Made by a program: the position numbers and the translations under genes. A model generated the notes under the pieces. It searched no databases. It saw nothing but the letters and a program-made list of their open reading frames with translations, and was not told where the DNA came from. Shown piece after piece: positions 1 to 64,000 of a stretch of DNA of 64,000 bases; the stretch's first letter is position 1, and every line of letters begins with the position of its first letter. Origin of the DNA: Yuukianura sp. NJ FZ-2021 (Eukaryota). The stretch spans positions 124,001 through 188,000 of the forward strand of contig JAJCTO010000015.1 in assembly GCA_046563655.1 (NCBI GenBank), written 5' to 3'.

Positions 1-26
1 ATTTACTAGGGGGAATTGAAAGCACT

Positions 27-3000
27 GTACTTTTCAGGAGGATTTCAGAAAAGTAACTCATTTTCACCCGGCATCTCTCCGAGTGGAGGTTCTTGAAACA
101 AATTTTCATAAAGAAAAGTAACGAGATGAGGGACGACACGGCAAGTGAAAGTGGGTTCCTGTAGCACTTTTTATGAGGATCTCAAAAAGGTAGTTGACTT
201 TTACCTAGCATCGTTCCGGAATGCATTTCTTTTGAATTCTTTGTTTTAAAACTTGAATTTTCATAAATAAAGGTAACAAGATGAGGCACGACACAGCAAG
301 TGAAAGTGCGTTCCTGTAGCACTTTTTATGAGGATTTCAAAAATGTAATTTACTTTCTGTTCATTCGCACATTTGCATGTTCATTCTCTCAAATTTAAGT
401 CGTTTTCAACAAAATGGTGCTCGGCATTGCTCAATGTGCCATTTACCAACCCAAGATAAACTCCGAGGCAGTGCGGTTCATCCAGACTTTTAAGTACACT
501 CTAACCAGATTTAATGGCGATCTATCCACGCCAATCAAACTTGGGTTCCTGAAGTACTTTTCAGGAGGATTTCAGAAAAGTAACTCATTTTCACCCGGCA
601 TCTCTCCGAGTGGAGGTTCTTGAAACAAATTTTCATAAAGAAAAGTTACGAGATGAGGGACGACACGGCAAGTGAAAGTGGGTTCCTGTAGCACTTTTTA
701 TGAGGATTTCAAAAATGTAATTTACTTTCTGTTCATTCTCACATTTGCATGTTCATTCTCTCAAATTTATGTCGTTTTCGACAAAATGGTGCTCGGCATT
801 GCTCAATGTGCCGTTTACCAACCCAAGATAAACTCCGAGGCAGTGCGGTTCATCCAGACTTTTAAGTACACTCTAACCAGATTTAATGGCGATCTATCCA
901 CGCCAATCAAACTTGGGTTCCTGAAGTACTTTTCAGGAGGATTTCAGAAAAGTAACTCATTTTCACACGGCATCTCTCCGAGTGGAGGTTCTTGAAACAA
1001 ATTTTCATAAAGAAAAGTAACGAGATGAGGGACGACACGGCAAGTAAAAGTGGGTTGGTTCCTGTAGCACTTTTTATGAGGATCTCAAAAATGTAGTTGA
1101 CTTTTACCTAGCGTCGTTCCGGAATGCATTTCTTTTGAATTCTTTGTTTTGAAACTTGAATTTTCATAAATAAAGGTAACAAGATGAGGCACGAGACAGC
1201 AAGTGAAAATGGGTTCCTGTAGCACTTTTTATGAGGATTTCAAAAATGTAATTTACTTTCTGTTCATTCTCACATTTGCATGTTCATTCTCTCAAATTTA
1301 TGTCGTTTTCACACAATGGTGCTCGGCATTGCTCAATGTGCCGTTTACCAACCCAAGACAAACTCCGAGGCAGTGCGGTTCATCCAGACTTTTAAGTTCA
1401 CTCTAACCAGATTTAATAGCGATCTATCCACGCCAATCAAACTTGGGTTCCTGAAGTACTTTTCAGGAGGATTTCAGAAAAGCAAATCATTTTCACACGG
1501 CATCTCTCCGAGTGGAGGTTCTTGAAACAAATTTTCATAAAGAAAAGTAACGAGATGAGGGACGACACGGCAAGTGAAATTGGGTTCCTGTAGCACTTTT
1601 TATGAGGATTTCAAAAATGTAATTTACTTTCTGTTCATTCTCACATTTGCATGTTCATTCTCTCAAATTTATGTCGTTTTCACACAATGGTGCTCGGCAT
1701 TGCTCAATGTGCCGTTTACCAACCCAAGATAAACTCCGAGGCAGTGCGGTTCGTCCAGACTTTTAAGTACCCTCTAACCAGATTTAATGGCGATCTATCA
1801 ACGCCAATCAAACTTGGGTTCCTGAAGTACTTTTCAGGAGGATTTCAGAAAAGTAACTCATTTTCACCCGGCATCGCTCCGAGTGGAGGTTCTTGAAAGA
1901 AATTTTCATAAAGAAAAGTAACGAGATGAGGGACGACACGGCAAGTGAAAGTGGGTTCCTGTAGCACTTTTTATGAGGATTTCAAAAATGTAATTTACTT
2001 TCTGTTCATTCTCACATTTGCATGTTCATTCTCTCAAATTTATGTCGTTTTCGATAAAATGGTGCTCGGCATTGCTCAATGTGCCGTTTACCAACCCAAG
2101 ATAAACTCCGAGGCAGTGCGGTTCATCCAGACTTTTAAGTTCACTCTAACCAGATTTAATAGCGATCTATCCACGCCAATCAAACTTGGGTTCCTGAAGT
2201 ACTTTTCAGGAGGATTTCAGAAAAGCAAATCATTTTCACCCGGCATCGCTCCGAGTGGAGGTTCTTGAAACAAATTTTCATAAAGAAAAGTAACGAGATG
2301 AGGGACGACACGGCAAGTGAAAGTGGGTTCCTGTAGCACTTTTTATGAGGATTTCAAAAATGTAATTTACTTTCTGTTCATTCTCACATTTGCATGTTCA
2401 TTCTCTCAAATTTATGTCGTTTTCGACAAAATGGTGCTCGGCATTGCTCAATGTGCCGTTTACCAACCCAAGATAAACTCCGAGGCAGTGCGGTTCATCC
2501 AGACTTTTAAGTTCACTCTAACCAGATTTAATAGCGATCTATCCACGCCAATCAAACTTGGGTTCCTGAAGTACTTTTCAGGAGGATTTCAGAAAAGCAA
2601 ATCATTTTCACCCGGCATCGCTCCGAGTGGAGGTTCTTGAAACAAATTTTCATAAAGAAAAGTAACGAGATGAGGGACGACACGGCAAGTGAAAGTGGGT
2701 TCCTGTAGCACTTTTTATGAGGATTTCAAAAATGTAATTTACTTTCTGTTCATTCTCACATTTGCATGTTCATTCTCTCAAATTTACGTCGTTTTCGACA
2801 AAATGGTGCTCGGCATTGCTCAATGTGCCGTTTACCAACCCAAGATAAACTCCGAGGCAGTGCGGTTCATCCAGACTTTTAAGTACACTCTAACCAGATT
2901 TAATGGCGATCTATCCACGCCAATCAAACTTGGGTTCCTGAAGTACTTTTCAGGAGGATTTCAGAAAAGTAACTCATTTTCACACGGCATCTCTCCGAGT

Positions 3001-6000
3001 GGAGGTTCTTGAAACAAATTTTCATAAAGAAAAGTAACGAGATGAGGGACGACACGGCAAGTAAAAGTGGGTTGGTTCCTGTAGCACTTTTTATGAGGAT
3101 CTCAAAAATGTAGTTGACTTTTACCTAGAGTCGTTCCGGAATGCATTTCTTTTGAATTCTTTGTTTTGAAACTTGAATTTTCATAAATAAAGGTAACAAG
3201 ATGAGGCACGAGACAGCAAGTGAAAATGGGTTCCTGTAGCACTTTTTATGAGGATTTCAAAAATGTAATTTACTTTCTGTTCATTCTCACATTTGCATGT
3301 TCATTCTCTCAAATTTATGTCGTTTTCACACAATGGTGCTCGGCATTGCTCAATGTGCCGTTTACCAACCCAAGACAAACTCCGAGGCAGTGCGGTTCAT
3401 CCAGACTTTTAAGTTCACTCTAACCAGATTTAATAGCGATCTATCCACGCCAATCAAACTTGGGTTCCTGAAGTACTTTTCAGGAGGATTTCAGAAAAGC
3501 AAATCATTTTCACACGGCATCTCTCCGAGTGGAGGTTCTTGAAACAAATTTTCATAAAGAAAAGTAACGAGATGAGGGACGACACGGCAAGTGAAATTGG
3601 GTTCCTGTAGCACTTTTTATGAGGATTTCAAAAATGTAATTTACTTTCTGTTCATTCTCACATTTGCATGTTCATTCTCTCAAATTTATGTCGTTTTCAC
3701 ACAATGGTGCTCGGCATTGCTCAATGTGCCGTTTACCAACCCAAGATAAACTCCGAGGCAGTGCGGTTCGTCCAGACTTTTAAGTACCCTCTAACCAGAT
3801 TTAATGGCGATCTATCAACGCCAATCAAACTTGGGTTCCTGAAGTACTTTTCAGGAGGATTTCAGAAAAGTAACTCATTTTCACCCGGCATCGCTCCGAG
3901 TGGAGGTTCTTGAAACAAATTTTCATAAAGAAAAGTAACGAGATGAGGGACGACACGGCAAGTGAAAGTGGGTTCCTGTAGCACTTTTTATGAGGATTTC
4001 AAAAATGTAATTTACTTTCTGTTCATTCTCACATTTGCATGTTCATTCTCTCAAATTTATGTCGTTTTCGACAAAATGGTGCTCGGCATTGCTCAATGTG
4101 CCGTTTACCAACCCAAGATAAACTCCGAGGCAGTGCGGTTCATCCAGACTTTTAAGTTCACTCTAACCAGATTTAATAGCGATCTATCCACGCCAATCAA
4201 ACTTGGGTTCCTGAAGTACTTTTCAGGAGGATTTCAGAAAAGCAAATCATTTTCACCCGGCATCGCTCCGAGTGGAGGTTCTTGAAACAAATTTTCATAA
4301 AGAAAAGTAACGAGATGAGGGACGACACGGCAAGTGAAAGTGGGTTCCTGTAGCACTTTTTATGAGGATTTCAAAAATGTAATTTACTTTCTGTTCATTC
4401 TCACATTTGCATGTTCATTCTCTCAAATTTATGTCGTTTTCGACAAAATGGTGCTCGGCATTGCTCAATGTGCCGTTTACCAACCCAAGATAAACTCCGA
4501 GGCAGTGCGGTTCATCCAGACTTTTGAGTACACTCTAACCAGATTTAATGGCGATCTATCCACGCCAATCAAACTTGGGTTCCTGAAGTACTTTTCAGGA
4601 GGATTTCAGAAAAGTAACTCATTTTCACACGGCATCTCTGCGAGTGGAGTTTCTTGAAACAAATTTTCAGAAAGAAAAGTAACGAGATGAGGGACGACAC
4701 GGCAAGTGAAAGTGGGTTCCTGTAGCACTTTTTATGAGGATCTCAAAAATGTAGTTGACTTTTACCTAGCATCGTTCCGGAATGCATTTCTTTTGAATTC
4801 TTTGTTTTGAAACTTGAATTTTCATAAATAAAGGTAACAAGATGAGGCACGAGACAGCAAGTGAAAGTGGGTTCCTGTAGCACTTTTTATGAGGATTTCA
4901 AAAATGTAATTTACTTTCTGTTCATTCTCACATTTGCATGTTCATTCTCTCAAATTTATGTCGTTTTCGACAAAATGGTGCTCGGCATTGCTCAATGTGC
5001 CGTTTACCAACCCAAGATAAACTCCGAGGCAGTGCGGTTCATCCAGACTTTTAAGTTCACTCTAACCAGATTTAATAGCGATCTATCCACGCCAATCAAA
5101 CTTGGGTTCCTGAAGTACTTTTCAGGAGGATTTCAGAAAAGCAAATCATTTTCACCCGGCATCGCTCCGAGTGGAGGTTCTTGAAACAAATTTTCATAAA
5201 GAAAAGTAACGAGATGAGGGACGACACGGCAAGTGAAAGCGGGTTCCTGTAGCACTTTTTATGAGGATTTCAAAAATGTAATTTACTTTCTGTTCATTCT
5301 CACATTTGCATGTTCATTCTCTCAAATTTATGTCGTTTTCGACAAAATGGTGCTCGGCATTGCTCAATGTGCCGTTTACCAACCCAAGATAAACTCCGAG
5401 GCAGTGCGGTTCATCCAGACTTTTGAGTACACTCTAACCAGATTTAATGGCGATCTATCCACGCCAATCAAACTTGGGTTCCTGAAGTACTTTTCAGGAG
5501 GATTTCAGAAAAGTAACTCATTTTCACACGGCATCTCTGCGAGTGGAGTTTCTTGAAACAAATTTTCAGAAAGAAAAGTAACGAGATGAGGGACGACACG
5601 GCAAGTGAAAGTGGGTTCCTGTAGCACTTTTTATGAGGATCTCAAAAATGTAGTTGACTTTTACCTAGCATCGTTCCGGAATGCATTTCTTTTGAATTCT
5701 TTGTTTTGAAACTTGAATTTTCATAAATAAAGGTAACAAGATGAGGCACGAGACAGCAAGTGAAAGTGGGTTCCTGTAGCACTTTTTATGAGGATTTCAA
5801 AAATGTAATTTACTTTCTGTTCATTCTCACATTTGCATGTTCATTCTCTCAAATTTATGTCGTTTTCGACAAAATGGTGCTCGGCATTGCTCAATGTGCC
5901 GTTTACCAACCCAAGATAAACTCCGAGGCAGTGCGGTTCATCCAGAATTTTAAGTACACTCTAACCAGATTTAATGGCGATCTATCCACGCCAATCAAAC

Positions 6001-9000
6001 TTGGGTTCCTGAAGTACTTTTCAGGAGGATTTCAGAAAAGTAACTCATTTTCACACGGCATCTCTCCGAGTGGAGGTTCTTGAAACAAATTTTCATAAAG
6101 AAAAGTAACGAGATGAGGGACGACACGGCAAGTAAAAGTGGGTTCCTGTAGCACTTTTTATGAGGATCTCAAAAATGTAGTTGACTTTTACCTAGCGTCG
6201 TTCCGGAATGCATTTCTTTTGAATTCTTTGTTTTGAAACTTGAATTTTCATAAATAAAGGTAACAAGATGAGGCACGAGACAGCAAGTGAAAGTGGGTTC
6301 CTGTAGCACTTTTTATGAGGATTTCAAAATGTAATTTACTTTCTGTTCATTCTCACATTTGCATGTTCATTCTCTCAAATTTATGTCGTTTTCACACAAT
6401 GGTGCTCGGCATTGCTCAATGTGCCGTTTACCAACCCAAGATAAACTCCGAGGCAGTGCGGTTCATCCAGACTTTTAAGTTCACTCTAACCAGATTTAAT
6501 AGCGATCTATCCACGCCAATCAAACTTGGGTTCCTGAAGTACTTTTCACGAGGATTTCAGAAAAGTAACTCATTTTCACCCGGCATCGCTCCGAGTGGAG
6601 GTTCTTGGAACAAATTTTCATAAAGAAAAGTAACGAGATGAGGGACGACACGGCAAGTGAAAGTGGGTTCCTGTAGCACTTTTTATGAGGATCTCAAAAA
6701 TGTAGTTGACTTTTACCTAGCATCGTTCCGGAATGCATTTCTTTTGAATTCTTTGTTTTGAAACTTGAATTTTCATAAATAAAGGTAACAAGATGAGGCA
6801 CGAGACAGCAAGTGAAAGTGGGTTCCTGTAGCACTTTTTATGAGGATTTCAAAAATGTAATTTACTTTCTGTTCATTCTCACATTTGCATGTTCATTCTC
6901 TCAAATTTATGTCGTTTTCACACAATGGTGCTCGGCATTGCTCAATGTGCCGTTTACCAACCCAAGATAAACTCCGAGGCAGTGCGGTTCATCCAGACTT
7001 TTAAGTTCACTCTAACCAGATTTAATAGCGATCTATCCACGCCAATCAAACTTGGGTTCCTGAAGTACTTTTCAGGAGGATTTCAGAAAAGCAAATCATT
7101 TTCACCCGGCATCGCTCCGAGTGGAGGTTCTTGAAACAAATTTTCATAAAGAAAAGTAACGAGATGAGGGACGACACGGCAAGTGAAAGTGGGTTCCTGT
7201 AGCACTTTTTATGAGGATTTCAAAAATGTAATTTACTTTCTGTTCATTCTCACATTTGCATGTTCATTCTCTCAAATTTATGTCGTTTTCGACAAAATGG
7301 TGCTCGGCATTGCTCAATGTGCCGTTTACCAACCCAAGATAAACTCCGAGGCAGTGCGGTTCATCCAGACTTTTAAGTTCACTCTAACCAGATTTAATAG
7401 CGATCTATCCACGCCAATCAAACTTGGGTTCCTGAAGTACTTTTCAGGAGGATTTCAGAAAAGCAAATCATTTTCACCCGGCATCGCTCCGAGTGGAGGT
7501 TCTTGAAACAAATTTTCATAAAGAAAAGTAACGAGATGAGGGACGACACGGCAAGTGAAAGTGGGTTCCTGTAGCACTTTTTATGAGGATTTCAAAAATG
7601 TAATTTACTTTCTGTTCATTCTCACATTTGCATGTTCATTCTCTCAAATTTATGTCGTTTTCGACAAAATGGTGCTCGGCATTGCTCAATGTGCCGTTTA
7701 CCAACCCAAGATAAACTCCGAGGCAGTGCGGTTCATCCAGACTTTTGAGTACACTCTAACCAGATTTAATGGCGATCTATCCACGCCAATCAAACTTGGG
7801 TTCCTGAAGTACTTTTCAGGAGGATTTCAGAAAAGTAACTCATTTTCACACGGCATCTCTGCGAGTGGAGTTTCTTGAAACAAATTTTCAGAAAGAAAAG
7901 TAACGAGATGAGGGACGACACGGCAAGTGAAAGTGGGTTCCTGTAGCACTTTTTATGAGGATCTCAAAAATGTAGTTGACTTTTACCTAGCATCGTTCCG
8001 GAATGCATTTCTTTTGAATTCTTTGTTTTGAAACTTGAATTTTCATAAATAAAGGTAACAAGATGAGGCACGAGACAGCAAGTGAAAGTGGGTTCCTGTA
8101 GCACTTTTTATGAGGATTTCAAAAATGTAATTTACTTTCTGTTCATTCTCACATTTGCATGTTCATTCTCTCAAATTTATGTCGTTTTCGACAAAATGGT
8201 GCTCGGCATTGCTCAATGTGCCGTTTACCAACCCAAGATAAACTCCGAGGCAGTGCGGTTCATCCAGACTTTTAAGTTCACTCTAACCAGATTTAATAGC
8301 GATCTATCCACGCCAATCAAACTTGGGTTCCTGAAGTACTTTTCAGGAGGATTTCAGAAAAGCAAATCATTTTCACCCGGCATCGCTCCGAGTGGAGGTT
8401 CTTGAAACAAATTTTCATAAAGAAAAGTAACGAGATGAGGGACGACACGGCAAGTGAAAGTGGGTTCCTGTAGCACTTTTTATGAGGATTTCAAAAATGT
8501 AATTTACTTTCTGTTCATTCTCACATTTGCATGTTCATTCTCTCAAATTTATGTCGTTTTCGACAAAATGGTGCTCGGCATTGCTCAATGTGCCGTTTAC
8601 CAACCCAAGATAAACTCCGAGGCAGTGCGGTTCATCCAGACTTTTGAGTACACTCTAACCAGATTTAATGGCGATCTATCCACGCCAATCAAACTTGGGT
8701 TCCTGAAGTACTTTTCAGGAGGATTTCAGAAAAGTAACTCATTTTCACACGGCATCTCTGCGAGTGGAGTTTCTTGAAACAAATTTTCAGAAAGAAAAGT
8801 AACGAGATGAGGGACGACACGGCAAGTGAAAGTGGGTTCCTGTAGCACTTTTTATGAGGATCTCAAAAATGTAGTTGACTTTTACCTAGCATCGTTCCGG
8901 AATGCATTTCTTTTGAATTCTTTGTTTTGAAACTTGAATTTTCATAAATAAAGGTAACAAGATGAGGCACGAGACAGCAAGTGAAAGTGGGTTCCTGTAG

Positions 9001-12000
9001 CACTTTTTATGAGGATTTCAAAAATGTAATTTACTTTCTGTTCATTCTCACATTTGCATGTTCATTCTCTCAAATTTATGTCGTTTTCGACAAAATGGTG
9101 CTCGGCATTGCTCAATGTGCCGTTTACCAACCCAAGATAAACTCCGAGGCAGTGCGGTTCATCCAGAATTTTAAGTACACTCTAACCAGATTTAATGGCG
9201 ATCTATCCACGCCAATCAAACTTGGGTTCCTGAAGTACTTTTCAGGAGGATTTCAGAAAAGTAACTCATTTTCACACGGCATCTCTCCGAGTGGAGGTTC
9301 TTGAAACAAATTTTCATAAAGAAAAGTAACGAGATGAGGGACGACACGGCAAGTAAAAGTGGGTTCCTGTAGCACTTTTTATGAGGATCTCAAAAATGTA
9401 GTTGACTTTTACCTAGCGTCGTTCCGGAATGCATTTCTTTTGAATTCTTTGTTTTGAAACTTGAATTTTCATAAATAAAGGTAACAAGATGAGGCACGAG
9501 ACAGCAAGTGAAAGTGGGTTCCTGTAGCACTTTTTATGAGGATTTCAAAAATGTAATTTACTTTCTGTTCATTCTCACATTTGCATGTTCATTCTCTCAA
9601 ATTTATGTCGTTTTCACACAATGGTGCTCGGCATTGCTCAATGTGCCGTTTACCAACCCAAGATAAACTCCGAGGCAGTGCGGTTCATCCAGACTTTTAA
9701 GTTCACTCTAACCAGATTTAATAGCGATCTATCCACGCCAATCAAACTTGGGTTCCTGAAGTACTTTTCACGAGGATTTCAGAAAAGTAACTCATTTTCA
9801 CCCGGCATCGCTCCGAGTGGAGGTTCTTGGAACAAATTTTCATAAAGAAAAGTAACGAGATGAGGGACGACACGGCAAGTGAAAGTGGGTTCCTGTAGCA
9901 CTTTTTATGAGGATCTCAAAAATGTAGTTGACTTTTACCTAGCATCGTTCCGGAATGCATTTCTTTTGAATTCTTTGTTTTGAAACTTGAATTTTCATAA
10001 ATAAAGGTAACAAGATGAGGCACGAGACAGCAAGTGAAAGTGGGTTCCTGTAGCACTTTTTATGAGGATTTCAAAAATGTAATTTACTTTCTGTTCATTC
10101 TCACATTTGCATGTTCATTCTCTCAAATTTATGTCGTTTTCACACAATGGTGCTCGGCATTGCTCAATGTGCCGTTTACCAACCCAAGATAAACTCCGAG
10201 GCAGTGCGGTTCATCCAGACTTTTAAGTTCACTCTAACCAGATTTAATAGCGATCTATCCACGCCAATCAAACTTGGGTTCCTGAAGTACTTTTCACGAG
10301 GATTTCAGAAAAGCAACTCATTTTCACCCGGCATCGCTCCGAGTGGATGTTCTTGAAACAAATTTTCATAAAGAAAAGTAACGAGATGAGGGACGACACG
10401 GCAAGTGAAAGTGGGTTCCTGTAGCACTTTTTATGAGGATTTCAAAAATGTAATTTACTTTCTGTTCATTCTCGCATTTGCATGTTCATTCTCTCAAATT
10501 TATGTCGTTTTCACACAATGGTGCTCGGCATTGCTCAATGTGCCGTTTACCAACCCAAGATAAACTCCGAGGCAGTGCGGTTCATCCAGACTTTTAAGTA
10601 CACTCTAACCAGATTTAATGGCGATCTACCCACGCCAATCAAACTTGGGTTCCTGAAGTACTTTTCAGGAGGATTTCAGAAAAGTAACTCATTTTCACAC
10701 GGCATCTCTCCGAGTGGAGGTCCTTGAAACAAATTTTCATAAAGAAAAGTAACGAGATGAGGGACGACACGGCAAGTGAAAGTGGGTTCCTGTAGCACTT
10801 TTTATGAGGATCTCAAAAATGTAGTTGACCTTTACCTAGCATCGTTCCGGAATGCATTTCTTTTGAATTCTTTGTTTTGAAACTTGAATTTTCATAAATA
10901 AAGGTAACAAGATGAGGCACGAGACAGCAAGTGAAAGTGGTTCCTGTAACACTTTTTATGAGGATTTCAAAAATGTAATTTACTTTCTGTTCATTCTCAC
11001 ATTTGCATGTTCATTCTCTCAAATTTATGTCGTTTTCACACAATGGTGCTCGGCATTGCTCAATGTGCCGTTTACCAACCCAAGATAAACTCCGAGGCAG
11101 TGCGGTTCATCCAGACTTTTAAGTTCACGCTAACCAGATTTAATAGCGATCTATCCACGCCAATCAAACTTGGGTTCCTGAATTACTTTTCACGAGGATT
11201 TCAGAAAAGCAACTCATTTTCACCCGGCATCGCTCCGAGTGGATGTTCTTGAAACAAATTTTCATAAAGAAAAGTAACGAGATGAGGGACGACACGGCAA
11301 GTGAAAGTGGGTTCCTGTAGCACTTTTTATGAGGATTTCAAAAATGTAATTTACTTTCTGTTCATTCTCGCATTTGCATGTTCATTCTCTCAAATTTATG
11401 TCGTTTTCACACAATGGTGCTCGGCATTGCTCAATGTGCCGTTTACCAACCCAAGATAAACTCCGAGGCAGTGCGGTTCATCCAGACTTTTAAGTACACT
11501 CTAACCAGATTTAATGGCGATCTATCCACGCCAATCAAACTTGGGTTCCTGAAGTACTTTTCAGGAGGATTTCAGAAAAGTAACTCATTTTCACACGGCA
11601 TCTCTCCGAGTGGAGGTTCTTGAAACAAATTTTCATAAAGAAAAGTAACGAGATGAGGAACGACACGGCAAGTAAAAGTGGGTTCCTGTAGCACTTTTTA
11701 TGAGGATCTCAAAAATGTAGTTGACTTTTACCTAGCATCGTTCCGGAATGCATTTCTTTTGAATTCTTTGTTTTGAAACTTGAATTTTCATAAATAAAGG
11801 TAACAAGATGAGGCACGAGACAGCAAGTGAAAGTGGGTTGCTGTAGTACTTTTTATGAGGATTTCAAAAATGTAATTTACTTTCTGTTCATTCTCACATT
11901 TGCATGTTCATTCTCTCAAATTTATGTCGTTTTCACACAATGGTGCTCGGCATTGCTCAATGTGCCGTTTACCAACCCAAGATAAACTCCGAGGCAGTGC

Positions 12001-15000
12001 GGTTCATCCAGACTTTTAAGTTCACGCTAACCAGATTTAATAGCGATCTATCCACGCCAATCAAACTTGGGTTCCTGAATTACTTTTCACGAGGATTTCA
12101 GAAAAGCAACTCATTTTCACCCGGCATCGCTCCGAGTGGATGTTCTTGAAACAAATTTTCATAAAGAAAAGTAACGAGATGAGGGACGACACGGCAAGTG
12201 AAAGTGGGTTCCTGTAGCACTTTTTATGAGGATTTCAAAAATGTAATTTACTTTCTGTTCATTCTCGCATTTGCATGTTCATTCTCTCAAATTTATGTCG
12301 TTTTCACACAATGGTGCTCGGCATTGCTCAATGTGCCGTTTACCAACCCAAGATAAACTCCGAGGCAGTGCGGTTCATCCAGACTTTTAAGTACACTCTA
12401 ACCAGATTTAATGGCGATCTATCCACGCCAATCAAACTTGGGTTCCTGAAGTACTTTTCAGGAGGATTTCAGAAAAGTAACTCATTTTCACACGGCATCT
12501 CTCCGAGTGGAGGTTCTTGAAACAAATTTTCATAAAGAAAAGTAACGAGATGAGGAACGACACGGCAAGTAAAAGTGGGTTCCTGTAGCACTTTTTATGA
12601 GGATCTCAAAAATGTAGTTGACTTTTACCTAGCATCGTTCCGGAATGCATTTCTTTTGAATTCTTTGTTTTGAAACTTGAATTTTCATAAATAAAGGTAA
12701 CAAGATGAGGCACGAGACAGCAAGTGAAAGTGGGTTGCTGTAGTACTTTTTATGAGGATTTCAAAAATGTAATTTACTTTCTGTTCATTCTCACATTTGC
12801 ATGTTCATTCTCTCAAATTTATGTCGTTTTCACACAATGGTGCTCGGCATTGCTCAATGTGCCGTTTACCAACCCAAGATAAACTCCGAGGCAGTGCGGT
12901 TCATCCAGACTTTTAAGTTCACTCTAACCAGATTTAATAGCGATCTATCCACGCCAATCAAACTTGGGTTCCTGAAGTACTTTTCACGAGGATTTCAGAA
13001 AAGTAACTCATTTTCACCCGGCATCGCTCCGAGTGGATGTTCTTGAAACAAATTTTCATAAAGAAAAGTAACGAGATGAGGGACGACACGGCAAGTGAAA
13101 GTGGGTTCCTGTAGCACTTTTTATGAGGATTTCAAAAATGTAATTTACTTTCTGTTCATTCTCGCATTTGCATGTTCATTCTCTCAAATTTAAGTCGTTT
13201 TCGACAAAATGGTGCTCGGCATTGCTGTGGGTGCCGTTTACCAACCCAAGATAAACTCCGAGGCAGTGCGGTTCATCCAGACTTTTAAGTACACTCTAAC
13301 CAGATTTAATGGCGATCTATCCACGCCAATCAAACTTGGGTTCCTGAAGTACTTTTCACGAGGATTTCAGAAAAGTAACTCATTTTCACCCGGCATCGCT
13401 CCGAGTGGAGGTTCTTGGAACAAATTTTCATAAAGAAAAGTAACGAGATGAGGGACGACACGGCAAGTGAAAGTGGGTTCCTGTAGCACTTTTTATGAGG
13501 ATCTCAAAAATGTTGTTGACTTTTACCTAGCATCGTTCCGGAATGCATTTCTTTTGAATTCTTTGTTTTGAAACTTGAATTTTCATAAAGAAAGGTAACA
13601 AGATGAGGCACGACACAGCAAGTGAAAGTGGGTTCCTGTAGCACTTTTTATGAGGATTTCAAAAATGTAGTCGATTTTCTGTTCATTCTCACATTTGCAT
13701 GTTCATTCTCTCAAATTTATGTCGTTTTCACACAATGGTGCTCGGCATTGCTCAATGTGCCGTTTACCAACCCAAGATAAACTCCGAGGCAGTGCGGTTC
13801 ATCCAGACTTTTAAGTTCACTCTAACCAGATTTAATAGCGATCTATCCACGCCAATCAAACTTGGGTTCCTGAAGTACTTTTCACGAGGATTTCAGAAAA
13901 GCAACTCATTTTCACCCGGCATCGCTCCGAGTGGATGTTCTTGAAACAAATTTTCATAAAGAAAAGTAACGAGATGAGGGACGACACGGCAAGTGAAAGT
14001 GGGTTCCTGTAGCACTTTTTATGAGGATTTCAAAAATGTAATTTACTTTCTGTTCATTCTCGCATTTGCATGTTCTTTCTCTCAAATTTATGTCGTTTTC
14101 ACACAATGGTGCTCGGCATTGCTCAATGTGCCGTTTACCAACCCAAGATAAACTCCGAGGCAGTGCGGTTCATCCAGACTTTTAAGTACACTCTAACCAG
14201 ATTTAATGGCGATCTACCCACGCCAATCAAACTTGGGTTCCTGAAGTACTTTTCAGGAGAATTTCAGAAAAGTAACTCATTTTCACCCGGCATCTCTCCG
14301 AGTGGAGGTCCTTGAAACAAATTTTCATAAAGAAAAGTAACGAGATGAGGGACGACACGGCAAGTGAAAGTGGGTTCCTGTAGCACTTTTTATGAGGATC
14401 TCAAAAATGTAGTTGACTTTTACCTAGCATCGTTCCGGAATGCATTTCTTTTGAATTCTTTGTTTTGAAACTTGAATTTTCATAAATAAAGGTAACAAGA
14501 TGAGGCACGAGACAGCAAGTGAAAGTGGTTCCTGTAACACTTTTTATGAGGATTTCAAAAATGTAATTTACTTTCTGTTCATTCTCACATTTGCATGTTC
14601 ATTCTCTCAAATTTATGTCGTTTTCACACAATGGTGCTCGGCATTGCTCAATGTGCCGTTTACCAACCCAAGATAAACTCCGAGGCAGTGCGGTTCATCC
14701 AGACTTTTAAGTACACTCTAACCAGATTTAATGGCGATCTATCCACGCCACTCAAACTTGGGTTCCTGAAGTACTTTTCAGGAGGATTTCAGAAAAGTAA
14801 CTCATTTTCACACGGCATCTCTCCGAGTGGAGGTTCTTGAAACAAATTTTCATAAAGAAAAGTAACGAGATGAGGAACGACACGGCAAGTAAAAGTGGGT
14901 TCCTGTAGCACTTTTTATGAGGATCTCAAAAATGTAGTTGACTTTTACCTAGCATCGTTCCGGAATGCATTTCTTTTGAATTCTTTGTTTTGAAACTTGA

Positions 15001-16546
15001 ATTTTCATAAATAAAGGTAACAAGATGAGGCACGAGACAGCAAGTGAAAGTGGGTTGCTGTAGTACTTTTTATGAGGATTTCAAAAATGTAATTTACTTT
15101 CTGTTCATTCTCACATTTGCATGTTCATTCTCTCAAATTTATGTCGTTTTCACACAATGGTGCTCGGCATTGCTCAATGTGCCGTTTACCAACCCAAGAT
15201 AAACTCCGAGGCAGTGCGGTTCATCCAGACTTTTAAGTTCACTCTAACCAGATTTAATAGCGATCTATCCACGCCAATCAAACTTGGGTTCCTGAAGTAC
15301 TTTTCACGAGGATTTCAGAAAAGCAACTCATTTTCACCCGGCATCGCTCCGAGTGGATGTTCTTGAAACAAATTTTCATAAAGAAAAGTAACGAGATGAG
15401 GGACTACACAGCAAGTGAAAGTGGGCTCCTGTAGCACTTTTTATGAGGATTTCAAAGATGTAGTTGACTTTTACCTAGCATCGTTCCTGAATGCATTTCT
15501 TTTGAATTTTTGTTTTGAAACTTGAATTTTCATAAATAAAGGTAACAAGATGAGGCACGAGACAGCAAGTGAAAGTGGTTCCTGTAACACTTTTTATGAG
15601 GATTTCAAAAATGTAATTTACTTTCTGTTCATTCTCACATTTGCATGTTCATTCTCTCAAATTTATGTCGTTTTCACACAATGGTGCTCGGCATTGCTCA
15701 ATGTGCCGTTTACCAACCCAAGATAAACTCCGAGGCAGTGCGGTTCATCCAGACTTTTAAGTTCACTCTAACCAGATTTAATAGCGATCTATCCACGCCA
15801 ATCAAACTTGGGTTCCTGAAGTACTTTTCACGAGGATTTCAGAAAAGCAACTCATTTTCACCCGGCATCGCTCCGAATGGATGTTCTTGAAACAAATTTT
15901 CATAAAGAAAAGTAACGAGATGAGGGACGACACGGCAAGTGAAAGTGGGTTCCTGTAGCACTTTTTATGAGGATTTCAAAAATGTAATTTACTTTCTGTT
16001 CATTCTCGCATTTGCATGTTCATTCTCTCAAATTTATGTCGTTTTCACACAATGGTGCTCGGCATTGCTCAATGTGCCGTTTACCAACCCAAGATAAACT
16101 CCGAGGCAGTGCGGTTCATCCAGACTTTTAAGTACACTCTAACCAGATTTAATGGCGATCTACCCACGCCAATCAAACTTGGGTTCCTGAAGTACTTTTC
16201 AGGAGGATTTCAGAAAAGTAACTCATTTTCACACGGCATCTCTCCGAGTGGAGGTCCTTGAAACAAATTTTCATAAAGAAAAGTAACGAGATGAGGGACG
16301 ACACGGCAAGTAAAAGTGGGTTCCTGTAGCACTTTTTATGAGGATCTCAAAAATGTAGTTGACTTTTACCTAGCATCGTTCCGGAATGCATTTCTTTTGA
16401 ATTCTTTGTTTTGAAACTTGAATTTTCATAAATAAAGGTAACAAGATGAGGCACGAGACAGCAAGTGAAAGTGGGTTCCTGTAGCACTTTTTATGAGGAT
16501 TTCAAAAATGTAATTTACTTTCTGTTCATTCTCACATTTGCATGTT
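27..16546. repeat. Satellite A array 1: ~36 long units (371/372 bp) and ~19 short units (155 bp), with higher-order repeats
   Basis: Near-identical ORF translations recur at 371/372-bp or ~526-bp (371+155) spacing. The motif GGGTTCCTG(T/A)AG(C/T)ACTTTT repeats throughout. nt 1-26 do not match the unit. Confidence 0.97.
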
Positions 16547-17028
16547 TAATGGCGCATGTCAACCCCGGAATTAAGTATTTGTTTTGCAGAAAAATGGCAC
16601 AAAATGGACGACCAATCATTTCAAATACTTTAGAAGTATTTGTGTTAGTTCGAATCTGCTCTTATAACCATCCTCCTTTTTAGAATCAGTGTTTGCAGGG
16701 TCATTTTGGCGAAAATACAAAGCACACTGAGCCTGAGATTTCTTGAATTCCTTGTTGTAACTCAAAAGATTATCCAAATATGCTCGATAGGCATATTGAT
16801 TAGACGCTCGGGTTATCAATTGTTCATTCAACCAAATCGACACTTGGTTGAACATGGAGTGTAGGGTTTTGTTGACTGTAGTAATCGAATCGGTTGCAGC
16901 AACATTTGTTCCATCCGCCTTTACAACATTGGCTTTGCTGTACAATTTAGTTTCTGCCAAATCAATCCATTGGGAGTCGTTGCTTTTGCAGAAAGAACTC
17001 AATCGGTGAGTTTTGATCAGATGCGACT
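16547..17028 (-). pseudogene. Polinton/Maverick major capsid protein (double jelly-roll, hexon-like) N-terminal fragment, frameshifted
   Basis: Stitching frames gives SDQNSPIEFF / KSNDSQWIDLAETKLYSKANVVKADGTN..VNKTLHSMFNQVSIWLNEQLITRASNQYAYRAYLDNLLSYNKEFKKSQ / SKVFEMIGRPFCAIFLQNKYLIPG(VDMR). This fits recalled Polinton MCP motifs (PIEF, IDL, LHSLFSQV, YPYRAY, GRLH.D...Q.KYL..GVD). Confidence 0.85.
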
Positions 17029-17034
17029 CTGTTC

Positions 17035-17196
17035 TTTATCCTGGATTAATTTCTCTCATATATATATATATATCCAGATAAATCTTGTCCTTATCTTATA
17101 AGTTTTAATATTAATAATTAATAAATATTAAGAATCTTTATATATTAATATAAAATATAATATTTTATATCTTATATAAGATATCTTATATAAGAT
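17035..17196. repeat. AT-rich palindrome/hairpin cluster with a (TA)n run
   Basis: Perfect 28-bp palindrome (ATCTTATATAAGAT)x2 at 17169-17196. 10-bp stem ATATAAAATA-TAA-TATTTTATAT at 17148-17170. Imperfect inverted repeat TTTATC(C)TGGAT..ATCCAGATAAA flanks the (TA)n run. Confidence 0.85.
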
Positions 17197-17316
17197 TATT
17201 ATCTCTAGTCATGACAGCCGAATATCATGCTTGTACTCGTTGTTGGTTACATTTGACCTCTAACTGCTACTGTGTTTTACTTAAGAACACACTAGTTGTC
17301 GCACCTTTGTGTTTAT

Positions 17317-20300
17317 GCAGTGCGGTTCATCCAGACTTTTAAATACACTCTAACCAGATTTAATGGCGATCTATCCACGCCAATCAAACTTGGGTTCCTG
17401 AAGTACTTTTCAGGAGGATTTCAGAAAAGTAACTCATTTTCACACGGCATCTCTCCGAGTGGAGGTTCTTGAAACAAATTTTCATAAAGAAAAGTAACGA
17501 GATGAGGGACGACACGGCAAGTGAAAGTGGGTTCCTGTAGCACTTTTTATGAGGATCTCAAAAATGTAGTTGACTTTTACCTAGCATCGTTCCGGAATGC
17601 ATTTCTTTTGAATTCTTTGTTTTGAAACTTGAATTTTCATAAATAAAGGTAACAAGATGAGGCACGAGACAGCAAGTGAAAGTGGTTCCTGTAACACTTT
17701 TTATGAGGATTTCAAAAATGTAATTTACTTTCTGTTCATTCTCACATTTGCATGTTCATTCTCTCAAATTTATGTCGTTTTCACACAATGGTGCTCGGCA
17801 TTGCTCAATGTGCCGTTTACCAACCCAAGATAAACTCCGAGGCAGTGCGGTTCATCCAGACTTTTAAGTTCACGCTAACCAGATTTAATAGCGATCTATC
17901 CACGCCAATCAAACTTGGGTTCCTGAATTACTTTTCACGAGGATTTCAGAAAAGCAACTCATTTTCACCCGGCATCGCTCCGAGTGGATGTTCTTGAAAC
18001 AAATTTTCATAAAGAAAAGTAACGAGATGAGGGACGACACGGCAAGTGAAAGTGGGTTCCTGTAGCACTTTTTATGAGGATTTCAAAAATGTAATTTACT
18101 TTCTGTTCATTCTCGCATTTGCATGTTCATTCTCTCAAATTTATGTCGTTTTCACACAATGGTGCTCGGCATTGCTCAATGTGCCGTTTACCAACCCAAG
18201 ATAAACTCCGAGGCAGTGCGGTTCATCCAGACTTTTAAGTACACTCTAACCAGATTTAATGGCGATCTATCCACGCCAATCAAACTTGGGTTCCTGAAGT
18301 ACTTTTCAGGAGGATTTCAGAAAAGTAACTCATTTTCACACGGCATCTCTCCGAGTGGAGGTTCTTGAAACAAATTTTCATAAAGAAAAGTAACGAGATG
18401 AGGGAGGACACGGCAAGTGAAAGTGGGTTCCTGTAGCACTTTTTATGAGGATCTCAAAAATGTAGTTGACTTTTACCTAGCATCGTTCCGGAATGCATTT
18501 CTTTTGAATTCTTTGTTTTAAAACTTGAATTTTCATAAATAAAGGTAACAAGATGAGGCACGAGACAGCAAGTGAAAGTGGGTTCCTGTAGCACTTTTTA
18601 TGAGGATTTCAAAAATGTAATTTACTTTCTGTTCATTCTCACATTTGCATGTTCATTCTCTCAAATTTATGTCGTTTTCACACAATGGTGCTCGGCATTG
18701 CTCAATGTGCCGTTTACCAACCCAAGATAAACTCCGAGGCAGTGCGGTTCATCCAGACTTTTATGCTCACTCTAACCAGATTTAATAGCGATCTATCCAC
18801 GCCAATCAAACTTGGGTTCCTGAAGTACTTTTCACGAGGATTTCAGAAAAGCAACTCATTTTCACCCGGCATCTCTCCGCGTGGAGCTTTTCGGATGATT
18901 TCTTTTGAAACAAATTTTCATAAAGAAAAGTAACAATATGAGGTATGACACAGCAAGTGAATGCGGGCTCCTGTAGCAATATTTATGAGGATTTCAAAAA
19001 TGTAATTTACTTTCTGTTCATTCTCGCATTTGCATGTTCATTCTCTCAAATTTATGTCGTTTTCACACAATGGTGCTCGGCATTGCTCAATGTGCCGTTT
19101 ACCAACCCAAGATAAACTCCGAGGCAGTGCGGTTCATCCAGACTTTTAAGTACACTCTAACCAGATTTAATGGCGATCTATCCACGCCAATCAAACTTGG
19201 GTTCCTGAAGTACTTTTCAGGAGGATTTCAGAAAAGCAACTCATTTTCACACGGCATCGCTCCGAGTGGATGTTCTTGAAACAAATTTTCATAAAGAAAA
19301 GTAACGAGATGAGGGACGACACAGCAAGTGAAAGTGGGTTCCTGTAGCACTTTTTATGAGGATCTCAAAAATGTAGTTGACTTTTACCTAGCATCGTTCC
19401 GGAATGCATTTCTTTTGAATTCTTTGTTTTGAAACTTGAATTTTCATAAATAAAGGTAACAAGATGAGGCACGAGACAGCAAGTGAAAGTGGTTCCTGTA
19501 ACACTTTTTATGAGGATTTCAAAAATGTAATTTACTTTCTGTTCATTCTCACATTTGCATGTTCATTCTCTTAAATTTATGTCGTTTTCACACAATGGTG
19601 CTCGGCATTGCTCAATGTGCCGTTTACCAACCCAAGATAAACTCCGAGGCAGTGCGGTTCATCCAGACTTTTAAGTTCACGCTAACCAGATTTAATAGCG
19701 ATCTATCCACGCCAATCAAACTTGGGTTCCTGAATTACTTTTCACGAGGATTTCAGAAAAGGAACTCATTTTCACCCGGCATCGCTCCGAGTGGATGTTC
19801 TTGAAACAAATTTTCATAAAGAAAAGTAACGAGATGAGGGACGACACGGCAAGTGAAAGTGGGTTCCTGTAGCACTTTTTATGAGGATTTCAAAAATGTA
19901 ATTTACTTTCTGTTCATTCTCGCATTTGCATGTTCATTCTCTCAAATTTATGTCGTTTTCACACAATGGTGCTCGGCATTGCTCAATGTGCCGTTTACCA
20001 ACCCAAGATAAACTCCGAGGCAGTGCGGTTCATCCAGACTTTTATGTTCACTCTAACCAGATTTAATAGCGATCTATCCACGCCAATCAAACTTGGGTTC
20101 CTGAAGTACTTTTCACGAGGATTTCAGAAAAGCAACTCATTTTCACCCGGCATCGCTCCGAGTGGATGTTCTTGAAACAAATTTTCATAAAGAAAAGTAA
20201 CGAGATGAGGGACGACACAGCAAGTGAAAGTGGGTTCCTGTAGCACTTTTTATGAGGATCTCAAAAACGTAGTTGACTTTTACCTAGCATCGTTCCAGAA

Positions 20301-20998
20301 TGCATTTCTTTTGAATTCTTTGTTTTGAAACTTGAATTTTCATAAATAAAGGTAACAAGATGAGGCACGAGACAGCAAGTGAAAGTGGGTTCCTGTAGCA
20401 CTTTTTATGAGGATTTCAAAAATGTAATTTAATATCTGTTCATTCTCACATTTGCATGTTCATTCTCTCAAATTTATGTCGTTTTCACACAACGGTGCTC
20501 GGTATTGCTCAATGTGCCGTTTACCAACCCAAGATAAACTCCGAGGCAGTGCGGTTCATCCAGACTTTTATGTTCACTCTAACCAGATTTAATAGCGATC
20601 TATCCACGCCAATCAAACTTGGGTTCCTGAAGTACTTTTCAGGAGGATTTCAGAAAAGCAAATCATTTTCACCCGGCATCGCTCCGAGTGGAGGTTCTTG
20701 AAACAAATTTTCATAAAGAAAAGTAACGAGATGAGGGACGACACGGCAAGTGAAAGTGGGTTCCTGTAGCACTTTTTATGAGGATTTCAAAAATGTAATT
20801 TACTTTCTGTTCATTCTCACATTTGCATGTTCATTCTCTCAAATTTATGTCGTTTTCGACAAAATGGTGCTCGGCATTGCTCAATGTGCCGTTTACCAAC
20901 CCAAGATAAACTCCGAGGCAGTGCGGTTCATCCAGACTTTTAAGTACACTCTAACCAGATTTAATGGCGATCTATCCACGCCAATCAAACTTGGGTTC
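17317..20998. repeat. Satellite A array 2
   Basis: Same 371/372-bp and 155-bp units. Ends at ...CAAACTTGGGTTC, directly abutting gag sequence. Confidence 0.97.
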
Positions 20999-22508
20999 TC
21001 GAGGTCAATTCGAGGTAGGGAGGAGTTTCTCGAGGATTGGTGAACAGGTGGTTCCTTCTTCTTCTTTGGAACTGGAGGTCCTTGAGGGACCTCCTCTTGA
21101 AATGACCCTAAAGCCAAACCAACACCTGATGGACACTGAAACTTACGATGCCCAAAACCATTACACTTGAAGCACTGAACATCACTTAAATCTTGCCTAG
21201 AGGTCTGACCTTGACCTCTGCCTTGACCACCACCACGGTCATTGTCATTTGAAGAACCACGATTACCACGGTAACCGCCCTTCCCACGATGATTCATGTT
21301 GAGGCTGCACTGAATTCTTGTCATAATTGGATTTTGCACTTTGACCTTGTGACTGGTCATTGGGTTGAGATGAGGAATGTCCACTGTTCGAACTTCCATT
21401 ACTTCCACTAGTCGGGGATTGATCACTGGAATAAATCTTGTAGCCATTTCCCTTGCCTTTCCAGTTTCCACGGAAGCCATTATTTTTGGCTTCCTTCCCA
21501 CGAAACCAATTATTCCCATTGGAAGTTCCAGCAGAACTTCCAGCATTTGAATTTGAGGAATTATCATCTTTCTTGACTGACTCTGACTTTGAGTCGACCT
21601 TGACAATTGGAGGTAATCCGAACTTGTTTTTTGTGATTCCGTCTTCTGCCGTTAAATTCGACATGCATCAAAAAGTGATTCCACTGTGTCAAACTGTTGA
21701 GTTCCAAGGGCTGTGCGAATCCTCGGATTCAAGCCTAATTTAGCACGTAGCACTGCATCAGCCACTGACTCATGTGGATAAATTAATCTGGAGCACCGAA
21801 CCACATCATACAAATAAAATTCAACAGACTCGTTGAACTGTTGTCTTCTTGTGTGCAGAAGCCTCGTTCGTTCTGCAATGTCCATCCAATTATCATATCT
21901 GCTGATAAATGCGTCTTTGAATGAATCCCAGTCTGTCACTGTCACTAGGATGTGGTCGAGCCATGGTTGAGGTTCTACTGGCAAGACCGTTTTCACAAGA
22001 TAAAGAAACTGCCTTTGCTCATGTCCTTGAGCAGTGAAGTAACGCTCTACTTCATTTAGGTAGCCTAGCCTGACATCTTCTTAGGATCAAAACTCGGCAC
22101 AGGCAATTTAGATGATAATGATGTGAACTTGATGCTTTTCAATGCTGTTATCAATGCTTGGGTCTGACCAACTGGTTCTGCCTCCGCAGGGGCAGACGTC
22201 ACCGCAGCGACTTCACCGGTCACCCGCTGAACTAATCTCTGCTCCACGCCGCGCACGGCATGGGCCACGGCCTCGGCCACTAACTTATCCACTTCATCCT
22301 TGGTGTATGTCGCCATGGTTACAGATGAACCTGGGGCACTAACGATGATTTTAGGTGATGTAACTGGAGTCGGAATCTTACTGTCTTGACTTCGGAGAAA
22401 CGGTGCTTCCGAATCTGACGTAGGGCTAAGCTCTGGTAGCTTAAATGTCAATGTAGGATCAATTTCCAAATTTTTTAATTCTTTACTTACAGGTTTTCTG
22501 TCTGACAT
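20999..22508 (-). pseudogene. Gag-A, Ty3/gypsy-type Gag (capsid + CCHC knuckle), three frameshifts, 3' end cut by satellite A
   Basis: ORF pieces 22065-22508, 21652-21996, 21263-21664 and 20999-~21290 align in order with Gag-B (ATYTKDEVD, ALITALK.IKFTSLSSKLPVP, GYLNEVERYFTAQGH, RYDNW.D.AERTRLLHTR, LPPIVKV, CFKCNGFGHRKFQC, ALGSFQ). Shifts fall near 22065, 21655 and 21290. Confidence 0.9.
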
Positions 22509-22737
22509 GGAGTGGATCCAGTGGAAGTTGTTTCGGCAACTTCCTCCTTCTATGTACAAGATTAAGAGATGATCCACTTCTGAATTATGGCCACTTTCCT
22601 TTTGACCAAAGGTAACGTCCACTCACGAACAATTACATGATGTCTTGATCCCACTTGACACAGAATAAAAGTTTTTACCACTCACCATGTGTTGTTACGC
22701 CATTGTGACCTTTGACATCAGCAGTAACACTCACAAA

Positions 22738-22747
22738 ACGGTCGCCA
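22738..22747 (-). promoter_or_regulatory. Primer-binding site TGGCGACCGT (tRNA-Arg-like) of the Gag-A unit
   Basis: Lies 2 nt after the LTR-A end (...GCTACA CA TGGCGACCGT). Complementary to a tRNA 3' end ...ACGGUCGCCA, as recalled for insect tRNA-Arg(TCG). Confidence 0.75.
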
Positions 22748-22749
22748 TG

Positions 22750-23085
22750 TGTAGCACCTCGTGCTACGTAAAACTGCCAAAGATGGCCTCCAGACTATCG
22801 ATCCGAGCACTGCCGGACTCATGCAACGAAACTGAGGACCAAAAGGGACACCAAATGAAACAACACGAAGACACGACGACAATAAATATAAAATATATTT
22901 ATTGTACACTATGATACAAAACTTCAGCTCATGCTGAATCGAACACCAAAAACCGACTGACTGGCACAACCAGTCTCTCTCCTCTCTACCACGCTAACTC
23001 TGAAACCGAATCTCGCGCTAAGCGCTAACCAATCTCAACTAAATGCTAAGACTAAACACTAACCTAACACTACTCTAGGGCCACA
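22750..23085 (-). repeat. LTR-A (336 bp)
   Basis: Minus strand runs TGTGGCCCTAGAGTAG...GTAGCACGAGGTGCTACA, with TGT/ACA termini and a minus-strand AATAAA near 22900. A PBS follows and a purine-rich tract precedes it. Confidence 0.8.
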
Positions 23086-23095
23086 CCCTAACCTC
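23086..23095 (-). promoter_or_regulatory. Putative polypurine tract GAGGTTAGGG immediately 5' of LTR-A
   Basis: 8 of 10 bases are purines and the tract abuts the TGT start of LTR-A on the minus strand. It is short and imperfect. Confidence 0.45.
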
Positions 23096-23386
23096 AAGGG
23101 GCAAATGACCCTAACCTAAACGGGGGAACACGGGGCACTTCAACTGAACTTCACAAATCAACATTTTATCCAATATTTTCAAATAATCACACTTCCACAC
23201 ACTTTTTAAATCTTCATTTTTTGAATTTTGAGGGAATACGACCCTTTTTACATAGAATAGCAATGCAGCATTATTTACTTCAAATTCTGAAGCTAGAGTA
23301 ACGCTGCACTTCAGCATCGTGGCCGGGCAAACGTTCTCTGGAGCGATGTCGGAAGATTGAGGCCTCGTTCCCGCACATCTCTCTTT

Positions 23387-23992
23387 TTAGTCTCCTCCAT
23401 TTCCATTTCTCATAAAATTTTTCGCAACACTTTTCACTTCACATTCCACTTCCTTGATCCTCGGAAGTTGGAGATACAGTACCGCCAGTGCACTTAGCCG
23501 AATACTGTCTCCGGGAGAGCCCTGGTCGCAACCATAATCTTCATCGTCTGACGTCACTGTAGTCCATGAAAACGCGTCCGCTGCCATGTACTGCCGGCCA
23601 GTCAGAGGCACTCTCCATATAATTTCTGGATTCATCAATTTCCTTTTCATCATCACTACCACCACTTCCCACCAACAAACTATGTACAAATGATTGGAGC
23701 CGCTAAAACGCGACTCCCAAGGCACTAACACAAAAACAATATTTACAAACACTTCCATTGTTATGAGTGATTCAGAACACTCAACACGAAAAACAGCCAA
23801 AAAATTTAACTTATAACTTGAAGTACCGACAAGTTGAAATTCGTCCAAAAACTGAATTATAATTTGAGAAATGATGGACGAAACGTCATTCCCCACTTTT
23901 AGAATCTTCTGAATCTTCTTCTTCCTCTCCATATTCGCCGTAATCTTCCACGACTTCCTCTGAAATATCCACTTGAAAGGATCCAAGAGCAA
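23387..23992 (-). CDS. Hypothetical 201-aa ORF overlapping the Gag-B 3' end in the +1 frame
   Basis: Open in both copies (201 and 202 aa) despite 9 substitutions and an in-frame 3-bp length change. No recognisable domain and a non-ATG first codon. Confidence 0.2.
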   Translation of the reverse strand: MLLDPFKWIFQRKSWKITANMERKKKIQKILKVGNDVSSIISQIIIQFLDEFQLVGTSSYKLNFLAVFRVECSESLITMEVFVNIVFVLVPWESRFSGSNHLYIVCWWEVVVVMMKRKLMNPEIIWRVPLTGRQYMAADAFSWTTVTSDDEDYGCDQGSPGDSIRLSALAVLYLQLPRIKEVECEVKSVAKNFMRNGNGGD

Positions 23993-25145
23993 AATTCATT
24001 GGCGCAGGACACTGAAACTGCTTGTGGCCACGCCCGCTACATCGCCAGCAATAAATTTCATCTGCATTTCGATACTGATCGCGTCTGGAGCCATTAAAAT
24101 GACTCCTGTTCTCATCTGGAGACACATCCACTTCACTCTGACCTCCACTAGCACTAATTTCTAAGTCATCTCCTTGAGCTTCATCATCATATGTAACTTC
24201 GTCTGCAGTTCCAGAATGATTGGAGCCAACATCATTGACTCCTGTCCCACATGGTTCTTGTTCACCGTCACTCTCCTCCTTTTCACTATCACTTTTTTCA
24301 TTTTTACAACCATTTTCTTCTTCCTCACCATCACTTTCACTATTTACATCCAAATTTACCTTCACAATTGGAGGTAACTGATTTTTTAGTTTGTACAGAT
24401 CATCTTCTGCACATAAATAGGCATGAGCAACCCTGCATGCCACAAATAATTCATCAACTGTAGAAAAACTGGTTGTTCCTAAGGCTGTACGTAGCCTAGG
24501 ATAAAGAGCCAGCCTTGCCCGTAGCACTGAAGCCGCTTCTGACTCATTTGGGTGCACTAACTTGGCACTCCGAACCATTTCATAAATGAATTGTTCCACT
24601 GGTTCCTCCAATTTCTGTAATCTGGTGTGCAGTAGTCTGGTCCTCTCAGCAACATCAATCCAATTATCATAACGATTGATGAACTGCATTTTGAATTCAC
24701 TCCACTGTGTCACTGTACCAAGCACATGCTCCAACCACGGTTGTGATTCACTTGGTAAAACTGTTTTAATTAAGTAAAGAAACTGCTCTGTCGAATGACC
24801 TTGTGCAGTAAAATACCGTTCCACTTCCACTAAATATCCAGCAGCACTCATTTTCTTCATATCAAATTTGGGAACTGGTAATTTTGAACTCAAAGACGTG
24901 AACTTCACATTTTTCAGGGCCGTAATCAGCGCCTCTGTTTGGCCACGTGGTGTGATTGGAGCCCCCGCAGCGACTCCGACGGAACTCGATGCAACTATTT
25001 TTTCCTCCACGCCTCGCAAGGCTTTAGCTACCGCAGCAGCCACTATTCCATCAACTTCTTCTTTGGTGTATGTAGCGATAACCGAATCACTCACTTTTGC
25101 CGGCACTGCACTACTTGGGATGGGAGATGCACTGGGGATAGACAT
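23886..25145 (-). CDS. Gag-B, intact 419-aa Ty3/gypsy-type Gag with capsid domain, acidic linker, one CCHC zinc knuckle and acidic tail
   Basis: Uninterrupted ATG-to-TGA ORF. Retrotransposon-gag-like WSEFKMQFINRY..RLQKLEEPVEQFIYEM and a CX2CX4HX4C knuckle CWRCSGRGHKQFQC. Confidence 0.9.
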   Translation of the reverse strand: MSIPSASPIPSSAVPAKVSDSVIATYTKEEVDGIVAAAVAKALRGVEEKIVASSSVGVAAGAPITPRGQTEALITALKNVKFTSLSSKLPVPKFDMKKMSAAGYLVEVERYFTAQGHSTEQFLYLIKTVLPSESQPWLEHVLGTVTQWSEFKMQFINRYDNWIDVAERTRLLHTRLQKLEEPVEQFIYEMVRSAKLVHPNESEAASVLRARLALYPRLRTALGTTSFSTVDELFVACRVAHAYLCAEDDLYKLKNQLPPIVKVNLDVNSESDGEEEENGCKNEKSDSEKEESDGEQEPCGTGVNDVGSNHSGTADEVTYDDEAQGDDLEISASGGQSEVDVSPDENRSHFNGSRRDQYRNADEIYCWRCSGRGHKQFQCPAPMNFALGSFQVDISEEVVEDYGEYGEEEEDSEDSKSGE

Positions 25146-25457
25146 TTATCCCAACAAAAAAATTCCTCCGCGTCGGCAACTAGATCCTCCTCTAGAACCG
25201 ATACTGATGCTAAATGAACAATTTTTAACTGTACACTTCACTGGTTGTCTTAATTTTGGTCATATGTGACCTTTGACACGATTGGAGCCCACTAGTGGAC
25301 TCCTAAACTGAAATGAGAGCCGTGAAATCGACTCTGTACACTTTTAACGATGCTCAACCGCAGCTGATGCATGAAATTTCACTATTTTTTCAAAATTTTT
25401 GGGTCAAACGCATTTGACCTTTTGTGACCTCACTGACCTTTGGTAGTTGTGACGCGA

Positions 25458-25467
25458 ACGGTCGCCA
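25458..25467 (-). promoter_or_regulatory. Primer-binding site TGGCGACCGT (tRNA-Arg-like) of the Gag-B unit
   Basis: Same 10-mer and same CA spacer after ...GCTACA as in the Gag-A unit. Confidence 0.75.
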
Positions 25468-25469
25468 TG

Positions 25470-25824
25470 TGTAGCGTCCTCGCACCGCTACTCCAATAAA
25501 TATGGCCGCAGCCACGCCCTCAGACTCTCATCATTGATCAGCAGACCCACACAACTCCCAAAAGACCAGAAAACTCACCGAAACTCAAAACCACATCTGT
25601 GGTTAAATATATATCAAATATATTTAATAAACTGATGAAATAATCGATGAAACAAATAAAACTAAATAATCATGGCTGATCTCAAATCTCCACTCTGTCG
25701 TAACACAAAAATCAGACTGATCTCTACTATATACAAAAACCTATCCTCGCTCGCTCCTCGCCTCACTTCAAATCTCCCGCGAGCCACATCCTCATCTCAT
25801 CTTACCCCTACTCTAGTCGCTACA
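25470..25824 (-). repeat. LTR-B (355 bp)
   Basis: 7-bp terminal inverted repeat TGTAGCG...CGCTACA. TATATA near 25730 and minus-strand ATTAAA near 25626. Followed by the PBS. Confidence 0.85.
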
Positions 25825-25850
25825 CTATGCTAACGGATGAGCAGGCGTCT

Positions 25851-28800
25851 CACATTCAATGATATCGGTCAATAAATACCATTATCAGTCACGTCCTGTA
25901 CATGCTGTTTGTATTGAGGCGTATACATTGACGTACCTAAGCAATTTTTTTGAGTGAAACCCACACAGTCTACCGGTGGCGTGCGTATCTTCACCTGGAT
26001 TCTAATCTCTCTGCAACTTTGCTCGTGAAAAAGAACAGTTGTTTGATTCAAAACTTTGTTCATAAAGGTATATTCTTACGATCAGGGTCTAATTTAGCCT
26101 TTGAAGGAATTTCTTGGAATAAGAAGTACACTACAAGTTTTCCTAGGAATTCTGAGCCGTGACAGGCGCTATGTACAAAAGACGAATATAGTTGTTAGGT
26201 CTCAACACCACCGGTAGCAAAGCGAATTACGAAGGCAAATACAGTCCATTGCACACTTTCACTCAATGATATCGGTCACCAAAAACCATCAGCAGTCACG
26301 TCCTTTATATGCTGTTTGTATTGAGGCGTATACATTGAAGTTCCTAAGCAATTTTTTTGAGTGAAACCCACACAGTCTACCGGTGGCAAGCGTATCTTCA
26401 CCTGGATTCTAATCTGTCTGCAACTTTGCTCGTGAAAGAGAACCATTGTTTGATTCAAAACTTTGTTCATAAAGGTATATTCTTACGATCAGGGTCTAAT
26501 TTAGCCTATGAAGGAATTTCTTGGGAATAAGAAGTACACTTCAAGTTTTCCTAGGAATTCTGAGCCGTGACAGGCGCTATGTACAAAAGACGAATATAGT
26601 TGTTAGGTTTCGACACCACCGGTAGCAAAGCGGATTTCGAAAGCAAATACAGTCCGTTGCACACTTTCACTCAATGATATCGCCCACCAAAAACCATTAG
26701 CAGTCACGTCCTGTACATGCTGTTTGTATTGAGGCGTATACATTGACGTTCCTAAGCAATTTTTTTGAGTGAAACCCATACAGTCTACCGGTGGCAAGCG
26801 TATCTTCACCTGGATTCTAATCTGTCTGTAACTTTGCTCGTGAAAGAGAACCACTGTTTGATTCAAAACTTTGATCATAAAGTTTTATTCTTACGATCAG
26901 GGTCTAATTTAGCCTTTGAAGGAATTTCTTGGAATGGGAAGTACACTTCAAGTTTTCCTCGGAATTCTCAGCCGTGACAGGCGACATGAACAAAAGACGA
27001 ATAAAGTTGTTAGGTCTCGACACCACCGGTAGCAAAGCGGATTTGGAAAGCAAATACTGTCCGTTGCACACTTTCACTCAATGATATCGCTCACCAAAAA
27101 CCATTAGCAGTCACGTCCTGTACATGCTGTTTGTATTGTGGCGTATAAATTGACGTTCCTAAGCAATTTTTTTGAGTGAAACCCACACAGTCTACCGGTG
27201 GCAAGCGTATCTTCACCTGGATTCTAATCTGTCTGTAACTTTGCTCGTGAAAAAGAACAGTTGTTTGATTCAAAACTTTGTTCATAAGTCTAACAGTGTT
27301 ATTCTTACCATCAGGTTCTAATTTAGCTTTGAAGGAATTTCTTGGAATGGGAAGAACACTTCAAGTTTTCCTAGGAATTCTTAGCCGTGACAGGCGCTAT
27401 GTACAAAAGACGAATAAAGTTGTTAGGTCTCGACACCACCGGTAGCAAAGCGGATTTGGAAAGCAAATACTGTCCGTTGCACACTTTCACTCAATGATAT
27501 CGGTCACCAAAAACCATTAGCAGTCACGTCCTGTACATGCTGTTTGTATTGAGGCGTATACATTGACGTTCCTAAGCAATTTTTTTGAGTGAAACCCATA
27601 CAGTCTACCGGTGGCAAGCGTATCTTCACCTGGATTCTAATCTGTCTGTAACTTTGCTCGTGAAAAAGAACAGTTGTTTGATTCAAAACTTTGTTCATAA
27701 GTCTAACAGTGTTATTCTTACCATCAGGTTCTAATTTAGCTTTGAAGGAATTTCTTGGAATGGGAAGAACACTTCAAGTTTTCCTAGGAATTCTTAGCCG
27801 TGACACGCGACATGAACAAAAGACGAATATAGTTGTTAGGTCTCAACACCACCGGTAGCAAAGCGGATTACGAAGGCAAATACAGTCCATTGCACACTTT
27901 CACTCAATGATATCGGTCACCAAAAACCATTAGCAGTCACGTCCTGTACATGCTGTTTGTATTGAGGCGTATACATTGACGTTCCTAAGCAATTTTTTTG
28001 AGTGAAACCCATACAGTCTACCGGTGGCAAGCGTATCTTCACCTGGATTCTAATCTGTCTGTAACTTTGCTCGTGAAAAAGAACAGTTGCTTGATTCAAA
28101 ACTTTGTTCATAAGTCTAACAGTTTTATTCTTACCATCAGGTTCTAATTTAGCCTTTGAAGGAATTTCTTGGAATGGGAAGTACACTTCAAGTTTTCCTC
28201 GGAATTCTCAGCCGTGACAGGCGACATGAACAAAAGACGAATAAAGTTGTTAGGTCTCGACACCACCGGTAGCAAAGCGGATTACGAAGGCAAATACAGT
28301 CCATTGCACACTTTCACTCAATGATATCGGTCACCAAAAACCATTAGCAGTCACGTCCTGTACATGCTGTTTGTATTGAGGCGTATACATTGACGTTCCT
28401 AAGCAATTTTTTTGAGTGAAACCCATACAGTCTACCGGTGGCAAGCGTATCTTCACCTGGATTCTAATCTGTCTGTAACTTTGCTCGTGAAAAAGAACAG
28501 TTGTTTGATTCAAAACTTTGTTCATAAGTCTAACAGTGTTATTCTTACCATCAGGTTCTAATTTAGCTTTGAAGGAATTTCTTGGAATGGGAAGAACACT
28601 TCAAGTTTTCCTAGGAATTCTTAGCCGTGACACGCGACATGAACAAAAGACGAATATAGTTGTTAGGTCTCAACACCACCGGTAGCAAAGCGGATTACGA
28701 AGGCAAATACAGTCCATTGCACACTTTCACTCAATGATATCGGTCACCAAAAACCATTAGCAGTCACGTCCTGTACATGCTGTTTGTATTGAGGCGTATA

Positions 28801-31800
28801 CATTGACGTTCCTAAGCAATTTTTTGAGTGAAACCCATACAGTCTACCGGTGGCAAGCGTATCTTCACCTGGATTCTAATCTGTCTGTAACTTTGCTCGT
28901 GAAAAAGAACAGTTGTTTGATTCAAAACTTTGTTCATAAGTCTAACAGTGTTATTCTTACCATCAGGTTCTAATTTACCTTTGAAGGAATTTCTTGGAAT
29001 GGGAAGAACACTTCAAGTTTTCCTAGGAATTCTTAGCCGTGACAGGCGCTATGTACAAAAGACGAATATAGTTGTTAGGTCTCAACACCACCGGTAGCAA
29101 AGCGGATTACGAAGGCAAATACAGTCCGTTGCACACTTTCACTCAATGATATCGGTCACCAAAAACCATTAGCAGTCACGTCCTGTACATGCTGTTTGTA
29201 TTGAGGCGTATACATTGACGTTCCTAAGCAATTTTTTTGAGTGAAACCCACACAGTCTACCCGTGGCAAGCGTATCTTCACCTGGATTCTAATCTGTCTG
29301 TAACTTTGCTCGTGAAAAAGAACAGTTGTTTGATTCAAAACTTTGTTCATAAGTCTAACAGTTTTATTCTTACCATCAGGTTCTAATTTAGCCTTTGAAG
29401 GAATTTCTTGGAATGGGAAGTACACTTCAAGTTTTCCTCGGAATTCTCAGCCGTGACACGCGACATGAACAAAAGACGAATAAAGTTGTTAGGTCTCGAC
29501 ACCACCGGTAGCAAAGCGGATTACGAAGGCAAATACAGTCCATTGCACACTTTCACTCAATGATATCGGTCACCAAAAACCATTAGCAGTCACGTCCTGT
29601 ACATGCTGTTTGTATTGAGGCGTATACATTGACGTTCCTAAGCAATTTTTTTGAGTGAAACCCATACAGTCTACCCGTGGCAAGCGTATCTTCACCTGGA
29701 TTCTAATCTGTCTGTAACTTTGCTCGTGAAAAAGAACAGTTGTTTGATTCAAAACTTTGTTCATAAGTCTAACAGTGTTATTCTTACCATCAGGTTCTAA
29801 TTTAGCTTTGAAGGAATTTCTTGGAATGGGAAGAACACTTCAAGTTTTCCTCGGAATTCTCAGCCGTGACACGCGACATGAACAAAAGACGAATAAAGTT
29901 GTTAGGTCTCGACACCACCGGTAGCAAAGCGGATTACGAAGGCAAATACAGTCCATTGCACACTTTCACTCAATGATATCGGTCACCAAAAACCATTAGC
30001 AGTCACGTCCTGTACATGCTGTTTGTATTGAGGCGTATACATTGACGTTCCTAAGCAATTTTTTGAGTGAAACCCACACAGTCTACCCGTGGCAAGCGTA
30101 TCTTCACCTGGATTCTAATCTGTCTGTAACTTTGCTCGTGAAAAAGAACAGTTGTTTGATTCAAAACTTTGTTCATAAGTCTAACAGTTTTATTCTTACC
30201 ATCAGGTTCTAATTTAGCCTTTGAAGGAATTTCTTGGAATGGGAAGTACACTTCAAGTTTTCCTCGGAATTCTCAGCCGTGACACGCGACATGAACAAAA
30301 GACGAATAAAGTTGTTAGGTCTCGACACCACCGGTAGCAAAGCGGATTACGAAGGCAAATACAGTCCATTGCACACTTTCACTCAATGATATCGGTCACC
30401 AAAAACCATTAGCAGTCACGTCCTGTACATGCTGTTTGTATTGAGGCGTATACATTGACGTTCCTAAGCAATTTTTTTGAGTGAAACCCATACAGTCTAC
30501 CCGTGGCAAGCGTATCTTCACCTGGATTCTAATCTGTCTGTAACTTTGCTCGTGAAAAAGAACAGTTGTTTGATTCAAAACTTTGTTCATAAGTCTAACA
30601 GTGTTATTCTTACCATCAGGTTCTAATTTAGCTTTGAAGGAATTTCTTGGAATGGGAAGAACACTTCAAGTTTTCCTCGGAATTCTCAGCCGTGACACGC
30701 GACATGAACAAAAGACGAATAAAGTTGTTAGGTCTCGACACCACCGGTAGCAAAGCGGATTACGAAGGCAAATACAGTCCATTGCACACTTTCACTCAAT
30801 GATATCGGTCACCAAAAACCATTAGCAGTCACGTCCTGTACATGCTGTTTGTATTGAGGCGTATACATTGACGTTCCTAAGCAATTTTTTTGAGTGAAAC
30901 CCATACAGTCTACCGGTGGCAAGCGTATCTTCACCTGGATTCTAATCTGTCTGTAACTTTGCTCGTGAAGGAGAACCACCGTTTGATTCAAAACTTTGAT
31001 CATAAAGTTTTATTCTTACGATCAGGGTCTAATTTAGCCTTTGAAGGAATTTCTTGGAATGGGAAGTACACTTCAAGTTTTCCTCGGAATTCTCAGCCGT
31101 GACAGGCGATATGTACAAAAGACGAATATAGTTGTTAGGTCTCAACACCACCGGTAGCAAAGCGGATTTCGAAAGCAAATACAGTCCGTTGCACACTTTC
31201 ACTCAATGATATCTCTCACCAAAAACCATTAGCAGTCACGTCCTGTACATGCTGTTTGTATTGAGGCGTATACATTGACGTTCCTAAGCAATTTTTTTGA
31301 GTGAAACCCACACAGTCTACCCGTGGCAAGCGTATCTTCACCTGGATTCTAATCTGTCTGTAACTTTGCTCGTGAAAAAGAACAGTTGTTTGATTCAAAA
31401 CTTTGTTCATAAGTCTAACAGTTTTATTCTTACCATCAGGTTCTAATTTAGCCTTTGAAGGAATTTCTTGGAATGGGAAGTACACTTCAAGTTTTCCTCG
31501 GAATTCTCAGCCGTGACACGCGACATGAACAAAAGACGAATAAAGTTGTTAGGTCTCGACACCACCGGTAGCAAAGCGGATTACGAAGGCAAATACAGTC
31601 CATTGCACACTTTCACTCAATGATATCGGTCACCAAAAACCATTAGCAGTCACGTCCTGTACATGCTGTTTGTATTGAGGCGTATACATTGACGTTCCTA
31701 AGCAATTTTTTTGAGTGAAACCCATACAGTCTACCCGTGGCAAGCGTATCTTCACCTGGATTCTAATCTGTCTGTAACTTTGCTCGTGAAAAAGAACAGT

Positions 31801-34800
31801 TGTTTGATTCAAAACTTTGTTCATAAGTCTAACAGTGTTATTCTTACCATCAGGTTCTAATTTAGCTTTGAAGGAATTTCTTGGAATGGGAAGAACACTT
31901 CAAGTTTTCCTCGGAATTCTCAGCCGTGACACGCGACATGAACAAAAGACGAATAAAGTTGTTAGGTCTCGACACCACCGGTAGCAAAGCGGATTACGAA
32001 GGCAAATACAGTCCATTGCACACTTTCACTCAATGATATCGGTCACCAAAAACCATTAGCAGTCACGTCCTGTACATGCTGTTTGTATTGAGGCGTATAC
32101 ATTGACGTTCCTAAGCAATTTTTTTGAGTGAAACCCGTACAGTCTACCCGTGGCAAGCGTATCTTCACCTGGATTCTAATCTGTCTGTAACTTTGCTCGT
32201 GAAAAAGAACAGTTGTTTGATTCAAAACTTTGTTCATAAGTCTAACAGTGTTATTCTTACCATCAGGTTCTAATTTAGCTTTGAAGGAATTTCTTGAAAT
32301 GGGAAGAACACTTCAAGTTTTCCTAGGAATTCTTAGCCGTGACACGCGACATGAACAAAAGACGAATATAGTTGTTAGGTCTCAACACCACCGGTAGCAA
32401 AGCGGATTACGAAGGCAAATACAGTCCATTGCACACTTTCACTCAATGATATCGGTCACCAAAAACCATTAGCAGTCACGTCCTGTACATGCTGTTTGTA
32501 TTGAGGCGTATACATTGACGTTCCTAAGCAATTTTTTGAGTGAAACCCATACAGTCTACCGGTGGCAAGCGTATCTTCACCTGGATTCTAATCTGTCTGT
32601 AACTTTGCTCGTGAAAAAGAACAGTTGTTTGATTCAAAACTTTGTTCATAAGTCTAACAGTTTTATTCTTACCATCAGGTTCTAATTTAGCCTTTGAAGG
32701 AATTTCTTGGAATGGGAAGTACACTTCAAGTTTTCCTCGGAATTCTCAGCCGTGACAGGCGACATGAACAAAAGACGAATAAAGTTGTTAGGTCTCGACA
32801 CCACCGGTAGCAAAGCGGATTACGAAGGCAAATACAGTCCATTGCACACTTTCACTCAATGATATCGGTCACCAAAAACCATTAGCAGTCACGTCCTGTA
32901 CATGCTGTTTGTATTGAGGCGTATACATTGACGTTCCTAAGCAATTTTTTTGAGTGAAACCCATACAGTCTACCGGTGGCAAGCGTATCTTCACCTGGAT
33001 TCTAATCTGTCTGTAACTTTACTCGTGAAAAAGAACAGTTGTTTGATTCAAAACTTTGTTCATAAGTCTAACAGTGTTATTCTTACCATCAGGTTCTAAT
33101 TTAGCTTTGAAGGAATTTCTTGGAATGGGAAGAACACTTCAAGTTTTCCTAGGAATTCTTAGCCGTGACACGCGACATGAACAAAAGACGAATATAGTTG
33201 TTAGGTCTCAACACCACCGGTAGCAAAGCGGATTACGAAGGCAAATACAGTCCATTGCACACTTTCACTCAATGATATCGGTCACCAAAAACCATTAGCA
33301 GTCATGTCCTGTACATGCTGTTTGTATTGAGGCGTATACATTGACGTTCCTAAGCAATTTTTTGAGTGAAACCCATACAGTCTACCGGTGGCAAGCGTAT
33401 CTTCACCTGGATTCTAATCTGTCTGTAACTTTGCTCGTGAAAAAGAACAGTTGTTTGATTCAAAACTTTGTTCATAAGTCTAACAGTGTTATTCTTACCA
33501 TCAGGTTCTAATTTACCTTTGAAGGAATTTCTTGGAATGGGAAGAACACTTCAAGTTTTCCTAGGAATTCTTAGCCGTGACAGGCGCTATGTACAAAAGA
33601 CGAATATAGTTGTTAGGTCTCAACACCACCGGTAGCAAAGCGGATTACGAAGGCAAATACAGTCCATTGCACACTTTCACTCAATGATATCGGTCACCAA
33701 AAACCATTAGCAGTCACGTCCTGTACATGCTGTTTGTATTGAGGCGTATACATTGACGTTCCTAAGCAATTTTTTTGAGTGAAACCCATACAGTCTACCG
33801 GTGGCAAGCGTATCTTCACCTGGATTCTAATCTGTCTGTAACTTTGCTCGTGAAAAAGAACAGTTGTTTGATTCAAAACTTTGTTCACAAGTCTAACAGT
33901 TTTATTCTTACCATCAGGTTCTAATTTAGCCTTTGAAGGAATTTCTTGGAATGGGAAGTACACTTCAAGTTTTCCTAGGAATTCTGAGCCGTGACACGCG
34001 ACATGAACAAAAGACGAATATAGTTGTTAGGTCTCAACACCACCGGTAGCAAAGCGGATTTCGAAAGCAAATACAGTCCGTTGCACACTTTCACTCAATG
34101 ATATCGGTCACCAAAAACCATTTGCAGTCACGTCCTTTATATGCTGTTTGTAGTGAGGCGTATACATTGACGTTCCTAAGCAATTTTTTGAGTGAAACCC
34201 ACACAGTCTACCGGTGGCAAGCGTATCTTCACCTGGATTCTAATCTGTCTGTAACTTTTCTCGTGAAAGAGAACCACTGTTTGATTCAAAACTTTGTTCA
34301 TAAAGTTTTATTCTTAGGATCAGGGTCTAATTTAGCCTTTGAAGGAATTTCTTGGAATGGGAAGTACACTTCAAGTTTTCCTAGGAATTCTTAGCCGTGA
34401 CAGGCGCTATGTACAAAAGACGAATATAGTTGTTAGGTCTCAACACCACCGGTAGCAAAGCGGATTACGAAGGCAAATACAGTCCATTGCACACTTTCAC
34501 TCAATGATATCGGTCACCAAAAACCATTAGCAGTCACGTCCTGTACATGCTGTTTGTATTGAGGCGTATACATTGACGTTCCTAAGCAATTTTTTTGAGT
34601 GAAACCCATACAGTCTACCGGTGGCAAGCGTATCTTCACCTGGATTCTAATCTGTCTGTAACTTTGCTCGTGAAAAAGAACAGTTGTTTGATTCAAAACT
34701 TTGTTCACAAGTCTAACAGTTTTATTCTTACCATCAGGTTCTAATTTAGCCTTTGAAGGAATTTCTTGGAATGGGAAGTACACTTCAAGTTTTCCTAGGA

Positions 34801-37800
34801 ATTCTGAGCCGTGACACGCGACATGAACAAAAGACGAATATAGTTGTTAGGTCTCAACACCACCGGTAGCAAAGCGGATTTCGAAAGCAAATACAGTCCG
34901 TTGCACACTTTCACTCAATGATATCGGTCACCAAAAACCATTTGCAGTCACGTCCTTTATATGCTGTTTGTAGTGAGGCGTATACATTGACGTTCCTAAG
35001 CAATTTTTTTGAGTGAAACCCACACAGTCTACCGGTGGCAAGCGTATCTTCACCTGGATTCTAATCTGTCTGTAACTTTTCTCGTGAAAGAGAACCACTG
35101 TTTGATTCAAAACTTTGTTCATAAAGTTTTATTCTTAGGATCAGGGTCTAATTTAGCCTTTGAAGGAATTTCTTGGAATGGGAAGTACACTTCAAGTTTT
35201 CCTCGGAATTCTCAGCCGTGACAGGCGACATGAACAAAAGACGAATAAAGTTGTTAGGTCTCGACACCACCGGTAGCAAAGCGGATTTGGAAAGCAAATA
35301 CTGTCCGTTGCACACTTTCACTCAATGATATCGCTCACCAAAAACCATTAGCAGTCACGTCCTGTACATGCTGTTTGTATTGTGGCGTATAAATTGACGT
35401 TCCTAAGCAATTTTTTGAGTGAAACCCACACAGTCTACCGGTGGCAAGTGTATCTTCACCTGGATTCTAATCTGTCTGTAACTTTGCTCGTGAAAGAGAA
35501 CCACTGTTTGATTCAAAACTTTGATCATAAAGTTTTATTCTTACGATCAGGGTCTAATTTAGCCTCTGAAGGAATTTCTTGGAATGGGAAGTACACTTCA
35601 AGTTTTCCTAGGAATTCTGAGCCGTGACAGGCGCTATGTACAAAAGACGAATATAGTTGTTAGGTCTCAACACCACCGGTAGCAAAGCGGATTACGAAGG
35701 CAAATACAGTCCATTGCACACTTTCACTCAATGATATCGGTCACCAAAAACCATTAGCAGTCACGTCCTGTACATGCTGTTTGTATTGAGGCGTATACAT
35801 TGACGTTCCTAAGCAATTTTTTGAGTGAAACCCATACAGTCTACCGGTGGCAAGCGTATCTTCACCTGGATTCTAATCTGTCTGTAACTTTGCTCGTGAA
35901 AAAGAACAGTTGTTTGATTCAAAACTTTGTTCATAAGTCTAACAGTTTTATTCTTACCATCAGGTTCTAATTTAGCCTTTGAAGGAATTTCTTGGAATGG
36001 GAAGTACACTTCAAGTTTTCCTCGGAATTCTCAGCCGTGACAGGCGACATGAACAAAAGACGAATAAAGTTGTTAGGTCTCGACACCACCGGTAGCAAAG
36101 CGGATTACGAAGGCAAATACAGTCCATTGCACACTTTCACTCAATGATATCGGTCACCAAAAACCATTAGCAGTCACGTCCTGTACATGCTGTTTGTATT
36201 GAGGCGTATACATTGACGTTCCTAAGCAATTTTTTGAGTGAAACCCATACAGTCTACCGGTGGCAAGCGTATCTTCACCTGGATTCTAATCTGTCTGTAA
36301 CTTTACTCGTGAAAAAGAACAGTTGTTTGATTCAAAACTTTGTTCATAAGTCTAACAGTGTTATTCTTACCATCAGGTTCTAATTTAGCTTTGAAGGAAT
36401 TTCTTGGAATGGGAAGAACACTTCAAGTTTTCCTAGGAATTCTTAGCCGTGACACGCGACATGAACAAAAGACGAATATAGTTGTTAGGTCTCAACACCA
36501 CCGGTAGCAAAGCGGATTACGAAGGCAAATACAGTCCATTGCACACTTTCACTCAATGATATCGGTCACCAAAAACCATTAGCAGTCATGTCCTGTACAT
36601 GCTGTTTGTATTGAGGCGTATACATTGACGTTCCTAAGCAATTTTTTGAGTGAAACCCATACAGTCTACCGGTGGCAAGCGTATCTTCACCTGGATTCTA
36701 ATCTGTCTGTAACTTTGCTCGTGAAAAAGAACAGTTGTTTGATTCAAAACTTTGTTCATAAGTCTAACAGTGTTATTCTTACCATCAGGTTCTAATTTAC
36801 CTTTGAAGGAATTTCTTGGAATGGGAAGAACACTTCAAGTTTTCCTAGGAATTCTTAGCCGTGACAGGCGCTATGTACAAAAGACGAATATAGTTGTTAG
36901 GTCTCAACACCACCGGTAGCAAAGCGGATTACGAAGGCAAATACAGTCCATTGCACACTTTCACTCAATGATATCGGTCACCAAAAACCATTAGCAGTCA
37001 CGTCCTGTACATGCTGTTTGTATTGAGGCGTATACATTGACGTTCCTAAGCAATTTTTTTGAGTGAAACCCATACAGTCTACCGGTGGCAAGCGTATCTT
37101 CACCTGGATTCTAATCTGTCTGTAACTTTGCTCGTGAAAAAGAACAGTTGTTTGATTCAAAACTTTGTTCACAAGTCTAACAGTTTTATTCTTACCATCA
37201 GGTTCTAATTTAGCCTTTGAAGGAATTTCTTGGAATGGGAAGTACACTTCAAGTTTTCCTAGGAATTCTGAGCCGTGACACGCGACATGAACAAAAGACG
37301 AATATAGTTGTTAGGTCTCAACACCACCGGTAGCAAAGCGGATTTCGAAAGCAAATACAGTCCGTTGCACACTTTCACTCAATGATATCGGTCACCAAAA
37401 ACCATTTGCAGTCACGTCCTTTATATGCTGTTTGTAGTGAGGCGTATACATTGACGTTCCTAAGCAATTTTTTTGAGTGAAACCCACACAGTCTACCGGT
37501 GGCAAGCGTATCTTCACCTGGATTCTAATCTGTCTGTAACTTTTCTCGTGAAAGAGAACCACTGTTTGATTCAAAACTTTGTTCATAAAGTTTTATTCTT
37601 AGGATCAGGGTCTAATTTAGCCTTTGAAGGAATTTCTTGGAATGGGAAGTACACTTCAAGTTTTCCTCGGAATTCTCAGCCGTGACAGGCGACATGAACA
37701 AAAGACGAATAAAGTTGTTAGGTCTCGACACCACCGGTAGCAAAGCGGATTTGGAAAGCAAATACTGTCCGTTGCACACTTTCACTCAATGATATCGCTC

Positions 37801-38339
37801 ACCAAAAACCATTAGCAGTCACGTCCTGTACATGCTGTTTGTATTGTGGCGTATAAATTGACGTTCCTAAGCAATTTTTTTTGAGTGAAACCCACACAGT
37901 CTACCGGTGGCAAGTGTATCTTCACCTGGATTCTAATCTGTCTGTAACTTTGCTCGTGAAAGAGAACCACTGTTTGATTCAAAACTTTGATCATAAAGTT
38001 TTATTCTTACGATCAGGGTCTAATTTAGCCTCTGAAGGAATTTCTTGGAATGGGAAGTACACTTCAAGTTTTCCTAGGAATTCTGAGCCGTGACAGGCGC
38101 TATGTACAAAAGACGAATATAGTTGTTAGGTCTCAACACCACCGGTAGCAAAGCGGATTACGAAGGCAAATACAGTCCATTGCACACTTTCACTCAATGA
38201 TATCGGTCACCAAAAACCATTAGCAGTCACGTCCTGTACATGCTGTTTGTATTGAGGCGTATACATTGACGTTCCTAAGCAATTTTTTTGAGTGAAACCC
38301 ATACAGTCTACCGGTGGCAAGCGTATCTTCACCTGGATT
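25851..38339. repeat. Satellite B array 1: ~30 units of 407/413/414 bp
   Basis: Spurious ORFs recur every 407-414 bp. Units contain TCAATGATATCGGTCACCAAAAACC, CTACCGGTGGCAAGCG and CCACCGGTAGCAAAGCGG. Confidence 0.97.
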
Positions 38340-38340
38340 T

Positions 38341-38483
38341 CTTTGTTTTAAAACTTGAATTTTCATAAATAAAGGTAACAAGATGAGGCACGAGACAGCA
38401 AGTGAAAGTGGGTTCCTGTAGCACTTTTTATGAGGATTTCAAAAATGTAATTTACTTTCTGTTCATTCTCACATTTGCATGTT
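38341..38483. repeat. Satellite A fragment joined directly to satellite B
   Basis: ...CACCTGGATT|T|CTTTGTTTTAAAACTTG..., followed by the end of a short unit and the start of a long unit. Confidence 0.9.
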
Positions 38484-39254
38484 TAATGGCGCATGTCAAC
38501 CCCCGGAATTAAGTATTTGTTTTGCAGAAAAATGGCACAAAATGGACGACCAATCATTTCAAATACTTTAGAAGTATTTGTGTTAGTTCGAATCTGCTCT
38601 TATAACCATCCTCCTTTTTAGAATCAGTGTTTGCAGGGTCATTTTGGCGAAAATACAAAGCACACTGAGCCTGAGATTTCTTGAATTCCTTGTTGTAACT
38701 CAAAAGATTATCCAAATACGCTCGATAGGCGTATTGATTAGACGCTCGGGTTATCAATAGTTCGTTCAATTAAATCGACACTTGGTAGAACATGGAGTGT
38801 ATGGTTTTGTTGATTGTAGTAATCGAATCGGTTGCAGCAAAATTTGTTCCATCCGCCTTTACAACCTTGGCTTTGCTGTACAATTGAGTTTCTGCCAAAT
38901 CAATCTATTGGGAGTCGTTGCTTTTGCAGAAAGAACTCAATCGGTGAGTTTTGATCAGATGCGACTCTGTTCTTTATCCTGGATTAATTTCTCTCATATA
39001 TATATATATATCCAGATAAATCTTGTCCTTATCTTATAAGTTTTAATATTAATAATTAATAAATATTAAGAATCTTTATATATTAATATAAAATATAATA
39101 TTTTATATCTTATATAAGATATCTTATATAAGATTATTATCTCTAGTCATGACAGCCGAATATCATGCTTGTACTCGTTGTTGGTTACATTTGACCTCTA
39201 ACTGCTACTGTGTTTTACTTAAGAACACACTAGTTGTCGCACCTTTGTGTTTAT
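38484..39254 (-). pseudogene. Polinton/Maverick major capsid fragment plus AT-rich palindrome segment, copy 2
   Basis: Same insert as 16547-17316. Carries two additional W-to-stop changes and reads LIPGVDMR in frame. The 28-bp palindrome is at 39107-39134. Confidence 0.85.
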
Positions 39255-42200
39255 GCAGTGCGGTTCATCCAGACTTTTAAATACACTCTAACCAGATTTA
39301 ATGGCGATCTATCCACGCCAATCAAACTTGGGTTCCTGAAGTACTTTTCAGGAGGATTTCAGAAAAGTAACTCATTTTCACACGGCATCTCTCCGAGTGG
39401 AGGTTCTTGAAACAAATTTTCATAAAGAAAAGTAACGAGATGAGGGACGACACGGCAAGTGAAAGTGGGTTCCTGTAGCACTTTTTATGAGGATCTCAAA
39501 AATGTAGTTGACTTTTACCTAGCATCGTTCCGGAATGCATTTCTTTTGAATTCTTTGTTTTGAAACTTGAATTTTCATAAATAAAGGTAACAAGATGAGG
39601 CACGAGACAGCAAGTGAAAGTGGTTCCTGTAACACTTTTTATGAGGATTTCAAAAATGTAATTTACTTTCTGTTCATTCTCACATTTGCATGTTCATTCT
39701 CTCAAATTTATGTCGTTTTCACACAATGGTGCTCGGCATTGCTCAATGTGCCGTTTACCAACCCAAGATAAACTCCGAGGCAGTGCGGTTCATCCAGACT
39801 TTTAAGTTCACGCTAACCAGATTTAATAGCGATCTATCCACGCCAATCAAACTTGGGTTCCTGAATTACTTTTCACGAGGATTTCAGAAAAGCAACTCAT
39901 TTTCACCCGGCATCGCTCCGAGTGGATGTTCTTGAAACAAATTTTCATAAAGAAAAGTAACGAGATGAGGGACGACACGGCAAGTGAAAGTGGGTTCCTG
40001 TAGCACTTTTTATGAGGATTTCAAAAATGTAATTTACTTTCTGTTCATTCTCGCATTTGCATGTTCATTCTCTCAAATTTATGTCGTTTTCACACAATGG
40101 TGCTCGGCATTGCTCAATGTGCCGTTTACCAACCCAAGATAAACTCCGAGGCAGTGCGGTTCATCCAGACTTTTAAGTACACTCTAACCAGATTTAATGG
40201 CGATCTATCCACGCCAATCAAACTTGGGTTCCTGAAGTACTTTTCAGGAGGATTTCAGAAAAGTAACTCATTTTCACACGGCATCTCTCCGAGTGGAGGT
40301 TCTTGAAACAAATTTTCATAAAGAAAAGTAACGAGATGAGGAGGACACGGCAAGTGAAAGTGGGTTCCTGTAGCACTTTTTATGAGGATCTCAAAAATGT
40401 AGTTGACTTTTACCTAGCATCGTTCCGGAATGCATTTCTTTTGAATTCTTTGTTTTAAAACTTGAATTTTCATAAATAAAGGTAACAAGATGAGGCACGA
40501 GACAGCAAGTGAAAGTGGGTTCCTGTAGCACTTTTTATGAGGATTTCAAAAATGTAATTTACTTTCTGTTCATTCTCACATTTGCATGTTCATTCTCTCA
40601 AATTTATGTCGTTTTCACACAATGGTGCTCGGCATTGCTCAATGTGCCGTTTACCAACCCAAGATAAACTCCGAGGCAGTGCGGTTCATCCAGACTTTTA
40701 TGCTCACTCTAACCAGATTTAATAGCGATCTATCCACGCCAATCAAACTTGGGTTCCTGAAGTACTTTTCACGAGGATTTCAGAAAAGCAACTCATTTTC
40801 ACCCGGCATCGCTCCGAGTGGATGTTCTTGAAACAAATTTTCATAAAGAAAAGTAACGAGATGAAGGACGACACGGCAAGTGAAAGTGGGTTCCTGTAGC
40901 ACTTTTTATGAGGATTTCAAAAATGTAATTTACTTTCTGTTCATTCTCGCATTTGCATGTTCATTCTCTCAAATTTATGTCGTTTTCACACAATGGTGCT
41001 CGGCATTGCTCAATGTGCCGTTTACCAACCCAAGATAAACTCCGAGGCAGTGCGGTTCATCCAGACTTTTAAGTACACTCTAACCAGATTTAATGGCGAT
41101 CTATCCACGCCAATCAAACTTGGGTTCCTGAAGTACTTTTCAGGAGGATTTCAGAAAAGCAACTCATTTTCACACGGCATCGCTCCGAGTGGATGTTCTT
41201 GAAACAAATTTTCATAAAGAAAAGTAACGAGATGAGGGACTACACAGCAAGTGAAAGTGGGCTCCTGTAGCACTTTTTATGAGGATTTCAAAGATGTAGT
41301 TGACTTTTACCTAGCATCGTTCCTGAATGCATTTCTTTTGAATTCTTTGTTTTGAAACTTGAATTTTCATAAATAAAGGTAACAAGATGAGGCACGAGAC
41401 AGCAAGTGAAAGTGGTTCCTGTAACACTTTTTATGAGGATTTCAAAAATGTAATTTACTTTCTGTTCATTCTCACATTTGCATGTTCATTCTCTTAAATT
41501 TATGTCGTTTTCACACAATGGTGCTCGGCATTGCTCAATGTGCCGTTTACCAACCCAAGATAAACTCCGAGGCAGTGCGGTTCATCCAGACTTTTAAGTT
41601 CACGCTAACCAGATTTAATAGCGATCTATCCACGCCAATCAAACTTGGGTTCCTGAATTACTTTTCACGAGGATTTCAGAAAAGGAACTCATTTTCACCC
41701 GGCATCGCTCCGAGTGGATGTTCTTGAAACAAATTTTCATAAAGAAAAGTAACGAGATGAGGGACGACACGGCAAGTGAAAGTGGGTTCCTGTAGCACTT
41801 TTTATGAGGATTTCAAAAATGTAATTTACTTTCTGTTCATTCTCGCATTTGCATGTTCATTCTCTCAAATTTATGTCGTTTTCACACAATGGTGCTCGGC
41901 ATTGCTCAATGTGCCGTTTACCAACCCAAGATAAACTCCGAGGCAGTGCGGTTCATCCAGACTTTTATGTTCACTCTAACCAGATTTAATAGCGATCTAT
42001 CCACGCCAATCAAACTTGGGTTCCTGAAGTACTTTTCACGAGGATTTCAGAAAAGCAACTCATTTTCACCCGGCATCGCTCCGAGTGGATGTTCTTGAAA
42101 CAAATTTTCATAAAGAAAAGTAACGAGATGAGGGACGACACAGCAAGTGAAAGTGGGTTCCTGTAGCACTTTTTATGAGGATCTCAAAAACGTAGTTGAC

Positions 42201-42921
42201 TTTTACCTAGCATCGTTCCAGAATGCATTTCTTTTGAATTCTTTGTTTTGAAACTTGAATTTTCATAAATAAAGGTAACAAGATGAGGCACGAGACAGCA
42301 AGTGAAAGTGGGTTCCTGTAGCACTTTTTATGAGGATTTCAAAAATGTAATTTAATATCTGTTCATTCTCACATTTGCATGTTCATTCTCTCAAATTTAT
42401 GTCGTTTTCACACAACGGTGCTCGGTATTGCTCAATGTGCCGTTTACCAACCCAAGATAAACTCCGAGGCAGTGCGGTTCATCCAGACTTTTATGTTCAC
42501 TCTAACCAGATTTAATAGCGATCTATCCACGCCAATCAAACTTGGGTTCCTGAAGTACTTTTCACGAGGATTTCAGAAAAGCAACTCATTTTCACCCGGC
42601 ATCGCTCCGAGTGGATGTTCTTGAAACAAATTTTCATAAAGAAAAGTAACGAGATGAGGGACGACACGGCAAGTGAAAGTGGGTTCCTGTAGCACTTTTT
42701 ATGAGGATTTCAAAAATGTAATTTACTTTCTGTTCATTCTCACATTTGCATGTTCATTCTCTCAAATTTATGTCGTTTTCGACAAAATGGTGCTCGGCAT
42801 TGCTCAATGTGCCGTTTACCAACCCAAGATAAACTCCGAGGCAGTGCGGTTCATCCAGACTTTTAAGTACACTCTAACCAGATTTAATGGCGATCTATCC
42901 ACGCCAATCAAACTTGGGTTC
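39255..42921. repeat. Satellite A array 3 (copy of array 2)
   Basis: Same unit order and rare variants (MLT, ILLN/KRN, HTT in the ORF track) as 17317-20998. Confidence 0.97.
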
Positions 42922-44430
42922 TCGAGGTCAATTCGAGGTAGGGAGGAGTTTCTCGAGGATTGGTGAACAGGTGGTTCCTTCTTCTTCTTTGGAACTGGAG
43001 GTCCTTGAGGGACCTCCTCTTGAAATGACCCTAAAGCCAAACCAACACCTGATGGACACTGAAACTTACGATGCCCAAAACCATTACACTTGAAGCACTG
43101 AACATCACTTAAATCTTGCCTAGAGGTCTGACCTTGACCTCTGCCTTGACCACCACCACGGTCATTGTCATTTGAAGAACCACGATTACCACGGTAACCG
43201 CCCTTCCCACGATGATTCATGTTGAGGCTGCACTGAATTCTTGTCATAATTGGATTTTGCACTTTGACCTTGTGACTGGTCATTGGGTTGAGATGAGGAA
43301 TGTCCACTGTTCGAACTTCCATTACTTCCACTAGTCGGGGATTGATCACTGGAATAAATCTTGTAGCCATTTCCCTTGCCTTTCCAGTTTCCACGGAAGC
43401 CATTATTTTTGGCTTCCTTCCCACGAAACCAATTATTCCCATTGGAAGTTCCAGCAGAACTTCCAGCATTTGAATTTGAGGAATTATCATCTTTCTTGAC
43501 TGACTCTGACTTTGAGTCGACCTTGACAATTGGAGGTAATCCGAACTTGTTTTTTGTGATTCCGTCTTCTGCCGTTAAATTCGACATGCATCAAAAAGTG
43601 ATTCCACTGTGTCAAACTGTTGAGTTCCAAGGGCTGTGCGAATCCTCGGATTCAAGCCTAATTTAGCACGTAGCACTGCATCAGCCACTGACTCATGTGG
43701 ATAAATTATTCTGGAGCACCGAACCACATCATACAAATAAAATTCAACAGACTCGTTGAACTGTTGTCTTCTTGTGTGCAGAAGCCTCGTTCGTTCTGCA
43801 ATGTCCATCCAATTATCATATCTGCTGATAAATGCGTCTTTGAATGAATCCCAGTCTGTCACTGTCACTAGGATGTGGTCGAGCCATGGTTGAGGTTCTA
43901 CTGGCAAGACCGTTTTCACAAGATAAAGAAACTGCCTTTGCTCATGTCCTTGAGCAGTGAAGTAACGCTCTACTTCATTTAGGTAGCCTAGCCTGACATC
44001 TTCTTAGGATCAAAACTCGGCACAGGCAATTTAGATGATAATGATGTGAACTTGATGCTTTTCAATGCTGTTATCAATGCTTGGGTCTGACCAACTGGTT
44101 CTGCCTCCGCAGGGCAGACGTCACCGCAGCGACTTCACCGGTCACCCGCTGAACTAATCTCTGCTCCACGCCGCGCACGGCATGGGCCACGGCCTCGGCC
44201 ACTAACTTATCCACTTCATCCTTGGTGTATGTCGCCATGGTTACAGATGAACCTGGGGCACTAACGATGATTTTAGGTGATGTAACTGGAGTCGGAATCT
44301 TACTGTCTTGACTTCGGAGAAACGGTGCTTCCGAATCTGACGTAGGGCTAAGCTCTGGTAGCTTAAATGTCAATGTAGGATCAATTTCCAAATTTTTTAA
44401 TTCTTTACTTACAGGTTTTCTGTCTGACAT
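42922..44430 (-). pseudogene. Gag-A, copy 2
   Basis: Same three frameshifts as copy 1, plus a 1-bp G-run deletion near 44112. Confidence 0.9.
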
Positions 44431-44671
44431 GGAGTGGATCCAGTGGAAGTTGTTTCGGCAACTTCCTCCTTCTATGTACAAGATTAAGAGATGATCCACT
44501 TCTGAATTATGGCCACTTTCCTTTTGACCAAAGGTAACGTCCACTCACGAACAATTACATGATGTCTTGATCCCACTTGACACAGAATAAAAGTTTTTAC
44601 CACTCACCATGTGTTGTTACGCCATTGTGACCTTTGACATCAGCAGTAACACTCACAAAACGGTCGCCATG

Positions 44672-45007
44672 TGTAGCACCTCGTGCTACGTAAAACTGCC
44701 AAAGATGGCCTCCAGACTATCGATCCGAGCACTGCCGGACTCATGCAACGAAACTGAGGACCAAAAGGGACACCAAATGAAACAACACGAAGACACGACG
44801 ACAATAAATATAAAATATATTTATTGTACACTATGATACAAAACTTCAGCTCATGCTGAATCGAACACCAAAAACCGACTGACTAGCACAACTAGTCTCT
44901 CTCTCCTCTACCACGCTAACTCTGAAACCGAATCTCGCGCTAAGCGCTAACCAATCTCAACTAAATGCTAAGACTAAACACTAACCTAACACTACTCTAG
45001 GGCCACA
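44672..45007 (-). repeat. LTR-A, copy 2
   Basis: TGTAGC...GCCACA on the + strand, near-identical to 22750-23085. Confidence 0.8.
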
Positions 45008-45811
45008 CCCTAACCTCAAGGGGCAAATGACCCTAACCTAAACGGGGGGAACACGGGGCACTTCAACTGAACTTCACAAATCAACATTTTATCCAATATT
45101 TTCAAATAATCACACTTCCACACACTTTTTAAATCTTCATTTTTTGAATTTTGAGGGAATACGACCCTTTTTACATAGAATAGCAATGCAGCATTATTTA
45201 CTTCAAATTCTGAAGCTAGAGTAACGCTGCACTTCAGCATCGTGGCCGGGCAAACGTTCTCTGGAGCGATGTCGGAAGATTGAGGCCTCGTTCCCGCACA
45301 TCTCTCTTTTTAGTCTCCTCCATTTCCATTTCTCATAAAATTTTTCGCAACACTTTTCACTTCACATTCCACTTCCTTGATCCTCGGAAGTTGGAGATAC
45401 AGTACCGCCAGTGCACTTAGCCGAATACTGTCTCCGGGAGAGCCCTGGTCGCAACCATAATCTTCATCGTCTGACGTCACTGTAGTCCACGAAAACGCGT
45501 CCGCTTCCATGTACAGCCAGCCAGTCAGAAGCACTCTCCATATCTTCATTTCCGGATTCATCAACTTCCTTTTCATCATCACTACCACCACTTCCAACCA
45601 ACAGACTATGTACAAATGATTGGAGCCGCTAAAACGCGACTCCCAAGGCACTAACACAAAAACAATATTTACAAACACTTCCATTGTTATGAGTGATTCA
45701 GAACACTCAACACGAAAAACAGCCAAAAAATTTAACTTATAACTTGAAGTACCGACAAGTTGAAATTCGTCCAAAAACTGAATTATAATTTGAGAAATGA
45801 TGGACGAAACG

Positions 45812-47070
45812 TCATTCCCCACTTTTAGAATCTTCTGAATCTTCTTCTTCCTCTCCATATTCGCCGTAATCTTCCACGACTTCCTCTGAAATATCCACTT
45901 GAAAGGATCCAAGAGCAAAATTCATTGGCGCAGGACACTGAAACTGCTTGTGGCCACGCCCGCTACATCGCCAGCAATAAATTTCATCTGCATTTCGATA
46001 CTGATCGCGTCTGGAGCCATTAAAATGACTCCTGTTCTCATCTGGAGACACATCCACTTCACTCTGACCTCCACTAGCACTAATTTCTAAGTCATCTCCT
46101 TGAGCTTCATCATCATATGTAACTTCGTCTGCAGTTCCAGAATGATTGGAGCCAACATCATTGACTCCTGTCCCACATGGTTCTTGTTCACCGTCACTCT
46201 CCTCCTTTTCACTATCACTTTTTTCATTTTTACAACCATTTTCTTCTTCCTCACCATCACTTTCACTATTTACATCCACATTTACCTTCACAATTGGAGG
46301 TAACTGATTTTTGAATTTGTACAGATCGTCCTCTGCACATAAGTTGGCATGAGCAACCCTGCATGCCACAAATAAATCATCAACTGTAGAATAACTGGTT
46401 GTTCCTAAGGCTGTACGTAGCCTAGGATAAAGAGCCAGCCTTGCCCGTAGCACTGAAGCCGCTTCTGACTCATTTGGGTGCACTAACTTGGCACTCCGAA
46501 CCATTTCATAAATGAATTGTTCCACTGGTTCCTCCAATTTCTGTAATCTGGTGTGCAGTAGTCTGGTCCTCTCAGCAACATCAATCCAATTATCATAACG
46601 ATTGATGAACTGCATTTTGAATTCACTCCACTGTGTCACTGTACCAAGCACATGCTCCAACCACGGTTGTGATTCACTTGGTAAAACTGTTTTAATTAAG
46701 TAAAGAAACTGCTCTGTCGAATGACCTTGTGCAGTAAAATACCGTTCCACTTCCACTAAATATCCAGCAGCACTCATTTTCTTCATATCAAATTTGGGAA
46801 CTGGTAATTTTGAACTCAAAGACGTGAACTTCACATTTTTCAGGGCCGTAATCAGCGCCTCTGTTTGGCCACGTGGTGTGATTGGAGCCCCCGCAGCGAC
46901 TCCGACGGAACTCGATGCAACTATTTTTCCTCCACGCCTCGCAAGGCTTTAGCTACCGCAGCAGCCACTATTCCATCAACTTCTTCTTTGGTGTATGTAG
47001 CGATAACCGAATCACTCACTTTTGCCGGCACTGCACTACTTGGGATGGGAGATGCACTGGGGATAGACAT
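45812..47070 (-). pseudogene. Gag-B, copy 2, with a single homopolymer frameshift (T5 vs T6) near 46925 that may be a sequencing error
   Basis: ORF 45812-46834 plus the upstream frame reproduce the 419-aa protein. Confidence 0.8.
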
Positions 47071-47396
47071 TTATCCCAACAAAAAAAAATTCCTCCGCGT
47101 CGGCAACTAGATCCTCCTCTAGAACCGATACTGATGCTAAATGAACAATTTTTAACTGTACACTTCACTGGTTGTCTTAATTTTGGTCATATGTGACCTT
47201 TGACACGATTGGAGCCCACTAGTGGACTCCTAAACTGAAATGAGAGCCGTGAAATCGACTCTGTACACTTTTAACGATGCTCAACCGCAGCTGATGCATG
47301 AAATTTCACTATTTTTTCAAAATTTTTGGGTCAAACGCATTTGACCTTTTGTGACCTCACTGACCTTTGGTAGTTGTGACGCGAACGGTCGCCATG

Positions 47397-47751
47397 TGTA
47401 GCGTCCTCGCACCGCTACTCCAATAAATATGGCCGCAGCCACGCCCTCAGACTCTCATCATTGATCAGCAGACCCACACAACTCCCAAAAGACCAGAAAA
47501 CTCACCGAAACTCAAAACCACATCTGTGGTTAAATATATATCAAATATATTTAATAAACTGATGAAATAATCGATGAAACAAATAAAACTAAATAATCAT
47601 GGCTGATCTCAAATCTCCACTCTGTCGTAACACAAAAATCAGACTGATCTCTCCTATATACAAAAACCTATCCTCGCTCGCTCCTCGCCTCACTTCAAAT
47701 CTCCCGCGAGCCACATCCTCATCTCATCTTACCCCTACTCTAGTCGCTACA
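47397..47751 (-). repeat. LTR-B, copy 2
   Basis: TGTAGCG...CGCTACA termini. Confidence 0.85.
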
Positions 47752-47777
47752 CTACACTAACGGATGAGCAGGCGTCT

Positions 47778-50700
47778 CACATTCAATGATATCGGTCAAT
47801 AAATACCATTATCAGTCACGTCCTGTACATGCTGTTTGTATTGAGGCGTATACATTGACGTACCTAAGCAATTTTTTTGAGTGAAACCCACACAGTCTAC
47901 CGGTGGCGTGCGTATCTTCACCTGGATTCTAATCTCTCTGCAACTTTGCTCGTGAAAAAGAACAGTTGTTTGATTCAAAACTTTGTTCATAAAGGTATAT
48001 TCTTACGATCAGGGTCTAATTTAGCCTTTGAAGGAATTTCTTGGAATAAGAAGTACACTACAAGTTTTCCTAGGAATTCTGAGCCGTGACAGGCGCTATG
48101 TACAAAAGACGAATATAGTTGTTAGGTCTCAAAACCACCGGTAGCAAAGCGAATTACGAAGGCAAATACAGTCCATTGCACACTTTCACTCAATGATATC
48201 GGTCACCAAAAACCATCAGCAGTCACGTCCTTTATATGCTGTTTGTATTGAGGCGTATACATTGAAGTTCCTAAGCAATTTTTTTGAGTGAAACCCACAC
48301 AGTCTACCGGTGGCAAGCGTATCTTCACCTGGATTCTAATCTGTCTGCAACTTTGCTCGTGAAAGAGAACCATTGTTTGATTCAAAACTTTGTTCATAAA
48401 GGTATATTCTTACGATCAGGGTCTAATTTAGCCTATGAAGGAATTTCTTGGGAATAAGAAGTACACTTCAAGTTTTCCTAGGAATTCTGAGCCGTGACAG
48501 GCGCTATGTACAAAAGACGAATATAGTTGTTAGGTTTCGACACCACCGGTAGCAAAGCGGATTTCGAAAGCAAATACAGTCCGTTGCACACTTTCACTCA
48601 ATGATATCGCCCACCAAAAACCATTAGCAGTCACGTCCTGTACATGCTGTTTGTATTGAGGCGTATACATTGACGTTCCTAAGCAATTTTTTTGAGTGAA
48701 ACCCATACAGTCTACCGGTGGCAAGCGTATCTTCACCTGGATTCTAATCTGTCTGTAACTTTGCTCGTGAAAGAGAACCACTGTTTGATTCAAAACTTTG
48801 ATCATAAAGTTTTATTCTTACGATCAGGGTCTAATTTAGCCTTTGAAGGAATTTCTTGGAATGGGAAGTACACTTCAAGTTTTCCTCGGAATTCTCAGCC
48901 GTGACAGGCGACATGAACAAAAGACGAATAAAGTTGTTAGGTCTCGACACCACCGGTAGCAAAGCGGATTTGGAAAGCAAATACTGTCCGTTGCACACTT
49001 TCACTCAATGATATCGCTCACCAAAAACCATTAGCAGTCACGTCCTGTACATGCTGTTTGTATTGTGGCGTATAAATTGACGTTCCTAAGCAATTTTTTT
49101 GAGTGAAACCCACACAGTCTACCGGTGGCAAGCGTATCTTCACCTGGATTCTAATCTGTCTGTAACTTTGCTCGTGAAAAAGAACAGTTGTTTGATTCAA
49201 AACTTTGTTCATAAGTCTAACAGTGTTATTCTTACCATCAGGTTCTAATTTAGCTTTGAAGGAATTTCTTGGAATGGGAAGAACACTTCAAGTTTTCCTA
49301 GGAATTCTTAGCCGTGACAGGCGCTATGTACAAAAGACGAATAAAGTTGTTAGGTCTCGACACCACCGGTAGCAAAGCGGATTTGGAAAGCAAATACTGT
49401 CCGTTGCACACTTTCACTCAATGATATCGGTCACCAAAAACCATTAGCAGTCACGTCCTGTACATGCTGTTTGTATTGAGGCGTATACATTGACGTTCCT
49501 AAGCAATTTTTTTGAGTGAAACCCATACAGTCTACCGGTGGCAAGCGTATCTTCACCTGGATTCTAATCTGTCTGTAACTTTGCTCGTGAAAAAGAACAG
49601 TTGTTTGATTCAAAACTTTGTTCATAAGTCTAACAGTGTTATTCTTACCATCAGGTTCTAATTTAGCTTTGAAGGAATTTCTTGGAATGGGAAGAACACT
49701 TCAAGTTTTCCTAGGAATTCTTAGCCGTGACACGCGACATGAACAAAAGACGAATATAGTTGTTAGGTCTCAACACCACCGGTAGCAAAGCGGATTACGA
49801 AGGCAAATACAGTCCATTGCACACTTTCACTCAATGATATCGGTCACCAAAAACCATTAGCAGTCACGTCCTGTACATGCTGTTTGTATTGAGGCGTATA
49901 CATTGACGTTCCTAAGCAATTTTTTTGAGTGAAACCCATACAGTCTACCGGTGGCAAGCGTATCTTCACCTGGATTCTAATCTGTCTGTAACTTTGCTCG
50001 TGAAAAAGAACAGTTGCTTTGATTCAAAACTTTGTTCATAAGTCTAACAGTTTTATTCTTACCATCAGGTTCTAATTTAGCCTTTGAAGGAATTTCTTGG
50101 AATGGGAAGTACACTTCAAGTTTTCCTCGGAATTCTCAGCCGTGACAGGCGACATGAACAAAAGACGAATAAAGTTGTTAGGTCTCGACACCACCGGTAG
50201 CAAAGCGGATTACGAAGGCAAATACAGTCCATTGCACACTTTCACTCAATGATATCGGTCACCAAAAACCATTAGCAGTCACGTCCTGTACATGCTGTTT
50301 GTATTGAGGCGTATACATTGACGTTCCTAAGCAATTTTTTTGAGTGAAACCCATACAGTCTACCGGTGGCAAGCGTATCTTCACCTGGATTCTAATCTGT
50401 CTGTAACTTTGCTCGTGAAAAAGAACAGTTGTTTGATTCAAAACTTTGTTCATAAGTCTAACAGTGTTATTCTTACCATCAGGTTCTAATTTAGCTTTGA
50501 AGGAATTTCTTGGAATGGGAAGAACACTTCAAGTTTTCCTAGGAATTCTTAGCCGTGACACGCGACATGAACAAAAGACGAATATAGTTGTTAGGTCTCA
50601 ACACCACCGGTAGCAAAGCGGATTACGAAGGCAAATACAGTCCATTGCACACTTTCACTCAATGATATCGGTCACCAAAAACCATTAGCAGTCACGTCCT

Positions 50701-53700
50701 GTACATGCTGTTTGTATTGAGGCGTATACATTGACGTTCCTAAGCAATTTTTTTGAGTGAAACCCATACAGTCTACCGGTGGCAAGCGTATCTTCACCTG
50801 GATTCTAATCTGTCTGTAACTTTGCTCGTGAAAAAGAACAGTTGTTTGATTCAAAACTTTGTTCATAAGTCTAACAGTGTTATTCTTACCATCAGGTTCT
50901 AATTTACCTTTGAAGGAATTTCTTGGAATGGGAAGAACACTTCAAGTTTTCCTAGGAATTCTTAGCCGTGACAGGCGCTATGTAACAAAAGACGAATATA
51001 GTTGTTAGGTCTCAACACCACCGGTAGCAAAGCGGATTACGAAGGCAAATACAGTCCATTGCACACTTTCACTCAATGATATCGGTCACCAAAAACCATT
51101 AGCAGTCACGTCCTGTACATGCTGTTTGTATTGAGGCGTATACATTGACGTTCCTAAGCAATTTTTTTGAGTGAAACCCATACAGTCTACCGGTGGCAAG
51201 CGTATCTTCACCTGGATTCTAATCTGTCTGTAACTTTGCTCGTGAAAAAGAACAGTTGTTTGATTCAAAACTTTGTTCACAAGTCTAACAGTTTTATTCT
51301 TACCATCAGGTTCTAATTTAGCCTTTGAAGGAATTTCTTGGAATGGGAAGTACACTTCAAGTTTTCCTAGGAATTCTGAGCCGTGACACGCGACATGAAC
51401 AAAAGACGAATATAGTTGTTAGGTCTCAACACCACCGGTAGCAAAGCGGATTTCGAAAGCAAATACAGTCCGTTGCACACTTTCACTCAATGATATCGGT
51501 CACCAAAAACCATTAGCAGTCACGTCCTGTACATGCTGTTTGTATTGTGGCGTATACATTGACGTTCCTAAGCAATTTTTTTGAGTGAAACCCACCCAGT
51601 CTACCGGTGGCAAGCGTATCTTCACCTGGATTCTAATCTGTCTGTAACTTTGCTCGTGAAGGAGAACCACTGTTTGATTCAAAACTTTGATCATAAAGTT
51701 TTATTCTTACGATCAGGGTCTAATTTAGCCTTTGAAGGAATTTCTTGGAATGGGAAGTACACTTCAAGTTTTCCTCGGAATTCTCAGCCGTGACAGGCGA
51801 TATGTACAAAAGACGAATATAGTTGTTAGGTCTCAACACCACCGGTAGCAAAGCGGATTTCGAAAGCAAATACAGTCCGTTGCACACTTTCACTCAATGA
51901 TATCTCTCACCAAAAACCATTAGCAGTCACGTCCTGTACATGCTGTTTGTATTGAGGCGTATACATTGACGTTCCTAAGCAATTTTTTTGAGTGAAACCC
52001 ACACAGTCTACCCGTGGCAAGCGTATCTTCACCTGGATTCTAATCTGTCTGTAACTTTGCTCGTGAAAAAGAACAGTTGTTTGATTCAAAACTTTGTTCA
52101 TAAGTCTAACAGTTTTATTCTTACCATCAGGTTCTAATTTAGCCTTTGAAGGAATTTCTTGGAATGGGAAGTACACTTCAAGTTTTCCTCGGAATTCTCA
52201 GCCGTGACACGCGACATGAACAAAAGACGAATAAAGTTGTTAGGTCTCGACACCACCGGTAGCAAAGCGGATTACGAAGGCAAATACAGTCCATTGCACA
52301 CTTTCACTCAATGATATCGGTCACCAAAAACCATTAGCAGTCACGTCCTGTACATGCTGTTTGTATTGAGGCGTATACATTGACGTTCCTAAGCAATTTT
52401 TTTGAGTGAAACCCATACAGTCTACCCGTGGCAAGCGTATCTTCACCTGGATTCTAATCTGTCTGTAACTTTGCTCGTGAAAAAGAACAGTTGTTTGATT
52501 CAAAACTTTGTTCATAAGTCTAACAGTGTTATTCTTACCATCAGGTTCTAATTTAGCTTTGAAGGAATTTCTTGGAATGGGAAGAACACTTCAAGTTTTC
52601 CTCGGAATTCTCAGCCGTGACACGCGACATGAACAAAAGACGAATAAAGTTGTTAGGTCTCGACACCACCGGTAGCAAAGCGGATTACGAAGGCAAATAC
52701 AGTCCATTGCACACTTTCACTCAATGATATCGGTCACCAAAAACCATTAGCAGTCACGTCCTGTACATGCTGTTTGTATTGAGGCGTATACATTGACGTT
52801 CCTAAGCAATTTTTTTGAGTGAAACCCATACAGTCTACCGGTGGCAAGCGTATCTTCACCTGGATTCTAATCTGTCTGTAACTTTGCTCGTGAAAAAGAA
52901 CAGTTGTTTGATTCAAAACTTTGTTCATAAGTCTAACAGTTTTATTCTTACCATCAGGTTCTAATTTAGCCTTTGAAGGAATTTCTTGGAATGGGAAGTA
53001 CACTTCAAGTTTTCCTCGGAATTCTGAGCCGTGACACGCGACATGAACAAAAGACGAATATAGTTGTTAGGTCTCAACACCACCGGTAGCAAAGCGGATT
53101 ACGAAGGCAAATACAGTCCATTGCACACTTTCACTCAATGATATCGGTCACCAAAAACCATTAGCAGTCACGTCCTGTACATGCTGTTTGTATTGAGGCG
53201 TATACATTGACGTTCCTAAGCAATTTTTTTGAGTGAAACCCATACAGTCTACCCGTGGCAAGCGTATCTTCACCTGGATTCTAATCTGTCTGTAACTTTG
53301 CTCGTGAAAAAGAACAGTTGTTTGATTCAAAACTTTGTTCATAAGTCTAACAGTTTTATTCTTACCATCAGGTTCTAATTTAGCCTTTGAAGGAATTTCT
53401 TGGAATGGGAAGTACACTTCAAGTTTTCCTCGGAATTCTCAGCCGTGACACGCGACATGAACAAAAGACGAATAAAGTTGTTAGGTCTCGACACCACCGG
53501 TAGCAAAGCGGATTACGAAGGCAAATACAGTCCATTGCACACTTTCACTCAATGATATCGGTCACCAAAAACCATTAGCAGTCACGTCCTGTACATGCTG
53601 TTTGTATTGAGGCGTATACATTGACGTTCCTAAGCAATTTTTTTGAGTGAAACCCATACAGTCTACCGGTGGCAAGCGTATCTTCACCTGGATTCTAATC

Positions 53701-56700
53701 TGTCTGTAACTTTGCTCGTGAAGGAGAACCACTGTTTGATTCAAAACTTTGTTCATAAAGTTTTATTCTTACGATCAGGTTCTAATTTACCTTTGAAGGA
53801 ATTTCTTGGAATGGGAAGTACACTTCAAGTTTTCCTCGGAATTCTCAGCCGTGACAGGCGATATGTACAAAAGACGAATATAGTTGTTAGGTCTCAACAC
53901 CACCGGTAGCAAAGCGGATTTCGAAAGCAAATACAGTCCGTTGCACACTTTCACTCAATGATATCGCCCACCAAAAACCATTAGCAGTCACGTCCTGTAC
54001 ATGCTGTTTGTATTGAGGCGTATACATTGACGTTCCTAAGCAATTTTTTTGAGTGAAACCCACACAGTCTACCCGTGGCAAGCGTATCTTCACCTGGATT
54101 CTAATCTGTCTGTAACTTTGCTCGTGAAAAAGAACAGTTGTTTGATTCAAAACTTTGTTCATAAGTCTAACAGTTTTATTCTTACCATCAGGTTCTAATT
54201 TAGCCTTTGAAGGAATTTCTTGGAATGGGAAGTACACTTCAAGTTTTCCTCGGAATTCTCAGCCGTGACACGCGACATGAACAAAAGACGAATAAAGTTG
54301 TTAGGTCTCGACACCACCGGTAGCAAAGCGGATTACGAAGGCAAATACAGTCCATTGCACACTTTCACTCAATGATATCGGTCACCAAAAACCATTAGCA
54401 GTCACGTCCTGTACATGCTGTTTGTATTGAGGCGTATACATTGACGTTCCTAAGCAATTTTTTTGAGTGAAACCCATACAGTCTACCGGTGGCAAGCGTA
54501 TCTTCACCTGGATTCTAATCTGTCTGTAACTTTGCTCGTGAAAAAGAACAGTTGTTTGATTCAAAACTTTGTTCATAAGTCTAACAGTGTTATTCTTACC
54601 ATCAGGTTCTAATTTAGCTTTGAAGGAATTTCTTGGAATGGGAAGAACACTTCAAGTTTTCCTCGGAATTCTCAGCCGTGACAGGCGACATGAACAAAAG
54701 ACGAATAAAGTTGTTAGGTCTCGACACCACCGGTAGCAAAGCGGATTACGAAGGCAAATACAGTCCATTGCACACTTTCACTCAATGATATCGGTCACCA
54801 AAAACCATTAGCAGTCACGTCCTGTACATGCTGTTTGTATTGAGGCGTATACATTGACGTTCCTAAGCAATTTTTTGAGTGAAACCCGTACAGTCTACCC
54901 GGTGGCAAGCGTATCTTCACCTGGATTCTAATCTGTCTGTAACTTTGCTCGTGAAAAAGAACAGTTGTTTGATTCAAAACTTTGTTCATAAGTCTAACAG
55001 TGTTATTCTTACCATCAGGTTCTAATTTAGCCTTTGAAGGAATTTCTTGGAATGGGAAGAACACTTCAAGTTTTCCTAGGAATTCTTAGCCGTGACACGC
55101 GACATGAACAAAAGACGAATATAGTTGTTAGGTCTCAACACCACCGGTAGCAAAGCGGATTACGAAGGCAAATACAGTCCATTGCACACTTTCACTCAAT
55201 GATATCGGTCACCAAAAACCATTAGCAGTCACGTCCTGTACATGCTGTTTGTATTGAGGCGTATACATTGACGTTCCTAAGCAATTTTTTTGAGTGAAAC
55301 CCATACAGTCTACCGGTGGCAAGCGTATCTTCACCTGGATTCTAATCTGTCTGTAACTTTGCTCGTGAAAAAGAACAGTTGTTTGATTCAAAACTTTGTT
55401 CATAAGTCTAACAGTTTTATTCTTACCATCAGGTTCTAATTTAGCCTTTGAAGGAATTTCTTGGAATGGGAAGTACACTTCAAGTTTTCCTCGGAATTCT
55501 CAGCCGTGACAGGCGACATGAACAAAAGACGAATAAAGTTGTTAGGTCTCGACACCACCGGTAGCAAAGCGGATTACGGAAAGGCAAATACAGTCCATTG
55601 CACACTTTCACTCAATGATATCGGTCACCAAAAACCATTAGCAGTCACGTCCTGTACATGCTGTTTGTATTGAGGCGTATACATTGACGTTCCTAAGCAA
55701 TTTTTTTGAGTGAAACCCATACAGTCTACCGGTGGCAAGCGTATCTTCACCTGGATTCTAATCTGTCTGTAACTTTGCTCGTGAAAAAGAACAGTTGTTT
55801 GATTCAAAACTTTGTTCATAAGTCTAACAGTGTTATTCTTACCATCAGGTTCTAATTTAGCTTTGAAGGAATTTCTTGGAATGGGAAGAACACTTCAAGT
55901 TTTCCTAGGAATTCTGAGCCGTGACACGCGACATGAACAAAAGACGAATATAGTTGTTAGGTCTCAACACCACCGGTAGCAAAGCGGATTACGAAGGCAA
56001 ATACAGTCCATTGCACACTTTCACTCAATGATATCGGTCACCAAAAACCATTAGCAGTCACGTCCTGTACATGCTGTTTGTATTGAGGCGTATACATTGA
56101 CGTTCCTAAGCAATTTTTTTGAGTGAAACCCATACAGTCTACCGGTGGCAAGCGTATCTTCACCTGGATTCTAATCTGTCTGTAACTTTGCTCGTGAAAA
56201 AGAACAGTTGTTTGATTCAAAACTTTGTTCATAAGTCTAACAGTGTTATTCTTACCATCAGGTTCTAATTTACCTTTGAAGGAATTTCTTGGAATGGGAA
56301 GAACACTTCAAGTTTTCCTAGGAATTCTTAGCCGTGACAGGCGCTATGTACAAAAGACGAATATAGTTGTTAGGTCTCAACACCACCGGTAGCAAAGCGG
56401 ATTACGAAGGCAAATACAGTCCATTGCACACTTTCACTCAATGATATCGGTCACCAAAAACCATTAGCAGTCACGTCCTGTACATGCTGTTTGTATTGAG
56501 GCGTATACATTGACGTTCCTAAGCAATTTTTTTGAGTGAAACCCATACAGTCTACCGGTGGCAAGCGTATCTTCACCTGGATTCTAATCTGTCTGTAACT
56601 TTGCTCGTGAAAAAGAACAGTTGTTTGATTCAAAACTTTGTTCATAAGTCTAACAGTTTTATTCTTACCATCAGGTTCTAATTTAGCCTTTGAAGGAATT

Positions 56701-59700
56701 TCTTGGAATGGGAAGTACACTTCAAGTTTTCCTAGGAATTCTGAGCCGTGACAGGCGACATGAACAAAAGACGAATAAAGTTGTTAGGTCTCGACACCAC
56801 CGGTAGCAAAGCGGATTTCGAAAGCAAATACAGTCCGTTGCACACTTTCACTCAATGATATCGGTCACCAAAAACCATTAGCAGTCACGTCCTGTACATG
56901 CTGTTTGTATTGTGGCGTATACATTGACGTTCCTAAGCAATTTTTTTGAGTGAAACCCACACAGTCTACCGGTGGCAAGCGTATCTTCACCTGGATTCTA
57001 ATCTGTCTGTAACTTTGCTCGTGAAAGAGAACCACTGTTTGATTCAAAACTTTGTTCATAAAGTTTTATTCTTAGGATCAGGGTCTAATTTAGCCTTTGA
57101 AGGAATTTCTTGGAATGGGAAGTACACTTCAAGTTTTCCTAGGAATTCTTAGCCGTGACAGGCGCTATGTAACAAAAGACGAATATAGTTGTTAGGTCTC
57201 AACACCACCGGTAGCAAAGCGGATTACGAAGGCAAATACAGTCCATTGCACACTTTCACTCAATGATATCGGTCACCAAAAACCATTAGCAGTCACGTCC
57301 TGTACATGCTGTTTGTATTGAGGCGTATACATTGACGTTCCTAAGCAATTTTTTTGAGTGAAACCCATACAGTCTACCGGTGGCAAGCGTATCTTCACCT
57401 GGATTCTAATCTGTCTGTAACTTTGCTCGTGAAAAAGAACAGTTGTTTGATTCAAAACTTTGTTCACAAGTCTAACAGTTTTATTCTTACCATCAGGTTC
57501 TAATTTAGCCTTTGAAGGAATTTCTTGGAATGGGAAGTACACTTCAAGTTTTCCTAGGAATTCTGAGCCGTGACACGCGACATGAACAAAAGACGAATAT
57601 AGTTGTTAGGTCTCAACACCACCGGTAGCAAAGCGGATTACGAAAGGCAAATACAGTCCGTTGCACACTTTCACTCAATGATATCGGTCACCAAAAACCA
57701 TTAGCAGTCACGTCCTGTACATGCTGTTTGTATTGAGGCGTATACATTGACGTTCCTAAGCAATTTTTTTGAGTGAAACCCACACAGTCTACCGGTGGCA
57801 AGCGTATCTTCACCTGGATTCTAATCTGTCTGTAACTTTGCTCGTGAAAAAGAACAGTTGTTTGATTCAAAACTTTGTTCATAACAGTTTTATTCTTACC
57901 ATCAGGTTCTAATTTAGCCTTTGAAGGAATTTCTTGGAATGGGAAGTACACTTCAAGTTTTCCTCGGAATTCTCAGCCGTGACAGGCGACATGAACAAAA
58001 GACGAATAAAGTTGTTAGGTCTCGACACCACCGGTAGCAAAGCGGATTTGGAAAGCAAATACTGTCCGTTGCACACTTTCACTCAATGATATCGGTCACC
58101 AAAAACCATTAGCAGTCACGTCCTGTACATGCTGTTTGTATTGAGGCGTATACATTGACGTTCCTAAGCAATTTTTTTGAGTGAAACCCACACAGTCTAC
58201 CGGTGGCAAGCGTATCTTCACCTGGATTCTAATCTGTCTGCAACTTTGCTGGTGAAAGAGAACCATTGTTTGTTTCAAAACTTTGTTCATAAAGTTTTAT
58301 TCTTACCATCAGGTTCTAATTTAGCCTTTGAAGGAATTTCTTGGAATGGGAAGTACACTTCAAGTTTTCCTAGGAATTCTGAGCCGTGACAGGCGCTATG
58401 AACAAAAGACGAATATAGTTGTTAGGTCTCAACACCACCGGTAGCAAAGCGGATTACGAAGGCAAATACAGTCCATTGCACACTTTCACTCAATGATATC
58501 GGTCACCAAAAACCATTAGCAGTCACGTCCTGTACATGCTGTTTGTATTGAGGCGTATACATTGACGTTCCTAAGCAATTTTTTGAGTGAAACCCATACA
58601 GTCTACCGGTGGCAAGCGTATCTTCACCTGGATTCTAATCTGTCTGTAACTTTGCTCGTGAAAAAGAACAGTTGTTTGATTCAAAACTTTGTTCATAAGT
58701 CTAACAGTTTTATTCTTACCATCAGGTTCTAATTTAGCCTTTGAAGGAATTTCTTGGAATGGGAAGTACACTTCAAGTTTTCCTCGGAATTCTCAGCCGT
58801 GACAGGCGACATGAACAAAAGACGAATAAAGTTGTTAGGTCTCGACACCACCGGTAGCAAAGCGGATTTGGAAAGGCAAATACTGTCCGTTGCACACTTT
58901 CACTCAATGATATCGCTCACCAAAAACCATTAGCAGTCACGTCCTGTACATGCTGTTTGTATTGAGGCGTATACATTGACGTTCCTAAGCAATTTTTTGA
59001 GTGAAACCCACCCAGTCTACCGGTGGCAAGCGTATCTTCACCTGGATTCTAATCTGTCTGTAACTTTGCTCGTGAAGGAGAACCACTGTTTGATTCAAAA
59101 CTTTGATCATAAAGTTTTATTCTTACGATCAGGGTCTAATTTAGCCTTTGAAGGAATTTCTTGGAATGGGAAGTACACTTCAAGTTTTCCTCGGAATTCT
59201 CAGCCGTGACAGGCGATATGTAACAAAAGACGAATATAGTTGTTAGGTCTCAACACCACCGGTAGCAAAGCGGATTTCGAAAGCAAATACAGTCCGTTGC
59301 ACACTTTCACTCAATGATATCTCTCACCAAAAACCATTAGCAGTCACGTCCTGTACATGCTGTTTGTATTGAGGCGTATACATTGACGTTCCTAAGCAAT
59401 TTTTTTGAGTGAAACCCACACAGTCTACCCGGTGGCAAGCGTATCTTCACCTGGATTCTAATCTGTCTGTAACTTTGCTCGTGAAAGAGAACCACTGTTT
59501 GATTCAAAACTTTGATCATAAAGTTTTATTCTTACGATCAGGGTCTAATTTAGCCTTTGAAGGAATTTCTTGGAATGGGAAGTACACTTCAAGTTTTCCT
59601 CGGAATTCTCAGCCGTGACAGGCGACATGAACAAAAGACGAATAAAGTTGTTAGGTCTCGACACCACCGGTAGCAAAGCGGATTTGGAAAGCAAATACTG

Positions 59701-62700
59701 TCCGTTGCACACTTTCACTCAATGATATCGCTCACCAAAAACCATTAGCAGTCACGTCCTGTACATGCTGTTTGTATTGTGGCGTATAAATTGACGTTCC
59801 TAAGCAATTTTTTGAGTGAAACCCACACAGTCTACCGGTGGCAAGCGTATCTTCACCTGGATTCTAATCTGTCTGTAACTTTGCTCGTGAAAAAGAACAG
59901 TTGTTTGATTCAAAACTTTGTTCATAAGTCTAACAGTGTTATTCTTACCATCAGGTTCTAATTTAGCCTTTGAAGGAATTTCTTGGAATGGGAAGAACAC
60001 TTCAAGTTTTCCTAGGAATTCTTAGCCGTGACAGGCGCTATGTACAAAAGACGAATAAAGTTGTTAGGTCTCGACACCACCGGTAGCAAAGCGGATTTGG
60101 AAAGCAAATACTGTCCGTTGCACACTTTCACTCAATGATATCGGTCACCAAAAACCATTAGCAGTCACGTCCTGTACATGCTGTTTGTATTGAGGCGTAT
60201 ACATTGACGTTCCTAAGCAATTTTTTTGAGTGAAACCCATACAGTCTACCGGTGGCAAGCGTATCTTCACCTGGATTCTAATCTGTCTGTAACTTTGCTC
60301 GTGAAAAAGAACAGTTGTTTGATTCAAAACTTTGTTCATAAGTCTAACAGTGTTATTCTTACCATCAGGTTCTAATTTAGCCTCTGAAGGAATTTCTTGG
60401 AATGGGAAGAACACTTCAAGTTTTCCTAGGAATTCTTAGCCGTGACACGGCGACATGAACAAAAGACGAATATAGTTGTTAGGTCTCAACACCACCGGTA
60501 GCAAAGCGGATTACGAAGGCAAATACAGTCCATTGCACACTTTCACTCAATGATATCGGTCACCAAAAACCATTAGCAGTCACGTCCTGTACATGCTGTT
60601 TGTATTGAGGCGTATACATTGACGTTCCTAAGCAATTTTTTTGAGTGAAACCCATACAGTCTACCGGTGGCAAGCGTATCTTCACCTGGATTCTAATCTG
60701 TCTGTAACTTTGCTCGTGAAAAAGAACAGTTGTTTGATTCAAAACTTTGTTCATAAGTCTAACAGTTTTATTCTTACCATCAGGTTCTAATTTAGCCTTT
60801 GAAGGAATTTCTTGGAATGGGAAGTACACTTCAAGTTTTCCTAGGAATTCTGAGCCGTGACAGGCGCTATGTACAAAAGACGAATATAGTTGTTAGGTCT
60901 CAACACCACCGGTAGCAAAGCGGATTACGAAGGCAAATACAGTCCATTGCACACTTTCACTCAATGATATCGGTCACCAAAAACCATTAGCAGTCACGTC
61001 CTGTACATGCTGTTTGTATTGAGGCGTATACATTGACGTTCCTAAGCAATTTTTTTGAGTGAAACCCATACAGTCTACCGGTGGCAAGCGTATCTTCACC
61101 TGGATTCTAATCTGTCTGTAACTTTGCTCGTGAAAAAGAACAGTTGTTTGATTCAAAACTTTGTTCATAAGTCTAACAGTTTTATTCTTACCATCAGGTT
61201 CTAATTTAGCCTTTGAAGGAATTTCTTGGAATGGGAAGTACACTTCAAGTTTTCCTCGGAATTCTCAGCCGTGACAGGCGACATGAACAAAAGACGAATA
61301 AAGTTGTTAGGTCTCGACACCACCGGTAGCAAAGCGGATTTGGAAAGCAAATACTGTCCGTTGCACACTTTCACTCAATGATATCGCTCACCAAAAACCA
61401 TTAGCAGTCACGTCCTGTACATGCTGTTTGTATTGAGGCGTATACATTGACGTTCCTAAGCAATTTTTTTGAGTGAAACCCACACAGTCTACCGGTGGCA
61501 AGCGTATCTTCACCTGGATTCTAATCTGTCTGTAACTTTGCTCGTGAAGGAGAACCACTTGTTTGATTCAAAACTTTGTTCATAAAGTTTTATTCTTACG
61601 ATCAGGGTCTAATTTAGCCTTTGAAGGAATTTCTAGGAATGGGAAGTACACTTCAAGTTTTCCTCGGAATTCTCAGCCGTGACAGGCGATATGTACAAAA
61701 GACGAATATAGTTGTTAGGTCTCAACACCACCGGTAGCAAAGCGGATTTCGAAAGCAAATACAGTCCGTTGCACACTTTCACTCAATGATATCTCTCACC
61801 AAAAACCATTAGCAGTCACGTCCTGTACATGCTGTTTGTATTGAGGCGTATACATTGACGTTCCTAAGCAATTTTTTTGAGTGAAACCCACACAGTCTAC
61901 CCGTGGCAAGCGTATCTTCACCTGGATTCTAATCTGTCTGTAACTTTGCTCGTGAAAGAGAACCACTGTTTGATTCAAAACTTTGATCATAAAGTTTTAT
62001 TCTTACGATCAGGGTCTAATTTAGCCTTTGAAGGAATTTCTTGGAATGGGAAGTACACTTCAAGTTTTCCTCGGAATTCTCAGCCGTGACAGGCGACATG
62101 AACAAAAGACGAATAAAGTTGTTAGGTCTCGACACCACCGGTAGCAAAGCGGATTTGGAAAGCAAATACTGTCCGTTGCACACTTTCACTCAATGATATC
62201 GCTCACCAAAAACCATTAGCAGTCACGTCCTGTACATGCTGTTTGTATTGTGGCGTATACATTGACGTTCCTAAGCAATTTTTTTGAGTGAAACCCACAC
62301 AGTCTACCGGTGGCAAGCGTATCTTCACCTGGATTCTAATCTGTCTGTAACTTTGCTCGTGAAAAAGAACAGTTGTTTGATTCAAAACTTTGTTCATAAG
62401 TCTAACAGTGTTATTCTTACCATCAGGTTCTAATTTAGCCTTTGAAGGAATTTCTTGGAATGGGAAGAACACTTCAAGTTTTCCTAGGAATTCTTAGCCG
62501 TGACAGGCGCTATGTACAAAAGACGAATAAAGTTGTTAGGTCTCGACACCACCGGTAGCAAAGCGGATTTCGAAAGCAAATACAGTCCGTTGCACACTTT
62601 CACTCAATGATATCGGTCACCAAAAACCATTAGCAGTCACGTCCTGTACATGCTGTTTGTATTGAGGCGTATACATTGACGTTCCTAAGCAATTTTTTTG

Positions 62701-64000
62701 AGTGAAACCCATACAGTCTACCGGTGGCAAGCGTATCTTCACCTGGATTCTAATCTGTCTGTAACTTTGCTCGTGAAAAAGAACAGTTGTTTGATTCAAA
62801 ACTTTGTTCATAAGTCTAACAGTGTTATTCTTACCATCAGGTTCTAATTTAGCCTCTGAAGGAATTTCTTGGAATGGGAAGAACACTTCAAGTTTTCCTA
62901 GGAATTCTTAGCCGTGACACGGCGACATGAACAAAAGACGAATATAGTTGTTAGGTCTCAACACCACCGGTAGCAAAGCGGATTACGAAGGCAAATACAG
63001 TCCATTGCACACTTTCACTCAATGATATCGGTCACCAAAAACCATTAGCAGTCACGTCCTGTACATGCTGTTTGTATTGAGGCGTATACATTGACGTTCC
63101 TAAGCAATTTTTTTGAGTGAAACCCATACAGTCTACCGGTGGCAAGCGTATCTTCACCTGGATTCTAATCTGTCTGTAACTTTGCTCGTGAAAAAGAACA
63201 GTTGTTTGATTCAAAACTTTGTTCATAAGTCTAACAGTTTTATTCTTACCATCAGGTTCTAATTTAGCCTTTGAAGGAATTTCTTGGAATGGGAAGTACA
63301 CTTCAAGTTTTCCTCGGAAATTCTCAGCCGTGACAGGCGACATGAACAAAAGACGAATAAAGTTGTTAGGTCTCGACACCACCGGTAGCAAAGCGGATTA
63401 CGAAGGCAAATACAGTCCATTGCACACTTTCACTCAATGATATCGGTCACCAAAAACCATTAGCAGTCACGTCCTGTACATGCTGTTTGTATTGAGGCGT
63501 ATACATTGACGTTCCTAAGCAATTTTTTTGAGTGAAACCCATACAGTCTACCGGTGGCAAGCGTATCTTCACCTGGATTCTAATCTGTCTGTAACTTTGC
63601 TCGTGAAAGAGAACCACTGTTTGATTCAAAACTTTGATCATAAAGTTTTATTCTTACGATCAGGGTCTAATTTAGCCTTTGAAGGAATTTCTTGGAATGG
63701 GAAGTACACTTCAAGTTTTCCTAGGAATTCTGAGCCGTGACAGGCGACATGAACAAAAGACGAATAAAGTTGTTAGGTCTCGAACACCACCGGTAGCAAA
63801 GCGGATTTGGAAAGCAAATACTGTCCGTTGCACACTTTCACTCAATGATATCGCTCACCAAAAACCATTAGCAGTCACGTCCTGTACATGCTGTTTGTAT
63901 TGTGGCGTATAAATTGACGTTCCTAAGCAATTTTTTTGAGTGAAACCCACACAGTCTACCGGTGGCAAGCGTATCTTCACCTGGATTCTAATCTGTCTGT
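47778..64000. repeat. Satellite B array 2: at least 39 units, running off the window end
   Basis: 407-415-bp periodicity throughout. Confidence 0.97.

Follow-up and report, generated by a model that had tools for sequence, protein, structure and literature searches.

Gag-only LTR retrotransposons, named TR-GAG, have been described in plants as elements shorter than 4 kb with similarity to GAG only; their copies, each with a matched pair of LTRs and with direct repeats of 5 bp, are dispersed at different sites (Chaparro et al. 2015, PMC4350172). A 3.07-kb segment at positions 22750-25824 of a 64,000-nt stretch of contig JAJCTO010000015.1 from Yuukianura sp. NJ FZ-2021 raises the question of whether such elements also occur outside plants. 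An earlier note had read this segment, on the minus strand, as a single unit of that kind. We analyzed the segment together with its surroundings, and refer to the whole 64,000-nt stretch as the window.

The reading that we favor, and consider likely, is that the 3.07-kb "unit" is a composite in which the 5' part of a Ty3/gypsy-type element (element 1) lies against the 5' part of an element from a sister lineage (element 2). Element 1 would contribute LTR-B, a PBS, a leader, an intact gag (gag1), and a 0.8-kb tail; element 2 would contribute LTR-A as its 5' LTR, its own PBS and leader, and a frameshifted gag (gag2) that is cut by satellite-1. The coordinates of all features are given in Table 1.

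Table 1. Features of the locus and of its second copy, in positions of the window.
Feature	Positions	Strand	Remarks
LTR-B	25470..25824	-	5' LTR of element 1, 355 nt; from sequence and homology to LTR-A
PBS-like 11-mer TGGCGACCGTT, element 1	25457..25467	-	2-nt spacer CA after LTR-B
Leader 1	25146..25456	-	three sense-strand AAAGGTCA motifs
gag1	23886..25145	-	intact ATG-to-stop ORF, 419 aa; from ORF list, relatives, and capsid model
ORF2	23387..23995	-	stop-to-stop open frame, 202 codons; +1 frame relative to gag1
Post-gag tail (mid800)	23086..23885	-	~800 bp; no recognizable pol; ends in GAGGTTAGGG
PPT-like GAGGTTAGGG	23095 to 23086	-	end of post-gag tail, exactly at LTR-A boundary
LTR-A	22750..23085	-	336 nt; read as 5' LTR of element 2, not 3' LTR of element 1
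PBS-like 11-mer, element 2	22737..22747	-	identical to element 1 TGGCGACCGTT; same spacer after LTR-A
gag2	20999..22508	-	degenerate second gag; tblastn pieces in frames -3, -2, -1, -2
Copy 2 of composite	42922..47751	-	segmental duplicate
Copy 2 LTR-B'	about 47751 to 47395	-	99.7% identical to LTR-B
Copy 2 gag1'	47070 to 45812	-	split between two frames, frameshift near codon 49
Copy 2 tail	45811 to 45008	-	
Copy 2 LTR-A'	45007 to 44672	-	
Copy 2 gag2'	44430 to 42922	-	
Satellite-1 arrays	1..20998	.	371/372-bp unit with 155-bp insert; adjoin gag2
Satellite-2 array	25853..38339	.	413-bp unit, ~30 copies; upstream of LTR-B
Macro-repeat	16399..60277	.	~21.94 kb, 2 tandem copies (16399-38339 vs 38336-60277)

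The gag1 gene and its relatives

The intact 419-aa gag reported earlier was confirmed, with an open frame from 25145 to 23886 in copy 1. Its product has a helical region at the N-terminus, followed by a two-lobed capsid of the Arc/Ty3 type at approximately residues 100-260 and by an acidic linker that is disordered. A single CCHC knuckle (C-x2-C-x4-H-x4-C, residues 366-379) comes next, and the stop lies 40 residues beyond it. A search of the protein collection identified 190 relatives at E<=1e-3, the closest public protein being 50% identical overall and 58% identical in the capsid core. The family profile (A1) matched the Arc capsid 6gse across both lobes (E=4e-15). In the AF2 model of gag1, pLDDT was >94 for approximately residues 100-260, and Foldseek returned the Arc and dArc1 capsids as top matches with a probability of 1.00; whole capsid domains had target-normalized TM scores of 0.44-0.56, and the N-lobe scored 0.79-0.84.

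All Pfam scores of gag1 were under the curated cut-offs (zf-CCHC, 12.1 bits vs 20.8), and its relatives bear Retrotrans_gag or Ty3_capsid. A pol-type domain was found in 3 of the 20 relatives scanned (P0122, P0130, and P0055). In the Atlas, gag1 matched nothing more specific than generic clusters of Retrotrans_gag, Ty3_capsid, and zf-CCHC. A pattern search of genome contigs, in a collection without eukaryotic genomes, gave 118 pattern matches, none of them a relative. Most relatives share a conserved C-terminus ending in D-L-N just past the knuckle, which would be typical of gag ORFs that precede a frameshifted pol; this ending is absent from gag1. The gene is of the Ty3/gypsy, Arc-like capsid type. 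It resembles the Gag of Ty3/gypsy elements (Metaviridae), including Arc and dArc, in its two-lobed capsid and single CCHC knuckle, but differs from them in having no linked pol (PR-RT-RH-IN), in its Pfam scores below cut-off, and in its distance from the nearest known protein.

The LTR blocks probably belong to different units

Both LTR blocks that the earlier note had paired are present and homologous, with TG..CA ends on each. LTR-B starts with TGTAGCG and ends with CGCTACA, so that its termini form an inverted repeat that is perfect over 7 nt, and it contains ATTAAA (25628 to 25623) followed by a GT-rich stretch; LTR-A contains AATAAA (22903 to 22898) within a short palindrome. Alignment of LTR-B with LTR-A gave 235 matches in approximately 401 columns (58.6%), and BLAST gave 62.6% identity over 195 nt. 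This homology was above chance, with a score of 49 compared to a mean of 16 and a maximum of 30 among 200 shuffles (z=7.8).

The two LTRs of a retroelement are identical at the time of insertion. Since these two match in only 58.6% of columns, even though gag1 is intact and the two copies of the whole block are only 0.6% apart, we read them as derived from two elements and not as the pair of one. LTR-A is also followed by its own spacer, PBS, and gag2, which indicates that it stands at the head of another unit and is not the end of element 1. No target-site duplication of 22750-25824 was found, the sequence upstream of LTR-B being ...CATAG and that after LTR-A being the spacer and PBS. With dissimilar LTRs, a PBS and gag2 behind LTR-A, and no such duplication, the segment did not hold up as one retrotransposed unit.

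The LTR ends and the PBS-like 11-mer, in contrast to the pairing, were found conserved in both units. The 11-mer starts with TGG and may resemble tRNA-Arg-type PBSs; ARAGORN detected 0 tRNA genes in the window. A 19-nt block formed by the LTR end and the PBS is identical in both units (22755 to 22737 in element 2), and a 17-nt LTR start is conserved between LTR-B and LTR-A, both blocks being surrounded by poorly alignable sequence. We take this pattern as a sign that both lineages were under selection for reverse transcription and integration. The two leaders are alignable only at the PBS and a TGTCAAAGGTCACA block, and sense-strand AAAGGTCA motifs are conserved in both. The proposed PPT-like tract is indeed purine-rich and located at the LTR-A boundary, but it is weak: its 8 purines of 10 are equalled by 559 of 4817 10-mers on the same strand (11.6%). 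Transcription of gag1 from LTR-B is probably still possible, with polyadenylation at the AATAAA of LTR-A and a capsid-type protein as product.

Divergence of gag1 and gag2

The second gag has at least 3 frame changes and is terminated by satellite-1 at 42 residues past its CCHC knuckle, for which the zf-CCHC Pfam score was 20.8 bits (cut-off 20.8). The capsid cores of gag1 and gag2 are 65% identical in amino acids. Over 295 codons, pS was 0.74 (saturated) and pN was 0.286, with omega at approximately 0.11. Gag1 and gag2 thus represent old lineages that separated long ago, and each has been under purifying selection for a long time.

Low omega between stand-alone capsid-type ORFs without pol is also a property of domesticated gag genes, of which Arc, PNMA, and RTL/SIRH are known examples. 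Gag1 and gag2 could on this account be capsid genes domesticated by the host, like Arc, PNMA, or RTL, and form a pair of tandem paralogues with the LTRs as promoters, and the intact capsid domain with its high-confidence model and the AAAGGTCA motifs kept in both leaders would agree with it. However, a host gene would have no use for the PBS and the LTR termini, and these are conserved; frameshifts are present in 3 of the 4 gag copies of the window, and the locus is surrounded by satellite DNA, a heterochromatin-like setting. Saturated synonymous sites together with retained retroelement signals fit two transposing lineages better, and we consider domestication very improbable.

The composite was multiplied as DNA within satellite arrays

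The window contains a second copy of the composite. Copies 1 and 2 were 99.39% identical over 6206 columns that include both satellite junctions, and 38 of 5010 columns differed; gag2' has an extra single-base gap. Intact copies number 1 of 2 for gag1 and 0 of 2 for gag2. Since copies 1 and 2 share both junctions, they have one insertion history; copy 2, the sole other copy in the window, is a segmental duplication and not a separate insertion.

The duplicated unit is much larger than the composite. The macro-repeat copies were 98.1% identical over 22000 columns, and in each the composite of both elements (4.85 kb) lies between 3.7 kb of satellite-1 and 12.5 kb of satellite-2; each also holds a junction piece. 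A satellite-1 monomer is sharply broken at 20998/20999, where gag2 ends, and 28 nt (25825-25852) separate LTR-B from satellite-2. Satellite-1 is also broken at approximately 16399-17317 by a copy of the junction piece. Multiplication of the composite thus took place as DNA, and both junctions with the satellites were copied along with it in a tandem macro-repeat of 21.9 kb.

We also considered whether the satellites or the junction piece were derived from the elements. Local alignment scores were 14-19 compared to shuffle maxima of 16-18, and there were no BLAST matches; without such similarity, the elements are not a visible source of the satellites. Four ORF pieces of the junction segment had no match in Pfam. 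The only Rfam match in 20500-26500 was osmY, which was sub-threshold (24.7 bits vs a gathering score of 46.9) and was taken as chance.

For the composite reading, we infer the following order of events. An adjacent or nested insertion would have placed the two elements head to tail, their 3' parts would then have been lost, and the block would have been copied afterwards by unequal crossing-over in the satellite region.

The differences between copies are not evenly spread. Copy 2 has a patch in gag1 of 9 nt within 114 bp, of which 5 changes are nonsynonymous (all conservative) and 4 synonymous, and the tails differ by 10 substitutions and a 3-nt insertion within 112 bp. These patches fit the existence of other copies, approximately 8-11% diverged. 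The earlier note had taken the clustered conservative variants as a hint of other family members under constraint; the clustering agrees with diverged copies, but the ratio of 5:4 is indistinguishable from neutrality.

The tail beyond gag1 and ORF2

The absence of pol from the ~800 bp after gag was verified. Pfam searches of 11 stop-to-stop pieces of 23885 to 23086 gave no pol family at E<=10, and thus no sign of a protease, RT, RNase H, or integrase. Over the whole window, tblastn with P0122, P0130, and P0055, which have pol-type Pfam matches, and with P0128, a triple gag, matched gag only and revealed no pol. The tail itself matched only itself and copy 2 within the window.

This stretch nevertheless has a feature of its own: it contains most of a 202-codon open frame, ORF2, which overlaps the final 36 codons of gag1. 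Its length is beyond chance, as none of 5000 dinucleotide shuffles reached 202 codons in the forward frames, and its frame is weakly favored by codon usage. No homologue was found in Pfam, in the protein collection (86 candidates, 0 at E<=0.01), or in the Atlas. The length of ORF2 suggests that the tail is native to the element and formerly coded for protein, and that it is not random flank.

The tail might alternatively be a heavily degraded start of pol, such as a protease remnant, element 1 then being an ordinary gag-pol element cut within pol. ORF2 starts at the place expected for pol, on the strand of gag1 and across its end, and its length exceeds chance. In BLASTP against P0130, which bears pol, the best segment of ORF2 lies within the protease region of that protein. 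That match had an E value of 0.35 in a single comparison, however, and the ORF2 translation has no D-[ST]-G motif, no Pfam protease family at E<=10, and neither a homologue nor an Atlas match; its AF2 model (mean pLDDT 49.9) is unreliable. A piece of pol as young as the intact gag1 should remain recognizable. We consider a pol remnant a very improbable account of the tail.

Several features of this region are not readily accommodated by a composite. Gag1 is intact and evidently young, yet the 800 bp behind it hold no trace of pol, so that a simple truncation would need a breakpoint nearly at the gag stop. The sequence of gag2 is lost at nearly the same relative place (42 vs 40 residues past the knuckle). 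These two end-point coincidences fit elements whose coding part natively ends at gag. ORF2 with its beyond-chance length, the variant patch in the tail, and the purine-rich tract exactly at the LTR-A boundary likewise sit less easily with a composite.

Discussion

The main alternative to a composite is that element 1 belongs to a non-autonomous, TR-GAG-like family that encodes Gag only, perhaps with ORF2, and obtains Pol from autonomous relatives with the same PBS and LTR ends; the member seen here would have lost its 3' LTR or joined a relative. The segment is similar to the plant elements in size (3075 bp, within the <4 kb definition), in its order of an LTR, a PBS-like 11-mer, a single gag ORF, a tail that is non-coding, a tract rich in purines, and an LTR, and in having no similarity to AP, RT, RNase H, or IN; it differs from them in LTRs that are only 58.6% matched, in having no target-site duplication, and in a second copy that is segmental only. 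The 800 bp without pol after an intact gag1, the similar end points of gag1 and gag2, the length of ORF2, the conserved LTR termini and PBS, and the diverged copies implied by the gag1 and tail patches all agree with such a family. In contrast, no second LTR-B, target-site duplication, or independent insertion is seen in the window, where the sole other copy is the segmental duplicate, and the substitutions in the gag1 patch are not distinguishable from neutral ones. The nearest public relatives are just 50-58% identical, and most of them have the D-L-N ending, read as that of a gag before a frameshifted pol, which gag1 is without. We judge membership in such a family to be unlikely, though more probable than domestication or a pol remnant. 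Its extension to a non-plant lineage with a capsid gene, possibly a +1-frame ORF2, and LTR ends and a PBS like those of the autonomous relatives that lend it Pol, with gag2 as a second such lineage, is more doubtful still. Full-text term searches of a limited literature turned up only work on a brown alga for TR-GAG outside plants, and no animal gag-only LTR family surfaced in them.

The composite reading has familiar parallels. Satellite and macrosatellite arrays are known to capture fragments of retrotransposons, which are then amplified within them. The locus is like these cases in its truncated composite, its sharp satellite breaks, and its 21.9-kb tandem copying, and differs from them in that one gag ORF is intact and the satellites are unlike the elements. 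At this locus gag1 is a decaying relic, and neither a proven mobile unit nor a demonstrated new mobile family.

As found, the locus is a routine case of truncated retroelement pieces trapped in satellite DNA and amplified with it. It also carries a caution, in that LTR-gag-LTR patterns need matched LTRs and target-site duplications before an element is called. If dispersed gag-only copies exist, the parasitism on a parasite typified by TR-GAG would extend beyond plants, ORF2 and the conserved leader motifs would be worth study, and a natural capsid-only retroelement would be available for the study of trans-complementation. Were the TR-GAG-like lineage reading true, gag-only elements would have persisted for long and diversified under purifying selection.

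The LTRs and the two gag units

The gag-bearing segment of the window carries LTR-B followed by gag1, an intact 419-aa gene and apparently the "Gag-B" of the earlier note, and then LTR-A followed by gag2, a degenerate gene. LTR-B with gag1 and the tail is termed element 1, and LTR-A with gag2 element 2. The segment 20999-25852 had a GC skew of about -0.2, the sense strand being G-rich.

Features of the composite and of the surrounding repeats
Feature	Position or length	Strand	Remarks
LTR-B	25824->25470	minus	perfect terminal inverted repeat TGTAGCG...CGCTACA
Spacer CA, then PBS-like TGGCGACCGTT	25467->25457	minus	3' of LTR-B
Element 1 leader	311 nt	minus	between PBS-like 11-mer and gag1
gag1	25145->23886	minus	intact ORF, 419 aa
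ORF2	23995->23387	minus	open for 202 codons between stops; within the tail and gag1 end, in +1 frame to gag1
Tail	23885->23086	minus	800 bp, 3' of gag1
LTR-A	23085->22750	minus	3' of tail
Second PBS-like 11-mer and spacer	22747->22737	minus	3' of LTR-A; same as in element 1
Element 2 leader	228 nt	minus	5' of gag2
gag2	22508->20999	minus	readable only piecewise, four frame segments
Satellite-1	371/372 bp		repeat unit, plus 155-bp insert
Satellite-2	413 bp		repeat unit
Satellite-2/satellite-1 junction piece	38340-39254		counterpart at about 16399-17317

LTR-B and LTR-A were homologous: their global alignment scored 49, and 200 shuffles averaged 16 and peaked at 30 (z = 7.8). Identity was found at 235 of about 401 columns (58.6%) in that alignment and reached 62.6% across 195 nt by BLAST. 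Conservation lay mainly in the first 17 nt, an AT-rich block with ATTAAA or AATAAA, and the last 8 nt, which together with the spacer and PBS formed an identical 19-mer in both units. The AT-rich block was the best-conserved internal part of both LTRs; in LTR-A, AATAAA sits inside a short AT-rich palindrome (22879-22905; 27 nt, 88.9% self-complementary by BLAST). Because the two LTRs of a newly inserted element are identical, gag1 is intact, and the copies of the block differ by only 0.6%, LTR-A cannot be the 3' partner of LTR-B, and we read it as the 5' LTR that heads a second element. No target-site duplication flanked 22750-25824, and the PPT-like tract had 8 of 10 purines, a value equaled by 11.6% of same-strand 10-mers. 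The proposal that 22750-25824 is one LTR unit was not upheld.

The leaders could be aligned only at the PBS and one TGTCAAAGGTCACA block. The motif AAAGGTCA occurred 9 times in the window, 8 of them on the sense strand within the two leaders (25267-25441 and 22706-22713; 47194-47368 and 44628-44635 in copy 2). The motif resembles a nuclear-receptor half-site, but a role in packaging or dimerisation is just as possible.

Satellite setting and duplication

Two satellites make up most of the window. The unique segment, 4.85 kb, sits between them and resembled neither in sequence comparison; satellite-1 breaks off sharply within one monomer at 20998/20999, and satellite-2 similarity begins at 25853, with 28 unassigned nt between it and LTR-B. 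Since 16399-38339 aligns to 38336-60277 (tandem, about 21.94 kb each, 98.1% identity over 22000 columns), the segment is part of a 21.9-kb tandem macro-repeat, each copy of which contains the junction piece, satellite-1, the gag composite, and satellite-2. Positions 1-16398 are satellite-1 alone, and satellite-2 continues beyond 60277. In the junction piece, a fragment of satellite-1 and a palindromic, AT-rich tract accompany about 750 bp of unique sequence, whose short open frames (e.g., 38557-38769, minus strand) had no Pfam match. An 81-codon ATG ORF that recurs with the satellite-1 unit (19930-20175 and 20456-20701, plus strand) was taken as a by-product of the repeat.

The region 20001-26200, both satellite junctions included, recurs at 41924-48127 with 99.39% identity (6206 columns). 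Copies 1 and 2 of the composite differed at 38 of 5010 columns, with clusters in LTR-A (4 in 21 bp), the tail (13 columns in 112 bp), and gag1 (9 in 114 bp). The gag1 patch held 5 nonsynonymous (F227Y, E232D, Y243N, L253F, L265V) and 4 synonymous changes. Such clusters resemble the outcome of gene conversion by copies of greater divergence located elsewhere. They lend modest support to the suggestion that other family members exist. The N:S ratio was indistinguishable from neutrality. In copy 2, a single-base gap near codon 49 shifts the gag1 frame and gag2 has one further single-base gap, leaving 1 of 4 gag copies in the window intact.

Search for pol and ORF2

Four relatives, P0122, P0130, and P0055 (with pol-type Pfam hits) and P0128 (a triple gag), were run by tblastn against the whole window and aligned to nothing but gag, and no pol family was found by Pfam at E<=10 in 11 stop-to-stop pieces of 22669-23995, both strands. 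These results bear out the earlier observation that no pol follows gag.

ORF2 overlaps the last 36 codons of gag1. A length of 202 codons was reached in 0 of 5000 dinucleotide shuffles in forward frames (maximum 192) and in 27 of 5000 when six frames were counted; 166 codons were reached in 5 of 5000. Codon usage trained on gag1 slightly favored the ORF2 frame (-0.0004 bits per codon vs -0.08 and -0.13); for the core of gag2 the values were 0.059 vs -0.13 and -0.09. No relatives of ORF2 were found in Pfam, sequence search, or Atlas, the D-[ST]-G motif was absent, the sole alignment with a protease had E=0.35, and the structural model was unreliable. The frame is also uninterrupted in copy 2, where ORF2 differs by 10 substitutions and an in-frame 3-nt insertion; the changes are mostly non-conservative.

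Element 1 may still belong to a gag-only family, as had been proposed. Pol is missing after a young, intact gag1, and the gag2 end point parallels that of gag1 (satellite-1 cuts in 42 residues past the CCHC knuckle of gag2; gag1 stops 40 residues past its own). ORF2 and the variant patch in the tail point the same way. The TR-GAG criteria that indicate mobility are a matched LTR pair, a target-site duplication, and copies at different sites (PMC4350172), and none of the three was found here. The evidence best supports a composite of two Ty3/gypsy-type elements, both 3'-truncated and arranged head to tail, that lies within satellite DNA and was multiplied by segmental duplication.

The gag proteins and the two lineages

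Pfam matches of gag1 were all under curated cut-offs (Arc_capsid_dom, E=0.0037; Retrotrans_gag; zf-CCHC). Exhaustive search returned 190 relatives at E<=1e-3, of which 118 passed E<=1e-10 and 22 passed E<=1e-30; the top match shared 50% identity. Word-indexed searches returned one relative 31% identical and two that were 58% and 55% identical within the capsid core. Among 20 relatives scanned, 13 had Retrotrans_gag at E<=0.01 (7 of these above cut-off) and 3 had any pol-type domain. A profile built from gag1 and 27 relatives matched knuckles of retroviral nucleocapsids as well as the capsid of Arc (6gse, E=4e-15). The AF2 model of gag1 had pLDDT >94 at about residues 100-260, with Arc and dArc1 capsids as best fold matches.

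The N-terminal motif "MS.R..KEL" was present in gag2 and several relatives and absent from gag1; relative to gag2, the start of gag1 is set back by about 44 residues (25145-25000 vs 22508-22376, minus strand). Most aligned relatives (alignment A1, P0001-P0030) end in "...D-L-N" just past the CCHC knuckle, sometimes with up to 7 further residues, and we suspect that this conserved C-terminus may mark a conserved recoding site 5' of pol. The gag1 C-terminus is without it, and gag2 is cut at that point.

Over 295 alignable codons, gag1 and gag2 had pS of 0.74 (saturated), pN of 0.286, and omega of about 0.11, a value only approximate because dS is saturated. Taken together with the LTR divergence, this synonymous saturation indicates that the two units, LTR-B with gag1 and LTR-A with gag2, belong to lineages that separated long ago. 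Both have long been constrained in gag, LTR ends, and PBS, as transposing elements would be.
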